Below, in pieces: positions 1 to 64,000 of a stretch of 64,000 nucleotides of DNA. Both the position numbers and the translations under genes were made by a program. Origin of the DNA: Balanoglossus misakiensis (taxonomy: Eukaryota; Animalia; Hemichordata); NCBI GenBank assembly GCA_040954595.2, contig CM082587.2, forward strand, positions 10,731,403-10,795,402. Reading direction: 5' to 3'. The notes under the pieces were generated by a model. That model had not been told where the DNA came from, ran no database searches, and saw nothing but the letters and a program-made list of their open reading frames with translations. Numbering within the stretch: the stretch's first letter is position 1; each line of letters starts with the position of its first letter.

Positions 1-295
1 TATTCCTGAAAGACCAGCTTTAAAATGCTCTAGGTTTGTGCTAGTTACAATGTTATCAGGTAAGTGGTTCCAGTCAATAATGGTTCGCGGAATGAAGGAG
101 TGTTAACTGTGTAAGTATCTGTTTTGACATTGGTATGAACAGGGGTCTTGAGTGTGAATTACTGGATGTACGTGGGTTGAATTTAATATGACTTTCGGCT
201 GGAGTTGCGATTTGGTTATTTTGTACATAAGATGAAGCCGCTGTTCTCTCCTGCGATCAGATAGTGGTATTAAATTAAGATCTTTTAACATTCAT
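1..295 (-). mobile_element. 3' end fragment of a non-LTR retrotransposon ORF2 (CR1/L2-group-like), degraded
   Basis: MLKDLNLIPLSDRRREQRLHLMYKI...SFIPRTIIDWNHLPDNIV resembles the C-terminus of LINE RT ORFs. Confidence 0.7.
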
Positions 296-454
296 TAAAT
301 TCATTTTTACTGTTTATTACGAGCTTGTATTGCATTAGGATCCACTCTGAAATGCTCCGTACTTGGCGGTATTATCCGGAACCGTTATTGTGTTCGAGAG
401 CATCTTTGGAATGTGCCTGCTCCGTTAGTACAGCAGTGAAGAGACTGTTTGTAC

Positions 455-3400
455 GAAAGAACTATCAGACTTGATTTTTTACGCGGTTATTGACTGTTGA
501 ATTTTTCACTGGAAAAGAGACACTCTTTGACGAGAAGTCAGAACAGTGAAGTCGTTTTGAATTTTGACATTGAAAACGTTTTATGCGATTTTCTTTAATT
601 TGTTTGAACAGGCTGTGATATTTTAAAGGTGATTATTGCGTTTGATTTTGACGTAGTGTATTTAAAACCGATAGCGCAGATTTGGTTTTCGTTTTCATTC
701 TTTCTTTGATCGAACGTGGAAGTTCGATTATTGGAAAAGTGGGAAAGTGTCACGACTGAGTTTTAACGCTCACAGATCTTTTCTATGATTACGTAAGAAG
801 TCATTCACTTGTATGGTTTTAGTCCAGTATTGACATAGGTACTTGACCCAGAGTAAACAAGATTGTGTAATTGATACATGTCAGAACGAGATAGAGATAT
901 CACGCGCTAAGTTCATGTTTAAGATATATTAAGATGACGTGTTCCTTTTATGACTTAATACTTGACTAATGTATTAATAAGGTGTGGTGAAATTTGAGAT
1001 CACACGTTTATCACCGGAGATCCGTGATAGGAGTCAACGAGCATGGATCGAGTCGTGCAATTCTTACGTGTGACCAGTAATAAACCAGAACTTTGTGTTA
1101 CTCGGAAAACTTGTTGCAAGTCTCTGTCTACGAAAGGTTTACGATCTGCCGGGTACCTCTCTCGGACTTTATGAATATGTTGGGTGGAGAAGGAGATGGA
1201 GAGAATGTACGCCGTCAGCCTTCGGACGTGGCTGATTCCCCACAGAAGCCGATGAGGTAAACGTCCGGAGGACGACCGGCCGTAACAACAAACTGCATGA
1301 ATTAAAGTTCAACAATCCTTAGAAGACAGGAACGTCAGAGGTTGAATCTTGATGGGAAAAGGCGAGGTATCGCTGGTTATCATCGGCGTACTGATGAAAT
1401 TGTAGGATGTGGGGACGAATCGGTTTACTATAAAGTGGGGCTATATAAATGGTGAACAACAGAGGGGCAGTGGCACCCCGTATACGAGAGGTGACTGTGA
1501 ACTTGCAGTGTTTTCGATGATTACAGTTTGATATCTATATTGAAGGTAAGATGTAAACCATGTTAGTACTGTGTCTGAGATGCCAAGGTTCGATAGTCTA
1601 CAAAGAAGTATCCCGTGATGCAAATGTACAACTGAAGAAAAAAGGAATCACAAATCTTAAAACTAAGATGCCGTTAAGAATTAAATTTCGCGAAAAGGAA
1701 GTGACGAAATACGTACATTTTCAGGTGCTCTACAACAAGTAGTCTCCCTATCATCCCTATTGGAGCATGCAGCTAAAATTTACCATGACGTCATTGATTC
1801 TACGCGAACGTTTTTCTAATAGCGATAAACATATTTTGTATAAATTGTGCTCAAACGCCCGTGAATCTCACTCGCAAAAATTCACAAGTGGCGCATACAA
1901 CACTAGGAAGAAAATTTTTTAGCAGTCTATAGAGTTTGTGACCTGAGATTTGGAAGTAAAAGTTAAACTTAAAAGTTGAGACAGAAGTGATTGAAGAGTA
2001 AAGAAACTTTTGAAGTGTTAAGAAAGTTATCGCATTCCTGATGAAAAGAAAAGAAAATACAATACATTCATTGTTTTAAGGAACACAAGGAAGACAAGTA
2101 CTATGCAATCAGAGTATGCATGGATCATTCATCTAAAAATATATCTCCGCGTCTTTTGGCGGGTAAAAATAAAATGCTGGAACGGTCTTTTGGATGGCGG
2201 ACTATTTGTGTCCTTCTTGTCCTCAGAACGCAAGTGGTCGAGTAGGTTTATTTCATTAAATTCTTATATTCTCAGTTGCTACCATAAATACCCAGTGTTC
2301 GTGTCGATGTATCTGGACGTCAGCACGATTCCATATAGGTACCTCTCAGTATTAGCCAAGCGAGTTATCCCCATCGATAGAGTTTAATTCCCCGTTACAT
2401 TCCCAACACCAATCCTCCCGCGTGACATTGAGGTTGAAGGTATACAAGCCTTAGGAATCATGCAACCATCCAGAAAGTGTAATAAATTTTGAAGCTATGA
2501 TGTGAGTTTTCAGTTCGTTTCTTCTTTTGATTTGTTGATGTAACATTGTGCGTTTTAAATAAAAGATAAAAAAATGTACAGCAATGACGTCACAAAATTC
2601 ACTGGTATTGATAAAGCTATATTATATCATATATGATATGTGTTAAATACTACCGTATCTCATTATTGCAGTATTTCGTGCTTTAACACAAAATACGCGA
2701 ATAGGGTTTAATACAAAACTAAATGACACAATTTCTGTTTCTTTGCCAAAATTCTTAATCACAAGATCAACCCATCATTACGCCTCTACTCTATTGCTAA
2801 GAGAAACCAGCGTCCGTAGCATGCATTGAAAGAACTATCAGACTTGATTTTTTACGCGGTTATTGACTGTTGAATTTTTCACTGGAAAAGAGACACTCTT
2901 TGACGAGAAGTCAGAACAGTGAAGTCGTTTTGAATTTTGACATTGAAAACGTTTTATGCGATTTTCTTTAATTTGTTTGAACAGGCTGTGATATTTTAAA
3001 GGTGATTATTGCGTTTGATTTTGACGTAGTGTATTTAAAACCGATAGCGCAGATTTGGTTTTCGTTTTCATTCTTTCTTTGATCGAACGTGGAAGTTCGA
3101 TTATTGGAAAAGTGGGAAAGTGTCACGACTGAGTTTTAACGCTCACAGATCTTTTCTATGATTACGTAAGAAGTCATTCACTTGTATGGTTTTAGTCCAG
3201 TATTGACATAGGTACTTGACCCAGAGTAAACAAGATTGTGTAATTGATACATGTCAGAACGAGATAGAGATATCACGCGCTAAGTTCATGTTTAAGATAT
3301 ATTAAGATGACGTGTTCCTTTTATGACTTAATACTTGACTAATGTATTAATAAGGTGTGGTGAAATTTGAGATCACACGTTTATCACCGGAGATCCGTGA

Positions 3401-6400
3401 TAGGAGTCAACGAGCATGGATCGAGTCGTGCAATTCTTACGTGTGACCAGTAATAAACCAGAACTTTGTGTTACTCGGAAAACTTGTTGCAAGTCTCTGT
3501 CTACGAAAGGTTTACGATCTGCCGGGTACCTCTCTCGGACTTTATGAATATGTTGGGTGGAGAAGGAGATGGAGAGAATGTACGCCGTCAGCCTTCGGAC
3601 GTGGCTGATTCCCCACAGAAGCCGATGAGGTAAACGTCCGGAGGACGACCGGCCGTAACAACAAACTGCATGAATTAAAGTTCAACAATCCTTAGAAGAC
3701 AGGAACGTCAGAGGTTGAATCTTGATGGGAAAAGGCGAGGTATCGCTGGTTATCATCGGCGTACTGATGAAATTGTAGGATGTGGGGACGAATCGGTTTA
3801 CTATAAAGTGGGGCTATATAAATGGTGAACAACAGAGGGGCAGTGGCACCCCGTATACGAGAGGTGACTGTGAACTTGCAGTGTTTTCGATGATTACAGT
3901 TTGATATCTATATTGAAGGTAAGATGTAAACCATGTTAGTACTGTGTCTGAGATGCCAAGGTTCGATAGTCTACAAAGAAGTATCCCGTGATGCAAATGT
4001 ACAACTGAAGAAAAAAGGAATCACAAATCTTAAAACTAAGATGCCGTTAAGAATTAAATTTCGCGAAAAGGAAGTGACGAAATACGTACATTTTCAGGTG
4101 CTCTACAACAAGTAGTCTCCCTATCATCCCTATTGGAGCATGCAGCTAAAATTTACCATGACGTCATTGATTCTACGCGAACGTTTTTCTAATAGCGATA
4201 AACATATTTTGTATAAATTGTGCTCAAACGCCCGTGAATCTCACTCGCAAAAATTCACAAGTGGCGCATACAACACTAGGAAGAAAATTTTTTAGCAGTC
4301 TATAGAGTTTGTGACCTGAGATTTGGAAGTAAAAGTTAAACTTAAAAGTTGAGACAGAAGTGATTGAAGAGTAAAGAAACTTTTGAAGTGTTAAGAAAGT
4401 TATCGCATTCCTGATGAAAAGAAAAGAAAATACAATACATTCATTGTTTTAAGGAACACAAGGAAGACAAGTACTATGCAATCAGAGTATGCATGGATCA
4501 TTCATCTAAAAATATATCTCCGCGTCTTTTGGCGGGTAAAAATAAAATGCTGGAACGGTCTTTTGGATGGCGGACTATTTGTGTCCTTCTTGTCCTCAGA
4601 ACGCAAGTGGTCGAGTAGGTTTATTTCATTAAATTCTTATATTCTCAGTTGCTACCATAAATACCCAGTGTTCGTGTCGATGTATCTGGACGTCAGCACG
4701 ATTCCATATAGGTACCTCTCAGTATTAGCCAAGCGAGTTATCCCCATCGATAGAGTTTAATTCCCCGTTACATTCCCAACACCAATCCTCCCGCGTGACA
4801 TTGAGGTTGAAGGTATACAAGCCTTAGGAATCATGCAACCATCCAGAAAGTGTAATAAATTTTGAAGCTATGATGTGAGTTTTCAGTTCGTTTCTTCTTT
4901 TGATTTGTTGATGTAACATTGTGCGTTTTAAATAAAAGATAAAAAAATGTACAGCAATGACGTCACAAAATTCACTGGTATTGATAAAGCTATATTATAT
5001 CATATATGATATGTGTTAAATACTACCGTATCTCATTATTGCAGTATTTCGTGCTTTAACACAAAATACGCGAATAGGGTTTAATACAAAACTAAATGAC
5101 ACAATTTCTGTTTCTTTGCCAAAATTCTTAATCACAAGATCAACCCATCATTACGCCTCTACTCTATTGCTAAGAGAAACCAGCGTCCGTAGCATGCATT
5201 GAAAGAACTATCAGACTTGATTTTTTACGCGGTTATTGACTGTTGAATTTTTCACTGGAAAAGAGACACTCTTTGACGAGAAGTCAGAACAGTGAAGTCG
5301 TTTTGAATTTTGACATTGAAAACGTTTTATGCGATTTTCTTTAATTTGTTTGAACAGGCTGTGATATTTTAAAGGTGATTATTGCGTTTGATTTTGACGT
5401 AGTGTATTTAAAACCGATAGCGCAGATTTGGTTTTCGTTTTCATTCTTTCTTTGATCGAACGTGGAAGTTCGATTATTGGAAAAGTGGGAAAGTGTCACG
5501 ACTGAGTTTTAACGCTCACAGATCTTTTCTATGATTACGTAAGAAGTCATTCACTTGTATGGTTTTAGTCCAGTATTGACATAGGTACTTGACCCAGAGT
5601 AAACAAGATTGTGTAATTGATACATGTCAGAACGAGATAGAGATATCACGCGCTAAGTTCATGTTTAAGATATATTAAGATGACGTGTTCCTTTTATGAC
5701 TTAATACTTGACTAATGTATTAATAAGGTGTGGTGAAATTTGAGATCACACGTTTATCACCGGAGATCCGTGATAGGAGTCAACGAGCATGGATCGAGTC
5801 GTGCAATTCTTACGTGTGACCAGTAATAAACCAGAACTTTGTGTTACTCGGAAAACTTGTTGCAAGTCTCTGTCTACGAAAGGTTTACGATCTGCCGGGT
5901 ACCTCTCTCGGACTTTATGAATATGTTGGGTGGAGAAGGAGATGGAGAGAATGTACGCCGTCAGCCTTCGGACGCGGCTGATTCCCCACAGAAGCCGATG
6001 AGGTAAACGTCCGGAGGACGACCGGCCGTAACAACAAACTGCATGAATTAAAGTTCAACAATCCTTAGAAGACAGGAACGTCAGAGGTTGAATCTTGATG
6101 GGAAAAGGCGAGGTATCGCTGGTTATCATCGGCGTACTGATGAAATTGTAGGATGTGGGGACGAATCGGTTTACTATAAAGTGGGGCTATATAAATGGTG
6201 AACAACAGAGGGGCAGTGGCACCCCGTATACGAGAGGTGACTGTGAACTTGCAGTGTTTTCGATGATTACAGTTTGATATCTATATTGAAGGTAAGATGT
6301 AAACCATGTTAGTACTGTGTCTGAGATGCCAAGGTTCGATAGTCTACAAAGAAGTATCCCGTGATGCAAATGTACAACTGAAGAAAAAAGGAATCACAAA

Positions 6401-7573
6401 TCTTAAAACTAAGATGCCGTTAAGAATTAAATTTCGCGAAAAGGAAGTGACGAAATACGTACATTTTCAGGTGCTCTACAACAAGTAGTCTCCCTATCAT
6501 CCCTATTGGAGCATGCAGCTAAAATTTACCATGACGTCATTGATTCTACGCGAACGTTTTTCTAATAGCGATAAACATATTTTGTATAAATTGTGCTCAA
6601 ACGCCCGTGAATCTCACTCGCAAAAATTCACAAGTGGCGCATACAACACTAGGAAGAAAATTTTTTAGCAGTCTATAGAGTTTGTGACCTGAGATTTGGA
6701 AGTAAAAGTTAAACTTAAAAGTTGAGACAGAAGTGATTGAAGAGTAAAGAAACTTTTGAAGTGTTAAGAAAGTTATCGCATTCCTGATGAAAAGAAAAGA
6801 AAATACAATACATTCATTGTTTTAAGGAACACAAGGAAGACAAGTACTATGCAATCAGAGTATGCATGGATCATTCATCTAAAAATATATCTCCGCGTCT
6901 TTTGGCGGGTAAAAATAAAATGCTGGAACGGTCTTTTGGATGGCGGACTATTTGTGTCCTTCTTGTCCTCAGAACGCAAGTGGTCGAGTAGGTTTATTTC
7001 ATTAAATTCTTATATTCTCAGTTGCTACCATAAATACCCAGTGTTCGTGTCGATGTATCTGGACGTCAGCACGATTCCATATAGGTACCTCTCAGTATTA
7101 GCCAAGCGAGTTATCCCCATCAATAGAGTTTAATTCCCCGTTACATTCCCAACACCAATCCTCCCGCGTGACATTGAGGTTGAAGGTATACAAGCCTTAG
7201 GAATCATGCAACCATCCAGAAAGTGTAATAAATTTTGAAGCTATGATGTGAGTTTTCAGTTCGTTTCTTCTTTTGATTTGTTGATGTAACATTGTGCGTT
7301 TTAAATAAAAGATAAAAAAATGTACAGCAATGACGTCACAAAATTCACTGGTATTGATAAAGCTATATTATATCATATATGATATGTGTTAAATACTACC
7401 GTATCTCATTATTGCAGTATTTCGTGCTTTAACACAAAATACGCGAATAGGGTTTAATACAAAACTAAATGACACAATTTCTGTTTCTTTGCCAAAATTC
7501 TTAATCACAAGATCAACCCATCATTACGCCTCTACTCTATTGCTAAGAGAAACCAGCGTCCGTAACATGCATT
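455..7573. repeat. Tandem array of 3 near-identical 2373-bp units
   Basis: gaaagaactatcagac at 455, 2828, 5201; ORF track repeats with period 2373; only ~3 substitutions noticed (~5975, ~7122, ~7565). Confidence 0.97.
1445..1620 (-). mobile_element. L2/CR1-type reverse transcriptase fragment (repeated at +2373 and +4746)
   Basis: ILLCRLSNLGISDTVLTWFTSYLQYRYQTVII...YGVP matches the RT motif preceding GVPQGS. Confidence 0.75.
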
Positions 7574-9002
7574 GTGAAACCCCTTAACAACATGCATGTC
7601 AACACTTCATTTTTTCTCCAGCATTGTCAGTTTGGTACCCTGACAACTCACGGGGCATCATGGGACAATATTAAAGCTGATTCAGTGTTTATGTGCATAA
7701 AACACACGGCGGTGGAAACATTCGTTTTAAATTATTGTGGACGCGCGCACGCCCTTGTCTGTGTACAGGTACTTGATGCTTGTCTACAGTCACGTGAAAC
7801 GCTGTTGGTAGTACCCTAGAAGATAGATGTCTTTAATCAGAACTTTGGTAAGGAAGGTTTGAGAAGTCCATTCTATGTAAAGAAAGTTTAAGAAGTGTGT
7901 TACCAAAGGGTGTGGGGGTGGCTGGGGGTCATCAATATATCACTCTGCATCACGTTCACAGAAAAGGTCGCGACACGCCCACAAATTCACTCACGACTTG
8001 CGTCACCGGTTACAGGAGTTCGTACAAAAGTGTGGTTTATGCACATTTACACTGAATCAGTTTTTTTGGCCCATGATGCCCATGGGCCAATACAGGCCAC
8101 GATGCCTCCAGAATGATGATGGCAATGATGGTGATGATGATGATTGTGGTGGTGGTGGTGGTGGTGATTGAGCTTTAATTTCCCTTTCTTCCTGTCTAAC
8201 CACTTCCTCTCTCACCTTCACTTATTCGGTCTCTCCCCTCCCCTTCTGTCAAAGTCCTCCCCTCATTCCCTTTCCATCCTGACATTCTCATTTCCGCCCT
8301 CTTGCTTTTCTTCTCCTTTTTCACATTCCTTTTCTCACCTCTCTCCCCCCTCCGTAACATGTTATGTAATATATAAAGTAAAAAAGTCCAAAGCATGATG
8401 TTATCACTGATGACATTTGGAATGTATTATTGTACTATCTGGTTTAATTTCAAACATAGTGGAGTTATTTATTGGCCAGTATTTAAGCATGTTTAAAGAA
8501 GTCAAAAAGCATAATAGGCACATTTCATATCAAACAAAATTGACCAAATAAGCTCAAAAGAGGATTTGAACAATTTGTCCCTTTAAGTAATGTTCAATAT
8601 TGGATTTACACTTGTGATTGTATGTCATCTCCCTTTTGTTAGAAACCTCACCGTCATATAATAAACAGGTGACCTGACAATCATTTGAAATACCAAACTT
8701 CGGCAGCTATTCCAGTTTGGTCCAAAAAATTGTGTCGAGCCATCTAATTTTAACTGGCACCTCAACTTTAGGACTATTATGGATGTTGCTGAAACTTGAA
8801 GTGGGCTGCTTGTGAAGAGGAAGACGTGGAGTGTCTCTCAGACTCCCTGCGCTCAGTCAGAGATAAAGTCAAAATATGGATTTGACTTGCAACAGTAATT
8901 TGTTAGTTAAGTCAAATTCAACTTAAATCTGTCTCTTTGGGTCAGTCTTAACGGGTGTAGCATGCTGGAAGGGTGTGCTTACCCATTTCCGACACCTAGT
9001 AC

Positions 9003-9451
9003 CACAGGGGGCTGCAAACATGAAAGTTATAAATGGCGAAGTACGTTCCATTCTGCGTTTTCCCAACCTGTCTTATCATTTGCTAATCCAGAATAAAAGC
9101 TATCCATTTCCCATTAATCACCTGCTAACGACTTAATCTGTGTGCCCCATCCACGGATTAAGTTAATAAAGTAAACATCGGTCAGCGAGTACTGGGTATT
9201 CTCTTACCAAGTGAAAACTGACCGATGTTTACTTAATCCACTAAATCCGTGGATGGGGCACACAGATTAAGTCGTTAGCAGGTGCTTAATGGGAAATGCA
9301 ATAGCTTGTATTCTGGATTAGCAACTGCTAAGACAGGTGGAGGTAACACAGAAAAATAAACAAGCACAAAGACTGTTCATCAATTAATGTTTATTGGGGG
9401 AAAATGCAGGAACTCCGCCATTTATAACTTTCATGTTTGCAGCCCCCTGTG
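9003..9451. mobile_element. ~450-bp foldback (MITE-like) element
   Basis: cacagggggctgcaaacatgaaagttataaatggcg and its reverse complement; internal arms also complementary. Confidence 0.75.
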
Positions 9452-11090
9452 CGAGTACTACCACTTAGCAGTGGTTCAAGAGGATCCTGTTGAAATTGTA
9501 AGTTTTTCACTTATTTCTTTTTTGAACCTGGACCTGGTAATTAGCTTAGCTTGAGTAATATTGATTATTGGACCTGGTTTGATGTCTTATTATAACAACT
9601 ACAGAAGAATCTCTGGACACAGTGAAATACACACCAGGGTTATGGTAATGACTGACAAATTGTCAGTTTAAAAAAGTAGACAAAGAACTCAATTAAATAT
9701 AATAATAAAAACATGCTTTTAATATAAGGAAAAGGTACAATTGATATACTTGTAATTAAAACATAAATATAATGATGAAATTCTTCAACTGTTCTGTAGT
9801 TGCACCAGTATTTGTATAAGCTAAAAATGTTGACTTCTGGCAGGACAACTCTAACAGATATTAAACTTATTTATAGTACTTCCACTTCATGACTTTGTTC
9901 AAAAATTTCCCAAACTTATTTCATTGTTGATGAGTTGTCACCTCAGAACAACACAAAAAGGAACAGTTTGTATAAAAAAGTAATTTTGCATGAATCTTAA
10001 ACATACATGCACAAGTTGAGTGAATAACACAATATAATCATATTCTACAATGAATTACAATATCAAGATTAAGGGTTTCACATATGACATTACATTGCTA
10101 CATTTTATATACATGAATTTAATTTGAAAAATGTCCATTGATCTATAACACCATGAATAATATAAAAATATGCGAATAAATACTTTGAATTATTATATAT
10201 ACATGTCAGGTCTCAAAGTGAGTAACTATATTTTCATTCACCTATGAACTGGTTATTAACCAAATGAAATGATAGGATCTTTTATTTTGAGGATCTTATA
10301 ATTGTGATCATACACATCCATATTCCAAAATTCGCATGCCAAACAAATATCAGATTTATACGGCCAGTTGTAAAGACAGTACAAGGGGCAAAAAAATTGA
10401 TAATAGTTAATCATCATCTCCCTTCTTTTACAGTCTTGGAGAATGGTGACGGTTGAAGTCAAATTAAAGAAAAATATCAAGAAAAATATCAAAATTTGAA
10501 GCACTAATTCAGGAGGATATATAACATCGGGAGGTAGTCACTGAATATATTGAGAGAAATAATTCATAATCTATGCATTTGGATGAAAAGACCTTCTATC
10601 TGATCAAGTTAAGGATAAATGCTGCTATGTATGAATACAGAAGCAAGTCAGCATGCAAAGGGAGAGCTGAATTGGTACACTGTTAAATTTGTCCTCCAAA
10701 TTCAACACAAATATGTTGTTGTTTAGGAATTCTCGTATTATCATATCTTTCTCTTTACACAATACCTTATAATAAGTCATAACAAATTTTTAAGGAAAAT
10801 TCTTTAAAATATGTAAAATATATAGCCTTATAACCAACATACTTTAAAGATGATTATTTATGATCATTTCATTCAGATGTTGCTAAGAGTGTAATAATAA
10901 AGATCTGTTTCACTCCAACCAATTTAATGTGCGCTTATCACAGTACTGTCGTCTGACAAAGCATAACTATTATTGTTATCATTTATGGGATTATACCAAG
11001 CTTATCACAGTACTGTGTCAACTCACAAAATGAAAACCATTCTAGTTATCATTTGAATTATACCATACATGTACACACAGAGATGGCACA

Positions 11091-11355
11091 TTAGAAGTAT
11101 CTGTCTCCGTGACTCTCATGAAATAGTTCATTTCTACTCTTAAGAGGGCTTGGTCTCCATTCCTCACTTCCACTGGCACTACCACTGTCGCCACTATACA
11201 TGGGATTGTAGTGATAGATTTCTCTGAAGGCTTCCTCATCTTCCACACTTTCCCCTGCCTTGCTATCAACATCATCTGTATCATCAAACCAATGGATATC
11301 CATAGTTGCCTCTTGTTCTTCCCAGCCCAGATGTTTCTTTCCTCCAAGAGCACAC
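11091..11355 (-). CDS. Last coding exon: cytoplasmic tail with NPxY
   Basis: Phase-2 acceptor matches the TM exon; ...IYHYNPMY...HGDRYF*. Confidence 0.8.
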
Positions 11356-11701
11356 CTGAATGTCAAGAACATCATCAATGTGGGATTTGTTGAGATGTGG
11401 TTACTACTGTAGAATATCGCAGGTGGTTGTTGGACACTTTGCGGTCTGGTCGCGTGACTTTGCCTTGTTAGCCGCCATGCATGTTGAACGCAAATTATAC
11501 CATGATGCACTGCAGTTACCCTATACGCGAATAGGTCTATGCATGAACTCTTTGAATAAATTTGCTTCCACGATACAGATGAGATTATTTTTCACGTTGC
11601 CTCATGCATGTATGGAAAGATACAGGTAAATTCCCAGTTTTCTGATGGGCAACATTTCTACAGCTGTCTCGATTCTACTCTGGTAGTACTAAATAACTTA
11701 C

Positions 11702-11798
11702 CGTTGGTACATGAGTAACATTATTACACCAAGCACTAACACAGCCGCTAAACCTCCCGCAACACCACCAATGATGACAGCTGTGTCAACGGAGGAAT
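11702..11798 (-). CDS. Transmembrane exon
   Basis: DTAVIIGGVAGGLAAVLVLGVIMLLMYQR. Confidence 0.85.
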
Positions 11799-12065
11799 CT
11801 GTAAGAGTTTAAATATTTCTATTTGTCACGGGGGCGATATGCTATGATAAAAGCAAGAAAACCATTCATTATGATGCTTAACTATTGTAAAATGGTTAGT
11901 TGACCAAAAATCTAGTTATACTGCAGATGTTGCAGTTTCACCATTTTCACAAATATTTTCAAGACAACGTAAACTGTAATCATGTAGATCAAACAAATGT
12001 GTAAACTTTAGTGAATATTGTTTTTTAATCTTGAGTTATTAAAAGACAAAGAAATGTATACACAC

Positions 12066-12629
12066 CTTTAACTTTCATTGGTATTCTCTGGCGGCAAGTT
12101 TCACCTTGATATTCATCAGTACATTCACAAACAGGATTGCCATCACTGTCCTTGATGCAAACAGCATTGTTTGAGCAGAACCCTTCACATTTGTCTAGAC
12201 ACAAGAATAAAATCACATCACATTATTCTACCTGACGAACCATTTGTATTAGACAAGAACTAAACCCACTTGTAGATTGATTTCTTACAAACGGAATGGA
12301 AGTTGTGTGCTGTCGAACGTTGATTCACTATATATCCACATGTACCGGGTGAATAACATAAACAGTGTCTTGTATCAAACATAATTAATGGAAAAAGGGC
12401 AGCAAGAGAGATACTTTGTCCCTTTAATAGCATAAAATCAACAGTAGTGTCTACGTTTTAGCTGTACATATTTCTGTTGACATTTCAGTTGTAGATAGTT
12501 ACATACCTGTACAAGTTATTCCATCACCAGTGAAACCAGTTTTGCAAGTGCATTCATATCCTGGTACAAGATTCCTGCAAGTGGCATTTGGGTGACAGTC
12601 ATCCAGACCAAGACGACATTCATGTGCAT
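12066..12629 (-). CDS. Two juxtamembrane EGF exons: 12507-12629, 12066-12194
   Basis: DAHECRLGLDDCHPNATC...GFTGDGITC; DKCEGFCSNNAVC...YQGETC. Confidence 0.85.
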
Positions 12630-12705
12630 CTAGAAAACAAAAATTCTTGCAATGTCTTTAACTGACCACCAAATAAAACTATGGGATCTTCATACATATC
12701 ACCAG

Positions 12706-12897
12706 TTAAAGGTATACGGTCACCTATGGAAAATTAGCTATAGTTACCATGGCAAAAGGAGATCTAGCCAATCACAGATTTTCAGTGGGTGGCACATGCA
12801 AAAAAGAGCGCCACCATATGTTCTTTAGAACTCTCATATACTCCATTTCAGCCATATATGGGCGTTTGTAAATTGGAGGTGACTGTATACCTTTAAG
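12706..12897. mobile_element. TTAAAGG...CCTTTAA Kolobok-type MITE
   Basis: aaaggtatacggtcacc / ggtgactgtataccttt; further copies at ~25500-25699 and 60090-60284. Confidence 0.65.
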
Positions 12898-13174
12898 TTA
12901 GATGACTACCCAGATGCAGTGCATGGTTATCACATTCCATAGCCTAACATGTAGAATTCTGAGAAAACAGTATTACAATATTGTTATTTCCGTGAAATTT
13001 TCAGAAAAGGTGTTAAAAGAGGAGCATTATTAAATTATATAAAAATATTGGATCACACAACATATCAAATGATACTCTAAATAAAGAAGAAAATTTCTTA
13101 TAATGAAGTGTTTGTGTCAGATTGAACAGTTAAGGCATGTTATCAGTTCTATGATTATGAAAAATTATTCCTAC

Positions 13175-14469
13175 CAACACATTCTGTTTCATATAGGGCA
13201 CCCTCTCTGCCTGTAGTGTAGCCAGTTGGGCATGGTTGACAAGCATCCTGGTTGAATTCAAAGTTATATGTTCCAACAGGGCATTTCTCACATCTATAGG
13301 ACTCCTGATTCAAGTACCAACCAACATTGCAGTAAGCTGTTGATGGAATGGAAAAAGAGCATAGAATAAAATTGGAGGACTATCATTATTCTGAACAACT
13401 GAGGCACAATAATACAACCTTCAGTTCAGTACAGTTGAGATACAACATGAAAAGTTGTATACATAATACTTACGAACATTACAATCTTCACTTAAGGTTG
13501 AACCGACTGTTCTTGTGGTGAAGCCAAATGGGCACGGCATACAAGATGGCTGAAGTTCAGCATTTGATCGATAGGTTCCCATGGGACACGACTCACAAGA
13601 CCCATTGACACTAAGTTGGACTCCCACTGATTTACATACCTCTGTAATTGAGAAGATTAATTTTTTGATATTCACGATTATCTGCTTTTCACTCACGTGA
13701 ATTTGTTAAACTGTTGAATATGTTACATATCTGGCGGTTCTAAAGTAAAAACCTACTCGGAAAAAAGTTTACTGGATGCCGAAATATTGCTTGCCTGTCA
13801 CTTACAAATGATAACGCCATGGGTACGTCACATGGCCAGATCATGTGATTGATAGTCAAGAATAGCAAATAACACAAGTACCTACCCTGACATTGTGACT
13901 CATCAGTAGCTCCTTCAACTAATGTAAGCATTCCCTTTGGGCAAGTATTACACACAAACTTTCCTTCTTCTGATTGCCAGAATCCAATGGGGCAGCTTTG
14001 GCACTGAGAAGTCCCGTTGTCAAAGTAGTGACCAACATCGCACCTCTCTGCAATAGACATCATTGTTGAAAAATTATTTTTTCAACCAAAGAGATGAACA
14101 TTCCAATTGTCATTCTTTCCATATTGGATCACACCACAATAATTTGATATATACGTCACAATTCCCGGCAAGGGGTATGGGGTTTTATCGGGCCAGTGGC
14201 ATGAGTGAGGCTAGACGCTAGTTTTGGAAGCAAAGCGGACAAAATACGGCTAGATACTAGGCTATGGCTGTGGACGAGGAGGAGATATTGCCTTCTGTTA
14301 TACATACCAAAACACTGCAAGATGGATAATGATCTCTTTCCCCTGGTGACTCCATTATTTGGACAGGCATTGCATGCTGTTTGTCCTTCAAGGGGTTGAT
14401 AATATCCAATTGCACAAGGATGGCACTGACTCAGCTCAGTGTCATGGTACGACCCTTCAGGACACAATA
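13175..14469 (-). CDS. Four GCC2/GCC3 exons: 14308-14469, 13886-14047, 13474-13641, 13175-13336
   Basis: CPxGxY..CxxCPIGxYQ..C..CP pattern; phase 1-1. Confidence 0.88.
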
Positions 14470-15064
14470 CTGTGGAAATACAAAATGTTGAAGGCAGATG
14501 TATACATTGTTCATGTACTGATCATTATGCATTAATGGTTTAAAACACAACTACAATTGTAACACACAGCATTCATTTTGGCCAGTTTTTCACTCTTGTG
14601 TCTACAAGTGGGATGGCAGTTGTGTGTGGTTGAATGTTGATTCACTATATATCCACATGTAGAATAACATTAACTGTGTCTTCTATCAAACATAATTAAT
14701 GGAAAAAGGGCAGCGAGAAAGAGACTTTGTCCCTCCTTGGTATGAGCATATCAAATCAATTATTTCCTTATATCACCTCTTGGTTGGGTTGTATTTACCA
14801 CTCACACTTGTCTTTGATTTGTACACTGCGACTCACAACCACACTCGCAGCAATACGGCCCACCTAACAGGTCATATCAGGTGATATAAACATATTAACA
14901 TCTACACCTTTTTATAATATTAATTTTGGACACAGTTTTAATCCTTTCACCACCATGGTTCAGTCCAAACCAATTGTTTTCTATGGTAAGGTTTGACCTC
15001 TATAGAGGAAACTGGGAGTGAAAGGGTTAAAGTACATAATAACTGAGGAGAAATAGGCACTCAC

Positions 15065-16034
15065 CACATTCTTCTCCAACAAGAACACTACCATTGGAAC
15101 AGAATATTGTACTTTCAACTTGTAATGTCTCAGCGTCGACTGAATATTCAGCTGTATCAAAAGTACCATTCTTGACTGCATCTTCAATAACTACAGCTGC
15201 AGCATCAGCAGAGCTAATGGATAAAACAACAGGCAAAAAATTCTTACATATGCCACATTACAATACCAACCAGAAGTGTGTACTGTAAACTGGGTTGTTT
15301 TCACGACAGGAAATTTTCGCGATATTAAAAGAGGCAACTGTTACGTGAGGACGAATTTTTGAGTTCTCGTATTTCACTAACTGCATCATTATCTCCAAAA
15401 ACATTTTACACAACTTTTTATTTTAACGTTTTTTTGACCAGCGCAAGTTTTGCAGAAATTTACTGCTCGCGAAAATAACATGTTTTGCAGTATATTTCGA
15501 ATGCATGAATCTTTAGAATACAGGATGCCGCAACATGAAGGAAGGTGGGCAGAAATGATGGGGTTGCCAAAAACTGAAAATGTTTGAGTGTTAAGACACA
15601 AAATAATTTGTTTTCACTTGCATGAATGGAATATTTTGCAATAATGCAAACACCAGCTGTATAGGGAATACAGAGCTGGTCCTCACACAGCCTGGGATCA
15701 GTACCCTAGACATGTCACCAAAGTCATTTCAATAGAACAGAAGGGGAATAAAATACTCGAAAAATAACAATTACTACTCACGCATTGGTTGTGAAACTGA
15801 ACTGAACCACAAGCTGAGTATCAGCCTGTCTCTTTCTTCGGTTTGAGGCGCCGCAGGTTATTTCAAGGTCATCAAAGTTGCATTCACCGCCACAAATACC
15901 AAACAAATCATTCAGATAGTTGATAGTGTTCATAAAACTGATCCTCAATTGCTGGATGACACCATTGTTACATGTACCAGCCTGTGAATTGTATGACACG
16001 CCACAATTCACTCCACGTTGAGTCTTCCCAGGAG
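15065..16034 (-). CDS. SEA-like exons with RRKR site: 15782-16034, 15065-15213
   Basis: CGGECNFDDLEITCGASNRRKRQADTQLVVQFSF; FCSNGSVLVGEEC. Confidence 0.8.
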
Positions 16035-16413
16035 CTGCAGTAGAACAATACAAACAAACAAATCTAGCGAACGATGTATTGACTTAGACTGCGAAACCGC
16101 TTAGCCAATCAGGAAAGTTACAGCTGCTTACCCAGAACAAAATATTAAGAAAATAGCTCAAATGTACTGGAGCTTTATATTGGGGTAAGCAGATATGATG
16201 TTAACAAATTATCTACCTGTAATCACAACCTTGACATACTGTAAAGCAAGAATTTGCATTACTCATATTTCTCTTTTCATTTATAACTAAAAGAAAATTG
16301 TCTCAATGCTGGAATACCCCCTCTCACAACTCTCTCTCTTTGGAGAATTTTCTGAATGTGCATGTGCAACCTGATTATATTTCTTTACTGATACCAAATC
16401 ATTTTTTTCTCAC

Positions 16414-16463
16414 CTGAACATCCAGGGAAGGTGAATTCCTCGTCTGGATTCTCAGGATTAATA
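16414..16463 (-). pseudogene. CCP exon, 3' piece
   Basis: INPENPDEEFTFPGCS then G|GTGAG donor. Confidence 0.75.
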
Positions 16464-18890
16464 GAATCCCACACCCCCAATGGTCTGAGATGAAATGTCT
16501 CACACGAGTTGGAGAATTTCTGTCTCACACGAGCCGAAGGCGAGTGTGAGACAGAAATTCTCCAACGAGTCTGAGACATTTCATCTCAGACCATTGGTGT
16601 GTGGGATTCTTTTTCTCACGTTCCTCCGATAATTGCAGAAATTTGTCTTTTTATGAACATTATTATACAATAATCAAAACCCATCAGCATCAACCACCTT
16701 CGATCAGTATCATTCCGCCCAGAAAATGTAGTTCCTACCATACACATCCATACGTTTTTATACACCAAGACATTTGTGACTGTAACATTGCAAAGATTTA
16801 TTTACACAGATTTCTCATATAAATCTGCATCATAGTGAGTTACAATTCAAAACAGCAACCACATAAACAACAAATTGTTTTTAAAAATCAGAACAAGTAG
16901 ATGTGTACCCGTTTGACAAGGTGCAATTGTCTTTCAAACACATTTGAATAAACGAAGTTTGACTTTCAATTCAAAGTTTATCAAATAAAACAAGCCATTT
17001 TATAAAATTTGTCATTAAAATTCTAGTAGTGATGAATGTTATGTTCACATGTTTTGATACACCTGGTCAAAACATTTAAATATTTTCCTGACTGCTTTCA
17101 GAATCTGAATATATCACCCTTGGTCGTTTTTTGGAAGGTGGCCCAGTATCACTTTGGAAGTGCACTTGCACATTAAAATTACCACCTGAGACATGACAAT
17201 TTTGGAAGATTGCAGATGACCCCAGAACATGGGATGCTTCCAATTTCTGTGTGTGCTTTGTTTCCTGATATTGCTGTGTCATATAGTTATTAGATGAGCC
17301 AGCAACAGCAGTAGGAAAGTAGTTTTGTGTCACATCTGTTTTCGTTGTCTCACTCAAAATGTGCGACATAGCATACTGTTGGTTATCTGAGAGTTTGCAA
17401 TAGTTATTTATGGACTGGACATTTTTATGTGCACTCTTTTGCATTGTATGTGTTGGTGGGACCATGTTATCATTCAACTTTTGCAACAAGTACTTTCTAG
17501 CACTGGTATTAGTGAGTTTCTTGCCTAGTTCAGTTAGGCCACTCTCTGTTGACATGTTTTTCATGATGTTTGCAATAGTATTTGGACCCATGGGATAGCG
17601 TTTGAACCATGTCTTTTCAGATGGTTTTGGGTTGGCATCCTTGATGCCCAAATAGAAAGGGGTTTCTGGATCATTGAAATCAGTGGGTCGCAGAGATTTG
17701 TATAATTTATACAATGTTACTGGACATCGCTCTGTGTTTGACGGAAACGCGTACATCTGCGGTTTGACGGGACGTACATCGTTGACATTTTCACCAGTTC
17801 TTGTTTTTGTTTGGTGTTCCCGAGACATTTCCAGGTATTCTCGCCCATGGTCATCACGTTTCAGCTGAATATCACCCCAGCAGAGGGACCGGTGTTCTTT
17901 TATGGCTCGCATGCCAAAATGCAGCATATTATTAAACCATAGAGTGTTAATAATGGACCGTGGGCTATGGCTTCCAAGCTGTCTCGTCGCATACAAATGA
18001 TTGACGTTGTCATCACTCAGGGTTTCTGCCTTGTTAGGGAGGTTGCCTTTACCTTGTTTCCGCAAGTCTTTCTGTTTGGCCTTCAGTTGCTCCCGCGCCG
18101 AGAAAAATTCAGGGCCGTTGGTTAGAGATACACCATATTTCTTCCAGCGCAGATGTCGCTCAACACTACTGAACATACCTCGCAAGTAGGATGGCTCATA
18201 TTCAGATCCATCTTCCTTACGTACGACGCAAAGAAACTTCCCAACTAACGGGTCCAGTTCGATAGGTGGTATATCACAAACGTCTCTGTGTTCACCATTT
18301 TCGACCAGAAACTGCTTCAACAGAGCGATGTGACTGTTTGTTTTTCGGACGGTCTCTTGATTTTGTTGTTCGGCAACAAACTTCTCCAGGTCGACGTTGG
18401 ATAACGTAACGAAACGGCTCTGGCGGTCATTATTCGCGTCACTGTTGACGGCTGCAGCTGGTTCGGTCATGACGATGTCGAAATCTTTCGTTATCTGAAT
18501 TGACGATAGTGTCAGTTCTTCACCGGAAATATTATCGACGAGCGTAAACAGCCGATATGTTCCTAAAGGTCTAAATTCGCCCGTTACAACAAATATGCGG
18601 TTATTCTTCAAGTATTTGTCGCCGACGCTAACCATACTCGGAACCCGGAAATCCAAAAACCTTATCACTTTGCGATACAGTCGTCTGCCTGTTGTAGTTC
18701 CGGTTGTATATTACGCGACATTCTATTCGTCAAATATTACACATATGTATTAGAAGCGTGTCCAAATTGACCAATCAGCGCTCGCCCTATTAAAAGATTC
18801 TTTGTTCGCGCAATAATACAGAGTGTGAGAACAATTTGTTCTCACACTCTGTTCTCACACTCCCAGCGTGCGTAGAACGTGAGAATAAAA
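16464..18890 (-). mobile_element. Crypton (tyrosine-recombinase DNA transposon), ~2.43 kb, within a coding exon
   Basis: DUF3504-type YR ORF; ~148-bp terminal hairpin 16463-16610 with gagccgaaggcgag loop; short IR ttctcacgttc/gaacgtgagaa; removal rejoins a 201-nt in-frame exon. Confidence 0.85.
17076..18635 (-). CDS. Crypton tyrosine recombinase (DUF3504, KIAA1958/ZMYM-related)
   Basis: VRKEDGSEYEP, HFGMR, QTKTRTG, RCPV..YK.Y, WF...PMG.NT, TNTSAR, SAHKN..S...Y; first ATG at 18635 (ORF track opens at 18668). Confidence 0.9.
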   Translation of the reverse strand: MVSVGDKYLKNNRIFVVTGEFRPLGTYRLFTLVDNISGEELTLSSIQITKDFDIVMTEPAAAVNSDANNDRQSRFVTLSNVDLEKFVAEQQNQETVRKTNSHIALLKQFLVENGEHRDVCDIPPIELDPLVGKFLCVVRKEDGSEYEPSYLRGMFSSVERHLRWKKYGVSLTNGPEFFSAREQLKAKQKDLRKQGKGNLPNKAETLSDDNVNHLYATRQLGSHSPRSIINTLWFNNMLHFGMRAIKEHRSLCWGDIQLKRDDHGREYLEMSREHQTKTRTGENVNDVRPVKPQMYAFPSNTERCPVTLYKLYKSLRPTDFNDPETPFYLGIKDANPKPSEKTWFKRYPMGPNTIANIMKNMSTESGLTELGKKLTNTSARKYLLQKLNDNMVPPTHTMQKSAHKNVQSINNYCKLSDNQQYAMSHILSETTKTDVTQNYFPTAVAGSSNNYMTQQYQETKHTQKLEASHVLGSSAIFQNCHVSGGNFNVQVHFQSDTGPPSKKRPRVIYSDSESSQENI

Positions 18891-19041
18891 TATCCTTCAC
18901 TATGGCAGAGATAGTAAGGTGCTGGCAGGCTTGCAAACTTGTATCCTGGTAAACAATCCACCTGACAGAACACACCCGACTCAAACTCATTACAGATGGA
19001 AATACCTTTAACTGGTGGTGCTGGCTTTTCACAATCAAATG
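18891..19041 (-). pseudogene. CCP exon, 5' piece (split by Crypton)
   Basis: FDCEKPAPPVKG...VDCLPGYKF...YYLCHSEGY; no splice donor at the break. Confidence 0.8.
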
Positions 19042-20036
19042 CTGTAAAAGAAAGGAGAACACAGTTTATTTGTCTATATATTTTTAATTTTATTTCATCT
19101 ATCATCCAACAGGCAAATACTACCCAAATGTCTGTGTCTCATATATCATCCAACAGGCAAATACTACCCAAATGTCCAGGTCTAGGTAACGAACCCACAA
19201 CCCTAGCCACTAGGGCACAATGCCTCTTTTACCAGGTTCACACAGGGTAAAATTTGAGACACTATTTGCCAGTGCTAACCACAGAGCATTAATCCTTTGA
19301 GTCATGTTGTGTCCACACACACAAAGTTTATGTATGGGCGCTGAGGCTCGGCCCCATAGACAATGGGTTGCGGAGAGGTGTTAATCCTTACACCGGCTCA
19401 GGTCTGGCTGGCAGAGCCGTCTCAAATCTGAGACGTTTCAGGACCACTTACACCGTCCACACATGTTTTTTTAAGACAGTATCAATTCTGAGATGCTTCA
19501 GAACTGTCTTAATGGTGTATGTGTGACACCCATATTTATTACACAGTCAAATCTTTTAAACAGAACACCAACACATTAACATGTTTCTATGTAAAAGGGA
19601 CTAGGAAAAGCTGTTGGTTGAAGAGAGGTTTCCCGATTAGACAGGGTTTGTTTTAGACGGGTTTGAGTGTCCTTGTATGTTCTGAATGATGTTGTTATAA
19701 TTTTTGATAGTTACATAGGGACAAAAGTGATAATGATGCAATCATATTACTGTAAAACGGCAAATTTTCCCAAACTTCGGCAAAAAAGAAGAAGAAAATA
19801 AAGTCGCATAAAATGTTTTTCAGAGATACCAGAGTAGTTAGTAAAATACTAGAATGCGGAAATTTAATTCTCGTGTCACAGTTGCCTCTTTTGATATATT
19901 GCAAAATATTTTCTGTCACGAAAATGTCCCGTTTTACAGTATGTGACAAGACATAACAAGGGGTAGAGATGACAATTTGTCAAGATATTAATTAATTTGT
20001 AAAGTTTATGTATGAATGATAAAAAAATTCACTCAC

Positions 20037-20977
20037 GCAGTACATAGAGTAAAAAGTTGCACTGTGCATTGTTGCCAGCTGTATCTGAAGCAACATAGCT
20101 GATCTGGTAAGTTCCCCAGGAAAAGGTGTCACCTGTAAGAACAAAATTATGCACATCATTACAGGCATGGGTGCTAAAGCCAAAATAGCTTCCGTTTCTT
20201 GAATGTTTTTCATGATTTTCTTTTCAAACTTAGAATGGTCCATTTAAGTGAGCTATCTGGTGGGTATACACAGGCATATTATCAACTCCTGATTGTGACT
20301 GTACATATAAACATGAACAAGATATGTATACTAAACAGATATGGTGCCGCACACGTTTATTCAACTGCCCATTGTAAGAGAACACAACATTTGTGGTATG
20401 GGTATCCCCAGTAGTAGTGGAGAATATTAAGTACTTTACTGATTAAAGGCCTTGCTCAACAGTTGGTCAAATCTTTTGTTTCCAATAAACAATTACGTGC
20501 AAACACAAATGCTTTCGAGTTTTAACTTCATTGTACTGCCTTGGGATCGAGGAAAGGGCCTATAAACATATGGTAATAGTATCAGCAATTGAGGCTTTAA
20601 TACTTGGAAGCAAGATCATCTGTCGCACATAGGATGTGCTAGCCATATATGAGTAACGGCCACAAGAATAAACTGTACCAGTATGCTTCATACTGACCAT
20701 AATCTTAGGAAAGTTGTCTCAGCTTGTTGGTTTCTGTTTAGATCAACTCCCCACCCCACCCCGATAAAAAAAACTTAGTTAGTGTGAATGTTATATATTA
20801 TCTATAATCAGAAATGATATTTTATAGGAAACTTACCCATTGTGTAGGTTTGTGTCACATTGGCAATGGCGACATCATCTGTAAATATAGGCTCCTGCCA
20901 TACTCCTGTTGTCAAGCTATTAGGACTAATTATACGGGTCGTATTGGGACAGTAAATGACTTCAGGAGCGTGTTTAT
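20037..20977 (-). CDS. HYR domain exons: 20837-20977, 20037-20132
   Basis: DKHAPEVIYCP...WQEPIFTDDV; FSWGTYQISYVASDTAGNNAQCNF. Confidence 0.85.
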
Positions 20978-21276
20978 CTGAAGAAAAAAAAGTGAAAGAA
21001 TAACAAATGTTTGTAAATTAAACAACTGGTCCACACCCCCTATGCATACACTGGTACATTTAGGTAAATGCACTACTAGATGTTAATATCTGTCACATAT
21101 TCATGAGAAATCCAGATATTGTTAAGTGCTTGTTTTCTGATACATGTGAATAGACTAGATCACTGTCAAGAAACACTACAAGATAGGACAGGAGTCATGA
21201 GATGGTATCCATAGGCATAATAACTGATATGATCAATTACACTCATGATAAGCCTAGTTCTTGGAACAGCAGAAAC

Positions 21277-21375
21277 TGATGATGATGATGGTGATGATGA
21301 TGACGATGATGATGATGGTGGTGGTGGTGGTGGTGGTGATGATGATTATGATGATGATGATGGTGATGGTGGTTG
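21277..21375. repeat. (GAT/GGT)n microsatellite
   Basis: Direct inspection; similar tract at ~8113-8168. Confidence 0.85.
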
Positions 21376-21715
21376 TGAATAGTATCATTACATTCAGTGT
21401 TAAATACATCTACGGTAGAAACAAAAAGAGTGAGCGATACAGGCATGGGCAGATGATGATTCCCTATACTTCCTAAAGTAGGGAGATTGCAGGCTGTGTG
21501 ATTGGAGTACAACACACAGCAGCTAGGGGCTGGTGAATGTACACAGGAAAAACTACTCAAAATTTCACACAGTTTTCCCTGGACAGACACAACATTACAA
21601 GGAGAGCTGTGTTAAAGTAAGGATTTAGGATTAATCAACTCTGTGAATATGACCCAATTTCTCCTCGTCAGATTATGCATAAAATTGTTTGATAGTAATG
21701 AATAAGGCTATTTAC

Positions 21716-23246
21716 CAACAGGTGTGCATGGTGAACCAGAGTAACCAATTGGGCACCTGGTACTTCCACAAGCTGATGGCTGGATTTTGACCACACTACC
21801 CAATAACTCTTGATCCATTTCAACCCACATGACATGATTGCCAAGTGGATTTTGTGAACAGTTCAAAGCCAGACTCTGGATTTCAACAGGAGTCAATACA
21901 TAATCGTATACATTCATCTGTGTAACATCACCATGGAAGCTAAAGTAGTTGTCAAGGAGTCCATTTTCGTCATAGCTTTGACCAAGAATTACCATACAGC
22001 TGTTGAAAAACAAGAGAATAATGAATTCATTAAAAGTGCTGGTAAGAAGTTGTCAAAAATAAACTGTGAAAATCAGTATCGTTCTGCATAAGTTTGAATT
22101 TGAAAGTGCCACGAAGATAGCTTTGCTGATGTCCATAGTTTGCTCCCTTGAATTTTTTGGCCTGTTTTGTTGTAAGTCGCAACATGTTATGATGATATTG
22201 TATTGTCATGTAGGAGTAAGACAAGCTACCTAGCAGATAAGTTATAAACAAGATAACTGCTTCACAAATAAATGGTTCACTTCTCTTGAGGCTTGGGAAA
22301 ACTTGACAGTATAGGAAAATATAGAATTTTAACATGTGATGATGACAATTTTCAATGGCTTTGTAGGAGTTAAAAATGTTCGGAGTTCCACTAGCAACTT
22401 ACAATACTTTTCTGAGTCAGCGATACCTGTCCAGGATGGAAGGGGTGATGTTACTGCAACACCATTCAAGTAAACTGCCACAATGCCTTCTTCAATTACC
22501 ATGACAACATTATGCCACGAGTTGTCATCAACTGATACGGTTACACCATTTGTACTGACAGATAGACTTCTGTCCAGGACAAGAAGGGTACTATCAACTT
22601 GGGTTAAGCTGCCAAGAAATTCAAAACAGAGATTAGACATAAATCGGTGCATCAGCTGTTACTTTTGGGAAATTATCACACTTTTTTCAAACTGCACCAC
22701 CTTTAGCCCATACAGAAGTATGCACTGAACTATGTACAAGTATTATGAACCCTAAGTATGAGTGCATATGCAAGTTTAAACCAGACAAATAATAAATCTT
22801 TGCCGCAAAGGAATATGGTCGCCACCGTGAGAAAATGCAAAATACAATGAGAAAACGTTGCATTTCCCACTTTGAAATTCCTAAACAAAGCATTATCTCA
22901 TCCACTAGAACACATGGAAGTAAATGAACTCCCGAGACATTATATTTCATTTCATTGTAATATTTATTTTTTTAGTGCAGGAACTTTCAACTGTACTGAT
23001 TGGCCTGGCCACAACGGGAGGTTGAACTTCTGATTTTAATCAGATTGGTTGCAGACTAGAAAGAATAACATAAAGAGTACCTTGATCCTTGCAATGCTAT
23101 GGTAAGATAGACACCTGGTGTTGATTTATCAGTGGTGCTATATCTGACCCACAGTGATACACTGAAGTCTTGACTGCAATTAAATGTTGGTGAGACAACC
23201 ATTGAGTCAGCTCCATCGAAGAAGAGATCATAATTGGATGACTTTT
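21716..23246 (-). CDS. LamG/pentraxin exons plus EGF: 23081-23246, 22408-22608, 21716-21999
   Basis: DLFFDG...FSVSLWVR; DNSWHNVVMV...VYLNG; ILGQ...FHGDVTQMNVYDYVLTPVEI. Confidence 0.82.
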
Positions 23247-24166
23247 CTGTTAGAAATATAAAAGCAAACATAACAGAACATTAGACTAAGCTTTACAACC
23301 AAAACATGTGCAGCTTATTATTACTTGTTTGTACTGGAATGGTATGTACTATGTACTTTCATCTATAGAATATTATCAGTTCTATAAAACTGTACTTCAA
23401 GCTAAAATGAAAATACTAACATATGAGTTTGTTTCCTGGATGGCTTGCTGGCTAACTGGTGTAGTGTTTGATTGATATTTACATTCGCTAGTTCTTTGCT
23501 TTCCTATTCTCAAATATTCACCTCATATGCACATAGAAAATCATGTCCTTTCTCAAGCCAATCTAAGCACTCGTTACAGAAGACATAATGCACCTGTCAG
23601 AACACATAGCAAAAAGCGTTAAGTTAGCTGCTTTTAGATTGGTTACTTTTGAAAAAACACATTCAACATTTTCAATGGAGTAGATTCAGATGTACATGTA
23701 GTGAGGCGTACATCCGAGAACAGAACAGCAAAGAACCAGCAAATGTAATGAAAGATCCAAGCCTCTATACATCTGATTGTGCAGCAAGCCTGCTTGCTTA
23801 TTTATATAATACATTCAATGATTGGTAAATTGATCGACAGATTTCTGAGAAAGAAGAATACAGGTAAATGAAATTCAGGCTGTAAAAAGTAATATGCATG
23901 GTATAGCATGGAAATAAATACTGGAAAATGGGAAATTTTCGCGACAGGGAATTTTCGCGATATCAAAAGGGGCAACTGTTACACAACGATTAAGTTTCGT
24001 GTTCGTGTATTTCACTGCATTGTTATCTCCGAAATTTTTTTTACGCGACGTTTTATTTGCATGTTATTTTGGCTCTCGCGTAGTTTGCGGCAAAAATTTC
24101 CCATTTTACAGTAAACATTACTAAAGAAACCAAGAATAGGATCACAAATGGTCAGCACACAGTTAC

Positions 24167-30101
<5,935 letters not shown>

Positions 30102-30245
30102 CTGAAATAAACGATGTAAACATAAAACCATAATGATCAAATTTGGTCAATATGTTTTTTTTTTGCAAGAAACTCAAGAAATAGGAAAAGAATATGTAAT
30201 CAATATATAAGTAATCCCTTCAATTTTTATGCCAAATGTACCTAC

Positions 30246-31509
30246 CTATACAGTCATCCAAACTATTGGCACCTTCATGGGTTGTACGCAGTCCTGTTGG
30301 ACATGGGTTGCATTCTCTGGAACCACTCTCATTCTGGTAATAGTGATGGGGACAAAGTACACATGGCTCAAGACCAGTGTTGGAATATGAGCCAACTGTG
30401 CATTTTTCTGGAAGTTAAATACAAATTGAAATTTTAATATGATGTTGTATCCTGGAAAAGATGAAATGAGGCCAAAATAAAAAATATGTGCTGTTCCGAT
30501 TACCCGACCTACCCTAATTATAACCTGCTGACCCTAAACTTTTTAGAGCTTCGTAAACCCAGAAGTAAAAAAAAACATTGTTGTCAAACATACAAAATTT
30601 ATGAAAATTGCGCAAATCATGCGAGAACTATGACGAAATCGCGCACATCACGCAGGACTATGATGTCATTCTTCTACACTATAGTTTTTTCTGATGTGAA
30701 ATGCACATTGAGAGCTAAAAAAAATCGCAAAATAAAAAAAAATCCTTACCTACCTACCTACCCTATTTCTGAAAACCATGTAATCGGAACAGCATATACT
30801 ATTTTTTTGGCCCAATAAAAACTTGGCATTGTAAAATAATCTTCCTACCTTTGCAACTCTCTACTGCAACTGCTACCCCGTGTGTTGACGTGTCATTTGG
30901 GCACAGATGACAATCAGTAGAACCATAATCTGGTTGATAAGATCCTTGCACACATTGTGTACATGGAGCTTTACCATCATCTGAGTAATAGCCAGGTTTG
31001 CACAACTCTAAAAGTTAAAAAAAGATCACAATTTGACCTTAAACACTATATATTCATAAACTGCATGTACTATTTAGTTTTGAATCATCACGTCATACAA
31101 AGATTGAAATCTAGAGATGTCAATAGCAACACAGTCTTTTTACAATTACATCCAACAGAAGCACCTTGTTTGCATGATGTGCGATCTGTAAAATTCAAAG
31201 TATTCATGCAAAGTATTCATGTAATGGCTTTTTTTAAAATCTCGTTTGTACGTGTTACCAAAACCGTATGTGGAATAAAATAAACGAGTCTGTCAGTCAC
31301 AGTGCTAGCTCATCAGAGATGATGTGGTATTTGTTATAGACTATTTCTCTTACCAATACAGTCATCTTGACTCTTGCTGTGTTTATCGTGTGTACTATAA
31401 CCTGATGGACAGGTAATGCATGATGTTTGACCAGCGGAATTTTGATAAGATCCAACAGGACAGCTAGCACATTCATCTCCTGTATCATAAGTTCCAGCTG
31501 TACACGTCA
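30246..31509 (-). CDS. Three GCC2/GCC3 (ephrin-receptor-like) exons: 31354-31509, 30849-31007, 30246-30407
   Basis: CxxGxY...CxxCPxGxYQ...CxxCP...C pattern; phase 1-1. Confidence 0.85.
30470..30812. mobile_element. GGCC-ended MITE (Zator-like)
   Basis: ggccaaaataaaaaatatgtgctgttccgattac / gtaatcggaacagcatat...ttttggcc; partial copy ~35185-35427; different GGCC element at 61540-61844. Confidence 0.6.
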
Positions 31510-32266
31510 CTACAATGTAACAGATTAAAAAGACAAAGATGTTTAAAGTGAAGGGGTCATCGCGACACATTTGTTTGTTTATAAACATTATAATGCATCC
31601 ACAAATCTCTGAAAATAAATAATTCTTAGGATGAATAACAAAGCAGCCAACCGCAGCATAGACTGGGCATGACAGAAACTGAAGATCCTAGTAGGTCTTG
31701 ACGACTGCAGTGGGGTTTGTGCTTGTATTGGAGGACATATTCTCATCAAGGAGGACACCCACGCGGTGGGACAACCTCTTCCCTTTAACTCATCAAGGCA
31801 CAGAAGTGACACATATACCAGTACAGTAAAAATTGTCTTAACTGAACACCAAATGGACTGAAGAAACTGTTCAGTTTGCAGAGGTGTTTGGTTTTATAGA
31901 CGTTCTTTTAACATGGTGTTCTACATGTATGTCGAAGAGACAGGACAATGCGTTTGGTTTACACAGGTTTCCAGATTCGACAGGGTTCAGTTTAGACAGG
32001 TTTTACTGTACTAATTAAATTATGCATTTTTTCGGAGCAACTGTCTATGAACAATTATATCAGGATAAATTGTGATGATAATGATGCTGTTTATAAGCTG
32101 TTGTGTAAGGTGTATATGCATGTAAGCCTTGGAGAGATGTCGAAGCATATGGTACACCAGTATAAGTCACTAGTGGGTTGGGATGAAAATATTTATAAGT
32201 TGACAAGTAATTGACACCATAAACTTAGACTCTTGGTTCAAGGTATATTGGATTGATGATACTTAC

Positions 32267-32507
32267 AACAATAACAGCCACTGAGAATCTTTCCAGATGG
32301 ACAGCAACATCCTGAGAACTCATTAGTTGGGGCTCCTGACAGATTCAATTCTGGACAAGCACCATTTGCCTCGATTTTGATGAGACTGTTGAATTGACTG
32401 AACTGAGTTGTAATTTCACTCATTATACTATCACCGCAGGTTTGGAGATCTAAACTTGTTGCGTTGTCTGTCTTTGCAAGTAATTTCATGGCAACTGTTG
32501 CATTCAC
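32267..32507 (-). CDS. Host exon: SEA-like module copy 2, part 2
   Basis: LQTCG...GACPELN...CCCPSGKILSGCYC. Confidence 0.75.
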
Positions 32508-33367
32508 CTACCGGTATGAAAAACACCAAATAGAAAGTTTGGTTTAATGGGTTAAAAGGACACAGTAGCTGTAACTTTTGGCTTTTTTTCAGTATTTTCT
32601 TCCGTGTATCAAACGCTATTTCTTGTTCTACTCCAAACAGCATGTTACTATACCCAGTACTTATCATGTATGCGTGTAACAGCCATTGTTATTGTTGACA
32701 AATGAATTCTAGTCTGAAATTAAATTTTGCACAATAACAATGCTGACCATTCACATATATGTTGTGTTGATATTAAGCCAAATGCTCAACATTTTATGAT
32801 TCTTCAGGTATTTGAACAAGAAACTGCAGTAGATACACAAAACAAACACACTGAAAACGTAGCAAAAAGATAAAGCTATTATGGAGCATTTAAAGGGATT
32901 ATGTTTGATACAATTACAAGACACTGTTTATGTTATTCTACATGTGGATATATAGAGAATCAATGTTTGACCACACACAACTTCCATCCTCTTGTAGACG
33001 CGACAGTGAAAAAACACGCGAAAAATGAATACCATTCATTCATTTTGGGCGAGTTTTTACTCTCATATCCTACAAACAAGATGGAAGTTGTGTGTGGTCA
33101 AATGATGATTCACTATATATCCACATGTAGAATAACATAAACTGTGTCTTGTATCAAACATAATTAATGGGAAAACGGCAGCGAGCGAGAGACTTTGTCC
33201 CTCCAATAACAAGATAATGCTTCTTAAAAATGACACACCTTGGAGAACCCAACCTTAGGGTAACACATTGTACAATAATGTAACGACAGAAATCAAATAA
33301 AGGATTACATCAACCTTCTTCTTCAGCATAAAACTGTAAAATTTTCCAGCAGGACAGATAATTATAC

Positions 33368-33588
33368 CTGATTGGAGTCTACTATGGCCATTGTTGAATA
33401 GTCACTTTGAACTTCAACACTGTCTTCAATCGAGTTACACAGGACCGACAACAGTGGTTCAACAGACTGCACAATTCCAAGCAGACTCGACTCGTAATAT
33501 GAGATACATTGGTTGGTATCACTTGGAATGGTTATCACAGAGTTGTATACACCTCCCACAGTCAGGCAATAATCTGGAACTTCCTTCT
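33368..33588 (-). CDS. Host exon: SEA-like module copy 2, part 1
   Basis: KEVPDYCLTVGGVY...QCISYY...LSVLC. Confidence 0.75.
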
Positions 33589-34055
33589 CTGTGGAAAGAT
33601 CAATATGGAAGATAATTTAACTTCAGGCCAACTAGTTGAATTGTCAATCGTCAATCCAGTTTTCGCTTTACAAAGCTGGTGAAAAAATCCCATTTTTGCT
33701 AATCCACTCAAATCTGGACTAGTGCCATCTTCCATGCGGTAATGTAGGTATTGACGGATTATAAAAATGTAGGTATTGACTGATTATAAAAATGTAGGTA
33801 TTGACTGATTATAAAATGATCAGTTTATATAAGGGCACACATAGCAAACTGGAAAACACAAATTCCCTCACATATCAGCAATATACAGAGAAAATTTGAA
33901 CCAACAGTAACACTGAATTAGTTGGTTATTTTGGTTCTTCAAGTTTATTATCTGCATCAGCATTCACATATTATTTTGGGGGCCTAATGAATATTGATAT
34001 GATATCAGTTGAATTTCAATTACGCAAAAATAGATCAGTAGAAGCCCATACACAC

Positions 34056-34271
34056 CAACACAATCAGGTACGTAATTATGGGGTAGCCATGTTCCACCAA
34101 TTATGCAGGTGTACATTCCTCCAGGTGAATCAATTTCTTGAATGAAATCATAACCAGCTTGACAGGACAATGCACATGAGAATCCTGAACCCAGTGGTCC
34201 TCCAATGACACGGGTGCAAGTCTTCTGTCCACCTTCTGGTGTAGGTAGTGACCACTCTGGACATGTATCAG
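34056..34271 (-). CDS. Host exon: CCP-like domain
   Basis: CPEWSLPTPEGGQKTC...SCQAGYDF...YTCIIGGTWLPHNYVPDCV. Confidence 0.85.
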
Positions 34272-34527
34272 CTGAATAACAAAATGAGATGTTAAAAGGG
34301 GAAATGTCTAATGTCTCAAAACAATGCCATATTAACTTCTAAATGTTTAAAGTCTCTGCCACCACTTTTTGCATTATTTTCGAAACTCAACTCAGTACCA
34401 GAAAAACGCTCAAAGCAGCATGCACACAAAAAGTATTATAAAGACAAAAAATCACCACAAACACACAAAAGTATTGAGATTCAAAATTCACCAAGCGACT
34501 AGTGGGCTAGTTTAGCTGAACACTTAC

Positions 34528-34758
34528 GTTGAACAGAAACATCAAATTGACACTGAGCCTGGTTGCCACTGTAATCGGTTGCAGTAACAGTCACTGTGAT
34601 GTAGTTCCTGGTTTCAACTGCAGTTCCATTTGGTGGTTCATATATGACGTCACTGATTCCGTGGTTGTCTACAACAGAGACTGCTGGATATGACACATTG
34701 TGTTCCACTTCATCAACAAGAATTACGTACGTGTCTGGACAGTCTAGTGGCATGGTAT
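34528..34758 (-). CDS. Host exon: HYR domain
   Basis: DCPD...VDNHG...VTVTATDYSGNQAQCQFDVSV. Confidence 0.88.
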
Positions 34759-35437
34759 CTGCAAGCCAAAATATATTTCATAAGATATGAGACTGTAATC
34801 TGCCAAGTTTGTAACCACAATACTTGCCAGCCATTAAAGCGACATAGTAATCTTGAATTCAGCTGGGAGAAGAACTGTTCTGTAGGTGGCTCCATGACAA
34901 CCCCAATTGCAAAACCAGTTGAACATCGTCCTTTTTCCCAGTGATGTTGACAACCACTCCAATGATGGACCATTTATAAGCTTTGTGATTTCCACAAATG
35001 AAAGCAGGCAGACAATGCATGAAATCAAATCAAATCAAATCAGAATGAAACACAATCAGAATCAAATTAGAATGAAACACAAACAAACATTAAAATCCAA
35101 TTCCAACATTGGTGATTTCATTCAAGAACTCAATCTGGCGGATAAATTGCTAAATTGTGCTGTTCTGATTACATGGTTTTCAAAAATAGGGTAGGTAGGT
35201 AGGGAATGTTTTTTTATGTTGCATTTTTTTTATTACTCTGGCCGCCGTAGTGTATAAGAATAACGTCATAATTCTTACGTGATTCTTGCAATTTTCATAA
35301 ATTTTGTATATTTGACATTGTTTTTTATACTTCCAGTTTAGGAAGCTCTAAAACGTTTAGGGTCAGCGGGTTATAATTAGGGTAGGTCGGGTAATTGGAA
35401 CAGCACATATTTTTTTATTTTGACCTAATGAACATAC

Positions 35438-35536
35438 CAATACAAACAGGTGCAGTGCCATTCCATTTAGCATTAGTGAGAAATGATGACTGTTCAGATG
35501 CATCCCTTCTTTTCCTCACAACTTCCACTGCGGCTG
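35438..35536 (-). CDS. Host exon: RKRR site plus C-terminal end of a CCP
   Basis: VVRKRRDASEQSSFLTNAKWNGTAPVCI. Confidence 0.75.
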
Positions 35537-36005
35537 CTGTTGAAATAAGAAGAATTTTTTTTCTGTAAGTAATACTTAATTCATGCTTGTAACACACCGC
35601 TCATAGCATGCATTTACCTGATGACCGTGCCTGTTTATGAAATACACATTACAGAGTCACGAATTTAGTCGATAATAGAAGAAAACTGCTGATTCAGCAT
35701 TTTTCATCAATGGTTTGTCTATGGGCAAATTTTTTTTTAATGCAATTTATCTCAAAATAGAGCAAGGTGACCCTTATATTTTAAGTGACCAATGAATTTA
35801 TATTTACTGGACTGAGCTATGTAGAAAATTTTGTGACAATGACAATAGAAGAAGTTAGTTTTCTAGCAATTATCAATGTAATCCTATGGGAAAAAGACGG
35901 GTGCGTGCAGTTTTCCGGTTTATGTTCTGCGCGTACATCCTTAAAAGAAAAGAAGAGATATAAGCGCCACTTTAGTGTGAATAAAAATAATGATTTTATA
36001 CATAC

Positions 36006-36267
36006 TGCATCTGACACTCTGGAAGAGCTCATATCCTTCAGGACAACAGAATGTTGCATCATCTTCTTGAATTGGGTTTGCAGAAGATGATAGTTCTGGA
36101 CAATTGTCTGAACTGTCAATGGCAACCAAAACTGGAAATACACTTGGATGGTTGGTCAGATAAAAGATTAGTTGAAGACCACATCCCGACAATTCTGCAT
36201 TGTCGTATCCAGGGCTCAATGGGTCTATGGGTTCAATCAGTAAGTTCAGCCCCACATCCATTAAAAG
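36006..36267 (-). CDS. Host exon: SEA-like module copy 1, part 2
   Basis: LSGCG...DNCPELS...FCCPEGYELF..RC. Confidence 0.75.
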
Positions 36268-36772
36268 CTGCAGGTAATGAATATACAGTCATAAGCATTT
36301 GTTTTAAAAGATGTTATGTTTAATATGCTTTATTATTATGCATCTGGCACCAAGAACAATAGAATTTAGCGTGTACTAAAAAGCCATACGGAACGGTACG
36401 TACGGAACGCGTGTTAAATACGCCTTAAGTTTCAAGGCGCCCCAACTCACCGTGTACAGGTATGTACTGTTATGCGGACGGTTTCAAGACACCCCCACTC
36501 CAACGCACGTAAACAAAAAAGAAAGATGACTGCTCACTGTTTCAGCTGAGCAGTTTACGATCGATTGTATCGACAAAATTAAACATCGCATGGTTGTCAC
36601 ATTTGCATGAAAATATTCTCCCAATATGCATTTTTTCTTTGGATATGCAATCTGAAGAGCATGTGAGATAAAATGCTATGAAGTGAACAATTTGTTGAGT
36701 GTAATATTCTAGACTCCAGAAAGAGTCTACAAGATTTTCTGCAAGACTGAAAGAGACAGTTAGAGTACCCAC

Positions 36773-37008
36773 CGAATTATCCGATAGCGAGGTGAGACTT
36801 ATGGATAATGCGATATTGATTGTAACCAGACCAGCAAGAGGAACACATGCTCCTGATGGATCTTGAGACAGGAGTTGAGTTAAACCATTAACAAGTTGTG
36901 TTGTTATTTCTGTACCATAGTAGTTGCCACAGGATTGCTGGTCTGTAATCTGCCCACTACCATTATATGACACACTAAGCTGTGCACAGTAGTCAGGAAC
37001 GTCACGGT
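36773..37008 (-). CDS. Host exon: SEA-like module copy 1, part 1
   Basis: RDVPDYCAQLSVSY...SCGNYY...LTQLLS; phase-0 GTGGGT donor. Confidence 0.7.
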
Positions 37009-37431
37009 CTGCAAAGTAATTATCGAATAATTGTAAATACAGACCCATACAACTCCTATTCTCTTCAGGTCAATTTGTTCAAAGCATAAATGGGTTCAAC
37101 TCTTTGTGGTTTATTCTGATTTTAAATTTAACTGTATTATTACTTCATGGTGTGTATGAAAGATACAAGAAAAAAAATCACTTTTTGAAATAAACATTTC
37201 TCTGTTAATTATCAAGTTCTGTTAATTATCGAGAATCCCCTAAAAGTATATATTTTCTGAAAGTAAATATAGGAGAACATTTTGGTGTGACCATTGTTTA
37301 CACAACTGTCATGTGACAAGCAATTTAAATTAACTTCCAAAAACAAGTTTTCTGGATGTTTTGTTTTAACACTTTGAGACATCACTCAAGTACAACACGT
37401 TATCAACCAAACTAAGGGTAATATCTCTTAC

Positions 37432-37533
37432 CTGGTAGTTGAGTTGGAGTTGGTAGGGTCGTAAGACCACCTGTTGTGGCTTTCAGAGTTGTTGCTGGTT
37501 TCGTAGTTGGTTTAGTACTGACATCATGATATA
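37432..37533 (-). CDS. Host exon: Thr/Pro linker
   Basis: 102 nt; HDVSTKPTTKPATTLKATTGG. Confidence 0.7.
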
Positions 37534-38043
37534 CTGTATAAATGAAATTGAATGAATACTTTATATTACACACTGGACATGGGTGTCTATATGATAAGAG
37601 TGGAAGAGTTATTTGACCAACCGTATACAGATCAATTGCACTGAGCATTGTTATTGCCTCATTTGTGACATAGAGTCTGATTCAAACAACGATGATGATG
37701 GTAACTAACAATGTATAACTGTTTAACTGTTTACATTGCAGGTATTATGATTTTTTTTTTTCAATTGAAATTTTCACTGTACCCGTACATGAAGTTTCTA
37801 TCAATAAAGCCAAATTTTCAATGTTTTATTATTCATAGTTTACTTTATCATAATAGGAAGTAAACCTACATTTCTTTGAAAAAAAAGTGAGGAGTGAATA
37901 TGTTTTCTCCTTTCTTCCACCCCTCACCCCCTAAAAATAATGGTGTCATCCAGGAGCTAGAGTCGTGTCAACTAAGTAAACAAGATTCATCCTTACTTTG
38001 GAGCTCATAATGCTGAAAAGTGTAGAAATTCGTATACATTCAC

Positions 38044-38654
38044 CTTTTGATGTTAACAGATCATCGGTGCCTCAGTTGTATGTTTTCTTGTTGTTCTTCT
38101 TTGGGAAGTGGCAGTATCATCAGTTATCATTTGTGTTTGCCATTCTGTGGTGCCTTCTACCGTTTGCCAATATTCTGTGGTGCCGTCCATTTTATTTGTT
38201 GTCAAAAGTGTCTCTGGTGTGGTGGCGTCCATTTTGTTTGTTGTCAACAATTTCTCTGGTGTGGTCCATGACTCTGTTGGCATCACATCACTTGCATCGT
38301 CATACTCTGAAGTCTGGTCTGCAGGAGTAATATCCACAGATTCTGCTGTTGACATCATTTCTGTTTTTGAGATCGGAGCAGATGTTGTCTTGTATGTACC
38401 CTCACCTTCTGTGCTTGACTGCTGATCAGGCTTTTCAGAACTTGCCTCTACTGTTGTCACGACAACAGGCATGGTTACTGTAACCATAGTAACTGTTGTG
38501 GTTGACTTGCTTTTTCCAGTTGTCACAGCCGGTATATTGTCTGTGTCCAACACAGTTGTCATTCTGGGCGAAGTTATGGCATATCCATCAGTTGAGATGC
38601 TTTTTTCTGTGCCTTCGGTGTAGGGACTAGTTAAATATTCCAGCGTTGTTTCAT
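38044..38654 (-). pseudogene. Host exon: Thr-rich mucin stalk, probable -1 frameshift near its 3' end
   Basis: 611 nt to a strong AAAG|GTGAAT donor; frame stops at TAA 38053-38055, 9 nt before it. A weak in-frame GTTAAC donor is an alternative. Confidence 0.6.
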
Positions 38655-39201
38655 CTGTTGATAAAAATGAACATTACAATTTGAATAATCTAGAACAAGG
38701 AAATCTAATGTTATATTGTTCTCCACTAACATGAACAGTATTGAATCAATGTTCCTGGCAGGAGACAATTTCAAGGTATTCTCATCCCGGTGTGTGATTC
38801 AAATGATATTGTGTTATTATTCTATTGCTTTCTTTAATGCAATTGTTTATGAGGGTGTTGAGATTTCTTATTCAAAATACAGTAAAATAGGAAATTTTCA
38901 CGAACGATAAATTTACTGGTGAAAAAAAAAGTCGCTTATGGTTTTCAGAGATAACGATGCAGTGAAATACCAGAACGTGAAAATTAATCGCCACGTAACA
39001 GTTGCCACATTTGATATCATGAACATTTCCTCTTGCGAAAATTTTGCATAAGAGTGTACCAGATATTGGTGTGCAAAACACAATATCTGATATCACAACT
39101 AATGTAACAAATTCAGCTACACTCCATTGAAATCATCAGCAACATCGACCTATGTTATACAGTAAACTAATTACATATTGTATAAAATGAAACCATCTTA
39201 C

Positions 39202-39538
39202 CTTCAAGCGTACTCTCAATTGTTGTAACTATTCCAAAGTCTGGAAGTGTAGTAACTTCAAGCTCATCATCCTCACAATGTCGAAATTGCTTGGAGGTGT
39301 CAATAATCTCATCAAACTCAAAGTCTGTAACCCTGTAGTTAATTTTACCAGACACCGAATAGACCTTGACATTGAGAGGGGCTTGTATATCACCAGAACC
39401 AATGGGTTGTTCAAATAAGTTATCACTGAGTCTGTCTAGAGTAATCCAGGGACCAGTTGTGTGGACTTCCACAGTGGTGACAGGGTAACGATGATCCAAT
39501 ATTAATAAGCTGAATGATGCAGAAATGCTCTCTGCAAA
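39202..39538 (-). CDS. Expansin-like module 3, exon C
   Basis: 337 nt, intact. Confidence 0.85.
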
Positions 39539-40086
39539 CTAAATAAACAAATCAATCAATCAATATGCAGTACACTAAAAAGATGAACAACACAGTCCCT
39601 GGTTGGTCCTAATACTTTGAAATTTAGAGCAAGACTTACTGTAAAATGGGTTATTTTCGCGAGCATAAATTTTCGCAAAATACGCAAGATCTAAAAGAGA
39701 AGTGAAAATAAATGTCGTGTGATTTAACGATGCAGTTAGTGAAATACAAGAACGCCAAAATTAATCCTCGCGTAACAGTTGCCTCTTTTGATATTGCGAA
39801 AATTTCCTGGCGTGAAAATTTCCCGTTTTACAGTATTTGCAACAAATCATTGTCAATGACCTAGTCCCCACTGGATCTTCCCTTGTCCAAATCAGTTGAG
39901 ACTGGTTTGATTTCCAGGAGATCTAAACTTCCAGTAAAGAAACAGATGAATACTCTTGACAATTTAAACTTCAATCTTACAAATACTTAAAAAAATGGCT
40001 AGGGAGGTTTCAAACAAGTTTGCCAAGATGTGAAAATTAAAGACAAGGGTATATTAATTAGTTAATAATTGTTTTGTTTCACAAAC

Positions 40087-40305
40087 CTTGAACTTGATGG
40101 AGACATCTTCAGGACAGGCAATAACAGAGTAGGATACAAAAAGAGATGAAGGACTTTCACCATCTGACAAGATGTTGTAAGCATCCTCACTTAGAACCAG
40201 ACCATCTTCATCAATCATGCAGTACGGGTACATGCACATGTCTGTTACCCGGACAACTACAGATACATCATTTGAACCAATCACGTTCAGGCATTGCCCA
40301 CAAAC
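40087..40305 (-). CDS. Expansin-like module 3, exon B
   Basis: 219 nt; VCGQCLNV...VTDMC...ACPEDVSIKFK. Confidence 0.85.
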
Positions 40306-40581
40306 CTGCAATCACAGAAACCAAAATCTCCTTCTTTAGACAACACTGGAAGTACTAAAGCCAGCAGGGTTTCTTCAAATACAAAGCGATTATATCAATC
40401 TTAGCTGAGAAAATTAAAAAAACAGCGCAACACACAAAAACGAACAAGATGAAATAAAATTATTCATAACAAAAATTGTTACAAATCACAATGACTCGAA
40501 ATGACAGACCATCCGGTCAGTATTGACATCACAGCCAATCATGTACATAGTCTTTCAAGAACTAACGTTATCTATACTTAC

Positions 40582-40730
40582 ATGTGAATCTTGAAAATTG
40601 GCCATACCAGCAACCATACATGTACTTGTGTAAAATGTTCCAAATGAACAGGTACCATCAGTTGGTGTCTCACTGTACTTCTCACAAGTTGCATTTACAA
40701 AAGTCTCAAAGGTACCACATTCTCTACTGA
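40582..40730 (-). CDS. Expansin-like module 3, exon A
   Basis: 149 nt (6-nt in-frame insertion within a tacatgta motif). Confidence 0.8.
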
Positions 40731-41109
40731 CTGCAACAACAACATATGTTAACATATATTCAATCAATATGTAATCTTGGTTTCAATCAGAATCACACAA
40801 CTATAAAAAATAATTTATGCACAAAAATTGAGGGTGTAATGTTATATGTCATAAACGATACTGATTTTTGAAAAACAGGCGTATTTTTCTTCGCCTCCAA
40901 GGCTCCATGACTTGTACACTTCTGCTGAATTTCAGCCAAATAGTGTGCATTTGGACAGTTGCTGGCAATTGCAAACAATGTACAAGACTTTTTTTCATAA
41001 CGTCTGAAAGGTCCATTTTTGTATCTTTTAGCTATTTTTATTCTGAGTGGCAACCATTAGCTGCCCAAGATGAGTTTACATGTGTAGTCTTTATACGTAG
41101 TATAATTAC

Positions 41110-41721
41110 CTGTTGTTACATCATGAGAAGGTGTCACTGGTTTTGTTGTTGATATTTTAGTTGAAAGTGGTTCCGAAGATTTCGATTGAAATTCAGTGCG
41201 TTCGGTGGTCAGTTCTTGGACACTAGTTGTAGGCAGGGATGTACTTGTATCTACATCTGTTACTATTCTTGTTTTGGATTCTGTTGACCTGATTTCATAT
41301 TCTGTTGTCAAAGACTTTTGTGTGACTGGCTCAGCTGTTGTTGGGTTAGGCTTGATATCAGTAGTTGCTCTTTGAGCACTTGTTACATCTGTTGCAGTTG
41401 GGCCTATATCAGTTCTTGTTGCTGTTTCTGTGGTGTCTTCTTCATCTTCCATCGTTGAAAGTATCGTAGGATTGACGCTTGTTGTTGATAGAGTTGCAGT
41501 TGTGACAGTCTCGGATATTGCTGAGCTGACTTCATCCTGATCTGTGACTATAACATGGGTGGTCGAGTGGATACCAGTTGTGATCTCTTCAGATGAAACT
41601 GTTGTTCCACTTGTCACTTCAGTTCTTGTAGACCGACTGGTGAAGGAATCAGTCTCAGGCCCCCGGGTTGTAATGTACCCAGGCAATGTTGTTGGACCCT
41701 CCTGAGTAGATTGCATCTCGT
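41110..41721 (-). CDS. Host exon: Thr-rich mucin stalk
   Basis: 612 nt, open; paralog of 49664-50604. Confidence 0.8.
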
Positions 41722-42240
41722 CTGTTTTGGCAGGAAGGATACATGAAGAATAAGCGCTTCTGATTTCTCACAAACCATAGAATGTCCACTACTTGCATTT
41801 AATATACATTCATACCTACATTCATACCTACATTCATACATACATACATGCATGCATCCATGCATCCATCCATCCATACATACAAACATACTGTAAAACG
41901 GGTTATTTTCGCGAGCATTAAATTTTTCGTGAAATATGCGATAGCCAAAATACATGAAAATAATAAGTCACATAAAATATTTTTCAGAAATAACTATCCA
42001 GTAAAAATAAGAGATCATGAAAATTAATCCTCGCGAGACATTTGCCTCCATTGATATCATGAACAATTTCGTCACGAAAATGACCCGTTTAACAGTACAT
42101 ACATACAGATAGACAGACAGGCATACAGACATACAGACAGACAGACTACCTTGATCCCATAAGGTCCCATAGTATAGTATATATGTATACTGGTATATAC
42201 CAAATTGGACCTAAACTATGAAACTGAAACACAATCTTAC

Positions 42241-42544
42241 CTTCAAGCGTACTCTCGATTGTTGTAACTATTCCAAAGTCTGGAAGTGTAGTAACTTCAA
42301 GCTCATCATCCTCACAATGTCGAAATTGCTTGGAGGTGTCAATAATCTCACCAAACTGAAACTCTCTAACCCTGTAGTTAATTTTACCAGACACCGAATA
42401 GACCTTGACATTGAGAGGGGCTTGTATATCACCAGAACCAATGGGTGGTTCAAATAAGTTATCACTGAGTCTGTCTAGAGTAATCCAGGGACCAGTTGTG
42501 TGGACTTCCACAGTGGTGACAGGGTAACGATGATCCAATATTAA
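42241..42544 (-). pseudogene. Expansin-like module 2, exon C, 3' piece
   Basis: LILDHRYPV...TTIESTLEG|GTAAG. Confidence 0.85.
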
Positions 42545-43119
42545 CCCTAACGCTGTCGAGTCCGTAGCAGACCGCCCGATTTCCGGTGTGGGTAGAAGTC
42601 GAACGTTGGCGAGTGATGAATGACCTAATCGGTATGAATCGATATGATTCACCGACCCGCTGGAGTCTCTAGGCGTTTGCGTGCGCTTCGCTATAACGGG
42701 TTGTCTTTGAACTACCGTTTTGAGGGCAAAATCTGTTAGGACAGGAAAGTCTCGACAGGGTTATTTGCCTTGAACTACAAATAGCACACTATCCTTAGAG
42801 GCAAATTCCGCCGGTCATTCCGACCCTGGGGAGACCGTTTTTTATGTGTCCGCAAAAACGTAATTGACAGCGATGCATAGTTTTCCATAGCAGACGATTC
42901 CACAACGACATAGGGTATCAACCTTTTCGATGGCCAGACGTGTCGGACGCACTCGTGGGTGCCTGTTTAGGAGAGTGCGTTTTGGGATCGACTCGGGAAA
43001 ACATGACGATTTTTGCCGATGGTGCGAACCGATGACCGACGTCTTGGCGTGCGTGCGTCGCAGGCCATATCTTTCGCGACCGACTCGTAGCCTACAATTA
43101 CTCGTGAAAGAAAACTTGG

Positions 43120-43620
43120 TACGGACAGGCTTTGACGGGACTTGGCTTGCGTAGCCAGCGGCACAAGTGTGTAAAAACGACTGGGTGTGCATTTTGACGT
43201 AACGGCCGACGATGTAGACCGACTCGTCGTTTACACCCCGGTTCGCGACACATTGGATCGGACAGGTTTTGACGGGACTTGGCTTTGCGTAGCCAGCGGC
43301 ACGAGTGTGTAAAAAGCGACTGGGTGTGCATTTTGACGTAACGGCCGACGATGTAGACCGACTCGTCGTTTACACCCCGGTTCGCGACACATTGGATCGG
43401 ACAGGTTTTGACGGGACCTCGGCTTTGCGTAGCCAGCGGCACAAGTGTGTAAAAAGCGACTGGGTGTGCATTTTGACGTAACGGCCGACGATGTAGACCA
43501 ACTCGTCGTTTACACCCCGGTTCGCGACACATTGGATCGGACAGGTTTTGACGGGACTTGGCTTTGCGTAGCCAGCGGCACGAGTGTGTAAAAAGCGACT
43601 GGGTGTGCATTTTGACGTAA
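43120..43620. repeat. ~139-140-bp tandem repeat (~3.6 copies) in piggyBac 1 left subterminal region
   Basis: attttgacgt recurs at 43191, 43330, 43470, 43609. Confidence 0.9.
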
Positions 43621-44104
43621 ACAAAGCCGACGAATACGCTCTCGGTCCGGTGGGTTTTGCGTTACTCACCATTAGAGAACGACACAGTGTGCGGATGCCT
43701 GTAACTCAGGCTGGTGAATTGGACGGGTGTGTGCCGTAACGGTTCCTCGGTGCTGCGTGTTACCGAGGGGTATGTACAGACACGGGCGAAAGGCGTGCCT
43801 TGCATTCGCGTAACATAGGGGACATGAGTTCTGCTTAGGCCGCACAGATGCGAAATTTTAACGTCATGGTCGATCAATACTTTCTGTATTGTTACGCAAA
43901 TTGCCGTTCCAGATTTCCATTTCTGGCGGGAATTTTGAGGAGCCCCATAGGTCCGATTGCCTGCGGACATATTTTTGTGTCACGTGTTTGCGTACCTATA
44001 TATTAGGCGTCCAATTAGATGGGAGAACGCCTGTCACAGGTTCATGTGCGACTGCTAATAAAAGGGGTGTTTCGTGGACAGTTTTGTCAGTACCACTACA
44101 GACC

Positions 44105-46930
44105 ATGAGTTTGACGGACCGAAAGAGTTTTTTGAAGGCAACCCGAAAGATTCGGAACCCGGAATCCAGTGGAACGGGCAGCGATCGCTATGATGTAGAC
44201 TCCCCTGTTAGGAAGGGAAAGGCCAAGAAAAAGAAGGCAAAGAAACGCCTTTTGAGCGTCAGATTTGAGGAGACGGAGAAGCCTGGCGGGAAACGTAAGC
44301 GCAAGTCCAGTCGACCCGTTGTCGACTCGGCCGATGAGACAGAAGCTCCACCCCGGAGTGATGAGGTGACTGCGGAAGCGGGCGAACCAGCCAGTACCCC
44401 GACAGAAGCTCCACCCAGGAGTGACGAGGTGACTTCAGAGGCTGACTTACAATCCAGTAAGCAGCAGAAGTCTGGCGGGAAACGTAAGCGCAAGTCCGAT
44501 CGACCCGTTGTCGACTCGGCCGATGAGACAGAAGCTCCACCCCGGAGTGATGAGGTGACTGCGGAAGCGGGCGAACCAGCCAGTACCCCGACAGAAGCTC
44601 CACCCAGGAGTGACGAGGTGACTTCAGAGGCTGACTTACAATCCAGTAAGCAGCAGAAGTCTGGCGGGAAACGTAAGCGCAAGTCCGATCGACCCGTTGT
44701 CGACTCGGACGGTGAGACAGAAGCTCCACCCAGGAGTGATGAGGTGACTGCGAAGGCGGGCGAACCAGCCAGTACCCCGACAGAAGTTCCACGCGGGAGC
44801 GATCAGACGACCCCAGAGGCGGGCGAACCAGCCAGTTCCCCGCCAGTGACCCCATGTACGACAGATGATAGTCACGAGACCTCCCCAGAAGTGCCATCTG
44901 CTGCTCAGATGAGCCCTCATCAGGCAGTCGCCTCGACTTCCACTGGGAAGGTGGGATCATCCAAGAAAGCAGTAAAAAAAAAGGTGCGCTACAGTCCACC
45001 TGAGTTTGAGCCCGAAAAGATTTTGGACGCCAAAACAGGCTTGTTCCGATATAGACGGCCTGATGATGACCTTGAGGAGGATGAGGGAAACGTGACGGAC
45101 ATTGATGAGGATGCGGCAGAGGACGATAACTTTTACGAGCTGTCATTTCCTGGTACTCCATCTGAGGAGTCCGACTCCGAGAATGAAGCCGTAATAGAAG
45201 AGGCCATACGGCAGGCCTCCAAGGATGGGGACGAGTGGCGTCTTTCGCAGCATGAGGACACTGAGATATTTTCCGAACCCCTGTTCGAGAAAGAGCGTGG
45301 ACCCACGTTTACTATGGCAACACATGCACGGGAGTTGGAATACTTCCTGAAATTTGTATCACCGGACATGATATCTCTGGCGGTGAAGGAAACGAACAAA
45401 TATGCGTCGTATCACCAGCATTACATCGCAAAGAAAATCGACTCTGAGTGGCGAGCGACCAATTACAGAGAGATGCAAGCCTTCCTGGGCGCTGTCATCA
45501 TCATGGGCATTGACCGCAAGCCTGCTGTGGGCGACCATTGGTCCAGCGACATTTTCCTGCATAATGTTGGCATTTCGTCAGTCATGACCCGTCAACGCTA
45601 CCACAGGTTGATGCGGTATTTCCACTTGGCTGACCCCCAGAAGGATCCAAGACGAGACCCTGACCCGAACAGACGGTCACGCCGTTGTCAGGACGACCCA
45701 ATGTATAAAGTAAACCCATGGATGGAGCCCCTTGTAAACAGTTGCGTACACAGCTATCAGATGGGACAGGAAATCTCCATCGATGAAGGCATGGTGAAGT
45801 TCAAAGGACGTTCGAAATTCAAACAGAGGCTTCCCCACAAGCCAGACAGAGACGGATTTAAGGTATGGCAGTTGGCGGACTCTGTCACATCCTATGTGGC
45901 AAACTTTGCTCCCTACCTGGGGGTGAAGTACCTTGACAGGAATGACGGGAAAAAACAGGAGAGGGGAGTGGTGAAAAGAATAACGATTGAACTTGTTCAG
46001 CCGTTCTGCGGGTACAACCACATCCTCTTCTGTGACAGCCTCTTCACAACTGTGTTAACTGCGAGAGAACTGATGGAGATGGGCATGTATATGGTTGGAA
46101 GCTTCAACCGACGTAACCATCGGAGTATGCCGCCCATGCTTATTCCCCCCGGGAAAAAGAAGAAGCTTCCACTGAAGGTCGGTGAAATGAAGGCAGCCAC
46201 CCGAGTCGATTGCCGAATCAACCTGGCAGCTTATCAGGATAGCAATGCACAGGTGTTGATCCTGAACAACGTTTATCCACCAATTGACACGGAGACAGTT
46301 GGCAGTGGTGAGGAAGAGAGAAATGTGCCCCTGAGTTTGTCGAAGTACCGCGTCTTCATGGGAGGCGTTGACCGCGCTAACCAGAAGCGAAAATACTACC
46401 ACTGTGGGCGAAAGAACAACCGCTGGTGGGTATACATGGCCTGGTACCTGATGGATGTAGCATTGACGAATGCTTACGTATGTTTCAAAGACCTTAACCC
46501 CCAGACCAAGGTGAAGCACAAGTTCTTCAACCTACGTGTTGGGAAGCAACTCATTGGCGGATTCACCAGTCGTGGTCAAGGCAACGTACGGGAAATAGAG
46601 CGCACAGTTACTGACAGCTCTTTCATTTTCCCTGGAAACATACCCCAACACGTCGAAAGTAGATTACCTGGACGGCAGAAAACCTGCAAGCTATGCAGTA
46701 GGGAAGGCAAGAGGACCCTTTCTGGACGGCGTTCGGAGACTGTCATGGGATGTGCGCTCTGCCAAGTGCATTTGCATCAAGGCGAATGCTTCGCCTCGTT
46801 CCACCACCATATGATGCTACGAGGAAAGAAGAGCATCGGGACACAGTTTCCAGAAGGAGATGTGCGAGTTCGGCAGCCGAGACGGGACAAACCGCTCCGG
46901 CGAAGTTCCAGAAACACGGACCATTCCTAA
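44105..46930 (+). CDS. piggyBac transposase (PGBD4-like), 941 aa from first ATG
   Basis: ISIDEGM, LFCDSLF, MGGVDRANQ; RWW; C-terminal CKLC...CALCQVHLH...CFASFH; N-terminal 63-aa repeats. Confidence 0.93.
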   Translation: MSLTDRKSFLKATRKIRNPESSGTGSDRYDVDSPVRKGKAKKKKAKKRLLSVRFEETEKPGGKRKRKSSRPVVDSADETEAPPRSDEVTAEAGEPASTPTEAPPRSDEVTSEADLQSSKQQKSGGKRKRKSDRPVVDSADETEAPPRSDEVTAEAGEPASTPTEAPPRSDEVTSEADLQSSKQQKSGGKRKRKSDRPVVDSDGETEAPPRSDEVTAKAGEPASTPTEVPRGSDQTTPEAGEPASSPPVTPCTTDDSHETSPEVPSAAQMSPHQAVASTSTGKVGSSKKAVKKKVRYSPPEFEPEKILDAKTGLFRYRRPDDDLEEDEGNVTDIDEDAAEDDNFYELSFPGTPSEESDSENEAVIEEAIRQASKDGDEWRLSQHEDTEIFSEPLFEKERGPTFTMATHARELEYFLKFVSPDMISLAVKETNKYASYHQHYIAKKIDSEWRATNYREMQAFLGAVIIMGIDRKPAVGDHWSSDIFLHNVGISSVMTRQRYHRLMRYFHLADPQKDPRRDPDPNRRSRRCQDDPMYKVNPWMEPLVNSCVHSYQMGQEISIDEGMVKFKGRSKFKQRLPHKPDRDGFKVWQLADSVTSYVANFAPYLGVKYLDRNDGKKQERGVVKRITIELVQPFCGYNHILFCDSLFTTVLTARELMEMGMYMVGSFNRRNHRSMPPMLIPPGKKKKLPLKVGEMKAATRVDCRINLAAYQDSNAQVLILNNVYPPIDTETVGSGEEERNVPLSLSKYRVFMGGVDRANQKRKYYHCGRKNNRWWVYMAWYLMDVALTNAYVCFKDLNPQTKVKHKFFNLRVGKQLIGGFTSRGQGNVREIERTVTDSSFIFPGNIPQHVESRLPGRQKTCKLCSREGKRTLSGRRSETVMGCALCQVHLHQGECFASFHHHMMLRGKKSIGTQFPEGDVRVRQPRRDKPLRRSSRNTDHS
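44285..44840 (+). repeat. 189-bp (63-aa) coding tandem repeat in transposase N-terminus
   Basis: ggcgggaaacgtaagcgc at 44285, 44474, 44663. Confidence 0.9.
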
Positions 46931-46984
46931 ATTATTCCCCTCCCGAGAGGGTGACACGGGCTTCCGGTGAACCAGCCCTGGCAT

Positions 46985-47494
46985 TTGTGCGGACTTTAGT
47001 CATTTTTTTCTGTGGACCCCCACTAAATTATGCCCTTGAGTAGGGCTACGAGGTGACCGAGCCTCATTTACGGACAATGAAACACGGACTGTGAGAAACG
47101 GACAGGTTACTTGCGGACACTGAAACACGGATTGTGACATGGGCTCGTCTTGAACGAGCCCCGTTTGCGCGGACTTTAGTCATTTTTTTCTGTGGACCCC
47201 CACTAAATTATGCCCTTGAGTAGGGCTACGAGGTGACCGAGCCTCATTTACGGACAATGAAACACGGACTGTGAGAAACGGACAGGTTACTTGCGGACAC
47301 TGAAACACGGATTGTGACATGGGCTTGTCTTGAACGAGCCCCGTTGCGCGGACTTTAGTCATTTTTTTCTGTGGACCCCCACTAAATTATGCCCTTGAGT
47401 AGGGCTACGAGGTGACTGAGCCTCATTTACGGACAATGAAACACAGACTGTGAGAAACGGACAGGTTACTTGCAAACACTGAAACACGGATTGT
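46985..47494. repeat. ~180-bp tandem repeat (~2.8 copies) in piggyBac 1 right subterminal region
   Basis: gcggactttagtcattttttt at ~46989, 47169, 47348. Confidence 0.9.
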
Positions 47495-48310
47495 ATGATG
47501 TTACTGTAACGGTGCACGAATCACTCTTTTTTAGGAAATAAAGTGCTATTTATGAGGCAACCTGTGGTGGTGTTAATCCCTCTAATATGACGCACAGTAA
47601 CGGGGGTCTTGTGTAAATAGTCGTCCGGTTCGACACTCGCCCCTGGCCGAAATGGTGCAATGGGGCCTGCAGAACTTGCGGGTTACCTGTGACCGTGTCG
47701 GTACAACCCTGTACCATAAAAAACTATAGCGTATTAACACCGTAATGAACGTCTGTCTACTGTGCGTAACTAACCAACGTGTCGTTATCACAACGTCCGT
47801 GTGTGTCTTGTGTGCGAGAATGAGTCGTTGTCAGGCGGCTGTAGAGCGGAACACTGTGCGCCAGTGTCCAGTCGTTCGCATTACGTGTCGAACTAACTCG
47901 TACCCTACAGGAAAGTGGCAGGGGAAGGGGTGCCCGAACACCCCTGGCGGTACACCCTGGGTACCCTACTAATAACTGATGGTGTCGTTGTTGTGACGTG
48001 ATGTGGCGTGTACTAACACACTAACTTTATTTTCGTAAAAGTAAGCCTCGAAACGACGTTTACAGACGCTCCCCTCCCAGGGGAACGAACCCGATGACCC
48101 CACAACTTTTACCCGGTTAATTGTTGTTTGAGGTCCCGCCGACACGGGACTGTGCCAAACTTGAAGTCTAGCACGTTCAAAAGCAGCTAAAATGACCCTC
48201 CAAAAACCCAATTTTCAGGCAAAAAGCCTGGTAATCCAGCGGGTGTAGAGGCGGTCTCGTAACGAGTCGGCGGCCCAACGGGTTTTGACCCCCGGTAGCA
48301 AGAGGGTTAA

Positions 48311-48343
48311 TAAGCTGAATGATGCAGAAATGCTCTCTGCAAA
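48311..48343 (-). pseudogene. Expansin-like module 2, exon C, 5' piece (split by piggyBac 1)
   Basis: 33 nt plus 304 nt (42241-42544) = 337 nt, the length of the intact paralogs. Confidence 0.85.
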
Positions 48344-48665
48344 CTAAATAAACAAATCAATCAATCAATATGTGATACACTCACAAAATGAATGACACAT
48401 ACCAGGTTCACACAGAGAAAAATGTGAGACACTATTTGCCTATGATAAACTCAGAGCATTGTGTCCACACACACAAAGTTTGTGTATATGCGTTGAGGCT
48501 CGGCCCCATAGACAATCATGAGTTAAAAATACTGTTAAGAAGATGGCTTGTGAGGTTTCAAACAATTTTGCAGTGATGAGACAACTACAAGTGAATATTT
48601 ACTTTTAAGTAGCAATTTAAGACAAGGGTATCTAAATTAGTTAATACTTGTGTTGTTTCACAAAC

Positions 48666-48884
48666 CTTGAACTTGATAGAGACATCCTCAGGACAGGCAA
48701 CAACTGAGTAGGATACAAGAAGAGATGAAGGACTTTCACCATCTGACAAGATGTTGTAAGCATCCCCACTTAGAACCAGACCATCTTCATCAATCATGCA
48801 GTATGGGTACATGCACATGTCTGTTACCCGGACAACTACAGATGCATCATTTGAACCAATCACGTTCAGGCATTGCCCACAAAC
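48666..48884 (-). CDS. Expansin-like module 2, exon B
   Basis: 219 nt paralog of 54956-55174. Confidence 0.85.
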
Positions 48885-49180
48885 CTGCAATCACACATGA
48901 AGGTATTAAAATGCATGTATACTATTTCAACAAACCAACTAACTCCTTCTTTAGACAACACTGCAGGTTTTGGTTTAAGTGCTTAATCAAATTAAGCTGA
49001 GGAAATTTCAAAGAAAAACAGTGCAACACACAAACTTAGACAAACACGATGAAATAAAATTATTCATAACAAAAGTTGTTACAAATCACAATGACTCAAA
49101 ATGAGAGACTATCTGGTCAGTATTGACATCACAGCCAATCATGTACAAGGACTTTCAGAACTAACGTTATCTATACTTAC

Positions 49181-49323
49181 ATGTGAATCTTGAAAATTGG
49201 CCATACCAGCAACCATACTTGTGTAAAATGTTCCAAATGAACAGGTACCATCAGTTGGTGTCTCACGGTACTTCTCACAAGTTGCGTTTACAAAAGTCTC
49301 AAAGGTATCACAATCTTTACTGA
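49181..49323 (-). CDS. Expansin-like module 2, exon A
   Basis: 143 nt paralog of 55442-55584. Confidence 0.8.
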
Positions 49324-49663
49324 CTGCAAAAACAACAACACCAGTATTAAGATAAATTATTTAATATTCAATCAATATGTAATCTTGGGTTCAATCAAAA
49401 TCACACAACCATAAAACTTAATTTATGCACAAAAATTGATGGTTTCATGTTATATGTCATAAACAATACTGATTTTTGAAAAACAGGTGTATTTTTCTTC
49501 ACCTCCATGACTTGTATACTTCTGCTGAATTTCAGCCAAATAGTGTGCATTTGGACAGTTGCTGGCAATTGCAACCAACGTGTACAAGACCTTTTTCTTT
49601 GTGGCAACCATTAGCTGCCCAAGATGAGTTTACATGCGTAGTTTTTACAAGTAGTATAATTAC

Positions 49664-50604
49664 CTGTTGTTACATCATGAGAAGGTGTCACTGGTTTTGT
49701 TGTTGATATTTTAGTTGTTGAAAGTGGTTCTGAAGATTTCGATTGAAATTCAGTGCGTTCGGTGGTCAGTTCTTTGACACTAGTTGTAGGCAGGGATGTA
49801 CTTGTTTTGGATTCTGTTGACCTGATTTCATATTCTGTTGTCAAAGACTTTGTAACATCAGGTGTGACTGGCTCAGCTGTTGTAGGGTTAGGCTTGATGT
49901 CAGTTGTTCCTCTTTGAGCACTTTTGTTACATCTGTTGCAGTTGGGCCTATATCTGTTCTCTCTGTGGTTGTGTCTTCTTCATCTTCAACTGTTGAAAGT
50001 ATGGTTGGATTGACACTTGCAGACTCTGTTGTTGATATTTTAGATGAAAGTGGTTCTGAAGATTTCGATTGAAATTCGGTGCGTTTGGTGGTCAGTTCTT
50101 GGACACTAGTTGTAGGCAGGGATGTACTTGTATCTACATCTGTTACTATTCTTGTCTTTGATTCTGTTGACCTGATTTCATATTCTGTAACATCAGGCGT
50201 GACTTCAGGCTCGACTGTTGTTGGGTTAGGCTTGATATCAGTAGTTGCTCTTTCAGCACTTGTTACATCTGTTGCAGTTGGGCCTATATCAGTTCTTGAT
50301 GTTGTTTCTGTGGTTGTGTCTTCTTCATCTTCAACTGTTGAAAGTATGGTTGGATTGACGCTTGTTGTTGACAGAGTTGACGTTGTGAAAGTCTCAGATA
50401 TTGCTGAGCTGACTTCATCCTGATCTGTGACTATAACATGGGTGGTCGAGTGGAGACCAGTTGTGATCTCTTCAGATGAAACTGTTGTACCACTTGTCAC
50501 TTCAGTTCTTGTAGACCGACTGGTGAAGGAATCAGTCTCAGGCCCCCGGGTTGTAATGTACCCAGGCAATGTTGTTGGACCCTCCTGAGTAGATTGCATC
50601 TCAT
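49664..50604 (-). pseudogene. Host exon: mucin stalk with internal duplication and +2 frameshift
   Basis: 941 nt; gagcacttttgttac at ~49916-49930 versus gcacttgttac in the sister repeats. Confidence 0.75.
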
Positions 50605-50842
50605 CTGTTTTGGCAGAAATGAAACATGAAGAAAATAAGCAAATGCAAAAATTAATCCTCGCATAATAACAATTGCCTCCATTGATATCGCAAACAAATT
50701 TCCCATCACGAAAATAACCCGTTTTACAGTACATACATACAGACAGACTAAACTGATCCCATAAGGTCCCATGGTATAGTATACATGTATACTGGTATAT
50801 ACCAAACGGGACCTAAACTATGAAACTGAAACACAATCTTAC

Positions 50843-51179
50843 CTTCAAGCGTACTCTCGATTGTTGTAACTATTCCAAAGTCTGGAAGTGTAGTAACTTC
50901 AAGCTCATCATCCTCACAATGTTGAAATTGCTTGGAGGTGTCAATAATCCCACCAAAATGAAACTCTCTAACCCTGTAGTTAATTTTACCAGACACCGAA
51001 TAGACCTTGACATTGAGAGGGGCTTGTATATCACCAGAACCAATGGGTGGTTCAAATAAGTTATCACTGAGTCTGTCTAGAGTAATCCAGGGACCAGTTG
51101 TGTGGACTTCCACAGTGGTGACAGGGTAACGATGATCCAATATTAATAAGCTGAATGATGCAGAAATGCTCTCTGCAAA
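50843..51179 (-). CDS. Expansin-like module 1, exon C (CBM63-like domain 2)
   Basis: 337 nt; SFSLLILDHRYPVTTVEVHTTGPWITLDRLSDNLF...PLNVKVYSVSGK...SKQF. Confidence 0.85.
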
Positions 51180-51422
51180 CTAAATCAACAAATCAATCAA
51201 TCAAAATGTGGTACACTCAAAAAATGAATGACAGTCCCTAGTCGGTCATAATATTTTGAAATTAGAGCAACACATTATTGTCAATGTCCTAGTCCCCACT
51301 GGATCTGCCCTAGTCCAAATCAGTTGAGACTGGTTTGATTTCCAAGAGATCTAAACTTCCAGTAAAGAAACAGATGGACCACTCCTGACAATTTTAACTT
51401 CAATCTTACAAATACTATTTAA

Positions 51423-54400
51423 CCAGATATCTCCCAAATCGTAATCAGTATGAAGCTCTCATGGCTGCCCAGATCAGATCAAGTTGCAAGTTTTAATGAC
51501 CTGCCCAGGCACCGGTCATTCTAATTACTCAAATCTTAATTACTTGTAACCCGAAACTGGTGAAGCTGTTTGAATGCTTTCAAATACAGTTTAGGAGGTC
51601 AGTCTGTTGCTGCTGTTTTGCAAAGCTCTCAAGTATACTTCAGACGGGCAGAATTAAACTTGTAACATGGATTTTGGTGAGTACAAGTTTATGTATGACT
51701 GGTGATATACCTTCAGTCAACAAGCAGAACTGGCAAAATACAAAAGTTGGCTGTGATTGCTGACAAAACTGACCAGGGGTCAGATTACGATTCACTGCAT
51801 TACCAACAGTTCAGTGTCTGGCATTTCTCTGTGCTTTCTGTATATTTTGTCCAATGGGTGGACTAATGACAAGTGTTCTCCTATACTTGTCATTACAGAT
51901 AAAGTGGTGCATGATTACAGAATGTCCACACGAGAAATTGCCTCTTTACAAGTCACTGAAGAAGAAAGTGCTCTTCTTACAGGTGAATCAACTACACGGT
52001 CTGGGGCTGTGCGAAGACACGTGTACTTTAGGGAAGATGGGAGCATTACCCCTACTCCTCCAGACAGGGGTGACGAGCAAGGACAGGGAGAAGTAGTTTC
52101 TGGTGCCGAAGCCAGCACTACAGATGGTGAGATTCCCAGCAGATCTCACCAGGGAAATGAGTCTCCGATGGACATTTCCGACAACGAACAAGACATTTCG
52201 GCAAACAGATCTATGAGGGCTAGAAAGCGAATCAGGTATGAACAGTTGGATGACACTGAAAGTGAAGAATGGAGCAGTGATCCTGATTATGCCCCTTCTT
52301 CAGATCCTGATTCTGATATTGATACAACATCTGGTGACGAGGACGAATCTGCCGATGAAGGATTGACTGAAGGGGCACGTCGACGTGTTCGCAATGTACC
52401 CCTCACCAGAATAGAATCTACTTGGCGGGAGAGCGGTTACACGGAACCAACTCATCACGATGATGACGACAGTGACAGTGATGATAGCGATGACTGGTCC
52501 TATAGATTGAAGCCACACAACAATCTGCATGCCTTCACCGGCAGTCCTGGTGCCTCGGTAGATTTGGGAGATGAACCCACTCCCCTTAGTACGTTCCAGA
52601 AAATTTTCCCACCATCACTGGTAACAAAGCTGCGACAAGAAACCAACAGCTACGCCAGGTGGGTGAGACGGCAAACTGGTAAGGAGGACAGATTTTGGTC
52701 ACCAGTTGACAACGATGAGATGCAAGCCGTCATCGGTATATTGATATTGATGGGTGCAGATCCAAAACATGAAGTCGCTGACTACTGGTCGACAAATAGA
52801 TCACTCCGAAATGACTTCATTGCCAGTGTTATGAGCAGAAATCGGTTTCAGAAGATAATGCAGTATTTCCACTGCAATGACGCTGACCGAGACCCAGCTA
52901 ATATGGAGGTGGGTGAAGCACGAAGGAGGGCAAGACAGGCACAACCTATGTATAAGGTGGCACCAGTACTTGACGCTGTAATGGCAAACTCTCGTGAGTG
53001 CTATGGCCTGCATGAACAGATAGCCATCGATGAATCAATAGTGGCATACAAGGGACGATACAACGGTATTCCTACTGTATTCATCAAGGGAAAACCACAC
53101 GCGAAAGGCTTCAAAGTCTATACCCTTGCAGACAGTGTCACTAATTACATGGCAAATATGAAGTTCATGACAACAACTGGCAGTCATGAAAACGATATGC
53201 GTGATGTCTCAAGAACGACAGCCATCTGCGTAGACCTGGTACAGCATGTACAGGGACAGTATCACACCCTTTTTACGGACAGTTTCTACACAAGCATGCC
53301 ATTGGCGACAACACTGCTTGAGGAGTACCAGACATATCTGGTTGGCAGCATCCGGCAAGATAGAGTGGGTTTTCCTAATGCACTACGTACAAACCCCAAA
53401 AGGAACCCAAACAGTGCGCAGATAGCAGGGTTACAAAGGGGACAGTTTGTCACTCTGCAGAAGGGCAACTTGGTAGTGGTCGCATGGAAAGATTCGAGCC
53501 TGTTGTATTTAGTGACTAACTGTTATGAAGGCTATAGAACGGATGGCCAACGAGTGGTCCGATACGTAAAGTCGGCTGCATTACTGAGAAAGATTGCGTA
53601 CAGCCTGCCAGCGCCTGATGTGGTTTCCAAGTACAACCAGTACATGGGTGGTGTCGACAGAGCCAATCAGCTAAGATCGTACTATACATCTCAGCGACAA
53701 ACCCACAAATGGTGGAAGTACATTTTCTTCTTCCTGCTGGACACTGCGATATCAAATAGCTGGATAATCTACACCGAACTGGTTGATGAGCGGAAAAAGC
53801 ACAAGGCCTTCCAGGTCGATGTTGGCAATGCAATGGTTGGTGGCTTTACTTCCCGCAAACAAATGCTAACCAGCACGGCACCACCGATACACACATACAA
53901 GCATCACAGCTTGGTGAAAGGGGATGGCAGAGGTGCAAGCTGTAGAATGTGTATAAAGATGGGAAGGAAAACCCCGAGTGGCTGTTTTGTCACCACAGTG
54001 TTCCTGTGCAGCCAGTGCCGTATACACCTTTGCAAAGACTGCTTCCTACCCTACCATCACGTAGCCACAGGTAGTCCAAGTGTTGTGGCTGTTACCCAAA
54101 CAGAGGTGGATGACCTAAATGAGGCAATGAGACGGTGGACTATAGCACAACCTCGAGGCAGAGGAAGACCGTCTACAACCGGGACAGGGAGGCAGCAGCC
54201 TGTAGCCGCCGAGCCACATGCTGGACCCAGTGGACAACAGTCTGTGAATCGCACAGCAAGAAGGGGACGTGGTGCTTCCAGAGGAACTGCAAGATCGGTC
54301 GCCGCAGAAAGACAGCAGTCCATCAATGAAGCACAAGCTCCAACAAGAGGACGACCACCACTTCAAAGGGGAAGTCGCGGTGGACGGATGAGAAGAAATG

Positions 54401-54826
54401 GTCCCAAGGGGCGGGGGGCTACTTGAACGCAAACAAGTGTTAAATTTGGGCCCTGGGGCGGGGGGCTCTTTGTCGTTAGAGAAGTAAACTACTGGTATAA
54501 CACTTTCGTCTTGTGTCTTGCAGGATTAGTCGTGAAGTTGCACACAAGCAAACATACTGCCATATTTTGAGGTAGGCTAAACATGCTAGCCAACTCGGAA
54601 CTATTGGTAGTGCAGTGAATCGTAATAGGCCTGGGTCTGATGTACTTGCAAACTCAATAAGCCCAACTCTGAAGTACTTGCAACATGTTGACGGCCCAAG
54701 TCTGATTTACTCAGTCAAAAAAACCCTATGGGAAATCCATGACAGGTTGCAACAAATCCAGACTTGGTAGTTTAGAATGGCAAACCCATGGGAGCTTCCT
54801 ATGTATTACGGCTGGGAGAAAGAGGA
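51423..54826 (+). mobile_element. piggyBac element 2 (3.4 kb, intronic)
   Basis: TTAA at 51419-51422 and 54827-54830; imperfect ~42-bp TIRs (tctccca..cgtaat..gaagctc.catgg); empty site in the paralogous intron near 39987 (aaatacTTAAaaaaatggctag). Confidence 0.92.
51922..54426 (+). CDS. piggyBac transposase (PGBD4-like), 834 aa from first ATG
   Basis: DDD motifs IAIDES, LFTDSFY, MGGVDRANQ; KWWKYIFF; Cys-rich CRMC...CSQCRIHLCKDCFLPYH; Arg/Gly-rich tail. Confidence 0.93.
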   Translation: MSTREIASLQVTEEESALLTGESTTRSGAVRRHVYFREDGSITPTPPDRGDEQGQGEVVSGAEASTTDGEIPSRSHQGNESPMDISDNEQDISANRSMRARKRIRYEQLDDTESEEWSSDPDYAPSSDPDSDIDTTSGDEDESADEGLTEGARRRVRNVPLTRIESTWRESGYTEPTHHDDDDSDSDDSDDWSYRLKPHNNLHAFTGSPGASVDLGDEPTPLSTFQKIFPPSLVTKLRQETNSYARWVRRQTGKEDRFWSPVDNDEMQAVIGILILMGADPKHEVADYWSTNRSLRNDFIASVMSRNRFQKIMQYFHCNDADRDPANMEVGEARRRARQAQPMYKVAPVLDAVMANSRECYGLHEQIAIDESIVAYKGRYNGIPTVFIKGKPHAKGFKVYTLADSVTNYMANMKFMTTTGSHENDMRDVSRTTAICVDLVQHVQGQYHTLFTDSFYTSMPLATTLLEEYQTYLVGSIRQDRVGFPNALRTNPKRNPNSAQIAGLQRGQFVTLQKGNLVVVAWKDSSLLYLVTNCYEGYRTDGQRVVRYVKSAALLRKIAYSLPAPDVVSKYNQYMGGVDRANQLRSYYTSQRQTHKWWKYIFFFLLDTAISNSWIIYTELVDERKKHKAFQVDVGNAMVGGFTSRKQMLTSTAPPIHTYKHHSLVKGDGRGASCRMCIKMGRKTPSGCFVTTVFLCSQCRIHLCKDCFLPYHHVATGSPSVVAVTQTEVDDLNEAMRRWTIAQPRGRGRPSTTGTGRQQPVAAEPHAGPSGQQSVNRTARRGRGASRGTARSVAAERQQSINEAQAPTRGRPPLQRGSRGGRMRRNGPKGRGAT

Positions 54827-54955
54827 TTAAAATGTGGCTAGTGAGGTTTCAAACAATTTTGCAGTGATGTGACAACTACAGGAAATATTTACTTTTAAGT
54901 AGCAATTAAAGAAAAGGGTATCTAAATTAGTGAATAATTGTGTTGTTTCACAAAC

Positions 54956-55174
54956 CTTGAACTTGATAGAGACATCCTCAGGACAGGCAACAACTGAGTA
55001 GGATACAAGAAGAGATGAAGGACTTTCACCATCTGACAAGATGTTGTAAGCATCCTGACTTAGAACCAGACCATCTTCATCACTCATGCAGTACGGGTAC
55101 ATGCACATGTCTGTTACCCGGACAACTACAGATACATCATTTGAACCAATCACGTTCAGGCATTGCCCGCAAAC
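54956..55174 (-). CDS. Expansin-like module 1, exon B (DPBB core)
   Basis: 219 nt; VCGQCLNVIG...VVVRVTDMC...GLVLSQDAYNIL...VSYSVVACP. Confidence 0.85.
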
Positions 55175-55441
55175 CTGCAATTACACAAACCAAAAAACTC
55201 CTTTAGACAACACTGGAAAAACTACAGTATGCAGTTTTTTTCAAGTACATTTAGTGATTAAATCAATCTTGGGTGAGAAATTTAAAAAAATACAGTGCAA
55301 CACATAAAACAAGACAAAATAAAATCATTCATAACAATGTTACAAATCACAATGAGAAATTGGAGACAATCTGGTCAGTATTGACACTGGAGCAAAACAT
55401 TTACCGGTACATAGACTTTCAAGAACTAACTTTATACTTAC

Positions 55442-55584
55442 ATGTGAATCTTGAAAATTGGCCATACCAGCAACCATACTTGTGTAGAATGTTCCAAATG
55501 AACAGGTACCATCAGTTGGTGTCTCAATGTACTTCTCACAAGTTGCGTTTACAAAAGTCTCAAAGGTTCCACAATCTCTACTGA
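55442..55584 (-). CDS. Expansin-like module 1, exon A (DPBB N-part)
   Basis: 143 nt; SRDCGTFETFVNATCEKYIETPTDGTCSFGTFYTSMVAGMANFQDSH. Confidence 0.8.
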
Positions 55585-56284
55585 CTGCAAAATCAACAAC
55601 ACAAGCAAGATATTCTTTGCTGCAAGAAGAGTTAATATCCTAAAATGGGTTTGTGTGGTACATTTTCTAATCTGGTGAAATGTGTTTGTGTGTAAGCTTT
55701 TATCATTTATTTACAGGTATGGGACCTTGTACAGTGGTGATATACCATCTACAATGAAGACCAATTGATGATGTACAGAAGAGAAATTTCCTGATTTGTG
55801 CTGCTTTCTGATACTGAAACACATATCGACTAGCCATGTTCGGATAACAGCATACGTTTGTGTCCCCTCGGGAATGCAAATTACCCCCAAAACAATCTGT
55901 TTCCATCGGCCTTCAGCCTCTAGAAACAGACTGTTCTGGGTTGACTCACAGTCCCTTAGGGAAACAAATGTATGCTGTTGCCCTCACTGCCAGTCAATAT
56001 GCACAGTTTATCGGTACACACACACATTCAGCAGAAGCCATAATATTGTTCAGTAATTGCAATGTATATTTTTTACTATATATGTGACAATGGGGCAAGA
56101 CTTGACTAGCGCTATGCTATGTTTCTTGCTCCATATTGCCAATGTAAAAAATTAGATATACTGGTATACGGTATTAAGTATTTACCATTTCTCTGCCACA
56201 AAATATATTCCTTTCTTAAATTGTGGCAATAAAAGGACAAATACTGATATGAATACGAATTATACGAATACACAGTATAATTAC

Positions 56285-56443
56285 CTGTTGATACATCATG
56301 AGAAGGTGTCACTGGTTTTGTTGTTGATATTTTAGTTGAAAGTGGTGCACTAGTAGTTTCAGATGTTGTAAATTCTTTATCTGAATCTGTCGTTGGTTTT
56401 CTTTCAGTCACAGTGATTGCCTGCGTTGATGGCGCCTCATAAC
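56285..56443 (-). CDS. Host exon: Thr/Ser-rich linker
   Basis: 159 nt; ends KISTTKPVTPSHDVSTG, as do the duplicated mucin exons. Confidence 0.75.
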
Positions 56444-57044
56444 CTGCATATGGAAATCAAGTCATTCTGCATTAAAATATGTGAGATTCCATAGATCTCA
56501 CTAATGATTATTTAATATCAATTATTTAATATAACTATATGATAAATAACTTGACTGGAATGGAATTTGGATTTTATTGCTACATTTTGCTACACAACCT
56601 ATTACTGATGTACACACAGAACGTAAACTTGTAAACTGCGCAAATTCGTGCACATTTGTCTCTTCGCATGGGATTAGATTGATATAAACTCACTACTATT
56701 GTCATTTTCATGACAATTTAGCTCAGTTAAATGAAAATAAATTCATTGGTCAAATAAAATTGTATGGTCACCACAGTCTATTCAGAGATAAATATCGTTA
56801 AATGTTTTTGGGTGAAGAAATGCTGACTCAGCTGTTTGTTTGTTTTTCAACTACACAAGGCCATGACTAAATTCAAGCATGGTGACCCCTGTATTATACA
56901 GCTTTTCATTATGCTAACAAATGAGAAACCAAAAATCCACAATTAAAAGAAATGAGATACTTTCACTTCCACTGAGAGGACATCTGTAAAGTAAACTTGT
57001 CATATTGTTTTCAGATATTCAGTGGATGTTTGTACTTGACGTAC

Positions 57045-57344
57045 CTGTTGCATCTCTTGTTTGAGCATCAGTGTGTACTCTTGCCGTCGTGGTTACCAAA
57101 TCATCTGTGTGTACTTTTGTCGCCGTGGTTGCCACATCATCTGTGTGTACTTTTGCCGTTGTGGTTACCATGCCATCTGTCTGTGCTCTCTTGGTGGTTC
57201 TCATAACATCTGTGTCTGCAGCTGCTGTGGAGATTTTCATCCGCAATGTGGTCACTTCTTCCTCTTCTGTTGCCGCTCTATCAGTTCCATCCATTTCTGT
57301 CGTCCCAAGCTCTGCAGTTGACATGTCTGTGACCGTTTCCGTTT
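57045..57344 (-). CDS. Host exon: Thr-rich mucin-like stalk
   Basis: 300 nt, phase 1-1; repeated VHTDD..TT.T units; acceptor position less certain. Confidence 0.7.
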
Positions 57345-57553
57345 CTATGACAATGGAGGCAATAGAGGTTATGCTGATTGAATTCTGTTTGTCAAGTTTC
57401 ACTTCAACATTCAAATAGCTTTTAAAGCCTCTCTGTTGTTTTGGAAGCGGGCATTCTGAACCATTTCTCCATATATCACACTACATGAACATAGAAGTTA
57501 TCACGGTACTGTTTCAGCACACCACGATGTTTATAACAACAGTATATACACAC

Positions 57554-57733
57554 CAGTAGTTGTAGTAGAAGGTGTTGTTGGCAACACAGTCACAACATCT
57601 CCTTCACACATCAAAGGGTTTGGATGGCTTGGTGTGAATCCATAGTCACAACTGAATGACACTATAGAACCAATGTCGAAATCATTGCCATGTCTCTGAC
57701 CGTTGACTGGTGTACCAGGATCTTGACATTCTC
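57554..57733 (-). CDS. Host exon: N-terminal part of a CCP domain running into a Thr-rich linker
   Basis: 180 nt; ECQDPGTPVNGQR...VSFSCDYGF...LMCEGDVVTVLPTTPSTTTT; no terminal W or Cys4. Confidence 0.85.
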
Positions 57734-58149
57734 CTGAGGTCAAGAAGCAAAGTATCTTATCAATATTAAATCATCAACTCAGACAGAAGTCATTCCTTAC
57801 AAAAACATTCTATATACATCATTCTACAGAATTCATTAGCCTTTTGAATTTCTATATAAGTTTAAATAATTTCTATGGACATCTATATATTTGTATGTAG
57901 TTTTCGAAGTTGCTTAAAATGTTTTTCGGAAATAACGATGCAGTGAAATACAAGAAAGTGAAAAAGTAGTAGTCGCAGTGTAACAGTCGCCTTTTTTGAT
58001 ATTGCGAAAATGTCTGGCCCAAAAATTCCCCATTTTACACTGTATTCAAACAACACATTGTGTGTGAATGTCATGAATTTCATCAGAGTATAACTATTAT
58101 CAAACAGAAGTGATTGCTTCTCTGAAAGAAATATTCTTTTCTACGTTAC

Positions 58150-58330
58150 CCTGAGCAACACATCTTGGTCTGGTGCCATTCCATGTTCCATCTTCAGTGC
58201 AATATCTCCTGGTGTTACCAAGTGCTTCATATGCCATGTTACACTGGAGTGTAGCAACACTATCATACCAAGTGCCATCACTATTCCCATGAGCCATCTT
58301 CAATCGCAGTCAACAAACCACAGTCAACAC
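58150..58330 (-). pseudogene. Host exon: CCP domain with +1 frameshift
   Basis: 181 nt. VDCGLLTAIEDGSWE runs into TAG; the domain (NSDGTWYDS...CTEDGTWNGTRPRC) continues in another frame. One extra base in the CCC run at 58286-58288. Confidence 0.75.
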
Positions 58331-58434
58331 CTAGAAATAATAATAGTGAGTTCTTATATAGCGCACATATTTTCTTTGAAGTATTGAAGCCTGTTTCTAT
58401 TGAATTCTATAGAAATGATAGAATCTATAGAATG

Positions 58435-58638
58435 ACAATTCAGAGTTTTGCCGTGGTGATCTTCGGTACAATATGCATTAAAGTTATGTAGCACTCTTTG
58501 ATCAACAGTTGAAATTACAGCATGAGCTTGGAATCTTCCACGAGTTCATCTGAAGAAGGGGACTACATGTTCCCGAAAGCTCATGCTGTAGTTTCAACTG
58601 TTGATCAAAGAGTGTTACATAACTTTAATGCGTATTGC
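58435..58638 (+). mobile_element. Penelope-like inverted pseudo-LTR insert
   Basis: 13-bp direct repeat aatctatagaatg at 58422 and 58639; ~60-bp inverted arms. Confidence 0.65.
58547..58585 (+). ncRNA. Minimal type I hammerhead ribozyme-like motif
   Basis: cat-CTGAAGA-a-ggggac(tacat)gttccc-GAAA-gc-TC-atg. Confidence 0.55.
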
Positions 58639-58704
58639 AATCTATAGAATGCAAAAGAATTCTAAGGAATATAAGGTATAGCATTATTCATTCCTGTTAC
58701 TTAC

Positions 58705-58899
58705 GTTGACAGACAGGAGGAGAGGAATTCCATCGGTAATCACCATCTTGACTGCTGTAGGTACACACTCTGACATGGCTACCATATAAGTTGTATCCAA
58801 TGTCACAACTATAGGTCACTTCACTCTGATAGTTGTAGTTGGGATCATTGACCTCGTAGCTGCCATGATCAATACTCTCTGGTTCACTGCAGACAGCAG
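58705..58899 (-). CDS. Host exon: CCP domain
   Basis: 195 nt; VCSEPESIDHGSY...VTYSCDIGYNLYGSHVRVC...WNSSPPVCQ. Confidence 0.85.
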
Positions 58900-59166
58900 C
58901 TGTAGAAAATACACGTAGAGTTGAGTTGAAGGAAGAGCCTGGGATAAATCTGTAATCACTTTTTAAGGGACAAAGTCTCTCTCTCGCTGCCCTTTTTCCA
59001 TTAATTATATTTAATACAAGACACCGTTTGTGTTATTCTACATGTGGATATGTAGTGAATCAACGTTCAACCACACACAACTTCCATACGCCAAATTCTA
59101 TTGTTCTCGATGTCAGATGTATAATAATATCAAGGTTTTCTGATTAAAAAAAAAATATTGACTTAC

Positions 59167-59385
59167 GTGTGCAAGTTGGAAAGTCCGCATCATACTGGCC
59201 TTCCACTGTACACAACAGGGTGGACTGTCCATTCAGTTGAAAACCCTCCAAACAATAGAATGTAATGGTGCTATTGAACTCCACCAGAATATCACCAGTT
59301 TCCTCTATGTTCCAGACTAGGGATCCTTCACGTGGATTTGGAATAGGGATTGGGTTGGAAATGTTGGGTACAATACACGTCACGG
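59167..59385 (-). CDS. Host exon: CCP domain
   Basis: 219 nt; FYCLEGFQLNGQSTLLCTVEGQYDADFPTCT. Confidence 0.85.
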
Positions 59386-60309
59386 CTGTACAAGATTAGG
59401 AATAAGAAGAGAATATTGGTGAAGTACACACAAATTAATATATGTTTTTATAGAATGACAAACTATAGCCATTACATAGAACACTAAATGTCAATCTTCG
59501 TACTATTCGTACATGAAACTTTTCTTTCAAATACAACTTACAGACCAACATAGACAGTCATGCTTATATAAGTATGACTATCTATTAAAGTAACATTTAC
59601 CGGTATATCATGATTGTTGTTTTACACTGTGTTTTCAAAGTAATAATTGTTGCAGTAAACCAATTGCCTTGCTTGGAAATATTAAAAGGGTAGTACTGTT
59701 CAGCTGGTTTATGCATAATTTCTACACAATGTTTTTTTCTGAAAGAATGACCTCAAAGCTACCCAATTATGTAGCTGAACCGGACTTCCCCTTTAAATGC
59801 TACCAGTGAGCTTGTTTGTCTTTGTAAATACACTCAAGTATTAATCCCCTTTTCCTCAGAATTCAATGCATGTTCATGCCATAAGGTGAGAGCACACTTT
59901 TGTTAGCAGGAGAGAAACAAATCCAAAATGAATAATAACGGTGCAAAGTTGGTCTGCTGAGTTTCTCCACATTTCATAACTGAATTACGGCAAAATTATG
60001 AAATCCAATTATGAAATTCAGCCATTTGTCCAATTTTTGTCGCTGCAAATTCATTGCGGTATAAAGGTCAATAATATGACAAATATTGGTTAAAGGTATA
60101 CAGTCACCTCCAATTTATATATGCCCATATATGGCTGAAATGGCGTATTAGAGCCTTCTAAAGAACATATCGTGGCGCTCTTTTTTCACGTGTACCTCCC
60201 ACTGAAAGTCTGTGATTGGCTAGATTTCAATTTTCCATGGTTACTATTATAGCTAATTTTCCATGGGTGATCATATACCTTTAACTCTATAGTTTAACAT
60301 GATACTTAC

Positions 60310-60495
60310 GAACACATGATTGGTTAAAAGTGTAGACATCATACATTGAGAGACCAGTTTCTCCAGGTGGCAGATAGAATCCACCTGTGCCGTTATTTGC
60401 ATATAAGAGATAGCCTTCTTCACAGGAACATTGAAAACCACCTGCAGTGTTTTTACAAAGTTGATCACAAGAATGTGAAGCACATTCATTTATAT
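60310..60495 (-). CDS. Host exon: cbEGF with uninflatable-type insertion
   Basis: 186 nt; DINECASHSCDQLCKNTAGGFQCSCEEGYLLYANNGTGGFYLPPGETG...FNQSCV. Confidence 0.88.
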
Positions 60496-60949
60496 CTACA
60501 AAGTAGTAAAGAAGGAACATGGGTTGGATTAAAAAATTGCATTAAGGATGTACGTTCAGTAATTTGTGCCACACCTTTCCAAAAGTGTCTGATCAGTGTA
60601 AAATTCAGCTGAATTTAGGGGGGGGGGGAAATCAGTGAAAAATTCAGCAATTTTTGGGAGAAAAAAAATCTGTGAAATAATTAGTTGAACATTTCCTTCT
60701 ACAAAACAGTTCAGCTGATATTTTAGAGAAAACAGATGAACATTTCCAGGAAATGACTGTTTTTAGGTTGTGAATGAACTTAAAAGATAAATTATGATAA
60801 AGTTGTGTCAAGGTGATGGCAACACTTATGTCTGTTGAAGAAAATGTAAAATTACAAGGAAATTCTGAAAATTTATCCAGATAGTTTGGAATGTGTTAAA
60901 TGTGAATAGTGACTTGAAGTTATGTTGTATGTGACTGGTTATGTCTCAC

Positions 60950-61078
60950 CTTTGCATGCTGTTCCATTCACATCCGGTTCAAATCCCACCAGACATGCAC
61001 ACTGATAGTCACCATCTCTATTTTCACAGACTTGATTGATTCCACATGGTGCCACCAATGTACTACATTCATTGATAT
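60950..61078 (-). CDS. Host exon: calcium-binding EGF
   Basis: 129 nt; DINECSTLVAPCGINQVCENRDGDYQCACLVGF. Confidence 0.88.
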
Positions 61079-61890
61079 CTGAAATGCTATTCATCAAGAT
61101 ATGATCAAAATCCCAGAGGTCCAAGGGGAAAATTCGGACCAACAAGTTTAGCTGGGTATTAGACCAACGGGAAATTTTCGCAAACAGTAAATTTTTACGC
61201 TAGAGAGCCAAAAAAGACGTAGTGAAAATAAAAATTCGCTTAAAAATGTTTTTCAGTGATGACAATGCAGTGAAATACGAGAACATGAAACTTAATCGTC
61301 TCGTAACAGTTTCTGCTTTTTATATCGCGAAAATTTCCGGTCGCAAAAATTTCCTGTAGCGATAAAGGGCACTTATATGAGGATATTAAAACTCAGGGGG
61401 TGGGGGTGAGGGGTGGGGGAATTATGCAGTCACGCACTGGTCGAACAATTGGAGGTTTTAGAATAATTAATTATCCAAAGATTAGTGGGTGGTCAAACTA
61501 ATGGAGCAGTCGAATTACTGGAGTGATTACAATAACTCAGGCCAAAAAATGAAATGTTTCTGGTCAGCGCGCGGGTCACTTGAATAACAGCGCGTCACCC
61601 CCATTTTTTTCCTGGTTTGTGGTGGCGGCCACGGCAAACTCAAACTGCTTCAACTAGATATAAATCACAGGACACTTTGGGGCGTGTAATCAATGACTGC
61701 ATGAACAGTGTACATGTGACTATATTGATAAAAACTATAAAACTGACGGCCTTCCTCCCTTGAGGGAAATTTTTATTTTTAAATTTGCGTCCCCCCACCA
61801 GTTTTTAAAGAAGGGTCTGACCAGAAACATTTCCTTTTTTGGCCTAATAAGCAGACAACCACATGAAGACCAATCATGATGTGAACTTAC

Positions 61891-62073
61891 CAATGCATGA
61901 TGGTATTGCATCATTCCACTGTAAATCTGATTGACAAGTCAGGTAATCAGCACCATTTAATTCATAGCCAGCATCGCAATAGAATGTGATGTTGCTGCCC
62001 ATATAATATGGTCCACTATCTGGGACAGCTTGTAAATGTTGGTCTGTTATGAGTATGTCACTGCAGTTTAATC
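61891..62073 (-). CDS. Host exon: CCP domain
   Basis: 183 nt; LNCSD...FYCDAGYELNGADYLTCQSDLQWNDAIPSCI. Confidence 0.88.
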
Positions 62074-62394
62074 CTGCAAGGAAAAAAAAATAAAACATCT
62101 TTATGGATTATGTGGATTCAGACTTGGTTGTGGTATACCGGTATGTATCAGGTACCTGTATTGTGAAACAACTTTAACCTTTTCACCCCAAGTTCCCACT
62201 ATAAAAGTCCAGATACCATAGACTCCTATTATCGACTGAATTCATGGCTCTGTATTTCAAAAACAAGCACGGTGACCCGTATATTTTATTACTGATTTTC
62301 ATTATATATACAAAGGCGAATCCAAAAATCAACAATTAAAAGAAATGACCATACTTTCAATTTTAGTGAACGTACATGTCCTTAAATGACTTAC

Positions 62395-62577
62395 GTTGAC
62401 AGTATCCTGGATCTCCAATCCAAGATCCATCTTCACCACATGTAGAGACAGTGTAGCCAGTCAGACTGTAGCCAGATGGACATGAGTAGGCAATGGTTGT
62501 TCCAAAAACCAATGAATCACCATTAACAATTTCATAAGATAAGTAGTTGTCTACATTCGGTGGTGGACACTCACGAG
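62395..62577 (-). CDS. Host exon: CCP domain
   Basis: 183 nt; RECPPP...YSCPSGYSLTG...TCGEDGSWIGDPGYCQ. Confidence 0.88.
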
Positions 62578-63030
62578 CTGTTTGGGTAAGATGAACAGAT
62601 AACATCACAAGCGTGTTACTACTAGGAAAAAAGTTTAAAGGGACATTACATGTAGCTACAGTAACTTGTAATTGGCTTTATTTTAAGTACTGCAAAATGG
62701 GCTATTTTTCGCGAGCAAAACATTTCAGCGAAATACGCGAGAGCCAAAGAACATGAAAATAAAAAGTCGCGTAAAATGTTTTTCAGAGATAACAATGCAG
62801 TTAGTGATATATGAAAACGCGAAAATTAATCCTCGCATAACAGTTGCCTCTTTCGATATTGCGAAAATTTCCTGTTGCGAAAATAACCTGTTTTAGAGTA
62901 TTTTTTGTTCTCTGTACCAAATGCAATGTTTTGTTCTACTCCAAACAGTAGGCCAATATACCCTGTAAAATCCGTCTCCTACGTGTGCACTACAATGACA
63001 GTTTAATTGTTTTCAAAAATATCAACTTAC

Positions 63031-63210
63031 GCTCGCATTGGGGCACAAGCGGACCCCAGACACCATCTGCTTGGCATTCCAATGAAGTCACATTATTTAT
63101 AAACTGATGGCCCTCAATGCATTGATAATAAGCAATTCCACCATACACTGTACTGGTAACATTGGTAAGAATTCCACTGCTGCACTCAGCGGGTCCACCA
63201 CATGTTATTC
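63031..63210 (-). CDS. Host exon: CCP/sushi domain
   Basis: AG/GT-bounded 180 nt; ITCGGPAEC...YQCIEGHQF...LECQADGVWGPLVPQCE. Confidence 0.85.
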
Positions 63211-63262
63211 CTAAAAAATAAACAACAAATTAGTGTCATTCAAGTTGTTACTAACAATAGAT

Positions 63263-63597
63263 TCAAGGGACAAATTAAGTCTATCTCGCTGCCCCTTTTT
63301 CATTAATCATCTTTGATACAAGACACCATGGTATAGTGAAACAACATTCAACCACACACAAATTCCATCCCATTTATAGACACAAGAGTGAAAAACTCGC
63401 CAAAATGAATAATCGGTCTCTACCATTTACTCATTTTGGCGAGATTTTTACTCTCATTACTCAACAGTATGGAAGTTGTGTGTGGTCGAACGTTGATTCA
63501 CTATAAATGTATACCCACATGTAGAATAACATAAACAGTGTCTTGTATCAAACATAATTCATGGAAAAGGGCAGTGAGTGAGACTTTGTCCCTTTAA
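63263..63597. mobile_element. Palindromic aagggacaaa...tttgtccctttaa MITE (Kolobok-type)
   Basis: Partial copies at ~12290-12427, 14570-14735, 32930-33203, 58963-59090. Confidence 0.6.
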
Positions 63598-64000
63598 ATG
63601 TTCATAAAATATAAGTTAGATTGAATCATATCTTCACATTAATAATTCCCATCACAGAAATTTTACAGCTACACACAACATGACACCTGTACGAGAAGTC
63701 ATTAATTCCTACATGAGTTACAGTTCACATTGAGACGACTTTAGTTTTCTCCTAAACTTGACTGAACTGTGGAACAGGAAATGTAGGCTTGTTTACGCAC
63801 TGGAAATCAACAGGCAATGGGTTTCTAAAAATGTTTTTTTTTTCTTCTGAAAGAGTGACCTCAAAGCTACCAAATTATGTAGAAATTAGCTGGACCCCTT
63901 CTACTGGATTCGGTCCTACCAATTCTTTACTATCAATCACGTGATCTGGCCATGTGACCCACGGTGTTGTCATTTCCAGATGACGGGCAAACAATATTTC

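Follow-up and report, generated by a model that had tools for sequence, protein, structure and literature searches.

Expansin-related modules within a split sushi domain of an uninflatable-like hemichordate gene

Expansins loosen cell walls and are known from plants and microbes. Microbial expansins occur in fusions: the part of one survey available to us lists CBM1, CBM2, CBM32 and GH5 as partners (10.1101/637728), and the accessible portion of a second account adds chitin-binding, dockerin and discoidin domains (PMC5072189). For animals, that same part of the survey left undecided whether the few expansin genes are genuine or contamination. Drosophila Uninflatable (Uif) is a large type-I membrane protein with three CUB domains, CCPs, HYR and an EGF array; it carries two putative carbohydrate-binding FA58C domains, and its published domain list holds no expansin domain (PMC3340373). 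Here we analyze a window of 64,000 nucleotides from the hemichordate Balanoglossus misakiensis in which expansin-related modules lie inside an uninflatable-like gene. The original prediction took such a fusion to be undescribed, and our literature search found no printed description of an expansin-receptor fusion; the supplements of 10.1101/637728 and PMC13342648 were outside that search and may list hemichordate expansins. In Simakov et al. 2015 (PMC4729200), the words expansin, yoaj and uninflatable have 0 occurrences across the article body and two supplements.

Module units and their relation to expansins

Three copies of a three-exon unit, comprising a DPBB and a CBM63-like domain, lie on the minus strand with AG/GT splice sites and border phases of 1, 0, 0 and 1. 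Both the peptides quoted in the original prediction and the triplicated unit are present in the sequence, and the phase-1 introns bordering each module were read directly. The units, for which neither a start codon nor an exon for a signal peptide was seen, are arranged with their neighbors as follows.

55442..55584, minus strand: module A exon 1, start of DPBB-like domain 1, placed by alignment
54956..55174, minus strand: module A exon 2, remainder of domain 1 and linker (DPBB_1 E 0.0023, sub-threshold)
About 51419..54826, plus strand: piggyBac-type element in module A intron 2, between TTAA sites (PF13843)
50843..51179, minus strand: module A exon 3, CBM63-like domain 2, 94% identical to C exon 3
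49664..50604, minus strand: Thr-rich exon upstream of module B, 941 nt, internally duplicated (frame reading)
49181..49323, minus strand: module B exon 1
48666..48884, minus strand: module B exon 2 (DPBB_1 E 0.00096, sub-threshold)
48307..48343, minus strand: module B exon 3, 5' piece, with TTAA at its end
42545..48306, plus strand: piggyBac-type element of 5,762 bp inside module B exon 3, with ends CCCT...AGGG and internal tandem repeats
42241..42544, minus strand: module B exon 3, 3' piece, with the duplicated TTAA at its start
40582..40730, minus strand: module C exon 1
40087..40305, minus strand: module C exon 2 (DPBB_1 E 0.0024; best PDB match 7wvr EXLX1, E 0.4)
39202..39538, minus strand: module C exon 3, CBM63-like domain 2 (best PDB match B. 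subtilis YoaJ, E 0.0067)

Three complete modules had been predicted; three units are present, but only A and C are intact, and unit B is hit by two lesions. The element in its third exon is flanked by two copies of TTAA (48310-48307 and 42544-42541) and carries a transposase ORF (+43862-46927, PF13843 E 5.2e-66); without this element, module B is 696 nt long and stop-free. The Thr-rich exon upstream of module B shifts frame by +2 near 49924 and runs into a stop at codon 253; runs X1-X4 list no indel near 49924, though their cover at that base is not shown. The element in intron 2 of module A has its own transposase ORF (+51757-54423, PF13843 E 9.4e-75), and a joint that skips 3408 bases in runs X1 and X2 is consistent with an empty site for it. 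Both insertions combine a TTAA target duplication with a DDE_Tnp_1_7 transposase, and the element ends are only imperfectly complementary as terminal inverted repeats.

The copies differ from each other by 15-22 coding substitutions and by 10-15% in intron 1; with so few changes, the pN/pS of 0.5-1.0 among window copies does not demonstrate selection after triplication. The modules are acidic (pI 4.3-4.4), and contigs of runs X1-X4 (two samples from two studies, one of which may be the source) cover the module and flanking exons.

Several lines of evidence strongly support a relationship of the modules to two-domain expansins. Spliced module C, which the original prediction had singled out for a profile and structure check, scores 53.0 bits against a bacterial EXLX profile, compared with 4.2 for the best of 1000 shuffles and -1.7 for the reversed sequence; it still scores 27.8 bits after masking of the motif that had served to collect the EXLX proteins. 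Against the bacterial profile, domain 1 alone reaches 14.5 bits and domain 2 alone 27.4 bits, and against a profile of non-hemichordate expansins the modules reach 109-114 bits. Exon 2 matches DPBB_1 at E 0.001-0.002 in all three copies, under the Pfam cut-off, and single scans of exon 1 and exon 3 (exon 3 in copies A and C) gave no Pfam match at E<=1, Expansin_C included. The whole protein of the Saccoglossus kowalevskii ortholog (LOC100378937, XP_077862127.1, hereafter P0002), a gene model of 4,825 aa annotated as 'uncharacterized', exceeds the DPBB_1 cut-off (31 bits versus 28.8).

The fold evidence comes from a predicted model of this ortholog's third module (pLDDT 84.8) rather than from a window module; window exon 3, predicted without an alignment, reached pLDDT 36 and was not used. 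Foldseek places expansins at ranks 1-12 for the ortholog model (E 2e-12 to 2e-8), and both domains align with solved expansins over 188-194 residues at Z about 21, including 7wvr at Z 21.4 and an rmsd of 2.3 A over 188 residues. Expansin homologues supplied the alignment behind this model, so it is not independent evidence. Together, profile scores, shuffle control and structural matches bear out the predicted DPBB plus CBM63-like architecture. A tblastn search against phages and plasmids returned nothing useful.

The host gene and its split sushi domain

The modules reside in an uninflatable-like membrane-protein gene on the minus strand that runs on beyond the window end. Window exons and P0002 display the uninflatable-like domain list, with the CUB part outside the window. 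Seventeen predicted exons with AG/GT borders give 1,349 stop-free codons leading from the sushi N-terminal half through A and C to HYR and CCP-like exons; each unit starts and stops in phase 1, as do all flanking exons, and all share one strand.

58148..63210, minus strand: upstream host exons, three CCP, two EGF-Ca, three CCP (Pfam), colinear with P0002 644-1128
57554..57733, minus strand: N-terminal part of the split sushi/CCP domain (Cys1, Cys2, Cys3), passing into a Thr-rich tail (Pfam)
57045..57344, minus strand: Thr-rich stalk exon, phase 1-1 (exon borders, stop-free path)
56285..56443, minus strand: Thr-rich stalk exon, phase 1-1 (exon borders, stop-free path)
41110..41721, minus strand: Thr-rich exon upstream of module C, 612 nt, phase 1-1, intact
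38044..38654, minus strand: Thr-rich exon downstream of module C, missing one base to stay in frame at the distal donor as assembled
37432..37533, minus strand: short Thr/Pro-rich exon, phase 1-1
36006..37008, minus strand: Cys-bounded domain in two exons (37008-36773 and 36267-36006), no useful Pfam match
35438..35536, minus strand: exon with RKRR (furin-type motif), then the C-terminal sushi strand (W...P.C, Cys4)
Within 11172..34758, minus strand, first part: downstream host exons with HYR, CCP-like, Cys-bounded domain, three GCC2/ephrin-receptor-like repeats, EGF array and LamG/pentraxin (Pfam)
Within 11172..34758, minus strand, second part: downstream host exons with HYR, CCP-like, RRKR domain, four GCC2 repeats, EGF, transmembrane exon and cytoplasmic tail with NPMY (Pfam)
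About 11796-11701, minus strand: the transmembrane exon, within the downstream host exons

The downstream host exons (11172..34758) are colinear with P0002 2999-4798. As predicted, Thr-rich exons flank the units, with a Ser+Thr content of 31-42% in the five measured. The one downstream of module C has an in-frame internal donor at 38406, and contigs of runs X1 and X4 contain one extra base at 38063, so that the exon becomes 612 nt long without a stop. The Cys-bounded domain at 36006..37008 is 39-49% identical to P0002 2809-2964 and has a paralogous copy downstream of the HYR/CCP-like exons (in the ortholog, domains X1 and X2 match at E 2e-8). Elsewhere in the window there is a near-perfect 2,373-bp triplication.

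In both species a single sushi domain hosts the insert, which follows Cys3, precedes the last strand (Trp-Cys4) and has RKRR at its end. Exon 57554..57733 aligns with positions 1-46 of the 56 in Pfam Sushi (1-44 at 26.5 bits). Scored with a profile built from the six remaining CCP exons of the window, the two halves reach 27.0 bits when joined and 12.7 and 7.5 bits apart. A six-frame search for the motif W-x4-P-x-C found six sites: four in CCP exons, one at 35465 and one on the opposite strand. Sushi domains have the disulfide pattern 1-3, 2-4, and we take RKRR to be a match to the furin consensus.

P0002 was the best of 1,660 matches among 1.84 billion representatives and contains three module matches. 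It is colinear with the window exon by exon, with three modules at the matching place, and shares the split sushi, an insert (1,820 aa), RKRR, Thr-rich stalks and the Cys-bounded domain; orthologous domains are about 40-65% identical. By eye, P0002 also has a C-type lectin-like and LDLa-like start that Pfam does not list at E<=0.001. An older model of the same gene, P0155 (3,097 aa), does not contain residues 1270-2965 and with them all three modules, and the RKRR and split-sushi arrangement is common to both. Because P0155 joins the flanks without modules, the cassette may be skipped or one of these two gene models may be wrong. When P0002 2535-3120 was compared with proteins of 2,653-8,444 aa (1,341 candidates), only the two Saccoglossus models and an unrelated HYR protein were returned, which is weak evidence on range. 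Word-based searches with exon 3 (70 candidates) and exon 2 (42 candidates) gave no homolog within a set of longer proteins capped at 2,000 aa, a limit that the ortholog itself exceeds.

Replaced residues and possible roles of the modules

In BsEXLX1, Asp82 is needed for loosening, Thr12 hydrogen-bonds to Asp82, W125, W126 and Y157 bind cellulose, and domain 1 in isolation does not bind cellulose, according to the part of PMC5072189 available to us. The same part notes that some natural expansins without Asp82, such as an Asp82-to-Leu variant, still have an electronegative site, and catalytic centers vary among expansin-related proteins (PMC12846793).

All six fused modules have Val at position 82, where 140 of 155 other domains have Asp. 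At the Thr12 position a joint alignment places Glu in all six and in 0 of 142 others, and an alignment holding bacterial rows only places Lys; Thr appears in neither register. The register giving Glu is a sequence alignment in a poorly conserved stretch (model pLDDT 53-76, residues 1-40), and alignments of exon 1 on a bacterial scaffold were misaligned. None of the three cellulose-platform aromatics is retained in five fused modules and one of three in the sixth, compared with three of three in 122 of 155 other domains; an alternative register puts Phe at Trp126 and leaves at most one of three. Asp71 of the V.D.C motif is retained in six of six, and some free-standing hemichordate expansins keep the canonical residues. 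Although identity between the species is 41-48%, 63 aligned positions are invariant across the six fused modules, among them E16, Y33, Q53, V86, N178 and Y190 (module C numbering), which are rare in other expansins. Because Asp82, Thr12 and the aromatic platform are replaced, cellulose binding or loosening by the fused modules appears unlikely as judged from sequence, and the predicted 'polysaccharide-binding array' is weakened accordingly.

On balance we favor a reading in which one sushi domain of an uninflatable-like gene has taken in a sizeable cassette, made up of Thr-rich stalks, the expansin-related modules and RKRR, and the modules, devoid of the residues for expansin activity, are likely non-catalytic binding domains. 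The sushi halves would fold together with the cassette looping out, and within the mucus layer O-glycosylated stalks would keep the modules at a distance from the apical membrane. After furin-type cleavage at RKRR, the module-bearing N-terminal part would stay tied to the membrane-bound part by the sushi Cys2-Cys4 disulfide; we therefore propose that this part could be releasable. Any ligand would bind a remodeled face of domain 1 formed by Asp71, the new Glu at the Thr12 position and a conserved Tyr in the next loop, and would most likely be a protein or some glycan other than cellulose from the surface coat of the animal itself. In a working transcript from this allele, unit B would be left out, with the third exon of A joined in phase 1-1 to the Thr exon upstream of module C, and two modules would result.

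It is possible, if unlikely, that an insoluble polysaccharide from algae, bacteria or detritus is still bound or remodeled by the modules, with neighboring position 12 now supplying the acid in place of position 82 and other aromatics forming the patch. The entire two-domain fold is retained in the ortholog model, Asp71 and the Glu at the Thr12 position are present in six of six, Thr12 is the hydrogen-bond partner of Asp82 in BsEXLX1, and the Asp82-to-Leu variant and variable catalytic centers offer precedents. Pfam found no FA58C (F5/8 type C) domain in P0002 at E<=0.001 or in P0155 at E<=0.1; because Uif has two and none was matched in the Saccoglossus protein, the modules could functionally replace them. 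Against this stand the loss of the domain-2 platform, the failure of isolated BsEXLX1 domain 1 to bind cellulose (in the part of the source cited above) and the acidic pI.

We also think it rather unlikely that the modules serve as structural spacers, or form a dispensable cassette seldom included, and do no more than make a mucin-like loop longer and stiffer, with no specific ligand. Two lesions are tolerated in the middle copy, P0155 does without the cassette, the functional residues are all lost and pN/pS among the copies has the values given above, but the modules have been kept at one site in two lineages with domains as diverged as those of this gene, and the rare residues among the invariant positions also speak against spacers. 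Doubtful, and offered as speculation, is a bolder reading: in acorn worms a microbial-type expansin became the sensing arm of an Uninflatable-like receptor, the conserved Thr12-to-Glu/Asp82-to-Val swap rebuilt its binding or catalytic site to suit a new glycan, whether from food algae, from bacteria or from the worm's own mucus, and the arm, held in the split-sushi loop, would be releasable by a furin cut plus one disulfide and splice-switchable in its inclusion.

That the module exons form a separate gene nested in a long receptor intron is very improbable. P0155 joins the flanks without modules and hemichordates do have free-standing expansin genes, but the units show neither a start codon nor a signal peptide exon, their phase-1 borders, strand and stop-free path match the host, and the newer Saccoglossus model fuses modules to receptor. 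In line with the original prediction, the 17-exon path, the sushi halves on both sides and the ortholog fusion place the modules within the CCP/EGF/HYR/LamG gene. Assembly artefact or microbial contamination, to which a likely indel error or allele at 38063 and the 2,373-bp triplication might point, is largely refuted by spliceosomal introns within each module, coding and intron 1 differences between copies, the contigs of runs X1-X4 and an independent ortholog.

Origin and comparison with known systems

The requisite tree with microbial EXLX proteins gave a divided result: the fused modules form one group (support 97/94; 100/99), split by species, and the deep branches are unstable. A single hemichordate origin of the domains is compatible with the data (p-AU 0.54). 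In a tree of 60 of 167 domains, the sister of the fused group is Saccoglossus P0025 (100/92); with four long rows dropped, it is a metagenomic protein of odd composition (96/90). Names were looked up for 30 of 150 matches, and cnidarian, bivalve and tunicate expansins lie outside the tree. The identity of free-standing hemichordate domains to those from outside the animals reaches 45-47%. With the deep branches unstable, we dropped horizontal transfer as a claim and keep it as a possibility. For P0152, the best Atlas feature match is an all-eukaryote cluster whose commonest phylum is Hemichordata, possibly P0152's own. Under the favored reading, the module would come from the hemichordate's own expansin family via phase-1 exon shuffling and would have been multiplied or homogenized separately per lineage.

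Because two species carry intron-split modules at a matching site of a receptor gene, we consider animal expansin modules genuine in this lineage and recruited by exon shuffling. They amount to a natural experiment, an expansin fold minus its known working residues and with one new acid conserved. The split sushi with its cleavage motif is a second feature, a socket for insertions of 1,150-1,820 residues. This significance is tempered by the broken middle copy and by a module role and splicing that are predicted from the gene sequence.

Microbial EXLX proteins (B. subtilis EXLX1/YoaJ 2bh0 and 3d30, Streptomyces Ss_EXLX1 9ms5, Talaromyces EXLX1 7wvr, Clavibacter 4jcw) resemble the modules in having a DPBB, of the type homologous to GH45/barwin, followed directly by a CBM63-like domain 2, and share the motifs CG.C..V.G, V.D.C, L.LS..A[FY], H.YPV, W..L.R...N.F and QF; the ortholog model matches them at TM-scores of 0.74-0.81, and myxobacterial EXLX L072 is 34% identical to the module. 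Unlike them, the modules have introns, repeats, a host protein of >4,000 residues and replaced Asp82, Thr12, W125, W126 and Y157.

Free-standing animal expansins (430-670 aa) are secreted, tail-anchored or single-pass, without CCP/EGF arrays; in their C-terminal repeats position 82 is Asp or Asn and the aromatic triad is complete. Saccoglossus APU50764.1 ('expansin-yoaj protein-like protein 170') and XP_006812919.2 and Ptychodera XP_070533744.1 have two-domain modules, often in tandem, and Exaiptasia 'Expansin-YoaJ' is free-standing with a chitin-binding domain. Saccoglossus XP_006812521.1 (P0025) is like the fused protein in its Thr-rich stalk, transmembrane segment and degenerate modules.

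By its domain list (three CUB, sushi, HYR, EGF, LamG/pentraxin, ephrin-receptor-like repeats and a transmembrane segment), P0002 is like Uif; unlike Uif, the hemichordate protein has the cassette and no FA58C match. Its modules, 41-48% identical to those of the window and grouping by species, are all three open in the gene model, and its stalks are much longer than the window's.

The three expansin-like units

A three-exon unit occurs three times between 55,584 and 39,202; its splice sites are canonical AG/GT, its phases run 1|0|0|1, and the copies share 94–97% protein identity. They lie in a many-exon host gene on the minus strand that enters at the right end of the window and ends near 11,170:

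57,733-57,554, minus strand: exon with Pfam Sushi positions 1–46 of 56, then Thr-rich sequence
55584-50843, minus strand: unit A
49323-42241, minus strand: unit B
42545-48306: 5,762-bp piggyBac element within exon 3 of B
40730-39202, minus strand: unit C
35,536-35,438, minus strand: exon with RKRR, then W-x4-P-x-C

The original prediction described three complete modules; three phased copies are indeed present, of which A and C alone are intact. In B, the element splits exon 3 after base 37; TTAA lies at both of its flanks, and its open frame of 1,022 codons matches DDE_Tnp_1_7 (E 5.2e-66). With the element removed B reads through 696 nt with 0 stops, and thus the insertion struck a formerly intact module. 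The Thr-rich exon preceding B carries a +2 frameshift near 49,924, and the path through it meets a stop at codon 366 of 473. Since exon 3 of B runs from phase 0 to phase 1, it cannot be skipped alone; the unit as a whole can. Splice signals give a path of 17 exons, predicted rather than observed in a transcript, that leads from 57,733 through A and C to 34,056; it spans 1,349 codons with 0 stops and relies on a donor at 38,406 within one of the exons. In the window the long form of that exon lacks one base; contigs from sequencing runs X1 and X4 have an extra base that restores its open frame.

A second piggyBac lies in intron 2 of A, and a joint skipping exactly this element, found in runs X1 and X2, is consistent with an empty allele. 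The element in B has imperfect ends and internal tandem repeats around its intact frame, features also known from Pokey-type elements. Run X2 shows further insertion flanks for it, as well as extra intronic TTAA tetramers close to the modules at 49666 and 55631, possibly traces of other TTAA-targeting elements. Elsewhere in the window, a receptor-gene intron holds a 544-codon open frame (17079-18710, minus strand; DUF3504 E 1e-26, phage integrase E 4e-7), which we take to be a Crypton-like tyrosine-recombinase element. Short dispersed and palindromic, MITE-like repeat families occupy many introns (e.g. 15281-15492, 26898-27115, 39637-39838, 62688-62903, 32898-33164). At 455-7574 a 2,373-bp unit is repeated three times at >99.8% identity, either a young duplication or an assembly artefact; its fragments resemble decayed reverse transcriptase by eye, and four stretches gave 0 Pfam matches.

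A cassette within a split sushi domain, conserved in Saccoglossus

Across 45 translated stretches, the Pfam order in the host gene is sushi, EGF-Ca, sushi, the module region, HYR, ephrin-receptor-like repeats, EGF array, LamG/pentraxin, HYR, ephrin-receptor-like repeats and EGF; a hydrophobic exon and a tail with NPMY follow the last EGF. Two paralogous Cys-bounded domains of ~150 residues each (36006-37008 and 32267-33588, minus strand) belong to no family in the Pfam scan. A downstream domain (15781-16083, minus strand) carries a second basic cleavage-type motif, RRKR, kept in Saccoglossus at residue 4334.

The W-x4-P-x-C motif that follows RKRR occurs 6 times in six frames, four of these at the ends of host-gene CCP exons. 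Scored against the gene's other CCP exons, the two sushi halves reach 27.0 bits joined and 12.7 and 7.5 separately. Searching 1.84 billion proteins with a profile that set exons 2 and 3 on a bacterial scaffold retrieved 1,660 at E<=0.001 (the best 150 listed), and the best match was a 4,825-aa Saccoglossus kowalevskii model annotated 'uncharacterized' (XP_077862127.1, here P0002) with CUB x3, sushi, EGF, HYR, ephrin-receptor-like, LamG/pentraxin and DPBB_1 domains. Its residues 644 to 4,798 are colinear with the window at per-exon identities mostly of 40–65%, and it splits the same sushi, with 1,820 residues in between (1,150 on the A and C path). The match suggests another acorn worm, or less probably some other ambulacrarian, as the source of the window. 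P0155, an older model of this Saccoglossus gene, lacks residues 1270-2965, among them the counterpart of the Cys-bounded domain at 36006-37008, and otherwise equals P0002; it retains the split sushi, Thr-rich linker and RKRR, and reflects a shorter isoform or else a difference in gene prediction. The exon-half scores and the shared split place the cassette of Thr-rich stalks, modules and RKRR within a single sushi domain. Thus the modules are, as predicted, built into an uninflatable-like membrane protein, and judged from the gene models the fusion is conserved in Saccoglossus, where one of the two models of the gene carries it. It is already implicit in RefSeq model XP_077862127.1.

Sushi domains pair their cysteines 1-3 and 2-4, and RKRR fits the furin-type cleavage consensus. 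Assigned by this pattern, Cys1-3 lie in the N-terminal half and Cys4 in the C-terminal half, so that a putative furin-type cut would leave two parts still linked through Cys2-Cys4.

Homology and history of the modules

Single module exons gave weak matches only. Against a bacterial EXLX profile, built from those of 115 loci gathered by motif scan that yielded >170 residues, the spliced modules C and A scored 53.0 and 48.8 bits, compared with at most 4.2 in 1000 shuffles. Masking the selection motif left C with 27.8 bits; its domain 1 alone scored 14.5 and domain 2 alone 27.4. The nearest bacterial relative among the motif-scan loci is a myxobacterial EXLX (34% over 169 residues). Against a profile of 155 non-hemichordate domains the window modules reached 109–114 bits, a value not fully independent since a profile containing window exons picked those domains. 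The predicted fold of the third P0002 module (107-row alignment; pLDDT 84.8, pTM 0.82) placed expansins at Foldseek ranks 1–12, and among 48,161 chains gave Z 21.4, 21.1 and 21.1 to expansins (rmsd 2.3–2.7 A over 188–194 residues) against 11.3 for the best non-expansin. Because the underlying alignment consists of expansin homologues, the model shows that the sequence is compatible with the expansin fold and is not an independent discovery of it. Profile and structure together uphold the proposed two-domain DPBB/CBM63 homology.

The six fused modules, three per species, group together with support of 97/94 in a tree of 60 rows and of 100/99 in one of 56 rows, and within this group window and Saccoglossus copies cluster separately; the triplets are therefore of separate origin or homogenised. 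Synonymous divergence among window copies (0.02–0.05) is lower than intron-1 divergence (0.10–0.15), which, on small counts, hints at exon-focused conversion. The sister of the group shifts between trees. In one it is P0025 (XP_006812521.1; 100/92, long branch), a separate single-pass protein of Saccoglossus that carries two degenerate expansin-like modules, a Thr-rich stalk and a transmembrane segment and has 0 Pfam matches at E<=0.001; in the tree without P0025 it is an unrelated-looking metagenomic row. P0025 is a candidate donor or sister. Among the matches listed, the next ones after P0002 come from Ptychodera and Saccoglossus and are tandem expansins that stand free, and by identity the window modules are nearest to the N-terminal repeats of such proteins (34–35%). 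One of them, P0152 (APU50764.1), has a signal peptide, two modules, the second with all three binding aromatics, and, at its C terminus, a hydrophobic tail that may serve as a lipid anchor. The data are compatible with a single hemichordate origin (p-AU 0.54); the trees identify no donor, and horizontal transfer is a possibility rather than a demonstrated event.

Animal expansin-like genes are already known as annotations: they are reported from Oikopleura and bivalves, flagged as possible contamination (10.1101/637728), and a table entry for Exaiptasia combines barwin-like, chitin-binding and pollen-allergen domains (PMC6626399). Full-text searches of a literature collection with few subscription journals turned up 0 papers describing an expansin-Uif fusion; the strict searches each returned a single paper (PMC6006793, PMC10855680), with unrelated mentions.

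Working residues and possible functions

In BsEXLX1, according to PMC5072189, wall extension needs Asp82, to which Thr12 hydrogen-bonds, with further contributions from Thr14, Asp71 and Tyr73, while cellohexaose is bound by W125, W126 and Y157. Jointly aligned with other expansin domains, each of the six fused modules shows Val at 82 (Asp in 140/155 other domains) and Glu at 12 (0 of the 142 other domains with a residue there), and all keep Asp71. Of the three aromatics they retain at most one, against 3/3 in 122/155 other domains and at least two in 148/155; which residues fall at 12 and at 125/126 varies with the alignment, but no register restores Thr or two Trp. The C-terminal repeats of free-standing hemichordate proteins have all three aromatics and Asp or Asn at 82, and the N-terminal repeats and P0025 show partial or full degeneration. 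The fused modules are acidic (pI 4.3–4.4) and share 63 invariant positions, some rare in other expansins. This invariance disfavours a simple loss of function, as do a natural Leu82 variant that still has an electronegative site (PMC5072189) and the differing catalytic centres of expansin-related proteins (PMC12846793).

On balance, we lean towards a putative non-catalytic binding module. O-glycosylated stalks would present it on a loop from the sushi domain, cut yet disulfide-held, of a putative apical Uif-like protein, and ligand contact would run through the remodelled domain 1. Polysaccharide binding or cleavage retained with a relocated acid, to which the Glu at 12 and the Leu82 variant (PMC5072189) could point, is unlikely given the loss of cellulose-binding aromatics. 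Quite unlikely, too, is an inert spacer or skipped cassette: P0155 would fit skipping, and the invariant positions argue against a spacer. The stop-free path from 57,733 to 34,056 and the same fusion in P0002 make a nested gene very improbable, and an artefact is hardly credible.

Much more confidence attaches to the architecture than to the function. The observation is partly confirmed and its interpretation partly supported: of the proposed polysaccharide-binding array, the two-domain build and Asp71 are kept, whereas Asp82, Thr12 and the aromatics are replaced. The fused modules are built like EXLX; unlike EXLX, they failed three defining residue tests, and therefore we do not class them as a working expansin. 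Drosophila Uif, named a conserved insect protein in PMC13178913, comprises CLECT, 3 CUB, 8 CCP, 2 FA58C and 3 HYR domains (PMC3340373). Whereas the hemichordate host protein has 0 FA58C matches, the two proteins are alike in general build.
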